A stretch of 46,584 nucleotides of DNA, counting the filler, from Jimgerdemannia flammicorona (taxonomy: Eukaryota): assembly GCA_003990765.1 (NCBI GenBank). It is 2 parts of 2 records of this genome, joined end to end, with 100 filler letters (N's around TTAATTAATTAA, not from the genome) between each part and the next. Parts side by side here need not be neighbours in the genome. Positions count along the whole stretch, not along the records: positions 23,343 to 46,584 come from RBNJ01001131.1; 1 more part is not named here. One strand, given 5' to 3'. The notes beneath the pieces were generated by a model, which saw only the letters and a program-made list of their open reading frames with translations, was not told the origin of the DNA and did not search any database. Position numbers and translations under genes: made by a program. This document shows, in pieces, positions 1-46,584 of this stretch. Position 1 is the first letter of the stretch; each line of letters opens with the position of its first letter.

Positions 1-1419
1 AGGGCTGGCCCAAGGGCTGGTAGAGGGTCGGATGACTCCATTGTCTAAGAGTTCTTGGATGTGCTCCTTTTCGAATGTTTTCAAGTGATGGGGTATTCTA
101 TAGGGTTTCTGCCAGATGGGTGTTGCACTTCCTGTATTTATGCTGTGGTGATATGATGGGTTGTATGGCAGGTTGCCATAATCGGTAGTGAAGATATCTT
201 GATATTTGTTGAGAAGTTCTACTAGTTGTTGCTGTTGTTGAGGTGTCAATTCTTCTCCAATGTTGGTGGAAGGCTTCACTGTCTCCTGGGTCGCAGAGGG
301 GCCATTCCTTTCTGGGACCTTTTGCCATTTCCTGATAGGTTTAGTTCGTAAACTTCCCTATGAGTTCGGTTGAGAAAAGGCACCAGATGTCCTATGATGG
401 TTCCTTTTGGCAGGATGATGGTCTCCCAACTTTGGTTGATTGCTTGGGAGTGTACTGAGTTCATTTTGTCAGGGAATGTGTGTCCCTCTATGTCCAGGTG
501 TGGGATATCGTTCTTGGGTTCGAAGAAAAGGTTCCTGGGGTCGGGTGGTGCAAATATTTCGAAGGTGGTTTGTTCTCCAGGCTCCAGGATGAGATTCTTG
601 TATAGTCTGACTGGTTGCCGGTATACTTCCTGGGGATCATTCCTCTTGAGGTGGTTGACTTGAAGGAGATGTACCTCTTTCCTGTCTGAACTTCCAAATC
701 CCTTGGCTTGTCTTGTTCCTTCAGTTAGTTCAGAGACTTCCTGTAACTGTGGGGTCTTGACCTTCATGAAGACTGCTTGGGCAATCTTCTGACCTCTAAT
801 GATTCGGTGCCATTCTGCACTACTGTTGTGTAGGATAACCTTGATTTCGCCTGTATATCCAGGGTCAATGGTTCCTCCTTCTACAGTTATTCCTTGTCTG
901 GTAAGTCCGGACCTTGAGGTCAGTTGAATATAAGCTCCTTGAGGTGGCTGCATGGCTAATCCGGTTCTGACCATGATGGTTTTTCCAGGCTTGATGGATT
1001 CATCCTCTAGGCTGTGAAGATCATATCCTACATCCTCTGAGTGGGCTTTGGTTGGGGGTTTGGCCTTAAGGTACAGCGGGGCATACTGGGCAATGTCCTT
1101 GCTGAGTTCAGGCTTTCCTAAGGCTGAAGCTCCACTAGAGGAAAGCCTCCAAGCTCTAAGATTGAGGTGTGGCCATCTGGCTCTAGTAGAGGGGTCTTGG
1201 AGGTAATTGATTCCCCTCCTTCCTGTAGGGTCAAGGGCTTCCATGAAGTTGGTGGCATCTTCTGCCCATCCTTGGCGGGTTTCATGTCTGATGAGAGCCA
1301 GGATGTCTTCTCCCAAATCATAGATCTTGAGAGTTCTTTTTCCAGGCTTCTTGGTCTGGCTTTTGCGAATCTGACTTTTTCGAATCTGGCTTCAGTTATC
1401 TCCTTTCTTCAAGGTGTGC
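1..1419 (-). mobile_element. Ty3/Gypsy element C, pol segment (dUTPase, dUTPase-like region, RT N-terminus); continues at 22271-23226
   Basis: Minus-strand translation gives a dUTPase, then LTPQQQQQLVELLNKYQDIF...IWQKPYRIPHHLKTFEKEHIQELLDNGVIRPSTSPWASP, a typical Gypsy pre-RT/RT start. Interrupted by element B, with TSD TGTGC at 1415-1419 and 22271-22275. Confidence 0.85.
276..1316 (-). CDS. dut: pol fragment containing a dUTPase domain (~685-1075)
   Basis: All five dUTPase motifs are recognisable: VGYDL, RSG, GTIDPGYTGEI, KIAQ, RQAKGFGSS. Frameshifted relative to the RT frame near ~330. Confidence 0.85.
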   Translation of the reverse strand: MGEDILALIRHETRQGWAEDATNFMEALDPTGRRGINYLQDPSTRARWPHLNLRAWRLSSSGASALGKPELSKDIAQYAPLYLKAKPPTKAHSEDVGYDLHSLEDESIKPGKTIMVRTGLAMQPPQGAYIQLTSRSGLTRQGITVEGGTIDPGYTGEIKVILHNSSAEWHRIIRGQKIAQAVFMKVKTPQLQEVSELTEGTRQAKGFGSSDRKEVHLLQVNHLKRNDPQEVYRQPVRLYKNLILEPGEQTTFEIFAPPDPRNLFFEPKNDIPHLDIEGHTFPDKMNSVHSQAINQSWETIILPKGTIIGHLVPFLNRTHREVYELNLSGNGKRSQKGMAPLRPRRQ

Positions 1420-1732
1420 TGTAAGAGGGTTGCTTTTTAAGGTAACTGTTATGTAGTTCTGGAAAGGTTTTCTGGATATTCTGGATATTCTGGAAGACTG
1501 TTTTCTTATGGTCAAGATCAATTTTGTATGGAGTATATCCTCTATGCTAATTGATTTCAAGATCGGGTTGATGTCTCAACCAAAGTCCTTTTTCAGACTA
1601 GTTCTGGATGTTCAGGATTTTCCGTATTACAGGAAGTTTAAGAAACTAAGGCCAGCTTAGTTGAATCGGCATATCACTGCAGACAATACCGAATTAGGAA
1701 ATTTCGTGATGGGGTTAGGAGTGGGACCTAAT
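1420..1732 (-). repeat. 3' LTR of copy B, distal U5 part
   Basis: Reverse complement of the family LTR end (...GCAACCCTCTTACA). Resumes at 12171 after the copy A insertion. Confidence 0.93.
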
Positions 1733-1838
1733 TGTAAGTGCACAACTTCCAAGCCACCGAAATTATACATCACCCTCTGAACAAGTCACTGAAATCACAT
1801 GTGACCTCTAAACAAATCTGGAAATCACCTGCTTGATC

Positions 1839-1952
1839 ACAAAGCTGAGTCAAACCAAAGTCACAGCAGACAAAGCTGAGTCAATATGAAGTCACAGAAC
1901 ACAAGATCCATACAAACAGAATCTTACCAATCAGGACCAAATGAATATATAC
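1839..1952 (+). promoter_or_regulatory. Putative upstream U3 promoter: two CAAAGCTGAGTCAA repeats (TGAGTCA AP-1/Gcn4-type sites at 1846 and 1877), CCAAT box, TATATA
   Basis: Motifs are seen directly and are largely conserved across the LTR copies. They lie within ~180 nt upstream of the LTR-ORF ATG at 2025. Function is inferred. Confidence 0.5.
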
Positions 1953-2024
1953 CGAGCACCGAGACACATTGAAACAGAGAGCCAAAACAAACAACAACAA
2001 CCACAAACTTCCAAACACACAAAC

Positions 2025-3120
2025 ATGACCACTGAGATCTACAACCATATCCGTGCTGACATTTGGAATGCCATTGTCAACTGAGCCACACCCCCTTTGC
2101 CCCTCATGAATATCCATAGCCTAGCACCCCTCTACTTCATGGAAGCCTGATGGAATGCTCTGAACATGCTTAGTGAGGCCCACCAAATCAGACAAATCTC
2201 AAGCTACTACCAGATCGGCCGCCTCCTGGAAGATATGGTCAAACACCACCATGATACAGACATTACCTAGATGTCTCAACACCAGAAGCTCATCACCTGC
2301 AAACATCGAGAACTCTTCTACAAGTATAGTACCATTATTTCCCACCTCTGAGTTACTACCAGCGAAATGGTTGCTACCCTGTCCTATGGCCAAATCAATG
2401 ACATGATATAAGAACTCAACCACAAGTACCTCGAGTACATTGAAACCACAGACAGAACCTTCCCACACCCCAATGACCATATCCTGCAAATGCCTCAAGT
2501 TGGATATACCATGAAGGACATCTACAATATAATCCACTTCAATGAAGACAAAGCAGAAGACAATAATCCCTCTGATGCTGACATGACCTCTAGCCAAGGA
2601 TCTCTGCCAACCCTGATCACTCCGCCAACCTTGCCAATGAACTTACAACAGTTCATAACTATATATGAGACTTATTGGGACAATGACCACTGGCACGAAT
2701 ACCAACCAGTATTTACCCCGATTACTTCAATTACAATGAAGAGACCAGAGAACACAACCTGTACCTCCAGACAACCCTCAAGATTGAACCAACCACTCCA
2801 CTATCTGAGTATGTGTGACATGAACCACAGTCGCCAGCTTACTATAATCCTGCAACTTATAGTGCTGTAACTTATAGAAGATATACAGACAGCGAATCCA
2901 ATGAAAGCAAAGACAATACAACCATCCTTCATCCACCAACACCTTATCCAGCCTACGAGACAGATGATGCTATCCTGTGGGATGGTGACGAAGTCCCAAT
3001 GTATTACTATCTCAGTAAATAAGGAGAAGTAATATGCGAATCACTCTTCCTAGACAACTACTTCATCAGAGATGAGATCATTGATGGTAATGTCATCGAG
3101 ACTACCCAGACAGTGCCTAA
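2025..3120 (+). pseudogene. LTR(U3)-encoded ORF of unknown function, copy A 5' LTR (stops and frameshifts)
   Basis: Homologous to the near-intact 366-codon frames at 10392-11489 and 20881-21978. Confidence 0.75.
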
Positions 3121-3309
3121 ACCCATAAATAGCATAGCAGTCATAGTATAGTTAGACTAGCCTTGTACGACATGACTGTGAACTGACTCAGCAGTCAGAC
3201 GATCTCTTGACATATCAGATCACACTTGTACTATATGACTGCATTCCAACTCAGCAAGGCACTTAGTGCTACATCCATATTTAGCATAGTCCAGATAGCC
3301 CCTCACTAG

Positions 3310-3438
3310 TATAAATACCCCCTCCCCCAGACCTCAAAATCTCAGACTAGAATACACAAGAACATTTCTGAATACTTCCCCACAATATCCCTTCACATAA
3401 CTACTCCTAGTATAGCAATATCATGAATATCAAATAAA
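3310..3438 (+). promoter_or_regulatory. Main LTR TATA box (TATAAATACCCC at 3310) and polyadenylation signal AATAAA (3433-3438)
   Basis: Largely conserved across the family LTRs, in the expected U3/R position. Confidence 0.65.
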
Positions 3439-3799
3439 CCTATTCAATAACCCACCAACCACTCTTAAGTAAATCTGCTCTCTGTTAGGTCTCATTCCTA
3501 ACCCTGTCATGAAATTATCTATTTGGGTATTGTCTGTAGCGATATACCAATTCAACTAAGCTGGCCTTAGTTTCTTGAACTTCGTGCAATAAGGAAAATC
3601 CTGAACATCTAGAACTAGTCCGAAAAAGGACTTTGGTTGAGACGTCAATCTGATCTTGAAATCAATAAGTGTAGAGGATGTACTCCATATGAAATTGATC
3701 TTAAACATAAGAAAACAGTCTTCCAGAATATCCAGAACTTCCAGAAAACTCTTTGAGAACTACATAATGGTTACCCTAAAAAGCAACCCTCTTACAACT

Positions 3800-3808
3800 T
3801 GGTAGCAG
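3800..3808 (+). other. Primer binding site TGGTAGCAG (probably initiator tRNA-Met)
   Basis: Lies 3 nt after the LTR and is complementary to a tRNA 3' end ...CUGCUACCA. Same sequence at 20193-20201 (-) and 42335-42343. Confidence 0.75.
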
Positions 3809-5821
3809 TGGTTTACAATCCAATTCTGCTTCAAGATGCTTCCTCACCCCACTACAAACCCATCTGCAAATTCCTACAAGTTGGTATAAAGCCCAACCTC
3901 TGAACTGGAATTTATCTGAACTATCTGACAATCTGGAGAGAATTGAACCTGACATACAAGGACAATTTGACCTCTACACCTGCAACAAGTGGGATAAACT
4001 TCATTCAAAGAAAGAAGTACTCTGGTAAAACCAGCAAATAGGAGAAACCCTATACACTGAACTCCTTGCACTACACCCAGCAAGTCAAGACGAAGAAGGT
4101 CTTATTGAAGCCTTCTTTACTCTTCTCAACAAGAGTTTTGTCAGCTCCACAAATCTGAGTGAGCTAGGACAACCAGCAGCAGTCTTTCTAGCCTTAGGTC
4201 CTCACGAAGCCCAAGCCTCTGTAGCCAAGTGGCTCAATTCTACCGACTTTCACCATACCAGAACTAAGACAGCATTATACTACCGATTCCAGAATAGCAA
4301 GGCCTGCTATATTCTTAAGGAAGAAGCAAGAGAAACCATTCATCAACTACCTGACCCCAAACCTAAAACAGGCCCTGCTACAGCCCTACCTGAATCTGAA
4401 ACCAATACTGAACCTAAACTTGACTTTGAATTAAGTCCATCTGAAATCAGATATACAACTGATTCTGTCTACTTTGATGCTGAGCAAACCCAATTACATG
4501 GGGACCAAACCAAAGAAGAGGAGGAGTATCTCACTGAATTCAATCCCAGATATATCACCAAAGGAGACGCACTCCCATCAGGACAGAATACACCTACACA
4601 ACAACAAACAGGTATCTATCAAGCCCTTACTCCAGATCCACAATTACTACTTCAGCAACTTACACAGACCCAAATAACTCCATCACACTCTGCACTAGTA
4701 CCTCAAGTAGTACTAGTAACACCACTACCAGCAGTCCAACTACCTCCAGTAAACAATATGGCAAACCAACAGATTCTTGATCTTACAGCCCAAGTAGCTA
4801 TAATGGCAGCAACCAGTACTGCCTTAGCTGAACAGACCCGACCTACAAAAAATCTGAGCCTACCTACCTTCAATGGTACTGCACAAGAAGTCCAAAGCTT
4901 CATTAGTGTAGTTGACACCAACTTCGAAGCCAATCAATGAACCAATGAGCGAGTTGCTGACTGCATTCTGACAAACAATCAAGATCACACTCTGGAACAA
5001 CTCTTTGCTAATACTACAGCCTATGTCCACTGAGTTGTTATATTCTTCTGAGGACCTGCTGAAGAATGGTGGCAAACCCTTCCTGAAAAACCCCTCACAT
5101 GGGATACCTGACCTGCAGTAGTTGCTCAGAATGCAGCAAACAATGCCCCAGGATATGGAGCCCATCCTGCAGTCCCTGGACTCAAATAACTTATGATTGC
5201 CCAATACTGCAGTGAAACCATGATTGCCGAATCTCGAGTAAAACTCCGCAACCTCAAATTTGATGTACATGACAAAGAAGAATTCAAAACCTTCTGTACA
5301 AATCTTGAGTCACTCCTGAACACTGTTGGCCTAGGATACCTTGCCAATGATGAAGCATGAAATGGTACAAGAGCAGATCATTTATTTAATGCCCTACCTG
5401 AATGGCTTACTAGAAAGATCTGAGAACAAGGCCACCTAGTTGGTTGTGATCACCAACAATGGTGCCTGGCAAGAATCAAGACCATGGTCAAGTGAATCCT
5501 AACAGCCAGACCAATTCTGCCCCGAAGGTAATTCAACAACAAGGAAAAGACTTGGACCAAGAAAGAAGAACCCAAGCATGAAGCATCCCAAGCTCCCTCT
5601 ACATCCACCTCTTGGACACCCAGAAATCATGAACCCACCCAGCCGAGTACCTTCAAGAAACTCACCAAAGGCGAAAGCAATGAAATTCGAAGAAGTGGAG
5701 TATGCTTCTATTGCCAAAAGACAGGACACATGGCCAGTGCCTACCCTAACTGAAATCTCCGAACAGCAACATGAGCAACTGTTACACTCTGCACCACCTC
5801 AACAACCTGACCACCAGAACA

Positions 5822-6228
5822 CTGGACTTTGTCAAGTTAAGACAAACTGCTAAGGCCCCAACCAAAGGAAGTTAGAAAGCCGCTGGATATGACCTGTATG
5901 CATCCAAAGAAGCTACAGTTTCCAACCGAGAAGTCAAACAAGTCTACACAGGAATCAGTATCCAAATCCCTGAAGGACATATTGGAAGAATATGCTGTCA
6001 CAGCAGCCTAGCACTAAAAGGACTCTCAGTAGAAGGAGGAGTCATTGATGAAGATTACACAGGCGAAATTATTTCCTCATCCAAAACCACAGTTGGACAC
6101 CCTTCAAGATCCCTATTGGTTTCTGCATCACCCAGATCCTATTCGAAAAAATCAAGTCAACCCTGACAGTCAAGGAAGTCCCTGAATTACTGCCCACCAT
6201 CCAAGGATCCAAAGGATTTGGCTTATCA
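5822..6228 (+). pseudogene. dut: dUTPase domain between the Gag zinc knuckle and protease (copy A)
   Basis: AAGYDLY, GGVIDEDYTGEI, GSKGFG motifs. Counterparts at ~17780-18187 (-) and ~44359-44766. Confidence 0.88.
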
Positions 6229-9200
6229 AACAAGGCCCCAACCCAACCTGCCATAAGCAAAGAAGAACAATTCTACAAGAAGATCGAAGATGGATATGTA
6301 CCAAGTGGCCGATGCCCTCATGGTATTGGAATATACTCTTCCCAAATGATTGATGATTGCTTCTCTTATATCAACAAACTGGCTCAAAGAAGAACCAACA
6401 GAAGGAAAGCTCAAACAACTGAAATCACCACCATTGGATCAGACAAACTGCTTACCCTTAAGGCTTTTGTCAATGGAGCACCTCTCAAGATTATGATAGA
6501 CAGTGGTGCCTCAGGCAACTTCATCAATGAAGAAACAGCCAACAGACTTAAGGTCTTCACCTCCCTAGTATAGTAAACTCAAGCAGTTGCTATAGCTGAT
6601 GGAATCTCACATGTTATTAGCAAAGAAGTCCGCAATCTACCTTTCTGAATTGGTGACAACTGAGTACATGTTACCCTCCAGATCATACCACTTCCTGACA
6701 ACAAAATCATCCTTGGAACTCCATGGTTAAAACAAGAGAACCCCATGATCAATTGGGTAAACCATTCTCTGACCATCAAGAAAGGATGCCACAACTTCAA
6801 ACTATAAGTCAAAAAGGACCCACTCAACTCTAGTGACCCTGGACCAAAGATTACCCATATCAATAAGCTACAACTCAAGAAATTGGCCAAGAAATGCCCT
6901 CTCTTTGCCATCTCCATCCATCCATCCAAGGGAGAACCCAAGAACTCTGAAGAAGATTTCTCCAAAGTTGACAGCTATGTCAGACCACTACTCCAGAAAT
7001 TCCGGGACATATTCACAAAGAAGCTCCCAAAAGGCCTACCTCCCAAATGAGCAGTAGACCATGCTATCAAGACTATCCCAGATGCCAAACCAGCCTTCCA
7101 GTCAATCTACCACATGTCTCTGAGGGAAATTGATGCACTAAAGAAGGAAATCGACAAACTCCTAGAACCAGAATTCATCAGACCCAGTGTATCACCCTAT
7201 AGTGCACCAGTTCTCTTCGTTGTCAAGAAAGGAGGAGACCTGTGAATGTGTATTGACTACCGCGATCTCAATGAACAGACCATCAAGAACTGTTGCCCAC
7301 TACCTAGAATCAATGAAATATTCGATAGGCTCACCAACCCGCAATTTATGAGCTCCTTTGACCTGCAAAATGGTTACTGGCAAATTGCTATGAAAGAAGA
7401 AGACATCTACAAGATAGCTTTCTGAACTCGCTATGGACACTTCAAGTTCCTGGTTATGCCCTTTGGCTTAACTAATGCTCCTGTAACCTTCCAGACACTG
7501 ATGAATACCATTCTGCATCCATATCTGAACAAATTTATTGTTGTCTATATTGACAACATCCTAGTCTTCAGCAAAACCCTGGAGGAACATCTGGAACACC
7601 TTGAACTAGTATTACTGAAACTCCGAGAAAACTGACTTTTTGCCAAACTCGGCAAGTGCGAATTTCTCCTGAAAGAAATTCAATTCCTGGGACACATCAT
7701 TTCTCCAAATGGAATCAAAGTAGACCCCAGCAAAATCTCTGCAATCAAGGATTGGCCCAGACCCAAGAAGCTGAAAGACCTCTAGTCATTCCTGGGGTTA
7801 GCAAACTATTATAGGCGATTTGTTGCCAACTTTGCTAAAATCGCTACTGCCCTCACCCAAATGACCAAGTAGAGCAAGAAACAAGAACAACCCTGGACCA
7901 TGAAATAAGAGAAAGACTTCAACAATCTTATAAATTGGGGACCTGAACAAGATATCGCCTTTCAAGCACTGAAAGATGCCCTGATAACCACTCCAGTACT
8001 TCAAGCAGCAAATCCTGCCATAACATATGAAGTTACTACTAATGCCTCTGACCTAGCTCTTGGAGCTGTGCTTATGCAAGAAGGACACCCTGTGGCCTAT
8101 CACTCCTGCAAATTCAATGATGCCGAAATCAACTATGCAACTCATGAGAAGGAAATGCTAGCTATCATAGACACTCTGATCAAATGGTGACCCTACCTAG
8201 AAGGAGCACACTTTACTATATTGACTGACCACAAGTCATTAGTCAACATCAAGACACAGGCTACCCTTTCTTGAAAGCAAGCCAGATGGATGAAAGTCCT
8301 CATCAACTTTGACTATGAAATCCAGTACCACCCTGGCAAGGAAAATATTATTGCTGATGCAATCTCCAGACCACCAATTGAAGAAGTTATCCAAACTCTC
8401 ACCTTGGTTACAAACTCCATCATGGAACAAATTATCACAGCATGTGCCGATGATAAGGAAGCTCAAGCACTCTGAGAAATCCTGAATAGTGATGATACTG
8501 ACAAGCATACCCAGTACCATCAATATCAACTGAAGGACAATACTTGCTACTACAAGGATAGACTGTATGTCCCAAACAACTGAGACCTCTGAAGGACTAT
8601 CCTATTCGAATGTCATGATGCCCCTATAGCTGGACATTTAGGATTTGGTAAATGTTACAAAGTTATCTCCCAAAACTTCTATTGGCCCCACATGGCAGAT
8701 CATCTCAAAAGCTACATCACTTCCTGTGATGCCTGCCAATGGAACAAGTCCTCAACACTAGCAAAACCCGGCTTACTTCACCCTATCACAGTACCATCTG
8801 CGAAATGAGAACAAATCTCTATAGACTTCATTGTACAACTACCCCAAACCAAGAATGGGAAGGATGCAATTGTTGTCTTTATTGACTACCTCAGCAAATA
8901 AGCCCACTTTGTGCCTACTACTACTACTACAACAGCACCAGACATAGCCACACTCTTGTTTGACAAAATCTTCCACTATTATGGTCTTCCTAAGATCATT
9001 GTTAGTGAGCGAGATCTGAAATTCACCAGCCACTTTTGGAAAGCCCTCCATGCACACCTTGGAATAAAACTTGCACTATCCACAGCCTTTCACCCAGAAA
9101 CTGATGGCCAAACTGAAAGAATGAACTGAACTCTGGAACAAATGCTAAGGAACTATGTTTCCTACAGACAAGATGACTGGTATGAACACCTCACTGCAGT

Positions 9201-9720
9201 TGAGTTTGCCTATAACAATAGCAAGCAAGCCTCTCTCGGAATGACCCCATTCTTCGCCAACACTGGACAAAACCCAAACACCCCTTTGATACTTATCCAA
9301 ACTACTGATGAACCCTCCACAGTCGAAGCTGTTGAAGAATTCTTACTCCGAATGTGCAACCTAAGCCAGATTGCCATCAAGAATTTATCATGAGCTCAAG
9401 AACAACAGTCACAGTATGTTAACCAACACTGCTGAGAAAAAACCTTTGATATTGGAGAAAAAGTTCTACTAGACATCCAAGGATACCGAGTTGACAACCT
9501 CAAGTACAGACCATCTATGAAGCTGAACAGCAAGTTCATTGGACCATTTGAAGTTATTGCACAAGTCTCTCCAACATCCTACAAATTGGCACTACCGGAC
9601 ACCATTAAGATTCACCCAGTCTTTAATGTTCAACATCTCAAGCGATATAATGAGAATGATGATGAGCTATTCCCAAACTAGACCACCAAACCACCTACAC
9701 CTGTCATTATTAATGATCAA

Positions 9721-9870
9721 GAAGAATATGAAGTTAAACAAATCCTCAACAAACATAGCAACAAGAGCCACCCTGAGTACCTTGTCAAATGGAAAGGTTA
9801 CCCAATCCATGATACAACCTGGGAACCCAAGACCAATCTTCAGAATACTACCAACCTAGTTCAGGAATAT
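9721..9870 (+). other. Integrase C-terminal chromodomain
   Basis: EEYEVKQILNKH...EYLVKWKGYPIHDTTWEPKTNL, with aromatic-cage residues Y, W, Y retained. Confidence 0.92.
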
Positions 9871-10085
9871 GATTCCTTAAACAACTAGAACCAAATACTC
9901 TCACACCTCTCTGTACATACTATATATTATTCTCCTGAACATTATAATTATTGTGAACCAAACCAACAACTCAGCAAACAAGACAAGAATACTGACCCTC
10001 TGGAAAAATGGCAAACTGAAAGCAAGCCTATTCTCCTTATACCACTGAACAAAATTAGAAGGCCCCGACGAGGACATCGAAAGCT

Positions 10086-10098
10086 AAGAAGGGGAGAG
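10086..10098 (+). other. Polypurine tract of copy A
   Basis: AAGAAGGGGAGAG immediately before the 3' LTR. Confidence 0.88.
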
Positions 10099-10099
10099 T

Positions 10100-12165
10100 T
10101 GTAAGTGCACAACCTCCAAGCCACCGAAATTATACGTCACCCTCTGAACAAGCTACTGAAATCACATGCAACCTCAGAACAAATCTGGAAATCACCTGCT
10201 TGATCACAAAGCTGAGTCAAACCAAAGTTACAGCGCACAAAGCTGAGTCAATATGAAGTCACAGAATACAAGATCTACACAAATGAAATCTTACCAATCA
10301 GGACCAAATGCATATATACCGAGCACCGAGACACATCGAAACAGAGAACCAAAACAATCAGCAACAACAACAAACTTCCAAACACACAAACATGACCACC
10401 GAGATCTACAACCGTATCCATGCTGACATTTGGAATACCATTGTCAACCGAGTCACACCCCCTCTGCCTCTCATGAATATCCATAGCCTAGCACTCCTCT
10501 ACTTCATGGAAGCCCGATGGAATGCTCTGAACATACTTAGCGAGGCCCACCAAATCGGACAAATCTCAAGCTACTACCAGATTGGCCACCTCCTGGAAGA
10601 CATGGTCAAACACTACTATGATACAGACATTATTCAGATGTCTCAACACCAGAAGCTCATCGCCCGCAAACATCGAGAACTCTTCTATGAGTATAGTACC
10701 ATTATTCCCTGCCTCCGAGTTACTACTAGCGAAATGGTTGCTACTCTGTCCTATGGCCAAATCTAAAACATGATATAAGAACTCAACCACAAGTACCTCG
10801 AGTATGTCGAAACCACAGACAGAACCTTCCCACACCCCAATGACCATATCCTGCAAATGCCTCAAGTTGAATACACCATGAAGGACATCTACGATATAAT
10901 CCACTTCGATGAAAATGAAGCAGAAGACAATGATCCCTCTGATGCCGACATGACCTCTAACCAAGAATCTCTGCCAACCCTGATCACTCCGCCAACCTTG
11001 CTGATGAACTTACAACAGTTCATAACTGCATATGAGACTTATTGGGACAATGACCACTGGTACGAATACTAACCAGCATTCACCCCTGATTACTTCAACT
11101 ACAATGAAGAGACCAGAGAACACAACCTGTAACTCCAGACAACCCTCGAGATTGAACCAACCACTCCACTACCTGAGTACGAGCGACATGAACCACAGCT
11201 GCCAGCTTACTATAATTCTGCAACTCATAGTGCTGTAACTTATAGAAGATACACAGACAGCGAATCTGATGGAAGTGAAGACAATACAACCATCCTTCGA
11301 CCACCAATATCTTATCCAGCCTACGAGACAGACAATGCTATCCTGTGGGATAGCGACGAAGTCCCAATATATTACTATCTCAACGAACAAGGAGAAGTAA
11401 TCTGCAAACCACTCTTCCTAGACGACTACTTCATCAGAGATGAGATCATCGATGGTGATGTCATCGAGGACTACCCAGACAGTACCTAAACCCATAATTA
11501 GCATAGCAGTTATAGTATAGTTAGACTAGCCTTGTACAATGTGACTGTGAACTGACTCAGCAATCAGACGATCTCTTGACATGTCAGATCACACTTGTAC
11601 TATGTGACTGCATTCCGACTCAGCAAGGCACTTAGTGCTACATCCATATTTAGCATAGTCCAGATAGCTCCTCACCAGTATAAATACCCCCTCCCCCAGA
11701 CCTCAAAATCTCAGACTAGAATACACAAGAACATTCCTGAATACTTCCCAACAATATTCCTTCACATAACTACTCCTAGTATAGCAATATCATGAATAGC
11801 AAATAAACCTATTCAATAACCCACAAACTACTCTTAAGTAAATCCACTCCCTGTTAGGTCTCATTCCTAACCCCGTCACGAAATTATCTAATTGGGTATT
11901 GTCTGCAGCGATACACCAATTCAACTAAGCTGGCCTTAGTTTCTTGAACTTCCTGAAATACGGAAAATCCTGAACATCTAGAACTAGTCTGAAAAAGGAC
12001 TTTGGTTGAGACATCAACCTGATCTTGAAATCAATAAGCATAGAGGACATACTCCATATGAAATTGATCTTGACCATAAGAAAATGGTCTTCCAGAATAT
12101 CCAGAACTTTCAGAAAACTCTTCCAGAACTATGTAATGGTTACTCTAAAAAGCAACCCTCTTACA
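10100..12165 (+). repeat. 3' LTR of copy A (2066 bp)
   Basis: TGTAAG...CTTACA termini, preceded by the PPT and followed by TSD CTAAT. Confidence 0.96.
10392..11489 (+). pseudogene. LTR-encoded ORF (365 aa reconstructed, MTTEIYNRIHADIW...DVIEDYPDS), copy A 3' LTR
   Basis: Track ORFs 10308-10766 and 10857-11072 and the terminal TAA at 11487 are all in one frame, broken only by point-mutation stops. Confidence 0.8.
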
Positions 12166-12170
12166 CTAAT

Positions 12171-13909
12171 AAGGAGCAGATTTACTTAAGAGTGGGTTGT
12201 GGGTTATTGAATAGGTTTATTTGTTATTCATTATATTGCTATACTAGGAGTAGTTGTATAAAGGGATATTGTGGGGAAGTATTCAGGAATGTTCTTGTGT
12301 GTTCGAGTCTGAGATTCTGAGGTCTGGGGGAGGGGGTATTATACTAGTGAGGGGCTATCTGGACTATGCTCAATATGGGTGTAGCACTAAGTGCCTTGCT
12401 GAGTCAGAATGCAGTCATGTAGTACAAGTGTGATCTGACATGTCAAGAGATCGTCTGACTGCTGGGTCAGTTCACAGTCACGTCATACAATGCTAATCTA
12501 ACTATACAATGACTGCTAGGCTATTTATGGGTTTAGGCACTGTCTGGGTAGTCCTCAATAACATCATCATCAATTGCATCATCTCAGATAAAGTAGTCAT
12601 CTAGGAAAAGTGGTTTGCAGATTACTTCTCCTTGTTCGCTGAGGTAATAATACATTGGGACTTCAACTCCATCCCACAGGATAGCATCGTCTGTCTCATA
12701 GGCTGGATAAGGTATTGGTGATGTATTGTCTTCACTTTCATTGGATTTGCTATCTGCATACCTTCTATAGGTTACAGCACTATGAGTTGCAGGATTGTAG
12801 TAAGTTGGCAGCTGTGGTTCATGTTACTCATACTCAGGTGGTGGAGTGGTTGGTTCAATCTCAGGGGATGTCTGGAGGTATAGGTTGTGTTCTCCGGTCT
12901 CTTCATTATAGTTGAAGTAATCGGGGGTGAATGCTGGTTGGTATTTGTGCCAGTGGTCATTGTCCCAATAAGTCTCATATGCAGTTATGAACTGTTGTAA
13001 GTTCATCGGCAAGGTTGGCAGAGTGATCAGGGTTGGCAGAGATCCTTGGCTAGAGGTCATGTCAGTGTCGGAGAGATCATTGTCTTCTGCTTCATCTTTA
13101 TCGAAGTGGATTATATCATAGATGTCCTTCATGGTGTATCCAACTTGAGGCATTTGCAAGATATGGTCATTGGGGTGTGGAAAGGTTCTGTCTGTGGTTT
13201 CGACGTACTCGAGGTACTTGTGGTTGAGTTCTTGTATCATGTCATCAATTTGACCATAGGACAGGATAGCAACCATTTTGCTGATAGTAACTCAGAGGTG
13301 GGGAATAATGGTACTATACTCATAGAAGAGTTCTCAATGTTTGTAGGCGATGAGCTTCTAGTGTTGAGACATCTGGGTAATGTCTGTATCATAGTGGTGT
13401 TTGACCATGTCTTCTAGGAGGCGGCCAATCTGGTAGTAGCTTGAGATTTGTCCTATTCGGTAAGCCTCGCTAAGCATATTCAGAGCATTCCATCAGACTT
13501 CCACAAAGTAGATGGGTGCTGGGCTATGGATATTCATGAGGGGCAGAAGGGGTGTGGCTCGGTTGACAATGGCATTCCAAATATCAGCACAGATACGGTT
13601 GTAGATCTCAGTGGTCATGTTTGTGTGTTTGGAAGTTTGTAGTTATTGTTATTTGTTTTGGTTCTCTGTTTTGACGTGTCTCAGTGCTCGGTATATATGT
13701 ATTTGGTCCTGATTGATAAGATTCTGTTTGTGTAGATCTTCTGTTCTGTGACTTCATATTGACTCAGCTTTGTGCCTGTGACTTCAGTTTGACTCAGCTT
13801 TGTGATTAAGCAGGTGATTTCCAGATTTGTTCAGAGGTCGCGTGTGATTTCAGTAGCTTGTTCAGAGGGTGACATATAATTTCGGTGGCTTGGAGGTTGT
13901 GCGCTAACA
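12171..13909 (-). repeat. 3' LTR of copy B, U3/R part
   Basis: Reverse complement of the family LTR, with the PPT adjacent at 13911-13928. Confidence 0.94.
12533..13618 (-). pseudogene. LTR-encoded ORF, copy B 3' LTR
   Basis: Contains track ORF 12824-13276 and carries a small internal deletion. Confidence 0.75.
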
Positions 13910-14119
13910 ACTCTCCCCTTCTTAGCTTTCGACATTCTTGTCAGGGCCTTCTAATTTTGTTCAGTGGTACAGGGAGAATAGGCTTACTTTCAGTTTGCCA
14001 TTTTCCAGAGGGTCAGTATTCTTGTCTTGTTTGCTGAGTTCTTGGTTTGGTTCGCAATAATTATAATGTTTGGGAGGATAATATATAGTATGTATAGAGA
14101 GGTGCAAGAGTATTTGGTT

Positions 14120-17100
14120 CTAGTTGTTCAAGGAATCATATTCCTGAACTAGGTTGGTAGCATTCTGAAGATTGGTTTTAGGTTCCCAGGTTGCATCATG
14201 GATTGGATAACCTTTCCATTTGACAAGGTACTCGGGGTGGCTCTTGTTGCCATGTTTGTTGAGGATTTATTCAACTTTGTATTCTTCTTGATCATTAATA
14301 ATGACATGTGCAGGTGGTTTGGTGGTTCAGTTTGGGAATAGCTCATAATCATTCTCATTATATCGCTTGAGATGTTAAACATTAAAGACTGGGTGAATCT
14401 TAATGGTGTCCAGTTGTGCCAATTTGTAGGAGGTTGGAGAGACTTGTGCAATAACTTCAAATGGTCCAATGAACTTGCTGTTCAGCTTCATAGATGATCT
14501 GTACTTGAGGTTGTCAACTTGGTATCCTCAGATGTCTAGTAGAACTTTTTCTCTAATATCAAAGGTTTCTTCTTGGCGGTATTGGTTAACATATTGTTAC
14601 TGTTGTTCTTGAGCTCGTAATAAGTTCTCGATGGTAATCTGGCTTAGGTTGCGCATTCGGAGTAAGAATTCTTCAACAGCTTCGACTGTAGAGGGTTCTT
14701 CTGTGGTTCGGATAAGTGTCAAAGGGGTGTTTGGGTTTTGTCCAGTGTTGGCGAAGAATGGGGTCATTCTGAGAGAGGCTTGCTTGCTGTTGTTATAAGC
14801 AAACTCAACTGCTGTCAGGTGTTCATGCCAATCATCTTGTCTGTAGGAAACATAGTTCTTTAGTATTTGTTCCAGAGTTTGGTTCATTCTTTCAGTTTGG
14901 CCATCAGTTTCAGAGTAAAAGGCTGTGGATAGTGCAAGTTTTGTTCCAAGGTGTGTATAGAGGGCTTTCCAAAAATGGCTGGTGAATTTCAGATCTCGGT
15001 CACTAACAATGATCTTAGGAAGACCATGATAGCGGAAGATGTTGTTAAACAAGAGTGTGGCTATGTCTGGTGCTGTTGCAGTAGTAGTAGTAGGCACAAA
15101 GTGGGCTTGTTTGCTGAGGTAGTCTACAAAGACAACAATTGCATCCTTCCCGTTCTTGGTTTGGGGTAGTTGTATAATGAATTCTATAGAGATTTGTTTC
15201 CAATTCACAGATGGTACTGGGATAGAGTGAGGTAAGCCAGGTTTTGCTAGTGTTGAGGACTTATTTCATTGGCAGGCATCACAGGAAGTAATGTAGGTCT
15301 TGAGCTGATCTGCCATGCAGGGCCAATAGAAGTTTTGGGAGATAACTTCGTAACATTTATCAAATCCTAAATGTCCAGCTGTAGGGGCATCATGACATTC
15401 AAATAGGATAGTCCTTCGGAGGTCTCAGTTGTTTGGAACATACAGTCTGTCTTTGTAGTAGATAGCATTGTCCTTCAGTTGGTATTGATGATACTGTGTA
15501 TGCTTGTTGGTATTGTCACTACTTAGGATTTCTTGCAGTGCTTGAGCTTCCTTATCATCAGCATCTACTGTGATAATTTGTTCCATGATGGAGTTTATAA
15601 CCAAGGTGAGAGTTTGGATAACCTCTTTGATTGGTGGTCTGGAGATTGCATCAGCAACAATATTTTCCTTGCCAGGGCGGTACTGGATTTCATAGTCAAA
15701 GTTGGTAAGAACTTTCATCTATCTGGCTTGCTTTCGAGAAAGGGTAGCTTGGATCTTGATGTTGACTAATGACTTGTGGTCAGTCAAAACAGTGAAGTGT
15801 GCTCCTTCTAGATATGGTCACCACTTGATCAGTGTGTCTACAATGGCTAGCATTTTCTTCTCATAAGTTGTGTAGTTGATTTCGGCATCATTGAACTTGT
15901 GGGAGTGATAGGCCACAGGGTGTCCTTCTTGCATGAGCACTGCTCCAAGAGCTAGGTCAGAAACATCAGTAATAACTTCATATGGTAGGGCAGGATTTGC
16001 TGCTTGAAGTACTGGAGTGGTTATCAAAGCATCTTTCAGTGCTTGAAAGGCAGTATCTTGCTTGGGTCCCCAAGTTACAAGATTATTGAAGTCTTTCTCT
16101 TGTTTTATGGTCCAGGGTTGTTCTTGTTTCTTGTTGTGCTTGGTCATTTGGGTGAGGGTGGTAGTGATTTTAGCAAAGTTGGCAACAAATTGCCTGTAAT
16201 AGTTTGCTAATCCCAGGAATGACTGGAGGTCTTTCAGCTTCTTGGGTCTGGGCCAATCCTTGATTGCAGAGATTTTGCTGGGGTCCACTTTGATTCCATT
16301 TGGAGTGACAATGTGTCTAAAGAATTGAATTTCTTTCAGGAGAAATTCATACTTACTGAGTTTTGCAAAGAGTCAGTTTTCTCGGAGTTTCAGTAGTACT
16401 AGTTCAAGGTGTTCAAGATGTTCCTCTAGGGTTTTGCTGAAGACTAGAATGTCATCAATGTAGACAACAATGAATTTGTCCAGGTTTGGATGCAGAATGG
16501 TATTCATCAGTGTCTGGAAGGTTGCTGGAGCATTAGTTAAGCCAAAGGGCATAACCAGGAACTCAAAGTGTCCATAGCGAGTTCGGAAAGCCATCTTGTA
16601 GATGTCTTCTTCTTTCATAGCAATTTGCCAGTAACTATTTCACAGGTCAAAGGAGCTCATGAATTGTGGATTGATGAGCCTATCAAATATTTCATCGATC
16701 CTTGGTAGTGGGCAACAGTTCTTGATGGTCTGTTCATTGAGATCTTGGTAGTTAATGCACATTCGCAGGTCTTCTCCTTTCTTGACAATGAAGAGGACAG
16801 GTGCACCATAGGGTGATACACTGGGTCTAATGAATCCTTATTCTAGGAGTTCATCAATTTTCTTCTTGAGTGCATCAATTTCTCTCAGAGACATGTGGTA
16901 GATTGACTTGAAGGCTGGTTTGGCATCTGGGATAGTCTTGATAGCATGGTCTACTGCTCATTTGGGAGGTAGGCCTTTCGGGAGCTTCTTTGGAAATATG
17001 TCCCAGAATTTCTGAAGTAGTGGTCTGACATGGCTGTCAACTTTGGAGAAAACTTCTTCAGAGTTCTCAGGTTCTCCCTTGGATGGACAGATGGAGATGG

Positions 17101-19252
17101 TGAAGAGAGGGCATTTCTTGGCCAATTTCTTGAGTTGTAGCTTGTTGATGTGAGTGATCTTTGGTCCAGGGTCACTAGAGTTGAGTGGGTCCTTTTTGAC
17201 TTGTAGTTTGAAGTTGTGGTGTCCTTTCTTGATGGTCAGAGAATGGTTTACCCAATCGATCATAGGGTTCTCTTGTTTTAACCATAGAGTTCCAAGGATG
17301 ATTTCATTGTCAGGAAGTGGTATGATCTGGAGGATAACATGTACTCGGTAGTTGTCAATTCAGAAAGGTAGATTGCAGACTTCTTTGCTAATAACATGTG
17401 AGGTTCCATCAGCTGTAGCAACTGCTTGAGTTTGCTGTACTAGGGAGGTGAAGACCTTGAGTCTGTTGGCTGTCTCTTCATTGATGAAGTTGCCTGAGGC
17501 ACCACTGTCTATCATAATCTTGACAGGTGCTCTATTGACAAAAGCCTTAAGGGTGAGCAGTTTGTCTAATCCAATGGTGGTGATTTCAGTTATAGGAGCT
17601 TTCCTTCTGTTGGTTCTTCTTTGAGCCAGTTCATTGACACAAGAGAAGCAATCATCAATTATTCGAGAAAAGTACATTCCAATGCCATGAGGGCATCGGG
17701 TGCTGGGTACATATCCATCTTTGATCTTCTTGTAGAATTGTTCTTCTTTGCTCATAGTAGGTTGGGCTGGGGCCTTGTTTGATGAGCCAAATCCTTTGGA
17801 TCCTTGGATGGTGAGCAGTAATTCAGAGACTTCCTTGACTATCAGGGTTGACTTGATTTTTTCGAATAGGATCTGGGCAATGCAGAAGCCAATAGGGATC
17901 TTGAAGGGTATCCAACTGTGGTTTCGAATGAGGACAATAATTTCACCTGTATAATCTTCATCAATGACTCCTCCTTCTACTGAGAGTCCTTTCAGTGCTA
18001 GGCTGCTGTGACAGCATATTCTTCCAACATATCCTTCAGGGATTTGGATACTGATTCCTGTATAGACTTGTTTGACTTCTAGGTTGGAAACTGTAGCTTC
18101 TTTGGCTGCATACAGGTCATATCCAGCTGCTTTTTGACTTCCTTTGGTTGGGGCCTTCGCAGTTTCTCTTAACTTGACAAAGTCCAGTGTTCTGGTGGTC
18201 AGGTTGTTGAGGTGGTGCAGAGTGATAACAGTTGCTCATGTTGCTGTTCAGGGTTTTCGGTTAGAGCAGACACTGGCCATGTGTCCTGTCTTTCAGCAAT
18301 AGAAGCATGCTCCACTTCTTCGAAGTTCATTTCTTTTGCCTTCAGTAAGTTTCTTAAAGGTACTTGGCTGGGTGGGTTCATGATTTCTGAGTATCCAAGA
18401 GGTGGATGTGGAGGGAGCTTGAGATGCTTCATGCTTGGGTTCTTCTTTCTTGGTCCAAGTCTTTTCCTTGATATTGAATTGCCTTCGGGGCAGAATTGGT
18501 CCAGCTGTTAGGATTTGCTTGATCATGGTCTTGATTCTTGCCAGGCACCATTATTGGTGATCACAACCAACTGGGTGACCTTGTTCTCAGATTTTTCTAG
18601 TAAGCCATTCAGGCAGGGCATTGAACAAGTGGTCTGCTCTTATACCATTTCATGCTTCATCATTGGCAATATATCCTAGGCCAACAGTGTTCAGGAGTGA
18701 CTCGAGTTTTATACAGAAGGATTCGAATTCTTCTTTGCCATGTACATCAAATTTGAGGTTGTGGAGCTTTACTCGAGATTCGGTGATCATGGTTTCGCTG
18801 CGATATTGGATAATCATGAGTTGTTTAAGTCCAGGAGCTGCAGGATAGGCTCCATATCCTAGGGCATTGTTTGTTGTATTCTGAGCAACTACTGCAGGTT
18901 GGGTATCCCATGTGAGAGGTTTTTTAGGAAGAGTTTGCCACCATTCTTCAGCAGGTCCTTGGAAGAATGTAACAACTTGGCAGACATAGGCTGTAGTTGT
19001 AGCAAAGAGTTGTTCCAGAGTGTGGTCTTGATTATTTATCAGAATACGGTCAGCAACTCGCTCATTGGTCCATTGATTGGCTTCAAAGTTGGTGTCAACT
19101 ACACTTATGAAGCTTTGGACTTCTTGTGCAGTACCATTGAAGGTAGGTAGGCTCAGATTTTTGGTATGTCGGGTCTGTTCAGCTAAGGTAGTAATGGTTG
19201 CTGCCATTATGGCTACCTGGGCTGTGAGGTCTAGAATCTGTTGGTTTGCTAT
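14120..19252 (-). pseudogene. gag-dUTPase-PR-RT-RNaseH-IN-chromodomain polyprotein, copy B
   Basis: Track fragments 18650-19207 (gag), 17360-17755 (PR), 16373-16618 (RT, YIDD), 15818-16288 (RT/RH), 14597-15208 (IN). Knuckle CFYCxKTGHMASVC reads in frame into the dUTPase. Confidence 0.95.
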
Positions 19253-20204
19253 GTTGTTTAGTAGAGGCAGTTGGACTGCTGGTAGTAGTGTTACTGGTAC
19301 TACTTGAGATACTGGTGCAGAGTGTGATGGGGTTCTTTGGATCTGTGTAAGTTGCTGGAGTAGTAGTTGTGAGTCTGGAGTGAGGGCTTGTTAGATAGCT
19401 GTTTGTTTCTGTATAGGTGTATTCTGTCCTGATGGGAGTGCATCTCCTTCAGTGGTATATCCGGGATTGAATTTGGTGAGATACTCCTCCCCTTCTTCAG
19501 TTTGGTCCCCATGTAATTGGGTTTGCTCAGCATTAAAGTAGACAGAATCAGTTGTATATCTGATTTCAGATGGACTTAATCCAAAGTCAAGTTCAGGTTC
19601 AGTATTGGTTTCAGATTCAGGTAGGGCTGTAGCAGGGCCTGCTTTAGGTTCAGGGTCAGGTAGTTGACGAAGGGTTTCTCTTGCCTCTTCTTTAAGAATA
19701 TGGCGTGCCTTGCTGTTCTAGAATCGATAGTATAGTGCAGTCTTGGTCCTGGTATGGTGAAAGTCGGTAGAGATGAGCCACTTAGCTACAGAGGCTTGGG
19801 CTTCATGAGGAACTAAGGCTAGAAAGACTGCTGCTAGTTGTCCTAGGTTGCTCGGATTTGTGGAGCTAAGTTGAGAAGAGTAAAGAAGGCTTCAATAAGA
19901 CCTTCTTCATCTTGACTTGCTGGGTGTAGTGCAAGGAGTTCAGTGAAAAGGGTTTCACCTATTTGCTGGTTTAACTGGAGTACTTCTTTCTTTGAATGAA
20001 GTTTATCCCACTTGTTGCAGGTGTGGAGGTCAAATTGTCCTTGTATGTCAGGTTCAATTCTCTCCAGATTGTCAGATGGTTCAGGATAAATTCCAGTTCA
20101 GAGGTTGGGCTTTATACCAACTTGTTGGAATTCACAGAAGGGTTTGTAGCAGGATGAGGAAGCATCTTGAAGCACAATTGGTTTGAAAACCACTGCTACC
20201 AAGT

Positions 20205-22270
20205 TGTAAGAGTGTTGCTTTTTAAGGTAACCATTATGTAGTTCTGGAAAGGTTTTCTGGATATTCTGGATATTCTGGAAGACCGTTTTCTTATGGTCAA
20301 GATCAATTTCGTATGGAGTACATCCTCTACACTTATTGATTTCAAGATCGGGTTGACGTCTCAACCAAAGTCCTTTTTCGGACTAGTTCTGGATGTTCAG
20401 GATTTTCCGTATTTCAGGAAGTTCAAGAAACCAAGGCCAGCTTAGTTGAATTGGTGTATCGCTGCAGACAATACCCAATTAGGAAATTTCGTGATAGAGT
20501 TAGGAGTGGGACCTAATAGGGAGCAGATTTACTTAAGAGTGGGTTGTGGGTTATTGAATAGGTTTATTTGCTATTCATTATATTACTATACTAGAAGTAG
20601 TTGTGTAAAGGGATATTGTGGGGAAGTATTCAGGAATGTTCTTCTATGTTCGAATCTGAGATTCTGAGGTCTGGGGGAGTGGGTATTTATACTAGTGAGG
20701 GGCTATCTGGACTATGCTCAATATGGATGTAGCACTAAGTGCCTTGCTGAGTCAGAATGCAGTCATATAGTACAAGTGTGATCTGATATGTCAAGAGATC
20801 ATCTGACTACTGAGTCAGTTTACAGTCATGTCGTACAATGCTAATCTAACTATACTATGACTGCTAGGCTATTTATGGATTTAGGCACTGTCTGGGTAGT
20901 CCTCGATGACATCACCATCAATTGCATCATCTCAGATAAAGTAGTCATCTAGGAAAAGTAGTTCACAGATTACTTCTCCTTGTTCACTGAGGTAATAATA
21001 TATTGGGACTTCATCTCTGTCCCACAGGATAGCATCGTCTGTCTCATAGGCCCGATAAGGTGTTGGTGGACGAAGGATAGGTGTATTGTCTTCACTTTCA
21101 TCAGATTCGCTATCTGCATACCTTCTATAGATTACAGCACTATGAGTTGCAGGATTGTAGTAAGCTGGTGGCTGTGGTTCATGTCGCTCGTACTCAGGTG
21201 GTGGAATGGTTGGTTCGATCTCAAGGGTTGCCTGGAGGTACAGGTTGTGTTCTCCAGTCTCTTCATTGTAGTTGAAGTAATCGGGTGTGAATGCTGGTTG
21301 GTATTCGTGCCAGTGGTCATTGTCCCAATAAGTCTCATATGCAGTTATGAACTGTTGTAAGTTCATCGGCAATATTGGTAGAGTGATCAGGGTTGGCAGA
21401 GATCCTTGGCTAGAGGTCATGTCAGCATTAGAGGGATTATTGTCTTCTACTATATCTTCATCAAAGTGGATTAAATCATAGATGTCCTTCATGGCATATC
21501 CAACTTGAGGCATTTGCAGGATATGGTCATTGGGGTGTAGGAAGGTTCTGTCTGTAGTTTCGACATACTCGAGGTACTTGTGGTCGAGTTCTTGTATCAT
21601 GTTGTCGATTTGGCCATAGGACAGGGTAGCAACCATTTCGCTGATAGTAACTCGGAGGTGGGTAATAATGGTACTATACTCATAGAAGAGTTCTCGATGT
21701 TTGTGGGCAATGAGCTTCTGGTGTTGAGACATCTGGGTAATGTCTGTATTATGGTGGTGTTCGACCATATCTTCCAGGAGGTGGCCGATCTGGTAGTAGC
21801 TTGAGATTTGTCTGATTCAGTGGGCCTCACTAAGCATGTTCAGAGTATTCCATCAGGCTTCCATGAAGTAGAGGGGTGCTAGGCTATGGATATTCATGAG
21901 GAGCAGAGGGGGTGTGGCTCGGTTGACAATGGTATTCCAAATGTCAGCATGGATACAGTTGTAGATCTCGGTGGTCATGTTTGTGTGTTTGGAAGTTTGT
22001 AGTTGTTGTTGTTTGTTTTGGTTCTCTGTTTCGACATGTCTCGGTGCTCGGTATATATGCATTTGGTCCTGATTGGTAAGATTCTGTTTGTGTAGATCTT
22101 GTGTTCTGTGACTTCATATTGACTCAGCTTTGTGCGCTGTGACTTCGGTTTGACTCAGCTTTGTGATCAAGCAGGTGATTTCCAGATTTGTTCAGAGGTC
22201 GCGTGTGATTTCAGTGGCTTGTTCAGAGGGTGACATATAATTTCGGTGGCTTGAAGGTTGTGCACTTATA
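20205..22270 (-). repeat. 5' LTR of copy B (2066 bp)
   Basis: Adjacent to the PBS; outer end TATAAG (mutated TGTAAG) next to TSD TGTGC. Confidence 0.95.
20881..21978 (-). pseudogene. LTR-encoded ORF, copy B 5' LTR (best preserved: 366 codons, three TGA stops)
   Basis: 1098 nt with no frameshift. Includes the 278-aa track ORF 20932-21768. The stops fall where other copies have CGA, CAA or AGA. Confidence 0.82.
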
Positions 22271-23226
22271 TGTGCACTGCAACATCATGACTGAGGTGAA
22301 TCTTCTGATGTCTGCAGTCTCAGCAATCAGGGTGTCTCCCATGGTTGCAATATCCCATTGCTCAGAAATGATGTTCTTGGCTATTTATCTCTTGTTGTTT
22401 TGGAAATCAGTACCCATCTTGATCATAGGTTGGGGGAAGGGTAGACAAGGGGTATATTTCTGTTTGGGTAAAGAAGCCTTGTCCTCTAAATCGACTTTGT
22501 AACCTTGTGGTGACTTCCTGAAAGGTGGTAGACTGTGCAAGAGTAGTTGGGGGTTCTGGTCTCTGGGGTCTCTGTCTTTCTTATTGGTCCAACAGATGAC
22601 ACTGATAGCAATAGTCTTGGGGAGAGTGGAAGACCATTTGATGTGGACATCTTCCTAGCCAGAAAGCTTTCTCTTGGTGGGTTTCTTTCTTGGGAATAAT
22701 GGTGATGATACTGGGTCCTTCCTCTGTATTCCAGGGGTCATTGTCTTCAGGTGGTGTTCAGCAAGGGTCATCCCAGGGGATGAGTTCGAGGACTTCTTCT
22801 TCATGAGGTGCTTCTTGTTCAGGAACTTCTTGGTCAGAAGTTTCTTCTTCCTCAGATGATTCTTGACCCCAAATTGCTTATACCTCTGCAGCTTCGATTG
22901 CAGGTGTTTCTGGAATATATCTGCATTTCTTCTTCTTTTTTCTGCATTCTGGGGGGGCTACACCAGGTGATTTCCTTGTTCCCATGATCTTGGAGGAGTG
23001 CTTGGGACACTTGTGTCTCTTGAGGCATGTGGGGCATCCTTTGGCTTCTCCTGCAATGGCTCCAATGATGATGGAGATGGTGTTCTTAGCCCACATATTG
23101 TCTTCTGGTCTGTCATCCACTAGGTTAATCTGAGGATTGAGTCTGGGATTATTTCCATCTTCAGATTCTTCTTCTTCCTCTGTGGTAGATTCTTCACTGC
23201 TGGCATACTCTTCCTGAATAGTGACC
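22271..23226 (-). mobile_element. Element C, upstream part of the polyprotein (acidic and Cys/His-containing region)
   Basis: Joins 1414 across TSD TGTGC. Encodes acidic tracts and CPTCLKRHKCPKH. Ends at a poly(T) run. Confidence 0.65.
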
Positions 23227-23242
23227 TTTTTTTTTTTTTTTT

Positions 23243-23342
23243 NNNNNNNNNNNNNNNNNNNNNNNNNNNNNNNNNNNNNNNNNNNNTTAATTAATTAANN
23301 NNNNNNNNNNNNNNNNNNNNNNNNNNNNNNNNNNNNNNNNNN
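23243..23342. other. Artificial assembly spacer: 44 N + TTAATTAATTAA + 44 N
   Basis: Six-frame stop linker embedded in an N run totalling 100 nt. Confidence 0.97.
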
Positions 23343-23356
23343 CCCCCCACCTCTAT

Positions 23357-26300
23357 CTAATGAAAAACCACTTTGTCTAACATAATCTCTACCCTCTCAC
23401 CACTCTGCTCACAGATCCTTGCCACCAAACCACAACATTGCCCCCCCTGAGGACCCCAACCCACCCACCATCCAGTCAGCAGATCCTTCAACAGCTCCTT
23501 CCATCTTAATATCTTCTCCTGCAGCCCTACCTGCCACCCCTCCTCAAATACAAAAAGCCAATGTCCCACCAATCCCACCCACACTGCTAACACCCACCCC
23601 ACCTACTAGCCAAGATCTCAAGTCCTCCCAGTGGCCCCCCTCACCTGCCAGCCTTTGCTCCACACCTAGTCTATTCCCTATTTCTATCCAAAAGTCCCTC
23701 AAAACCTCACACTCTCCCAACCAATGTTCTGGTATCTGCACAAGACCCCCAGCTTGCCCTATATTATAACACTCCTCACAATCAAAACAGTCACTGTCCA
23801 CCAGATGCCCAGTACAGAAATTCAACATGATATTCCTCTACAGCATTCGCCACCATACTATCCAGAACTTGGGAGGAAGCCACCTCCACACCTCAGCACT
23901 CCAAGACCAGATACCTGCCCAGTCCCACTCCTTGCCGATTCCTGCTGCCTGCTAGCCACTTGGCCAAAGATCCTGGCCAAGACCCTGCTGATACTCCATG
24001 CCATCCCTAATATTAAAAGTAGCAAGTGGAGTACCCCCCAGGAGCAGTCTATCCTATTGCCACATATCAGGCCCCCACATTACCTCCCCCTCATTATCTT
24101 ACCAGCATAGGTCAATTTGGTGTACTCCATCTACCACTCTCTACCAAAAGTCCTTAAACTGCAGCTGCTGATTTCCATTCATCCCTACCAAAGAGAGCAG
24201 ATCTCTGGAGGACCCTCAGGGGGAGGTTCTCATCTCCCACACCTTCTGCAGCAGAGGCACCCAACCCCCTCCCTGCAGTTCAGCAGCTCTCTTCAACTAC
24301 CAGACTCACAAGCAGTGCAATCTCTTAGGGAAATCCACAAGACCAAGACCTCCCCTGACCACCGGTATTGCAAGAGTATCCCAACTGATCTGGGACCTCC
24401 TCTCTGCCCAAATCTAATCCCTAGCTACCTTCATCAGCCTCTTCACCATCCAAGCTGGGAAGTCCTGGTAATAGGTCATGTACCACAGCTTGAGGAACCA
24501 GTATATATTCAGAATTGACACCCACCCTATCAGAGAGATATGGTGGCCTCCCCAACCTTGAAGGGCCTCCTCCCAAATAGTCACTCTGCTCTCTCACCAC
24601 ACTCATGGCAAGGCAGAACCATATACAGAAAGGAAGATGCCCAGATACTGCACCATCTCACCAGTAGAGACAATTGTTCCAATGACATCCCCACCCACTA
24701 GCCCATTCTCTAGCACCATTGTCTCACACTTATACCAGTTGAGCTTTGCCCCAGAGTAAGCCTTATACCATTCCACTGTCTCCTTAAGTGCCTCAACATC
24801 TGCCACAGACCTAAGTTCAACCACTATATCATCAGCAAAGGCCCCCACCTTCCACACTATACTATAAATAGAGAGCCCTGCCATCTTCCAGCAAATCCTA
24901 TCCATCAACAGTAATAATGAAAAGGCATAAAGAATAGAGGACAGAGGGTCCCCCTGAGGAACTCCTCTTCTCAAGGAAAATTCCAGCCCATGGTGACCAT
25001 TACATATCAGTGCTGCTCTACTGCTCTCTAGCAAACTCAACATAGAAGCCTGAAATCTTGGGAGAACACCAATTCAATCCAATACCTTGCCCAGCCAAAC
25101 CCAGCAAACCCAGTCATAGGCCTTCTCCTGGTCCAAAAAGACCAATCTTCCATTCAGTCCACAAGTCTGGGCCCCTTCAATGACACTATACACCCATGCA
25201 GTCCCATCCCTTATAAGTCTGCTCCCAACAAAGCTCTGCTACTCCTCCCCCAGCACCTGTTGGGCAACTTTCTGCAGCCTTGTGATAATCACCTTAGTCA
25301 TCATCTTCCTATCTATATCCAGAAGCATGATCAGTCTCCAATTCTTCCAGTCTTCTCTCCTCCCCTTGTCTTTGTACAATAAAGCCACCAGCCTGAGGTT
25401 CTGCTCTCCAACCCACTCACCACTCAGAAGAACATGGTCACAGAGAGCAGTCATCTCACCCAAAACTCTGGGGACCTTTACCATCTTCTTCCAGAAGTCC
25501 CACAATAATCCATCCTCCCCTGGTGCTGTTCCAAGTTTAGTTGCTGCAAGGACACTCTGGATCTCCTCTCTTTGCACTGGTAAGATCAAGTTACTCAGTC
25601 TGGCTACTTGCGGCAGCCCCCACTCCCCTAGTGTATCTGCAATCGCTGCCTCATCAGTACCCCCTTCTCCCTCACTCTACAAACCCTGCCATCTCTTCTT
25701 TAAAACTCTTAAGATTTGTTGTGTGCTATGTACTATATCCCCATTGGCATCTAGGACCCCATTCCACTGATGTTGCACCCTCCTAGCTTTGAGGAGTCTT
25801 GATAAGTACCTTGAGGGCTGCTCACCCTCCTCAAGCTCCTGCTACCTTAGCCTAGCAGCCATACCTTGCATATGAGTCTCCTCCTCTTCTCTCAACACCT
25901 GTTGCAGTTCCACTATCTCCAATTTTGCTCACTCTATCCTCCAATCCTCCATCCCATCAGAAGTAAGCAAATCCACCCAATTCATTTGCAATCTCCTCAA
26001 CCTGCTGGAAGTACACCCCATGTGCTTCCTCCTCCATCTCCCAGCTTCCCTACCAGCCTCTCTCTAATAGACCCTCACAGCCTCTTTCAATCTCATCCAA
26101 TGGACACCCACAGATAAACTCTCATGCCTCCAGATAAAAACCTTCACCTAAATGTCCTCCACCCATAAGTCCCACAACCCCTTCTCAGCCAGCAGGGAGG
26201 AGTTAAGATGCCAATGTCCAGGTCCATCTCCACTCCCCCCAAACTGCCCCTGCCCCAATAGTCCCTAGTGATCAGACCATGGGCACCACTCCATCTCCAA

Positions 26301-26947
26301 CACCTTCCAAACATCTGAACCCCAGTACTCTGCCATCAGAATTCAGTTAATCCTTGTACCCAAGCCATTCACCCAATGTATGTAGACCCTGTTATTGCTC
26401 CACTGTGTTCTGCTCATATCTCCTAAGGAGCTCAACTTCTCCACCTCCTCCCATATATCCAGACCTCCACTTCTCCCCCCTGCACTCCTCCCTCCATCAG
26501 TTCTATCTAACTGCTGATCCCAAACCATATTAAAGTCCCCACCAAGAACATCGACCCCTTTCTCCAAGAGAATACCCTCCTCCAGCAGCTCCTTAATCCA
26601 TGCAGTTCTCTCACTTCTAACTGTGGGGCAGTAGCAAGAGCCAACCTTCACTGACTCCCACCCTGGCCAATGCCAATCTCCCCAGACCAAGTGATCACCC
26701 CAGCTCCTGATTCCCCCCAAGTCTCCTCTACTCTTCCTCACCAGAATCGCCACTTTTCCAAACCAAGCAATAGCCCCACCCATTCCCTAGTCCACTCCAC
26801 CTGATTGTTCTCATCTTCACACCAAACATCCTATAGTAAAAAGAGATCAGCCTCTATTCTCTTGAGCCAAGTAAAAATGTTCTTATGCTGCCCAGATCCC
26901 CTTAACCCATTCACATTCAAAGAGAAAATATTGGTTGTACTGTTCAT
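23357..26947 (-). pseudogene. LINE-a ORF2 (APE endonuclease, RT, C-terminal Cys/His motif)
   Basis: IFSLNVNGL, LGGDFN, RGVPQGDPLS, FADD, CFDCEEC...EHWLGEC. Confidence 0.9.
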
Positions 26948-26978
26948 AAGAAATAATGATATATCATGATTCCATCCT

Positions 26979-29007
26979 CTACAAGTCTATACTTAGCTCC
27001 TCCTGCACCAAGTCCAAGTTATGTTCAGTAGCTAGTTTCTTTTCTCTAGCTTCCCATACCTCCAACCTTCCCAGAAGTTCTACTATTGCCCCATCTTCTT
27101 GCTTCTCAAAGTCCTCATGATACTCCAGACAGGCCTCCCACCAGAGCTACAAACCATGACACTCTGCCCAACAGTATACCACCTGCTCACTAGCAACCAC
27201 CACCAGCTCAGCCTTCCTCACCTCATCAACCTCATATCTCTCCTTCTCTAGGAAAATTGAAAGAATCTCCACCTTCAGTACCTCCACCACTCCATTGCTA
27301 TGTAGAATCCATGTCCAATGCTCCTCAGGCATTACCTGCAGGTCCACTTCTCCCAATGCCTCAGCCCTAAGGTTATCCATCACCTTGCTCATTTACAGCA
27401 AGTTCCCCACCTCCTTCTCTCTCGGAGTCCCTGGCTGTCCTGCATCCAACATTGTGGTGTCAGCTCCTACACTGGTAGCCTCATCCCACTCCTCCTCAGG
27501 GACATCCACCAGCTCATCCTCACCAACCGCCACCACCTGGCCCCCTTTTGCCACATCAGGGACCCCAAAGTACACTCACTGGGCTCCCTATATCAGTACA
27601 TCCTCTGTTGTCCTCCTCTTCCCAGCCGGGCCTCTTCTGATAAGAGGGGGGGGGGGTGGTATCCAATTCCTGCTCTCAGACCTCAAAAGTGCTGTCAGTA
27701 TAGGGGTTCTTGCTCAGCACCTTCCCAGCTCCTTCCTTGCCTGCCTCCATCTCCCCTTCTCCTTTACTAGTCCAGACACTGGCTTCAATGCTCTCAGATA
27801 CCTCAGCCCCATCTGCCTTCTTCTTTGCCTCTACTGTCATACTCGCCAATAGCTCTCTCTGTCTCCTGCACCCCTGTGCCTACTCCCACTGCCTCTTGTC
27901 CATGTGGATATGCTTCTCCTCCATAATCTTCAAATGTGTCATCTCTTCAAAGAGCTTTCAGGCCTTTGCCCTTCATTCTACTGTACCACTCAACTCCTCC
28001 AGCATTTCCAACAAGTCCTCCTCCTCCTCTTCACTCCCCTTTACCCTTGACACCCTACAGACAACAGCCCCCAACATCAGCACTGAAGGCCAGTCATTTG
28101 TCTTTCCAGTGGCCTCCCTCCCTGCCAGTCTAATTCTGATATCCACATTATCTGTCCTGATTGCTGTCCCCTCCCACACCCGGAAGCCAATATCTACCAT
28201 ATCACTATACTCTGCCACTACCTCCTCTACCCTCCTCCTAGTCTCAACCTTTGACACCATAGGCACCCCTTTGACTAGCAGCTGTATCACCCTGGGGTCC
28301 CACCTAAGGCAGTACACCATAGAGACCACTACTTCACCAACCACCACTCTAGTCTTCATTGCCTCATCCAGTGGGCCTGCCTCCTCAAAGCCCACCTCCA
28401 CCCCCTCCAGCCCCTTCAGGAACTTCACCAAGGCTGCTCCAGCCACCTGCTGTGAGATAAGCCCCAGGACCATCCTAGCTATCACTGCCAAGCTCTGAAA
28501 GCACAAGATAGCCACAAACTCCAAAACTGACTTCTTGAGTAATGGTGCCACCATTAGCCCCATCACACCATCAGCCAGGTCTCCCTTCCAAATCGGTAGC
28601 CCCAGCCCCACTCTGCCATCAGCCATTACATCTCTTTTTTTCTCCTGATTCTCCATCATACTGCCATCAGCAGTCCTACCCTCAGCCACAATACCTCCAG
28701 ACCCTATGCTCATACCCCCAGCCTGAGAACCTCCCCCTCTTCCAAAGCTTGCCTTGCCCTTCCCCACAGCAGCACCAGCCCTGTTTTCAGCCAGCCATCC
28801 ACTCTTCTTCACCTTGTCAGCAAAGCTTGAGGGGCCAGTCCTTTCTCTATTACCACCCAATACTGGTCCTTCTCCAGAGCTCTCACCATCCTTCGACCCT
28901 CCAAAGGCCCCCATTCCTAGGCCATAACTCCTCCCCACATTCTGCCAGCTAAAAGCCCCAGATCCCCCCAACTCAGTACATCTGTCAGAGCTCTTGCTTG
29001 ATGACAT
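26979..29007 (-). pseudogene. LINE-a ORF1
   Basis: Track ORFs 27973-29100, 27393-27575 and 27147-27392 align with LINE-b ORF1. Confidence 0.82.
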
Positions 29008-29094
29008 TTTGATAGTACCTTTTCTCCTAGTTGTGTCGAAAACCATTGCTTGAAGTTTTGTGTAACATGAATTGTACAGGAGAAAGGTGAAAGT

Positions 29095-30133
29095 ATACAA
29101 TCAAGGACACCTAGGAGGAACCAATATATATGACAAGGTAAGAAGAACCATATGATGGCTCAAGATGGAAGAAGACCTATACCAATTTGTCAAAGGGTGT
29201 GATAAGTGCTAAAAACAAAAATAAGATCAGTAAAACCAGACACCCAGATCATCAAAAATTGAGCCTATCTCCTTACACCACATTGTAATGGATATCATTA
29301 GACCACTACCAGTAACACTATCAGAAAACTGCTATATTATAGTTATTGTAAACCTCTTTACCAAATGGATAGAAGCAGGAGTATTACAAGAAGCCAATAT
29401 CCTCTCTATAGCTGACTTCTTGTACTGAGAAATCATCTGCTGCTGTAAGATACCAAGGCAAATTACTACAGACCACAGCACAGAATTTGTCAATAGATTC
29501 TATGAGATAATGTATCAGAAATATAAGATTCAACACATCAAGACCACCATGTATCACTCTTAAGGAAATGGACAGATAGAAAGAACCAATAAGACCCTCA
29601 AGAACATCCTGGTGAAGATCTCAGAGACATATGAGAATTGGAATAACTACCTCTGTTCTACAAGATATATGGTCACAGAGTATACACTTTATCCCAAGAG
29701 AACTGCTCTTCAGAGAAGAAGATTTTGATGGAATCTTAGCTACAAATCTAGATCTAACTTGGAGACAGATTGATGCAAAAATCCAGAGGCTATACTAAAT
29801 CAGGAAGAAGGCTAAAGATTATATCATCAAGTTACAAGTACTGACAAGGAAGAATGTGGAAAAGAATTACAAGACCCTAGAACCCATCCAAATTGGAGAA
29901 AAGGTCCTACTGTATCAAAATATGATAGAAGCCTCATAGTCATAAAAACTGGAGTTCAAATGGGAAGGACCCTTCTATGTGTAAGATATCAAGACTATCT
30001 TCTGGCTTAGAAAAATCTCAGGGACCATACTGCCTACTATGGTACATAGGAACAGACTCAAGAAGTACCATGAACCTATATAAGAGAAGCAAAATGTGAT
30101 GACCACTCATGAGGTTCTAGTCTGCAAATCATA
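29095..30133 (+). pseudogene. Ty3/Gypsy integrase of element E (no chromodomain seen), heavily mutated
   Basis: GHLGGTNIYDKV...FVKGCDKC zinc domain, MDIIRPLP...LFTKWIEA core, GNGQIERTNKTLK, KWEGPF, VHRNRLKKY. Confidence 0.88.
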
Positions 30134-30447
30134 ACAGTATGTCTCATAACCAGCAGGCTATCTGTCTGGACTATTCTCTAAGGGATATGATATCAACAAC
30201 TACTCATCTATGAGACTTTCAAAGCCAGAGGAGTTCAAACCATCAACTGATTGGTCAAGATCTGAATCAGGCCCTTGCTCTATATGAAGAAAGTGACTCT
30301 TCACCATTACACCAAAATATATAGAGAAGATGCCAGCCCATAAATACTACTTTTTGACCTCTTGTCAGAGGTTATGGGATTAGCAAATTTTTCAAAACTG
30401 GACCAATGAATAAGGATGCTCAAGAAGATCCTTATTTAGGAAGAAGA

Positions 30448-32018
30448 TGTAACAGTAACTTCAGAATGATAACATCAGCACAGGAGACAGTCTTTCCTTA
30501 TAAGCCACCAGATCAGAGTACAAGAAGATCATATAGCATAAAAGATGAGCAATGATGACCAACTATGAGTCATTGTGACCACAGTATGGGTATCTTGAGG
30601 AATATAAAAGAAGGATCAAGAAACTACAGTAGCAGTAACCAACAAGACCCACTAATCTCAAAATAGCTCAAAGACTTACTACAAACAAAATACCTGCTGC
30701 TTGCTAAACCTCAAGGTCAAGGAACCACCAAGATACCTCAGTCAAAGAAAGAATGTTCCAAGACATCAGAAGAGCCATAAGGACCTGCTCAAGAAGGACT
30801 CCTAGTATCAACCTAGATACTGGTGACCCTTATCATTATATCCTCTACCACTATAAAATGGAAACAAGGATCACCATTGCTACTAAATACCTCTAAATGT
30901 GGCAGGAGTACAAAATAAGAAATCTTCTCTGCCAGGAGTTCCTATAGGCCAGCCCTCAAGAGTTACAAAATGCCACTCTTATGAATATATGTGAGACAAG
31001 GATAGCTAAGAAGATTCACCAGATCTTCAGGCATGCACTATGGACAATTTCCAACTTGGAGTATGTTAGAGTCTCAGACTTCAGAGACCTATCAGCCCAC
31101 TATATCAATGCACTAGAAGCCAGGGTGGCTATAGAAGCCCAGTCCACTATCACCCTCAATAGTGATGAAGTAGAAGACTTCTGGCATCTCATTCTTCAGA
31201 ACAACCCAGACCAATTCCTACAAGGATTGATCTCAGTATTCTAAGATCCAAGCATCTAGGTTAGACCTCCCCAAGACCCCACATTTGTCCCCTATTTTAT
31301 AGAAGAGAATCTCATAGACTGGAGAGCTCCAGACCTCCTTGTTCCTGATTTCTCTGCCAAACATGATGACATTATTGGTGATGACATCATCCTGTATGAC
31401 ATACATAAAATACACGATCCATGTGATGAGATAGATGAGATGTTTACAGATCTTATCTCCTTCAAAGACATCCTGACCTCTGATGAGAATGAAGCACCTA
31501 TAGTCTTGAACATTCTGCTCTAAGTCTCTTGATTATACTGAATAATATCAGCACTATTTTTCTATATAACAGCTATTCCACTACCAGTATTCTGAGGTGA
31601 CTCAGAATTATTCCAGCACCATTTTCCTATATTACTGAAATTATATCAGTATCTTGAACCTGTGTAACCATCAGTGCCAATGCTGGAACTTAGCAGTTTT
31701 CTATATTCTGGCATTTTATTTTAGTTATTAGAATTTATATTTAGCTTTATATCTTAGCAACTATTGAATTATAGTTTATATAAATACCCCTCTTATTTCC
31801 TCTGAAATAAAGTCAGTCTACTCAATATAATATACACAATCCCTTATAAGCAATCTAAGAGATAACATGATAGTTTAAAGATAAGAAGTTTGAGAATTAT
31901 AAGACCTTGAGATGATACTCCAATAAGAACTTACTTATAACAAACTTAAGTTAGTCTAAGAGATATACCTTGAAGAGAATCTGATATATTTGAAGGACTT
32001 AGCAACTACTATGTGACA
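30448..32018 (+). repeat. Probable 3' LTR of element E (~1.57 kb)
   Basis: Purine run AGGAAGAAGA (30438-30447) followed by TGTAAC; ends GTGACA. Internal TATAAATACCCC (31779) and AATAAA (31806). No second copy in the window to confirm the boundaries. Confidence 0.55.
30663..31523 (+). pseudogene. Element E accessory ORF (~286 aa reconstructed), unknown function
   Basis: One frame with no frameshift, broken only by TAA/TAG codons explicable as CAA/CAG transitions. In-frame ATGs at 30753, 30858 and 30981. The start at 30663 (ATA) is inferred to be a mutated ATG. Confidence 0.6.
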
Positions 32019-32266
32019 ATATATAAGTTATTAATATCTATAGTAGAGTTCTCTGAGCTTTAGCAAGCTTCTCAGTAAGTATAGTTCTAGTATAAGTAAC
32101 TGATTTTTAGGTAGAATCAGATTAGAAGAGAAGATGACTATTATAGATAAGAGGAAGGGTAATAATAATAAATCAGTCAGTGTGGACCTTTCTCTGGTAA
32201 CATTCAGGTTACATAATCTTTTGGCAATACTTTTGACACAGTTTCTGGAGAAAAGCTACTAGTATC

Positions 32267-34297
32267 ATGGCGACCAATGAGCATCCAGAGGTGCATACTA
32301 GGCAGAGTGGCCCTGGAGCGTTTGAATGGCAGCAAGTGGAGAGAGGCCCCAGCTTGGGGAGAAGTATGAGGGGCCTGCTGGCAGGAGGCCATGGTGGAGG
32401 AGGGGGCGGAGCTGGAGGTCAAGGGTCTGGCAGGGTGAGCTTTATGGAGAAGGTGAAGGGGGGTCGGCAGAGAGCTGGACTGGAGAGCTGGCTGAGAGGG
32501 GGGAAGGTACCGGTAAAGGTTATCAGGCAGCAACCTCTTGGGGGTACCTCTCTGGAGGGTCATAGGGGTGGGGCTGGGGGGGTAGCAGCTGGGGCAGAGA
32601 CTGCTGATGGGGGTGTGATGGGCAATCTGGAAAAAAATCTAGATGGGACTACTGATGGTGAGCCAAGCAGTGGGAAGGGCATGAGGCCTGGGGACCTGGT
32701 GGATGGTGTAACAGGACTGGCAGTGGCTCTATTACTCAAGAAGTCGATCTCAGTGTTCGCAGTCATGCTGTGCTTCCGGGGCTTAGCAGTGATGGTGAAA
32801 ATAGTATTGGGGCTTATTACTAAGCAGGTGGCAGGCGTGGCTTTGGTGAAGTTTCTGAAGGGACTGGAGGGGGTGGAGGTGAGTTTTGAGGAGATTGAAC
32901 TGCTGGAGGAGGTACTGAAGGTTGGGTTGGTGGTTGGGGAGGTGTGTGTTCTGATGGCAAGGTGTTTGAAATGGGATCCGAGGGTGGTCCAACTGCTGGT
33001 GAAAGGAGTATCTACGGTGATGGTGATGGAGATGAGAAAGAGAGTGGAGGATGTCATGGCAGAGTATAGAGAGGTAGTAGATATCGGATTCAGGGTCTGA
33101 GAAGGGACCATGCTCAGGACTGGGGATGTGGATATAAGGATTCAGCTAGCTGGGAAAGAGGCTACTGGGAAGATGAGGGACTGGCCTTTGGGGATGGTTT
33201 GGGGAGCATTCCTGTGCAAGGTGACATGGGTGAAAGGAAGTGAAGAAGAGGAGGAAAATTTATTAGAAGTGCTGGAGGAGCTGGATGGGGCTGTGGAATG
33301 GCAAGCTAAGGCCTGGAAGACTTTCGAGGAGTCAACACACCTGGAGGTGGTGGATGGAAAGAGGATTCGAGTGGACAAGATGCAGTGGGAAAGGACTCAG
33401 AGGCAGAAGAGGCAGAAGGATCTGCTGGCTAAACTGGGGGGTGGACCACAGAAGGATGCAAGCATGAAGACGGGTACAGAAGGGGCCAGAGCGAGTGTCT
33501 GGGCTGGTGAGAGGAGTGGGAATGATGGGGCAAAGACAGGGAAGGCAAAAGAGGTGAAGATTAGCAATCCATATACTGATGGCACCTTGGAGGTTTGGGA
33601 TGAAGTCTGGGAGAACTCCCCCACCCCTTCCCCTCTTATCAGGTATGGCCCGGCTTCCAGGAACAAGTCTGGGGAGGATGTGACGATGCTGGGGACCCAG
33701 CAGGTAAAATTCAGTATTCCAGAGGTAATGGATGGGGACCAAGTAGTGGCGGCCGGGGAGGAGGAACTGGTGGATGTCCTGGAGGTGTGGGATGAGGATG
33801 CAAGTACTGGAGCTAACACCATGATGATAGACAGAGGGAGGCCGGTGACCCCTGGTGGGAAGGAGGTGGGAAACCTACTTTGGGTGTGCCAGATGATGAA
33901 TAACCTGGCAGCAGAAGAGCTGGGGGAGGTGGACTTGTGTGGGATGGGTGACGAGCACTGGGCAAGAATTTTGCAGGGGGAAGAAGTGGTGATGACACTG
34001 AAGGTGGAAATTCTTGTGGTGTATCTGGAGGAGGAAGGGTATGAGGTGGACAAGGAGAGGGAGGTAGAGTTGGCAGTTGTCACTGGAGAGAAGGCTGAGT
34101 ACTGTTGGAACAGGTGTCATGGGTTGCAGCTTTGGCAGGAGGCTTGCATCGAGTACAGAGAGGAGTTTGAGGAGAAGGCTGATGAGGAGATGAATGAGCT
34201 GTTGGCTGGACTGGAAGCTCAGATGGCTGAAGAGGAGGCGGTGATGGCTGAATATAATCTGGACATGGCATAGGAGGAGATGGGCATGGAGCAGTAG
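32267..34297 (+). pseudogene. LINE-b ORF1 (~676 codons, two premature stops)
   Basis: Track ORFs 32267-33100 and 33110-34273 are in frame; the end aligns with the LINE-a ORF1 stop. Confidence 0.85.
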
Positions 34298-34327
34298 GGA
34301 TTGATTGAGACCAAACAATATTTCATT

Positions 34328-37300
34328 ATGATCAGTACAACCAACATTTTTTCTTTGAACATGAATAGGCTAAGGGGTGCAGTTAGACACAGGAACATTT
34401 TTATTTGGTTGAAGGGATTGGAGGCCGATCTCTTCCTCTTGCAGGATGTCAGGTGCAAGAATGATTCTGATAGGATGAAATGGACTAAGGAATGGGGTGG
34501 CATGGTGATTTGGAACAGCAAGGTCAGGATTCTGGTTCAGAAAGGCAGAGGGGAGATAAGGGATGTGAGGAGCTGGGGGGAGAGACTGGTCTGGGGTGAG
34601 TGGATTCATGCAGGTTGGGAGCCAGTCACAGTTGGCTCCTGTTACTGCCCTGTGGTGCAGGGGGAGCATGTGGATTGGGTGAAAGGGCTCCTGAAGAGTG
34701 GGATCCTTGCTGAAGCTGGGTTGAATATGCTTGGAGGAGATTTCAATATGGTTCGAGATGTACAGCTAAATAGAACTGATGGAGGATGGGGTGCTGAGAG
34801 CAGAAGTGGGGGGCTGGTGATGTGGGAGGAGGTCAAAAGGCTAGGAGCACTGGTGGATGCTGGTAGGGAGTACTGGGGGGATAGGAGGGTATATACACAT
34901 TGGGCTGGAGGTCTGGGGACAAGGATTGACTGGATTCTGATGGCCAACTGTTGGGACCGCGATGTTTGGAAGGTGCTAGAGGTAGAATGGTGTCTGTGGT
35001 CAGATCACTGGGGCCTTTTGGGACAGGGGTGTTTTGGAGGAAGTGGGGATGGGCCTGGACATTGGCACCTAAATTCCTCCTTGTTGGATGATGAGTCCTG
35101 GTGGGAGGAGTGAGCAAAAGACATTCAGCTGAAGGTGGTGAATTGGTGGCAGGAAGGGACTACAATTGGGGTTAGGTAGATAAGGATGAAAGAGATGGCC
35201 AGGATGTATTGGAGTGAGGCTGGCAGAGTGGCTGGGAAGCAGCGAAGGCAGAGAGTGCATTAGGCTTCTACTAGATTGGCTAGGCTCCTGGAGGAGTGGG
35301 CAAGACTGACAGTAGTGGAGGGAGAAGAGGATTGGAGAATAATAAGGGTGAAGATGGAGGTTGGGGAACTACAACAGGTGCTGTGTGAAGAGGAAGAGTC
35401 AAGGATGTAAGGCCTGGTGGCACGGCTTCATTGGCAGGGGCTGGAGGAAGGGGAGAGATCTTTCAAGTTTCTCACAAGGATACTTCGAGCGAGAAGGGTA
35501 CAACAGTGGTGGAAAGGGGTACTTGACTCAGAGAGTATACTAGTGCATGGTGTACAGGATATCCTTGGAACACTGAAGGCGCGATGGAGTGGATTGTGGA
35601 ATGAGGAGGAGGGTGGGGTGGATGCTACAGCTATTGACCAAACATTAGAAGATTGGCACCCACCACAAGCTGAGGGATTAGGTGATCTGGTGATGCCTGT
35701 AAAGGAGGACGAGATCCACCAGGTTCTTGCCGCGACAGCCTCAGGTATGGTGCCTGGGGAGGATGGCCTCCTCTGGGACTTCTGGAAGCAAATGGTGAGA
35801 GTCCCGGGCATGTTGAGGGAGTTGACAGCACTGTATGACTCTATATTGCAGTCAGGGAGATGGGTGGGGGAGCAGGACCTTGGGCTGGTGATGCTACTTT
35901 ATAAGAACAAAGGAAGGTGAGAGGATTGGAAGAACTGGCAGCTGATAATGTTGCTAGATATGAACAGAAAGTTGGTGACTAAGGTAGTGGTTGCAAGGCT
36001 ACAGAAGGTAGCCCAGCAAATTATGAGTGTTGAGCAGAGGGGCTTCATAGGGGGTTGGCTTATTAGAGATGGCATGGCCTGGGTACATGGAGTTATTGAA
36101 GGTGCTCAAGCCTGTGGACTGGATGGGCATCTTGTCTTCTTGGATCAGGAGAAGGCTTATGACCAGGTGCAGCATGTCTGATTGGCGAAAGTATTAGATA
36201 GAATTGGAGTTCCAGTTCCATTTCAGTCAGCGATGGTCAGCCTACTGGAAAGGAGTAGGGCTGCACTCGTGTATAATGGGCATAGAGGGGTAGCATTCCC
36301 TCTGGGTAGGGGAGTGCCCCAGGGGGACCCACTGTCCTCCATTTTGTATACTCTTTTCTTGAAACCTCTAATGGACAGGATCCGGCAGAGGATAGTGGGG
36401 CTCTCTATCTATGGAGTTGGCTGGAAAGTTGGAGCCTTTGCAGATGATATGGTGGTTGGTTTGGGAGCGACTGCAGATGTCAAGAAGCTCAAGAAGACAG
36501 TGGAGTGGTATGAAGAGAACTCTGGGGCGAAGCTGAATTGGCACAAGTGTGAAACAATGGTGCTGGGTAATGGCCTGGTGGGTGGAGAAGTTATTGGAAC
36601 AATTGTCCCCACCAGAGAGGCAGTGTGGTACTTGGGCATCTATTTGTTGATCTATGGGTCTGTTCTGCCCAGGCTGTGGTGGGAGCAGAGGATTGGAATT
36701 TGGGAGGAGGACCTGCAGGGTTGGGGGGGAAGACACTTCTCTCTAGCAGAAAGGATCTCGATTTTGAATATATACTGGCTGCCAAAGCTGTGGTATTTGG
36801 CTTATCATCTGGACTTTCCAGCCTAGGTAGTGAAGAGATTGGTGAAGGTGGCCAAGGGATGGATTTGGACTGGCAGACAGAGTCAGATTGGTTGGGAGAC
36901 TTTGTCCCTACTGGTGGCAAGAGGTGGTCTTGGGCTGGTGGACTTCCCCAAAAGACTACACTGCTTGAGGGCATGGTGGCTTAGGAGGGCGGTGGAGTTG
37001 CGTGGAGGGGGCTGGGTTCCCCTACTGCAGAAGGTATGGGAGAGGTGGACATCACCAAGAGGCTTGACTGGTGATCTTCTTTCATTAGTTGGGCTTCAGA
37101 ATACTGCACAACTGAGATATAAAGGCTTCTGGTGGGGGATAGCCGAGGGGGCACACCGCATTGGTATTCGCTGGCAAGGGGATGAGGGGGAGAGGGCTTG
37201 GGGCCTGGCGATGTGGAGATGGGATGGCATTCTTCTGGGAGGCATGCCTTTACTTGAGTTCAATATTGGTGATGGAATTGAATGCCAAAGGGGACCAGGC

Positions 37301-37984
37301 CAGGATCTGTGGCCTAGTGGTTGGCAAGGAGTTGGAATTGGTGAGGAGTGGGACTGGCATGGGGTTTGGACCTGGAGTGCCACAGTGAAAAATTGGATGC
37401 CACCAAAGTACTGGGTGGTCTGGTGGTATGTGCTGAGAAGGAATGTGATGTTTAACTTCTGCTCAGGACACCTTGTTGTAGGGGGCTGCTTTGACTGTGA
37501 GGAGTGCTATAATGTAGGGCAGGAAGGGAAATTTGTACAGATACCAGAACATTGGCTAGAGGAGTGTGAGGTGTTGAGAGACTTTTGGCGGGCCATTGGG
37601 GACTACTTGGGGGTCAGGCGTAGGGGTGATGATATATGGGGGAGGTGGGAGAATCTAAGGGATTGATTGATAGAAGGGGTAGGGGAGGAGTGGATTACTC
37701 TAGGCTGGGCATTGGCTATTTGGGTTGGGCTGGCCAGTCACTGGCTATTTGTATTTGAGGAGGAGAGGTGACAGAGCTTGGGGAGCCAGTTATCATGGTG
37801 GCAGTGCCTTATGGAGGATACCTTGACAGGCTGGTGGCTTGGTTGGGGGCTGCAGGGGGGTCAGAGGCACTGCTTGGTGGTAAAAATCTGTGGTCAGAGT
37901 GGTGGGAGAGTTGGAGTTGTTGGTGAGAGGGTGGTCTTTATATATGAAGAGGTGGGGAGGGGCCCCCTGATAGGGATCGGATAG
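34328..37984 (+). pseudogene. LINE-b ORF2 (APE-RT-Cys/His motif, ~1218 codons, premature stops)
   Basis: FSLNMN, LGGDFN, RIDW, SDH, DQEKAYD, GVPQGDPLS, FADD, CFDCEEC...EHWLEEC. Confidence 0.93.
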
Positions 37985-38082
37985 TGGGTGGTGATATTGT
38001 ATACTTATTCATAGACTGGTAATAAAGACGGAGTCCAAGGGACTATAAAAAAAAAAAAAAAAAATATTAATAAATTAGTCAG

Positions 38083-40277
38083 ATATATTCAGGCTGGGGG
38101 TAGTCATCAGGATTAGGATAGATATTATCTTGGTAGAGCCTTTTGATTGACTAGCAGAGAGTAAGGTAATATAGTAGCTAGTGTCCTGACTATATCTAAT
38201 TAGAACCAGGAGCTGATATAGTAATATAATTAAAACCTATAGACTTAAGGAGTAAGACCTTCTTTATTTAGCAGAATCTAACTAAAACTAAAGCTAATAT
38301 AGGCCCTATTACTTAAGAAATCAAGATCAGAATTCACCATCACATTGTGCTTCTGAGGCTTAGTAGTTATAGTAAGAATGATTCTGGGGCTACTGGCTCA
38401 GAAAATAAAGGAGGCTACTTTAGTGAAGTTTTTGAAGAGAGAGGAAGGGGTGGAAGTTGACTTTGAGTAAGAGAAGATACTGTTGGAGGCAATGGAGAAA
38501 GGGGTGGTAGTGGGGGGGGGTGATAATCTCTATAATACAGTACTTACACTGGGATCCACAAGTGGTACAGTTGACAGTACTAGATATACATACCTATCAA
38601 GGAGTATGGAGAGATCATAGATATTGAGTTTAGAGTCTGGGAGGGTACTAAGTTCAGGATGAGAGATATAGATATCAGGGTATAGCTAGTAGGTAAGGAG
38701 AATACAAAAAAGGTGAGAGACTGGCCAGTAGTACTAAAGTGGAGCCCTGTGAAATATAAGGTCATGCAGGTGAAGAGAACTTTAGAAGAGAAAGAGGACT
38801 TATTAGAGGTACTGGAAGATCTAGCTGGAGCTGTAGAGAGAAGGAGATTGGCCTAGAAAAAGTATGAGACCAAGACAGTAGTGGAGATTATCAATGGCAA
38901 GAAGGTATGTTTATATTAGATAGTCTGAGAGAGAGTATAGAGGAGGTATGTTTAGAAGAAGCTGCTGGCAAAGTTGAGAGGGGGGGCAGCTGGGGGAAAT
39001 GCCACTGATGTGGCCAGATTGAAGGTAAGTATCTGGACAGAGAGAAGAGAGCAGTACCAGAGGAAAGCCTGAAAGGGAAGGAGAGCACAAGATTGAGTAT
39101 TATTGTGGAGGATGTAGAGATAGCAGAGGAAGAGGGCTCTTAGTATAAAGTACCAGACAAGACCAGGAGTGATGATAAACTGCAGGATATTCTGGAGAAG
39201 GACTGGGATGAGTCAGTGAGGAGGAATGTAGAGGAGAGACAGGTGGAAGGGGGGATGAGAGTGGCTCAGAGAGTGGCTCAGAGAGGGGTGGAGGCTGAGC
39301 TTAAGGAGAAATGGCTGTGAAAGATGCTAGAGAATGTGGCAGCTGAGGAGCTGGAAAGAGAAGATTTCTGAGTACTAAGTGAGAGATACTGGAGAGGGAT
39401 CTTATAGAGAGAAGAGGTGTCATAGAAACTCAGAGATAAGATAATAATGATACTGTTGGAGGCAGAGGCCTATCAGGTAGATAATACCAGAGAGGAGAAA
39501 CTATAGAGAGTTGTAAGTAATAGGGCCACATATGTAGGGCCTGAGAAAAGGACTGATAAAGTGGTAGGTAGTATGTAAAGAGTACTATACAGAGATAGAG
39601 GCTGTAGATAGCATAGATTGTCAGGAGATTTTGGTAGTATTAAAGGCCCAACAGAGAGAGACAGATGAACTGGCAGCAGAAAGGAACCTAGACTTAGCTG
39701 GAGAGATAAGGAGCATAAAACTATAGAGTGGATGAACAGGCTTCAACCAATATTATTTAATATGAACAGTACAACTAGAATCTTATCTCTGAATATCAAT
39801 GGACTATAAGGGGCAGTGAGGTAGTATAATATTTGGAGCTGAAGGGGACAGAGGCTGACTTGTTTTTACTACAAGATATTGAGTGCAATGGGGACTTAGA
39901 TAGTTAGTATTGGACAAAGAAATAGGGGGGAGTAGCAGTTTGGAGTAGACATGTAGGTATTCTGATTAGAAAGGGTAAGGGGGATATTGAAAATATTGGA
40001 CAATGAGAGAGCAGATTGGTGTGGGGAGTTTGGAAGAGGCTAGACTGGAGGCTTTTAGTGGTTGAGTCATATTATTGTCTAGTGGAAAGGGGGGAAAGGA
40101 TGGAATAGATCTGAGGGCTACAAAAGTCTAAAGTACTAATAGAGGTAGGGATTGATTGTCTTGGAGGGGACTTCAACATAATATATAATGAGAAGATAGA
40201 TAGAACTGATGGAGATAGAGGGATGATAGATAGGAGTGAGGGTTTGGAAGTCTATGAAGAAGTCAAATGTCTGTGTG
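38083..40277 (+). mobile_element. Older, strongly degenerate LINE of the same clade (LINE-c): ORF1 remnant and APE start; its 5' end is probably at ~32040-32180
   Basis: TLCFxGLVVIVRMILGLL...LVKFLK and FRVWEGT match ORF1. MNSTTRILSLNINGL at 39762 and LGGDFN match APE. Interrupted by LINE-b and by copy D. Confidence 0.8.
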
Positions 40278-42331
40278 TATAAGTGTACAACCTCTAAGCC
40301 ACAGAAATCACATATCACCCTCTGAACAAGTCACTGAAATCACATGCGACCTCTGAACAAATCTGGAAATCACCTGCTTGATCACAAAGCTAAGTCAAAT
40401 CAAAGTCACAGTATACAAAGCTGAGTCAATATGAAGTCATGGAATACAAGATTTACACAAACAGAATCTTACCAATTAGGACTAAATATATATACCAAGT
40501 ACTAAGATGTGTCAAAACAAAGAACCAAAACAAACAATAACCACAACTTCTGAATATACACAAACATGACCACTGAGATCTATAACCACATCCATGCTGA
40601 CATTTGGAATACTATTGTCAACCAAGCCACACCCCCTCTGCCCCTCATGAATATCTATAGCCTAGCACCCCTCTACTTCATGGAAGTCTGATGGAACACC
40701 CTGAACATCCCACTAGATCAGACAAATCTCAAGCTACTACCAGATTGGCCACCTCCTAGAAGATATGGTCAAACACTACCATGATACAGACATTACCCAG
40801 ATGTCTCAATATCAGAAACTTATCACCCACAAACACCGAGAACTCTTTTACAAGTATAGCACCTTTATTCCCCACCTCTGAGTTACTACTAGTGAAATGG
40901 TTGCTACCCTGTCCTATGGTCAAATTGACAACATGATATAAGAACTCAACCACAAGTACCTTGAGTATGTCAAGACTACAGACAGAACCTTCTCACACCC
41001 CAATGACCATATCCTGCAAATGCCTCAAGTTGGATATGCTATAAAGGATGTCTATGATATAATCTGATTTGATAAAGATGAAGCAGAAGACAATGATCCC
41101 TCTGATATCAACATGACCTCAAGCCAAGAATCTCTGCCAACCCTGATCACATCACCAACTCTGCCAATGAACTTACAACAGTTCATAATCACCTATGAGA
41201 CCTACTGGGACAATGACCACTGATACAAATACCAATCTGTGTTCACCCCAGATTACTTCAACTATAATGAAGAGATAGAAGAACACAATCTGTATCTTCA
41301 GACAACCCTCGAGATTGAACCAACCACTTTGCCACCTGAGTATGAGTGACACGAACCACAGCTGCCAGTTTACTACCACCCTGTGACTCATAGTGCTATA
41401 ATCTATAGAAGGTATGCAGACAGTGAATCCAATGAAAGTGAAGACAATGCACCCCTCCTTTGCCCACCAATGCCTTATCCAGCATATGAGACAGATGATG
41501 CTATCCTGTGGGATGGTGACACAGTCCCAATATATTACTACCTCAGCGAACAAGGAGAATTAATCTGTGAACAACTCTTCCTAGATGACTACTTTATCAG
41601 AGATAATGTCATCAATGGTGATGTCATCGAAGACTACCCAGACAGCATCTAAATCTATAGATAGCTTAACAGTCATAGTATAGTTAGATTAGCTTTGTAT
41701 AACATGGCTGTAAACTGACTCAGCAGTTAGATGATCTCTTGATATATCAGATCACACTTATACTACATGACTGTATTCCAACTCAGCAAGGCACTTAGTG
41801 CTACATCTATATTTAGCATAGTCCAGATAGCCCCTCACTAGTATAAATACCCCCTCCCCTAACCTTAGAATCTCAGATCTAAACAATCTGAATACAACTC
41901 CTGAGCACTTCTCCACAATATCTCTTCATACAACTACTCCTAGTATAGCAATATTATGAATAGCGAATAAATCTATTTAATAATCCACAAACCACTCTTA
42001 AGTAAATCTGCTCCCCATTAAGTCCCACTCCTAACCCCCTATCACAAAATTTCCTAATTGGGTATTGTCTGTAGTGATACACCAATTCAACTAAGCTGGT
42101 CTTAGTTTCTTGAACTTCCTGAAATACAGAAAATCCTGAACATCTAGAACTAGTCTGAAAAAGGACTTTGATTGAGACATCAACCTGAACTTGAAATCAA
42201 TAAGTATAGAGGATGTACTCTATATGAAATTGACCTTGACTATAAGAAAATGGTCTTTCAGAATATCCAGAACTTCTAGAAAACCCTTCCAGAACTATAT
42301 AATGGTTATCCTAAAAAGCAACTCTCTTACA
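40278..42331 (+). repeat. 5' LTR of copy D
   Basis: TATAAG...CTTACA termini; homologous to the other family LTRs. Confidence 0.94.
40566..41652 (+). pseudogene. LTR-encoded ORF, copy D
   Basis: ATG ACC ACT GAG start conserved; the C-terminal part is track ORF 41383-41652. Confidence 0.75.
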
Positions 42332-43293
42332 ACTTGGTAGCAGTAGTTTACAATCCAATTCTGCTTCAAGATACTTCCTCACCCCACTACAAACCCCTCT
42401 GCGAATTCCTACAAGTTAATATAAAGCCCAACCTCTGAACTGGAATTTATCCTGAACCATCTGACAATCTGGAGAGAATTGAACCTGATATACAAGGACA
42501 ATTTGACCTCCACACCTGCAACAAGTGGGACAAACTTCATTCAAAGAAAGAAATACTCTAGTTAAATTAGCAAATAGGTGAAACCCTATTCACTGAACTC
42601 CTTGCACTACACCCAGTAAGTCAGGATGAAGAAGGTCTTATAGAAGCCTTCTTCACTCTTCTCAATAAGAGTTTTGTCAGCTCCACAAATCTGAGTGACC
42701 TAGGACAACCAGCAGCAGTCTTTCTAGCCTTAGTCCCTCACAAAGCCCAAGCCTTTGTAGCCAAGTGGCTCAACTCTACTGACTTTCACCATACTAGGAC
42801 CAAGACTGCATTATACTATCGATTCCAGAACAATAAGGCCTGCCATATTCTTAAAGAAGAAGCAAGAGAAACCCTTCACCAACTACCTGATCCCAAACCA
42901 GAAGCAGGCCCTGCTACAGTCCTACCTAAATCTGAAACCAACACTGAACCAGAACTTAACTTTGAATTAAGTCCATCCGAAATCAGATATATAACTGATT
43001 TTGTCTACTTTGATGCCAAGCAAACCCAATTATACAGGGACCAAACCGAAGAGAAGGAGGAGTATCTCAGTGAATTCGATCTCAGATACACCACTGAAAG
43101 AGATGTACCTCCATCAGGACAGAATATACCTACATAGCAACAAACAGCTATCTATTGAGCCCTTACTTCTGACTCACAACTACTACCCCAGTAACTTACA
43201 CAGACCCAAAGAACCCCATCACACTCTGCACCAGTACCTCAAGTAGTATCAGTAACACCACTACCAGCAGTCTAACCACCTCTAGTAAACAAT

Positions 43294-46200
43294 ATGGCAA
43301 ACCAACAGATCCTTGACCTCATAGCCCAGGTAGCAATAATGGTAGCAACTATTACTACCTTAGCTGAACAGACCCAACCTACCAAAAATCTGAGCCTACC
43401 TATCTTCAATAGTACTGCACAAGAAGTCCAAAGCTTCATTAGTATAGTTGACACCAACTTTGAAGTCAATCAATGGACCAACGAGCAAGTTGCTGACTGT
43501 CTTCTGACAAACAATTAAGACCACACTCTGGAACAACTCTTTGCTACCACTACAGCCTATGTCCACCAAGTTGTTATATTCTTCCGAGGACCTGCTGAAG
43601 AATGGTGGTGAACCCTTCCTGAAAAACCCCTCACATGGGATACCCAACCTGCAGTAATTGCTCAGAATGCAGCAAATAATGCCCTAGGATATAGAGCCCA
43701 TCCTGCAGCCCCTGGACTCAAACAACTCATGATTGCTCAATACTACAGTAAAACCATGATTGCTGAATCTCAAGTAAAACTCTGCAACCTCAAATTTGAT
43801 GTATATGGCAAAGAAGAATTCAAAACCTTCTGTACAAAACCTGAGTCACTCCTGAACACTGTTGACCTAGGATATATTGCCAATGATGAAGCATGAAATG
43901 GTACAAGAGCAGACCATTTATTTGATACTCTATCTGAATGGCTTACTAGAAAAATCCATGAACAAGGCTGCCTAGTTGGTTGTGATTACCAACAATAATG
44001 CCTAGTAAGAATCAAGACTATGGTCAAGCGAATCCTAACAGCTAGACCAATTCTGCCTCAAAGACAATTTGACAACAAGGAAAAGACTTAGACCAAGAAA
44101 GAAGAACCCAAGCATGAAGTATCCCAAGCTCCCTTTACATCTACCTCATGGACACCCAGAAATCATGAACCTACCCAGCTGAGTATCTTCAAGAAACTCA
44201 CTGAAGGAGAAAGAAATGAACTTTGAAGAAGTAGAGTATACTTCTATTGCCAAAAGACAGGATATATGACCAGTGCCTGCCATAACCGAAAACCCTGAAC
44301 AGTAATATGAGCAACTGTTACTACTCTGCACCACCTCAATAACCTGACTACCAGAATACTGGACTTTATCAAGTTAAGACAAACTACTAAGGCTCCAACC
44401 AAAGGAAGTCAAAAAGCAGCTGAATATGGCCTATATACAGCCAAAGAAGCTACAGTTTCCAACTGAGAAGTTAAGTAAGTCTACACAGAAATTAGTATCC
44501 AAATCCCTGAAGGATATGTTGGAAGAATATGCTGTTACAGCAGCCTAGTATTAAAAGGACTCTCAGTAGAAGGAGGAGTTATTGACAAAGATTATACAGG
44601 CAAAATTATTGTCCTTATCTGAAACCACAGTTGGATACCCTTTAAGATCCCCATTGGTTTCTGTATTGCCCAGATCCTATTCAAAAAAATTGAGTCAACC
44701 CTGACAGTCAAGGAAGTCCCTGAACTACTACCTACTATCTGAGGATCCAAAGGATTTGGCTTATCAAACAAGGCCCCAGTCTAACCTACCATGAACAAAG
44801 AAGAACAATTCTATAAGAAAATCGAAGATGGATATATACCAAGTAGCCAATGCCTCCATGGTATTGGAATGTACTCTTCTCAAATGATTGATGATTGCTT
44901 CTCTTGTGTCAATGAACTGGCTCAAAGAAGAACCAATAAAAAGAAAGCCCCTACAATTGAAATTACCACCATTGGATCAGATAAACTGCTTACACTTCAA
45001 GCTTTTGTCAACTGAGCACCTGTCAAGATTATGATAGACAGTAGTGCCTCAGATAACTTCATCAATAAAGGAATAGCCAACAGACTCAAGGTCTTCACCT
45101 CTCCAGTACAACAAACCCAAGCAGTTGCTACAGCTGATGGAACCTCCCATATCATTAGTAAGGAAGTCTGCAATCTACCCTTTCGAATTAGTAACTATCA
45201 AGTACATGTTATCCTCTAAATTGTATCACTTTCTGACAATGAGATCATTCTTGGAACCCCATGGTTGAAATAAGAGAACCCTATGATCAATTGGGTAAAC
45301 TATTCTCTAACCATTAAGAAAGGATGCCATAACTTCAAATTATAAGGTGAAAGGGACCCACTCAGCCCCAGTGACCCTGGACCAAATATCACCCACATTA
45401 ATAAGCTACAACTTAAGAAATTGGCCAAGAAATACCCTCTTTTTGCCATCTCCATCTGCCCATTCAAAGGAGAACCTGAGAACTCTGAAGAAGACTTTTC
45501 CAAAGTTGACAGCCATATCAGACCACTACTCTAAAAATTCTGAGACATATTCCCAAAGAAGCTCCTGAAGGACCTACCTCCTAAATGAGCAGTAGATCAT
45601 GCTATCAAGACTATCCCAGATGCTAAGCCAGCCTTCAAGTCAATCTACCATATGTCTCTGAGAGAAATTGATGTACTCAAGAAGGAAATTGATGAACTTC
45701 TAGAATAAGGATTCATCAGACCCAGTGTATCACTCTATAGTGCACCAGTCCTCTTTGTTGTCAAGAAAGGAGAAGACCTGTGAATGTGTATTGATTACCA
45801 TGACCTCAATGAACAGACAATTAAGAACTGCTACCCACTACCTAGAATCGATGAGATATTTGATAGACTCACTAACCCACAGTTCATGAGCTCTTTTGAT
45901 CTGTAAAATGGTTACTGGCAAATTGTCATGAAAGAAGAAGACATCTACAAGACAGCCTTCCGAACCTGCTATGGACACTTTGAGTTCCTGGTTATGCCTT
46001 TTGGCTTAACTAATGTCCCAGCAATCTTTCAGACACTGATGAACACCATCCTGTACCCATACCTGGACAAATTTATTGTTGTCTATATTGATGACATCCT
46101 AGTCTTCAGCAAAACCCTGGAGGAATATCTTGAACACCTTGAACTAGTATTACTGAAACTCTGAGAAAACTGACTATTTGCAAAAATCAGCAAGTGTGAG

Positions 46201-46573
46201 TTCCTCCTGAAGGAAATTTAATTCCTTAGATACATTGTCATGGTGAATGGAATCAAAGTAAACCCCAGCAAAATTTCCACAATCAAGGATTGGCCCAGAC
46301 TCAAGAAGCTGAAGGACCTATAGTTATTTCTGAGATTAGCAAACTATTACTGGTGATTTGTTGCCAACTTCACCAAAATTGCTACTGCTCTCACTCAAAT
46401 GACCAAGCATAGCAAGAAAGGAGAACAGCTCTGGACCATGAAATAAGAGAAAGACTTCAACAATCTTATAAATTGGGGACCTGAATAAGATACAGCCTTT
46501 TAAGCACTAAAAGATACCTTGATAACCACTCCAGTACTTCAAGTGGCAAATTCTACCCTGCTATACAAAGTTA
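43294..46573 (+). pseudogene. gag-dUTPase-PR-RT (partial RNase H), copy D
   Basis: MANQQILDL start, dUTPase ~44359-44766, MIDSSAS protease, YIDD. Confidence 0.92.
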
Positions 46574-46584
46574 CTTTTTTTTTT

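Follow-up and report, generated by a model that had tools for sequence, protein, structure and literature searches.

A conserved, formerly protein-coding frame within the LTRs of a dUTPase-bearing Ty3/Gypsy retrotransposon family of Jimgerdemannia flammicorona

Nested Ty3/Gypsy elements at the locus

The analysed stretch of DNA (the window; 46,584 nucleotides of assembly GCA_003990765.1, filler included) contains three Ty3/Gypsy-type elements, E1, E2 and E3, with five LTRs in total. E1 and E2 are complete, E1 being nested within the 3' LTR of E2. Their parts are as follows:

1415-1419 and 22271-22275: target duplication of E2, GCACA, 5 bp
1420..1732, minus strand: distal 313 bp of the E2 3' LTR, displaced by the nested E1
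1728-1732 and 12166-12170: target duplication of E1, CTAAT, 5 bp
1733..12165, plus strand: E1, complete, 10433 bp
1733-3796 and 10100-12165, plus strand: LTRs of E1
10079-10098, plus strand: polypurine tract (PPT) of E1, GAAAGCTAAGAAGGGGAGAG
12166..13909, minus strand: proximal part of the E2 3' LTR, interrupted by the E1 insertion; contains the ORF copy 12533-13618
13910..20204, minus strand: E2 internal region with gag-like ORFs, dUTPase, aspartic protease, RT, RNase H as well as integrase
14597-15265, minus strand: E2 integrase (rve; Pfam), the last domain of Pol
15818-16372, minus strand: E2 RNase H (Pfam)
17360-18235, minus strand: E2 dUTPase and aspartic protease in one ORF (Pfam; PF00692 at residues 26-152, protease at residues 226-288)
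20190..20201, minus strand: primer-binding site (PBS), TGGTAGCAGTGG, 3 nt past the LTR end
20205..22270, minus strand: E2 5' LTR, complete, 2066 bp, starting TATAAG and ending CTTACA
40278..42331, plus strand: E3 5' LTR; E3 continues past the window end

The LTRs are about 2.06 kb long (2054-2066 bp) and of the TG..CA type (TGTAAG...CTTACA), with TATAAG in place of TGTAAG at the start of the E2 5' LTR. The PBS, which we take to match initiator tRNA-Met, is likewise found at the 5' LTRs, and the PPT precedes both 3' LTRs (E1 and E2). The reverse transcriptase is evidenced by RVT_1 in P0006, a 92%-identical relative (Pfam). TG...CA LTRs with target duplications, PBS and PPT, and the order PR-RT-RH-IN are the marks of Ty3/Gypsy elements (Metaviridae), and the dUTPase stands at the N-terminus of Pol, ahead of the protease, as in PosPlaTy3-3. 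The host element is a dUTPase-PR-RT-RH-IN Ty3/Gypsy LTR retrotransposon. A DIRS/Ngaro-like split repeat, which the inverted 313-bp piece had brought to mind, was dropped, as nested insertion with target duplications explains the arrangement. Rfam gave no matches across the window.

Five decayed copies of one reading frame

The same sense frame of about 366 codons (MTTEIYN...EDYPDS) was translated from one span in each of the five LTRs:

2025..3122, plus strand: copy in the E1 5' LTR; two 1-nt deletions and several stops
10392..11489, plus strand: copy in the E1 3' LTR; 366 codons, four internal TAA, CGA (Arg) kept at codon 42
12533-13618, minus strand: copy in the E2 3' LTR; in-frame 12-nt deletion and six stops
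20881..21978, minus strand: copy in the E2 5' LTR (the focal copy); 366 codons with the terminal stop counted, interrupted by TGA at codons 42, 54 and 349
40566-41652, plus strand: copy in the E3 5' LTR; 11-nt deletion

Translation thus bears out what the first-pass annotation had reported, a frame common to five spans with two copies of exactly 366 codons broken by stops (20881-21978 with three TGA, 10392-11489 with four TAA). It had taken these spans for the LTRs themselves; they are the ORF copies, and the LTR extents were off by about 1 kb. Searching with tblastn returned no further ORF copies in the internal regions.

Every one of the five copies in the window is dead, inactivated mainly by C-to-T transitions and otherwise by a few indels. 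Sixteen codons bear a stop in some copy, and at each of them another copy has a sense codon, so that no stop is fixed in all five. The indels in the ORF measure 1, 1, 11 and 12 nt, against seven events in the flanks, and are uninformative because they reflect post-insertion decay. Among contigs of other sequencing runs compared with the window, two of the 12 indel rows fall in the ORF and form a compensating pair within one contig. The indel rows of these contigs cluster in a simple repeat, which makes the pair a weak signal.

Two stops are shared in ways that touch on the history of the family: TGA at codon 349 is common to both LTRs of E2, and TAA at codon 129 to both LTRs of E1 and to E3. 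The gene may thus have been truncated before insertion, in the immediate parents of E1 and E2, in which case it would not have been needed in cis. It is also plausible that the shared stops arose by parallel hits, since 89 of the 141 sites with two carriers are homoplasic.

The frame was coding while the family was active

The ORF frame contains between 3 and 7 internal stops, whereas the five remaining frames of the unshifted copies have 11-38. Shuffling the focal copy 5000 times gave 18 stops on average and never fewer than 5, so that none of the 5000 was as low as the observed 3. We divided substitutions into a post-insertion class, private to one LTR of a pair, and a lineage class composed of E3-private and fixed E1-versus-E2 changes, the E3-private part of which mixes lineage and decay changes. 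Post-insertion changes are distributed 42:26:27 over codon positions 1, 2 and 3, with 64 nonsynonymous or stop changes to 31 synonymous ones; lineage changes are distributed 24:17:53, with 45 nonsynonymous to 49 synonymous. The two classes differ both in nonsynonymous versus synonymous changes (Fisher, p=0.008) and in the share of third-position changes (53/94 versus 27/95, p=1.2e-4). Relative to base-composition expectation, lineage changes are in excess at position 3 (53 versus 33.8, p=6e-5) and post-insertion changes are not (27 versus 34.6, p=0.11). The LTR flanks have no codon phase (14:11:6 and 23:22:16).

Applied to the E3 lineage, the same test gave 21:17:38, 12:8:24 and 18:9:20 in pol and no third-position excess in the gag-like ORF (15:14:7), so that the test, which is based on five copies, is not uniformly sensitive. 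Nei-Gojobori dN/dS was 0.33-0.48 within the LTR pairs of one element and 0.19-0.32 between elements, values of which only the contrast is informative and which are not primary evidence, because transition bias lowers even neutral pairs. Base usage agrees with a coding history: G frequency in the ORF is 0.277/0.107/0.137 at codon positions 1/2/3, resembling pol, and codon counts correlate with those of pol at r=0.56 when read in frame, falling to 0.26 and 0.12 when read out of frame.

The frame of about 365 codons was therefore intact in the ancestors of the family and protein-coding while the family was active, and the data support purifying selection at the protein level, roughly of the strength seen in pol, during that time. 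A frame that is no gene, arising as a by-product of the A/C-rich composition of the sense strand or of a cis-acting constraint, would fit the low stop count of the exact antisense frame (5-13) and the protein's lack of a Pfam domain, PDB match or confident fold. It is largely refuted, and highly improbable, given the shuffles, the codon phase of substitutions in the ORF and not in the flanks, the coding periodicity of base composition, and an open relative at 62% identity, described next.

Relatives and prevalence

A search of 1.84 billion representative proteins returned two relatives only, neither of them a longer cellular protein. In P0005 (128 aa, 84% identity) the frame is open, with Arg at codons 42 and 54, both of which are stops in window copies; in P0003 (247 aa, 62% identity) it is open as far as the shared C-terminus, with two 2-residue indels. 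Their source contigs, of 998 and 1180 bp, are too short for LTR context. In simulations of neutral drift to 63% identity, the frame stayed open in 37/5000 and 55/5000 runs (~1%). Related DNA was found neither in metagenome contigs nor in viral contigs, nor by tblastn in plasmids, the last an irrelevant collection. The ORF span is covered by contigs of all four sequencing runs compared, from four studies (30/30 bins in X1, X2 and X3; 24/30 in X12).

These data also bear on a captured host-gene fragment, a passenger transduced into the LTR and of no service to the element. LTR retrotransposons do transduce host sequence, according to the accessible text of PMC7264820, and a passenger would be consistent with stops that the parents of E1 and E2 may have had before insertion. 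Capture nevertheless appears quite unlikely: lineage substitutions show a third-position and synonymous excess comparable to that of pol, codon use is pol-like, and the only two relatives come from short contigs. Moreover, all five LTRs of the three elements contain the ORF, as do contigs of every run compared, whereas transduced ORFs occur in one or few copies (PMC7264820, accessible text).

LTR signals and the placement of the ORF

In the E2 5' LTR the ORF occupies LTR positions 293-1390, followed by TATAAATA at 1580 and AATAAA at 1703. The predicted signals are, in window coordinates:

20563..20568, minus strand: AATAAA poly(A) signal, conserved in 5/5 LTRs; predicted R/U5 boundary just downstream
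~20620-20650, minus strand: predicted U3 end, from the position of P2
20684..20691, minus strand: TATAAATA, ~190 nt past the ORF stop codon; putative main LTR promoter P2
22052..22076, minus strand: putative ORF promoter P1 (CCAAT plus TATATA), from motifs
22052-22057, minus strand: TATATA, 79 nt before the ORF ATG
22072-22076, minus strand: CCAAT, 98 nt before the ORF ATG
22099..22165, minus strand: tandem repeat with a 31-bp unit, 2.2 copies, within the 5' part of the LTR; TGASTCA (AP-1/Gcn4-type) sites at 22120 and 22151

TATATAC is unchanged in all five LTRs, the TGASTCA pair of the tandem repeat is preserved in four of five, and TATAAATA is intact in four of five, with one A missing in the E2 3' LTR. 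The window has 25 TGASTCA sites where 13.2 would be expected, and the five LTRs account for 15 of the 25.

Fifteen sequencing runs were found, none of them recorded as RNA. For X12 an RNA origin is a guess, and its contigs have no readable start, end or strand; in this run depth steps up from about 90 to 2300-6300 just past TATAAATA, a weak hint of a start site after this motif. Depth over the ORF span in the same run is 0-22, against thousands in R-U5, and one contig extends to 22061, upstream of the predicted P1 start.

Because it follows the PPT and lies upstream of the conserved TATAAATA and AATAAA, the ORF is likely to be in U3. The U3 location given by the first-pass annotation thus holds as likely, from the motifs and the weak depth hint in X12. 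The ORF would lie outside U3 if the upstream TATATA were the sole promoter, which would place it in a very long R or leader as the first cistron of the genomic RNA. Some plant Gypsy elements have an ORF1 before gag that resembles such an arrangement, and the ATG does have TATATA and CCAAT 79 and 98 nt ahead of it, and repeated TGAGTCA farther upstream. A leader cistron is hardly probable, however, as a perfect TATAAATA lies downstream of the ORF, about 120 nt upstream of AATAAA, and the X12 depth jump, seen in contigs only, also falls just past it. It would moreover need an R region of about 1.5 kb, to our knowledge far longer than any known.

The ORF could also be a real U3 gene of the retroviral kind, expressed only from the 3' LTR copy through a spliced or subgenomic RNA driven by an internal promoter or by the main promoter of the LTR; the upstream CCAAT/TATATA and TGAGTCA would then belong to the enhancer of that main promoter. 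Such expression from the 3' LTR copy is known for MMTV sag and HIV nef, and like them the ORF directly follows the PPT; the upstream motifs are consensus matches only, and the low but non-zero X12 depth over the ORF and the contig reaching beyond P1 would suit such a transcript. Against it, the A/C-rich 80 nt before the ATG show no evident polypyrimidine/AG acceptor, an intron of ~8 kb would be required, and TATATAC is conserved at its place before the ATG. Introns of ~8 kb are unusual in fungi, and we consider expression from the 3' copy alone unlikely.

A predicted acidic orphan protein

The C-terminal half (residues 171-365) contains 43 D+E and 6 K+R, is 10% Pro and 9% Tyr, and includes 18 Y, 6 F and 3 W; it is probably disordered. 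The N-terminal half is predicted to be helical at low confidence. No hydrophobic or membrane segment was found (maximum Kyte-Doolittle over 19 residues 1.04), nor did we see a DNA-binding motif, zinc finger or basic patch. The first-pass annotation had described the halves in these terms and had seen neither a transmembrane segment nor a recognisable domain, and the composition, hydropathy and Pfam results agree with it on each point. In composition only, residues 171-365 resemble acidic activators, being acidic with interspersed aromatics, and this is the one pointer to the transactivator or anti-silencing role that the first-pass annotation had suggested.

Pfam returned no family for the protein, and PDB sequence profiles gave nothing better than E=1, so the described family that the first-pass annotation had allowed for did not appear. 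In the ESM Atlas, P0003 had a mean pLDDT of 0.39 and no usable match; the best match of P0005 (score 0.93) was rejected, with 155/256 features shared and recognition below the bar. AlphaFold2 models reached a mean pLDDT of 30.4 at full length and of 50.1 when restricted to the N-terminal 128 aa, both too poor for a fold comparison. Searches of Pfam, PDB, the ESM Atlas and the representative proteins thus gave no host homologue, family or fold. The focal copy has PPxY late-domain motifs at residues 260 and 270, which were rejected as a defining feature because other copies read LPxY at these places and P0003 lacks them.

Comparison with known systems

Sag is a type II membrane glycoprotein, and the accessory genes of foamy viruses are transcribed from a second promoter, which is internal. 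Proteins of the VP16 type and foamy Tas have a folded N-terminal part followed by an acidic C-terminal tail. MMTV sag, a sizeable sense ORF inside U3 after the PPT and hence in both LTRs, corresponds to the predicted placement of the window ORF. The window protein differs from Sag in having no hydrophobic segment and no Pfam family, in an element without env, and its own promoter is only proposed. HIV/SIV nef and foamy-virus bel2/bet are also 3' accessory genes that run into U3, but they only overlap it, whereas the window ORF is wholly within the LTR; unlike Nef, its product starts MTTEIY, with no Met-Gly myristoylation signal, and it matches no Pfam family and has no homology to these genes. 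The acidic tails of the VP16-type and Tas transactivators or adaptors are likewise rich in Asp and Glu with Trp, Phe, Tyr and Leu, a functional analogy only, since there is no sequence or fold similarity. The term 'LTR ORF' is applied to MMTV sag in the accessible text of the literature.

Additional ORFs (aORFs) of LTR retrotransposons (env-like in Athila and Bagy2, antisense in Grande, RIRE2, Retand and Boty, ORF1 in Ogre) are likewise family-wide extra ORFs with no assigned function. In the accessible text of PMC7264820 they have no cellular homologue, are conserved about as gag-pol is, and have their place in the internal region, for the most part between pol and the 3' LTR; that text nowhere uses 'in the LTR', 'within the LTR' or 'inside the LTR'. 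The window ORF shares their family-wide presence (5/5 LTRs, 4/4 runs), gag-pol-like conservation and lack of a cellular homologue, and differs in lying past the PPT, 293 nt into the LTR, rather than in the internal region.

The dUTPase-bearing fungal Gypsy elements (PosPlaTy3 of Postia placenta, those of Phanerochaete, Tmt1 of Tuber) have the same dUTPase placement, a likeness by domain order only; in PosPlaTy3-3 the dUTPase is at the Pol N-terminus before the protease (PMC2864245, accessible text). The accessible text of that paper describes no LTR-borne ORF for these elements, and a figure marks an 'add. ORF'. A full-text literature search, with most subscription journals outside its coverage, returned no report of a conserved protein ORF inside a Ty3/Gypsy retrotransposon LTR.

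A proposed LTR-borne accessory gene

The best overall explanation is a real accessory gene within the LTR, in predicted U3, of a dUTPase-bearing Ty3/Gypsy retrotransposon, to which we assign a probability of about 0.6. Because the gene sits in the LTR, it is duplicated at each transposition and transmitted into both LTRs at every integration. Both complete elements, E1 and E2, which are flanked by 5-bp target duplications, have the ORF in both of their LTRs, in keeping with the duplication proposed in the first-pass annotation; the retention in solo LTRs that it also claimed finds no example, as none of the five LTRs in the window is solo.

Judging from the motifs, the gene would have its own promoter within the first 290 bp of the LTR, the TGAGTCA repeat being followed by CCAAT and TATATA, and its transcript would end at the poly(A) signal of the LTR. 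Each LTR could then yield an LTR-only mRNA of about 1.45 kb, distinct from genomic RNA starting past TATAAATA. On composition only, we suggest with low confidence that the product could possibly act in trans as an activator or adaptor. A host factor would then be bound by its N-terminal half, while the acidic tail would either bring in the transcription machinery or titrate a factor of chromatin or silencing, and expression of the family would rise. By itself it cannot be a sequence-specific activator, because it is acidic and has no DNA-binding features.

A further, rather doubtful step would make each 2-kb LTR a self-contained cassette of activating repeats, TATA, ORF and poly(A) signal, in tandem with the promoter for genomic RNA, so that from every LTR, solo LTRs among them, an orphan acidic factor could be expressed that raises transcription of the family or weakens silencing by the host. 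If true, this would be a type of regulator undescribed for Ty3/Gypsy, and copies of the gene would spread at twice the rate of the element.

Significance

The value of the locus is limited in that every copy in the window is dead and function is read from composition only. Retrotransposon LTRs are regarded as control regions that encode no protein and are masked by annotation pipelines. If a gene kept under selection does lie in U3 here, then setting accessory genes downstream of the PPT, a retroviral habit seen with sag and nef, also arose outside retroviruses, and an orphan protein family joins the short list of retrotransposon accessory factors. One LTR would then hold two tandem promoters, for an LTR-only mRNA and for genomic RNA. 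Should the protein modulate transcription or silencing, it would bear on how high-copy elements persist in heavily methylated or mutated repeat landscapes.

Five LTRs of three Ty3/Gypsy elements

Self-comparison and end alignments showed that the family-A LTRs measure 2,054 to 2,066 bp (TGTAAG...CTTACA), and that the five spans which the first-pass annotation had quoted as LTRs are copies of an open reading frame within them (the LTR ORF). The element boundaries assign the five LTRs to three elements, and none of the five in the window is a solo LTR:

1733-12165, plus strand: E1, complete, target duplication CTAAT; PBS TGGTAGCAGTGG 3 nt past the end of its 5' LTR, PPT GAAAGCTAAGAAGGGGAGAG before its 3' LTR
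22270 down to 1420, minus strand: E2, target duplication GCACA, with E1 inserted in its 3' LTR
from 40278, beyond the window end: E3

Because E1 sits in the 3' LTR of E2, that LTR is split into 13909-12166 and 1732-1420, the latter a displaced tail of 313 bp. Each insertion is flanked by a clean 5-bp target duplication, and LTR-pair identity is 92.2% in E1 and 92.5% in E2, though E1 is necessarily the younger insertion. The internal region encodes a dUTPase and an aspartic protease in a single ORF, followed by RNase H and integrase; an RT is annotated in a 92%-identical relative. The element is a Ty3/Gypsy element with a dUTPase at the Pol N-terminus, an arrangement described for basidiomycete elements (PMC2864245).

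E2 was inserted into an older element (1-1414, probably also 22276 onward), which encodes a dUTPase too (276-1391, minus strand; PF00692, E=5e-28) and is not alignable with family A at the DNA level. The region 23688-37588 holds two non-LTR (LINE-type) copies in inverted orientation, only ~70% identical, with an endonuclease/exonuclease/phosphatase domain and an RT. They show an extreme GC skew (about -0.47 and +0.48), with a G+C content (~0.50) above that of the rest of the window.

Five decayed copies of one reading frame

All five spans translate, in the sense orientation of the element, to the same protein (MTTEIYN...EDYPDS), in agreement with the first-pass annotation, which had also correctly given two copies exactly 366 codons. 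All copies in the window are pseudogenes:

20881-21978, minus strand: focal copy, E2 5' LTR; exactly 366 codons, three stops (TGA at codons 42, 54, and 349)
10392-11489: exactly 366 codons, four TAA stops
12533-13618: in-frame 12-nt deletion, six stops
2025-3122: two 1-nt deletions
40566-41652: 11-nt deletion

The sense frame contains 3-7 internal stops versus 11-38 in the other five frames of the unshifted copies, and when the focal copy was shuffled 5,000 times the count never dropped to 3 (mean 18, minimum 5). Fixed stops are absent, including the non-transition kind that had been named beforehand as evidence against an accessory gene: each of the 16 codons with a stop in some copy is a sense codon in another, and most of these differences are a single C-to-T change. 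The stop at codon 349 is common to both E2 LTRs and that at codon 129 to both E1 LTRs, where it could be a parallel CpA hit; stops shared within LTR pairs count against any cis requirement for the ORF.

Post-insertion changes in the five LTRs are mostly transitions (140/166), dominated on the sense strand by C>T (75) and G>A (32). Per-site rates are highest at CpG (0.05-0.07), lower at CpC (0.04) and CpA/TpG (0.033-0.035), and lowest at CpT (0.012); the same hit very often arose in parallel, and CpC changes outnumber GpG changes 29 to 2. The pattern looks like deamination of methylated repeat cytosines or a RIP-like process.

Past selection on the LTR ORF

Changes found in only one of the two LTRs of E1 or E2 (post-insertion) arose after integration, and hence without selection for transposition; they were compared with changes that separate lineages, either as fixed E1-E2 differences or as E3-private changes (lineage). 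In the ORF, the 95 post-insertion changes comprise 64 nonsynonymous or stop and 31 synonymous changes (codon positions 42:26:27), versus 45 and 49 among the 94 lineage changes (24:17:53), a contrast (Fisher p=0.008 for N versus S, p=1.2e-4 for position 3) drawn from five copies only, with lineage and decay changes mixed in the E3-private class. Relative to expectations from base composition per codon position, lineage changes are in excess at position 3 (53 versus 33.8, p=6e-5), and post-insertion changes show no departure (27 versus 34.6, p=0.11). The excess recurs in each third of the ORF (3:4:13, 9:4:16, and 12:9:24), and no codon phase was found in the flanking LTR segments. Homoplasy is heavy, with 89 of 141 two-carrier sites in conflict with the element tree.

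The E3 lineage gave 19:11:38 for the LTR ORF, 21:17:38 for dUTPase-PR, and 12:8:24 and 18:9:20 for RT/RH, so the LTR ORF looks as constrained as pol, although the sensitivity of this test is uneven. No position-3 excess appeared in the gag-like ORF (15:14:7; 18650-19390, minus strand, no Pfam match), which may be fast-evolving or locally read in the wrong frame in one copy. Base composition of the LTR ORF has a coding periodicity like that of pol, and its codon counts correlate with those of pol in frame (r=0.56 versus 0.26 and 0.12 out of frame). The exact antisense frame has few stops as well (5-13) and ORFs of 126-138 aa (20962-21360 and 13001-13417, both plus strand); the phase of the substitutions favors the sense frame, so the antisense frame probably just follows from codon composition. 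Given how small the sample is, there is good support for a coding LTR ORF and for past selection on it.

Open relatives and prevalence

A word-indexed search returned one database protein of comparable length (P0003, 247 aa, 62% identity, from a 998-bp contig), and an exhaustive HMMER search against 1.84 billion representatives matched only P0003 and P0005 (128 aa, 84% identical, 1180-bp contig). The reading frames of both are open. At codons 42 and 54, which are stops in window copies, P0005 has Arg; P0003 has Arg at codon 349, the same C-terminus, two 2-residue indels, and long invariant blocks. When the focal copy was drifted neutrally to 63% identity by substitutions without indels, the frame stayed open in 37/5000 and 55/5000 simulations.

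Elsewhere in the window, tblastn found no paralogue of the LTR ORF. The LTR, including the ORF, is covered by contigs in 4 of 4 public sequencing runs examined, which come from four studies and are mostly soil metagenomes (3480 matching contigs in run X1 alone); the ORF-bearing LTR is thus the usual form in an abundant family rather than an isolated capture.

Position in the LTR and a possible route of expression

Landmarks of the focal LTR are as follows:

LTR ~114 and ~145: two TGAGTCA sites in a 31-bp tandem repeat
LTR 195: CCAAT
LTR 214: TATATA
LTR 293 to 1390: ORF, ATG to stop
LTR 1454: TGACTCA
LTR 1580: TATAAATA
LTR 1703: AATAAA
LTR 2066: LTR end

The window contains 25 TGASTCA sites versus 13.2 expected, and 15 of the 25 are inside LTRs. 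From the TATAAATA/AATAAA pair we predict a U3 of about 1-1650 and an R of ~80 nt, so that the ORF would probably lie within U3. Depth in run X12 (contigs, guessed to be RNA) rises from ~90 to 2300-6300 just downstream of TATAAATA and is 0-22 over the ORF, a weak hint of a start site near TATAAATA and not evidence on ORF expression. Summed contig depth over R-U5 (20205-20620) is several-fold above the ORF part in 4/4 runs (~3000 versus ~1000 in X1, >100-fold in X12); other families of higher abundance may share this segment, or it may be over-represented as short RNA.

The ORF needs its own message, because genomic RNA has U3 at its 3' end only, ~8 kb from the cap. We favor the upstream CCAAT/TATATA module as a putative second promoter, which would yield an LTR-only mRNA of ~1.45 kb with its 3' end at the shared poly(A) signal. 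The ORF might instead be carried, in retrovirus style, on a spliced subgenomic RNA.

An acidic orphan protein

The LTR ORF protein is acidic (pI 4.05-4.35). As the first-pass annotation had described, its N-terminal half (~170 residues) is predicted helical and its C-terminal half (residues 171-365) is acidic (D+E 43 versus K+R 6) and rich in Pro (10%) and Tyr (9%). The N-terminal half is also His-rich, and the C-terminal half includes conserved aromatic-acidic blocks. The reported lack of a transmembrane segment or recognized domain also held: we found no hydrophobic segment, Cys/His pattern, or basic patch, and no usable match in Pfam, PDB sequence profiles, or the ESM Atlas. AlphaFold2 models had mean pLDDT of 30 and 50.

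The missing membrane segment speaks against a role like that of Env or Sag. Basic or Arg-rich stretches are absent, which argues against RNA export or DNA binding, and the N-terminus carries no myristoylation signal. Since the acidic, aromatic-rich tail resembles activation domains, we propose, with low confidence, an activator or adaptor that would dock on a host factor through its N-terminal half. A role as decoy for a chromatin or silencing factor would fit about as well. Both the function and the route of expression are put forward as hypotheses.

Comparison with known systems

A retroviral precedent for an ORF inside U3 is MMTV sag, the "LTR ORF" of the literature; nef and bel2 offer a further retroviral comparison. 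A full-text literature search, with most subscription journals outside its coverage, did not turn up any published case of a conserved protein gene within the LTR of a Ty3/Gypsy element. According to a review (PMC7264820), additional ORFs of LTR retrotransposons are internal, mostly between pol and the 3' LTR, and a term search of its text returned nothing on LTR-borne ORFs; an "add. ORF" is marked for some fungal elements in figures and supplement of PMC2864245. Like these known additional ORFs, the LTR ORF is a family-wide accessory; it differs in lying behind the PPT, in the predicted U3, and its protein is an orphan.

Follow-up and report, generated by a model that had tools for sequence, protein, structure and literature searches.

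Overall organization of the element E remnant

The window (the whole stretch of DNA that was analysed, 46,584 nucleotides from Jimgerdemannia flammicorona) contains the remnant of a Gypsy-type retrotransposon, here called element E, together with copies A1, A2 and A3 of a second Gypsy family, family A. Element E ends in a sequence that was assigned, on indirect evidence, to its 3' LTR, and a decayed gene lies inside this sequence. The features of the remnant are the following:

29093..30287, + strand: integrase remnant of element E, 5'-truncated within the zinc-binding domain, with stops and at least one frameshift
30438..30447, + strand: polypurine tract (PPT) AGGAAGAAGA, abutting the LTR start and read from the sequence
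30448..32018, + strand: assigned 3' LTR of element E, TGTAAC...GTGACA, 1571 bp, with TG...CA ends and a PPT
30566..30572, + strand: TGAGTCA, an AP-1/Gcn4-type heptamer 118 nt into the E LTR (at +112 and +143 in family A)
30603..30609, + strand: TATAAAA, 87 nt 5' of the point where the ORF begins, putative promoter for a separate transcript of the ORF
30690..31523, + strand: decayed LTR-borne gene, 277 codons plus stop, with five in-frame TAA/TAG codons and ATA at the start position
31355..31675, + strand: hypervariable stretch, comprising the acidic C-terminal ORF tail and ~150 nt downstream, TGACTCA (31598) included
31779..31789, + strand: TATAAATACCC, putative core promoter of the genomic RNA, an identical 11-mer being found at the equivalent place in family-A LTRs
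31806..31811, + strand: AATAAA, the only canonical poly(A) signal seen in the E LTR, 27 nt past the second TATA and presumed to act in that role

The frame of 29093 matched the Pfam families Integrase_H2C2 (E=1.9e-8) and rve (E=9.7e-7), and a GPF-type C-terminal module was located in the frame of 29091, where the match to the GPF region was weak. This integrase (H2C2 plus DDE core) is the last pol domain and lies directly 5' of the LTR at 30448. The initial annotation had described it as free of a chromodomain, and a Pfam scan of the three forward frames over 29091-30447 indeed reported none; the integrase itself is real but frameshifted. Upstream, a LINE copy cuts element E at ~29091-29100, and the remnant sits between the 5' ends of two LINE copies arranged head-to-head. 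The integrases of E and family A showed 23-25% identity over 192-197 aligned residues (E=1e-17 and 2e-15), as befits the two deeply divergent Gypsy families that had been proposed.

Limits of the probable E LTR

The DNA motifs of the LTR were all found where the initial annotation had placed them: TGTAAC at 30448, TGAGTCA at 30566, TATAAAA at 30603, a second heptamer, TGACTCA, at 31598, TATAAATACCCC at 31779, and GTGACA, which ends at 32018 and closes the LTR. We take the TGAGTCA heptamer of the E and A LTRs to be of the AP-1/Gcn4 type. The equivalent arrangement at the LTR start of family A is AAGAAGGGGAGAG followed by TGTAAG.

The window holds a single copy of the E LTR, and contigs from a soil-metagenome run provided further copies. 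One X2 contig becomes unrelated exactly before 30448, and five X1 contigs run on past 32018 into CTTGGTGCCCATTGG, a sequence resembling a primer binding site (PBS); TGGTGCCCATTGG would be anticipated after a 5' E LTR. The depths given here come from one soil-metagenome run (0.11 of words) and are sums over short contigs, not copy numbers: summed depth was ~370 over the E integrase, ~1000-1500 over most of the LTR and 8.6 after 32103, and mean depth over 30499-31354 was ~2.8x that over the integrase. Within the LTR, summed depth fell to 2.5-34 over 31355-31675, compared with 420-2080 on the flanks. A protein alignment of the relatives revealed that the acidic tail encoded there is full of indels, and in the soil-metagenome contigs this stretch, with its downstream TGACTCA, was poorly common to the other E copies.

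The PPT, the TG...CA ends, the boundary contigs, the depth step and the integrase directly upstream together indirectly support the assignment of 30448-32018 as the LTR of element E. The earlier claim to this effect thus has indirect support from the ends, the PPT, the contig breaks and the depth step, although an E copy with two LTRs was not seen.

The gene in the E LTR and its protein family

A ~286-codon frame had been described at 30663-31523. We found that the gene corresponds to 30690-31523 and is not open. Under the standard code, the frame contained eight TAA/TAG codons over 30579-31532; those at 30630 and 30636 lie upstream of the E-family start, the one at 31521 is the natural stop of the family, and those at 30705, 30894, 30945, 31242 and 31257 interrupt the gene. 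In addition, the position of the relatives' start codon, 30690, reads ATA in the window copy. The frame is open only with readthrough of TAA/TAG, and the peptides that had been quoted from it are present. At three of the five internal stops (30705, 30894 and 30945), other copies in soil-metagenome run X1 have a different first letter. Since sense codons stand at these places in other copies, and since the standard code leaves the family-A and LINE frames open, the stops are attributed to decay, and the ciliate code (table 6), under which the E frame is open, was rejected.

When the E frame was used as a query, five relatives were identified among 1.84 billion representative proteins, and a profile search with the E family listed 13. 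Overall, the family comprises at least 14 distinct relatives from metagenomes in three subfamilies, with 23-72% identity to the window copy. P0005 (247 aa) and P0010 (271 aa) span the E gene end to end with 72% and 67% identity, respectively, and among the E-family proteins an MP(A/P) start is common to five and an ...LN(F/I)LL end to five. Intact frames of 214-342 aa are kept in three subfamilies that are 23-38% identical to the window E copy. These comparisons support the view that the protein family is real and diverged and that the E frame of the window is one of its decayed members.

The absence of any match to described families, which had been anticipated, was borne out. No Pfam family was detected among nine proteins of the E and A families at E<=1, retroviral families and the MMTV superantigen included; a PDB profile search gave no match at E<=10, and the ESM Atlas gave no usable match for the LTR-gene proteins. 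Likewise, no relatives were found in the viral contigs scanned with A5, P0010, P0008 and P0012 or in the genome contigs scanned with P0010 and P0001. A metagenome locus (L001) reached from a 98-aa piece of E was discarded as a chance match, as blastn and tblastx comparisons of it with the window were empty.

The structure-prediction comparison gave AlphaFold models with pLDDT values of 45.9 (E) and 31.0 (A), which are too low for a fold comparison; at this low confidence, both models had a helical N-terminal half followed by a short β-hairpin and disorder. The best match in a fold search, with the pLDDT 45.9 model as query, showed a Z-score of 5.1, and all matches were generic helical proteins. 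In the reading favoured here, the E protein has a predicted helical N-terminal half and an acidic, variable C-terminal tail.

The gene in the family-A LTRs

Five LTR copies of family A lie in the window, and each carries the A gene, at the following positions:

20882..21978, - strand: copy A2, 5' LTR; the gene spans 365 codons, three of them in-frame TGA, and includes a 294-codon open stretch
10392..11489, + strand: copy A1, 3' LTR; four breaks, no frameshift
2025..3121, + strand: copy A1, 5' LTR; nine breaks, end approximate
12533..13618, - strand: copy A2, 3' LTR; ten breaks, an in-frame deletion included, start approximate
40566..41652, + strand: copy A3, 5' LTR; 12 breaks, end approximate

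The A gene lies unambiguously inside the LTR in all five copies, and its frame survives in each with 3-12 breaks; all six LTR-gene copies in the window (five A and one E) are broken. The gene in the 5' LTR of A2 showed 84% identity to P0019 at the N-terminus and 62-63% identity to P0004 at the C-terminus, and P0004 extends beyond the TGA at 20932. Family A also encodes a dUTPase 5' of its protease.

Using the Nei-Gojobori method, we obtained dN/dS values of 0.19-0.22 for the A gene of A3 against those of A1 and A2, compared with 0.33-0.46 within one element, which served as the neutral control. The lower value between elements indirectly suggests that the A gene is under constraint. The description of the genes as a selected accessory family draws on these ratios and on the conserved start and end, but the case is an indirect one.

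Arrangement of the E and A LTRs

The order of parts in the E LTR had been described as that of family A, and both the motif order and the spacing agree. Counted from the LTR start, TGAGTCA lies at +118 in E and +112 in A, TATA at +155 and +211, and the ORF start at +242 and +291, respectively; TGACTCA follows the ORF stop by 75 nt in E and by about 65 nt in A. No ATG occurs in the sequence between TATAAAA (30603) and 30690. The exact 11-mer TATAAATACCC is present five times in the window, in four of the five A LTR copies (3310, 11679, 20681 on the - strand, and 41842) and in the E LTR (31779), compared with an expectation from shuffles of 0.64 when up to one mismatch was allowed. The motif TGASTCA occurs 25 times against 13.2 expected, most of these sites lying within the repeated A LTRs and being non-independent; taken by itself, the pair of sites in the E LTR is only mildly unusual. 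At the DNA level, the E and A LTRs showed no similarity beyond one acidic-repeat match (31346-31388 paired with the A tail; 72% over 43 nt, E=0.023), which is of low complexity and was not used.

Comparison of the E and A proteins

The three colinear blocks that had been aligned by eye between the two proteins were borne out by the E-family HMM and by hhalign. When the E-family HMM was compared with seven A-family sequences (Z=1), P0019 scored 20.6 bits (E=1.3e-8), with HMM positions 20-142 aligned to residues 6-126, colinear over ~120 residues. The five window A copies gave E=4e-5 to 8e-3 (Z=1), and P0004, which is without the N-domain, gave E=0.062. None of 20,000 global and none of 20,000 local shuffles of P0019 reached 20.6 bits (maxima 13.4 and 11.9), and the reversed sequence scored -0.4 bits; the decoys also revealed that HMMER E-values are roughly tenfold optimistic at P0019-like composition. 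In a blind six-frame scan of the whole window with the E-family HMM, three A-LTR ORF copies were the only non-self matches at E<=0.01. The A-family HMM gave a best E-value of 5.2e-4 against 14 E-family proteins, and P0017, without the domain, reached 0.0023.

In the profile-profile comparison, hhalign aligned 106 columns of the E (15 sequences) and A (seven sequences) profiles with P=8.6e-4, ~17% identity and a probability of 23.6%; none of 107 column shuffles reached the real score (maximum 23.8 versus 33.4), and reversed alignments scored 17. In Smith-Waterman comparisons with seven E-family members, P0019 reached z-scores of 3.8-5.3 for four of them; the value for P0010 was 2.6, and those for P0015 and P0009 were close to 0. 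Between the window copies themselves, the best BLASTP match was non-colinear (E=0.27), and shuffles matched or beat the full-length Smith-Waterman score in 1349 of 2000 cases and the N-terminal score in 2330 of 5000. At the level of the profiles, the shuffled controls uphold the resemblance over the N-terminal ~120 residues, but not in the C-terminal halves, for which hhalign gave P=0.55 and 85 of 144 column shuffles scored as high. The acidic endings DDIILYD and DDAILWD, which had been taken as a shared feature, fall within these dissimilar halves, and the by-eye pairing of QDPTFVPYF (E) with QPAFTPDYF (A) received no support from the profile comparison. Taken at the level of sequence, the results support homology of the E and A LTR genes over the N-terminal ~120 residues only.

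Origin of the LTR-borne genes

We consider it probable (about 0.7) that element E is an old, 5'-truncated and decayed Gypsy-type retrotransposon with its 3' LTR at 30448-32018, and that this LTR houses a member of an unnamed, LTR-resident gene family whose N-domain is homologous to that of the A gene and which most simply descends, like the A gene, from one ancestral element. Other explanations bear on the position of the E gene and on its kinship with the A gene. The E ORF could be a third ORF of the internal region, placed after the integrase and followed by a much shorter LTR starting near 31676, as accessory genes usually lie downstream of pol in the portions of the literature available (PMC6431247); moreover, the two depth bins at 30820-31033 inside the ORF (626 and 422) do not exceed those of the integrase, and depth climbs again only at 31676. 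The purine tract and TG, however, are found at 30438-30449 and not near 31676, a contig breaks exactly at 30448, mean depth over 30499-31354 exceeds that of the integrase ~2.8-fold, and the homologous A gene is inside the LTR in five of five copies, which makes an internal position improbable. It is similarly hard to credit that the two ORFs arose independently and resemble each other at the N-terminus by chance or by convergence of helical sequences of similar composition. The window copies alone gave no significant score, the hhalign probability was 23.6%, the reverse search with the A-family HMM was weak, the C-terminal halves are unrelated and the structure models are of low confidence; against this stand the 20.6-bit score that none of 40,000 decoys reached, the reversed sequence at -0.4, the colinear ~120-residue alignment with z-scores of 3.8-5.3 against four of seven members, the A ORFs as sole non-self matches in the blind scan, and the agreement of the E and A genes in genomic position, strand and flanking motifs.

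If the genes are related, recombination might have carried the cassette from one Gypsy lineage to the other. Recombination of LTRs can occur in the course of co-packaged reverse transcription, and the identical 11-mer TATAAATACCC and equal motif order occur in LTRs that are otherwise unalignable. Had the transfer been recent, the cassettes should resemble each other more closely than pol does, yet the ORF domains (~17% identical by hhalign) are no more alike than the integrases (23-25%), and LTR DNA similarity is limited to the 43-nt acidic-repeat match; we therefore favour vertical descent, regard transfer by recombination as unlikely, and find that the exchange between lineages raised in the initial annotation lacks support, while an ancient transfer may have occurred. 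It is also very unlikely that the ORFs are unselected relics, that is, long open LTR frames without function: every one of the six window copies is broken and no known Pfam domain is present, but intact frames of 214-342 aa persist in subfamilies of 23-38% identity with conserved start, stop and motifs, and dN/dS between elements is below the within-element control. The evidence for the N-domain thus supports one old, LTR-resident accessory-gene superfamily comprising the E and A genes, and it fits old shared ancestry of the cassette, most simply from a common ancestral element, rather than recent exchange.

Proposed working and comparison with known systems

Each LTR would be a self-contained cassette with its parts in a shared order. 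The presumed U3 part of the E LTR would house the gene, the promoter, poly(A) and U3/R/U5 assignments being made from motifs. Transcription from the upstream TATA would yield an RNA that contains the gene and stops at the LTR poly(A) site; both LTRs, and solo LTRs too, could express the gene, and reverse transcription would place the gene at both ends in each cycle. To judge from its make-up, the protein may be a regulator or an adaptor that serves the element.

A close parallel in layout is MMTV sag, a gene of a few hundred codons that lies wholly in U3 in sense orientation and is placed at both provirus ends. Sag, which comes from a vertebrate betaretrovirus, is a membrane glycoprotein. The LTR genes of E and A, in contrast, reside in a Gypsy-type host element, their protein looks soluble, helical and acidic, and the nine proteins searched against Pfam had no sequence relation to Sag. 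Spumavirus tas/bel and lentivirus nef are also accessory genes near or in the 3' LTR; they only overlap U3, starting upstream of the LTR, whereas the E and A genes lie inside it, and no sequence or fold match to them was found in Pfam, PDB or a fold search with the low-confidence model. Tas, an acidic protein expressed from a separate internal promoter, transactivates its own LTR and provides the model for the role proposed here. Transactivation by the E and A proteins is a guess by analogy, and an LTR transactivator is the single most likely role, although at well below even odds.

Retrotransposon LTRs are normally treated as non-coding control regions. In the portions of the literature covered by our search, nearly all work on an 'LTR ORF' concerns MMTV sag, and a description of an additional ORF inside the LTR of an LTR retrotransposon was not found. 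Plant Ogre/Athila elements resemble E and A in that extra accessory genes or genes of unknown function are present on Gypsy-like elements, and in the bdelloid rotifers, ORF3 types are common to retroelement classes, one ORF type occurring in divergent retroelements (PMC5408684, PMC6431247, PMC2864245). As far as the available parts of these sources go, such ORFs, unlike those of E and A, are internal and either precede gag or follow pol. Fungal Gypsy elements from Postia, Phanerochaete and Tuber have a dUTPase at the Pol N-terminus (PMC2864245); family A, and only family A, resembles them in its dUTPase upstream of the protease, whereas an LTR gene is unmentioned for the fungal elements in the accessible part of that report (PMC2864245).

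A gene in the LTR is doubled per insertion, homogenised in each replication cycle and retained in solo LTRs once the element is deleted, and it is overlooked by standard TE annotation. It is possible that some Gypsy-type elements keep a conserved regulatory gene in the LTR, passed down across lineages whose integrases now show only about 25% identity; every LTR, even a solo one, would then be an autonomous promoter-gene unit with a product that acts on the promoter of the element, a counterpart of the retroviral U3-borne accessory genes. If true, a superfamily spread across distant Gypsy lineages would imply an old useful function (regulation, targeting and protection from host silencing are examples), and the LTR gene would offer a new marker for classifying Gypsy elements.

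Retroelement organization of the window

The window (46.6 kb) was found to be a nested set of decayed retroelements with the following parts.

1733-12165, plus strand: family-A copy A1
12166-22268 with the last ~310 bp at 1420-1731, minus strand: family-A copy A2
About 40277 to the window end, plus strand: family-A copy A3
21978-20882, minus strand: A gene in the A2 5' LTR, 365 codons with three TGA
~23000-29100, minus strand: left LINE copy, Exo_endo_phos (endonuclease) and RVT_1 (RT)
~32020-38000, plus strand: right LINE copy, Exo_endo_phos (endonuclease) and RVT_1 (RT)

Family A is of Gypsy type, encoding a dUTPase, a protease, an RT/RNase H and an integrase, and is present in three copies. 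Its LTRs are about 2065 bp long with the ends TGTAAG...CTTACA, a purine tract lies directly upstream, and TGGTAGCAGTGG directly follows the 5' LTR. A1 was inserted within the 3' LTR of A2 and is flanked by a duplicated 5-bp target site (CTAAT at 1728-1732 and 12166-12170). The LINE copies lie head to head and are 71-73% alike, and the remnant of the second Gypsy-type element, E, is located between their 5' ends.

Both LINE copies are GC-rich (48-54%) with a very strong GC skew (magnitude about 0.34-0.52), and their proteins are rich in W, G and E. Within 22223-23617, in the interval separating A2 from the left LINE copy, there is an assembly gap, seen as a run of N that translates as a run of X. 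The region 38000-40277, which separates the right LINE copy from A3, is AT-richer with strongly positive GC skew; a minus-strand frame in it that is rich in Ser, Pro and Leu gave no Pfam match. An intact frame of 371 codons at 276-1391 (minus strand) carries a dUTPase domain (E=5.4e-28); because it matched no family-A copy in the repeat search, it probably represents a third dUTPase-bearing element that was the target of the A2 insertion.

The segment 30448-32018 as the probable LTR of E

The E integrase, detected in the frame of 29093 (Pfam Integrase_H2C2, E=1.9e-8; rve, E=9.7e-7), is cut inside its zinc-binding domain, frameshifted, and adjoins the upstream side of the segment. The segment begins with TGTAAC at 30448, immediately after a purine run, and its last bases are GTGACA. 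Contigs were taken from one soil-metagenome run, the sole run matching the E stretch (0.11 of words present), in which 2472 contigs of at least 80% likeness covered the E region. Summed contig depth, which is not a copy number, averaged about 370 over the integrase (29108-30498), rose to about 1045 over 30499-31354 and 1200-2080 over 31676-31996, and fell to 108 over 31997-32103 and 8.6 after 32103. One contig switched to unrelated sequence exactly before 30448, and five ran on past 32018 with CTTGGTGCCCATTGG, which may be read as the primer binding site after a 5' LTR (compare ACTTGGTAGCAGTGG in family A). Since contig depths are not copy numbers, the assignment of 30448-32018 as the LTR of E is well supported, not proven.

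The depth was only 2.5-34 at 31355-31675, which comprises the acidic gene tail and the next ~150 nt, compared with 420-2080 beside it, and the acidic tail is rich in indels in the alignment of E-family proteins. This stretch is thus hypervariable within an otherwise well-shared LTR.

The E gene and its relatives

The motifs and peptides listed in the initial annotation were all recovered at their positions and in their frame; however, the claimed frame of ~286 codons is not open, as TAA or TAG occurs at eight places under the standard code. Alignment with relatives placed the E gene at 30690-31523, where the window has ATA at the codon at which five relatives start MP(A/P). Stops 30630 and 30636 precede this start, five in-frame stops interrupt the gene, and stop 31521 is the natural stop of the family. 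A ciliate-type code was rejected because the standard code leaves the family-A and LINE frames open and because, at three of the five internal stops, other E copies have another first letter, as they do at the upstream stop 30636. The decay consists mostly of transitions, mainly window T/other C (99 sites) and window A/other G (69 sites).

With stops entered as X, the E frame was searched exhaustively with HMMER against 1.84 billion representative proteins, which revealed 5 relatives, and a profile search of a 5.8-billion protein set listed 13, giving 14 distinct relatives. All lie on short metagenome contigs and are labelled 'hypothetical protein' or unnamed.

Relatives of the E gene, with identity to the window copy
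E-like subfamily: P0005, P0006, P0010, P0011, P0013, P0014, P0016; 58-72%
Second subfamily: P0007, P0008; 38% and 31%
Third subfamily: P0009, P0012, P0015; 23-29%
Third-subfamily fragments without the N-domain: P0017, P0018; 13%

Full-length intact frames are seen in P0005 (247 aa) and P0010 (271 aa). Conserved motifs include W-x-EYEIGH-x-L, AKKIHQIFRH-x-P, W-x-PILQDNPDQ-x-LQGL and PQDP-xx-PYF, among others. That the start, stop and motifs are kept across proteins so diverged speaks for a coding sequence under selection. No matches were found in Pfam, PDB sequences or the ESM Atlas.

The family-A LTR gene

The A-gene frame persists in all five LTR copies with 3-12 breaks each. We found two database relatives: P0004, covering the C-terminal part at 62% identity, which reads through the TGA at 20932, and P0019 (128 aa), with 84% identity and an intact N-terminus. 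Paired LTRs within one element (1733-3796 and 10101-12165 in A1; 20205-22266 and 12166-13907 in A2) diverge by 7.5-7.8%, and transitions make up 87-89% of the differences. CpG contexts are strongly enriched (30-34 changes at about 80 sites), followed by CpA, and the changes look like strand-biased, methylation-linked deamination. On the sense strand, C/T differences exceed G/A (84 vs 56; 78 vs 39).

Within-element pairs, being identical at insertion, provided a neutral control subject to the same mutation bias and gave an A-gene dN/dS (Nei-Gojobori) of 0.33-0.46. The A1-A2 values (0.28-0.32) were about equal to the control, and those of A3 against A1 or A2 (0.19-0.22) were below it, which points, modestly, to purifying selection acting before insertion.

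N-terminal homology of the two LTR genes

No similarity was detected when the two window copies were compared alone. Comparison of six E-family with two A-family sequences by hhalign picked the second and third of the three colinear blocks that had been aligned by eye (P=0.011; P=0.012 with 15 E-family sequences). With 15 and 7 sequences, E 41-149 was aligned to A 27-132 (P=8.6e-4, probability 23.6%); none of 107 column shuffles reached the score of 33.4 (maximum 23.8), and reversed alignments gave 17. The E-family HMM, searched against the seven A-family sequences at Z=1, matched P0019 with 20.6 bits (E=1.3e-8, about tenfold optimistic here for HMMER as judged from decoys) in a colinear alignment of HMM 20-142 to residues 6-126, which spans all three blocks. 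None of 20,000 global or 20,000 local shuffles of P0019 reached this score (maxima 13.4 and 11.9), and its reversal scored -0.4. The five window A copies gave E=4e-5 to 8e-3, and P0004, which is without the aligned region, 0.062. Smith-Waterman comparison of P0019 with seven E-family members gave z of 3.8-5.3 in four cases, 2.6 in another and about 0 in the remaining two. In a blind six-frame scan of the window at E<=0.01, the only hits besides E itself were three A-LTR ORF copies.

The reverse search, in which an A-family HMM was run against the 14 E-family proteins, was weak (best E=5.2e-4), and P0017, without the N-domain, still appeared at E=0.0023. The likeness drawn earlier between the acidic tails was not borne out, as the C-terminal halves showed no similarity (P=0.55; 85 of 144 shuffles as high). 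From these alignments, we conclude that the N-terminal ~120 residues of the two genes are homologous, and that the rest, acidic tails included, is not demonstrably so.

LTR layout and descent

Both LTRs have the cassette order proposed initially (TGAGTCA, TATA, ORF, TGACTCA, TATAAATACCC).

Layout of the two LTRs, with offsets from 30448 (E) and 10101 (A)
TGAGTCA: E +118; A +112 and +143
TATA: E +155; A +211
ORF start: E +242; A +291
TGACTCA after the stop: E 75 nt; A about 65 nt
TATAAATACCC: present and identical in E and A
AATAAA: follows TATAAATACCC in E and A
LTR end: ...CA in E and A

Sites of the 11-mer TATAAATACCC are confined to four A LTRs and the E LTR (0.64 expected), and the LTRs otherwise do not align. 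The initial annotation had considered a gene family shared or exchanged between lineages. Sharing holds for the N-domain, as seen by HMM and hhalign. Recent exchange is disfavoured because the cassettes are no more alike than pol, the integrases having 23-25% identity over 192-197 aligned residues; common descent fits, with the LTR gene already present in the ancestral element.

Proposed working and relation to known systems

The second TATA, within TATAAATACCC and with AATAAA 27 nt behind, is the putative promoter of the genomic RNA, which would put the gene within U3. Between the first TATA and the E gene start, 87 nt further on, there is no ATG, and this TATA could be the promoter of a distinct mRNA, about 1.2 kb long, that ends at the poly(A) site of the LTR itself. 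Every LTR, solo LTRs included, would then be a complete gene unit, and reverse transcription would renew both gene copies each cycle. Models and alignment predict a protein whose N-half is helical, followed by a short beta hairpin and then an acidic, disordered tail, which often ends L-x-x-L-L in the alignment; in this make-up the protein is reminiscent of regulatory or adaptor proteins. LTR transactivation was rated highest among the possible roles, as a tentative proposal that may well prove wrong.

The nearest analogue is the LTR ORF (sag) of MMTV, with which nearly all of the 'LTR ORF' literature sampled is concerned. Accessory ORFs of LTR retrotransposons are described in the internal region (PMC6431247, PMC5408684, PMC2864245), and in a limited search of open-access text no report came up of a retrotransposon LTR that contains a conserved gene. 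The LTR genes of E and A form an unnamed protein superfamily, which is real and worth follow-up, although the case is neither as certain nor as complete as the initial annotation held.
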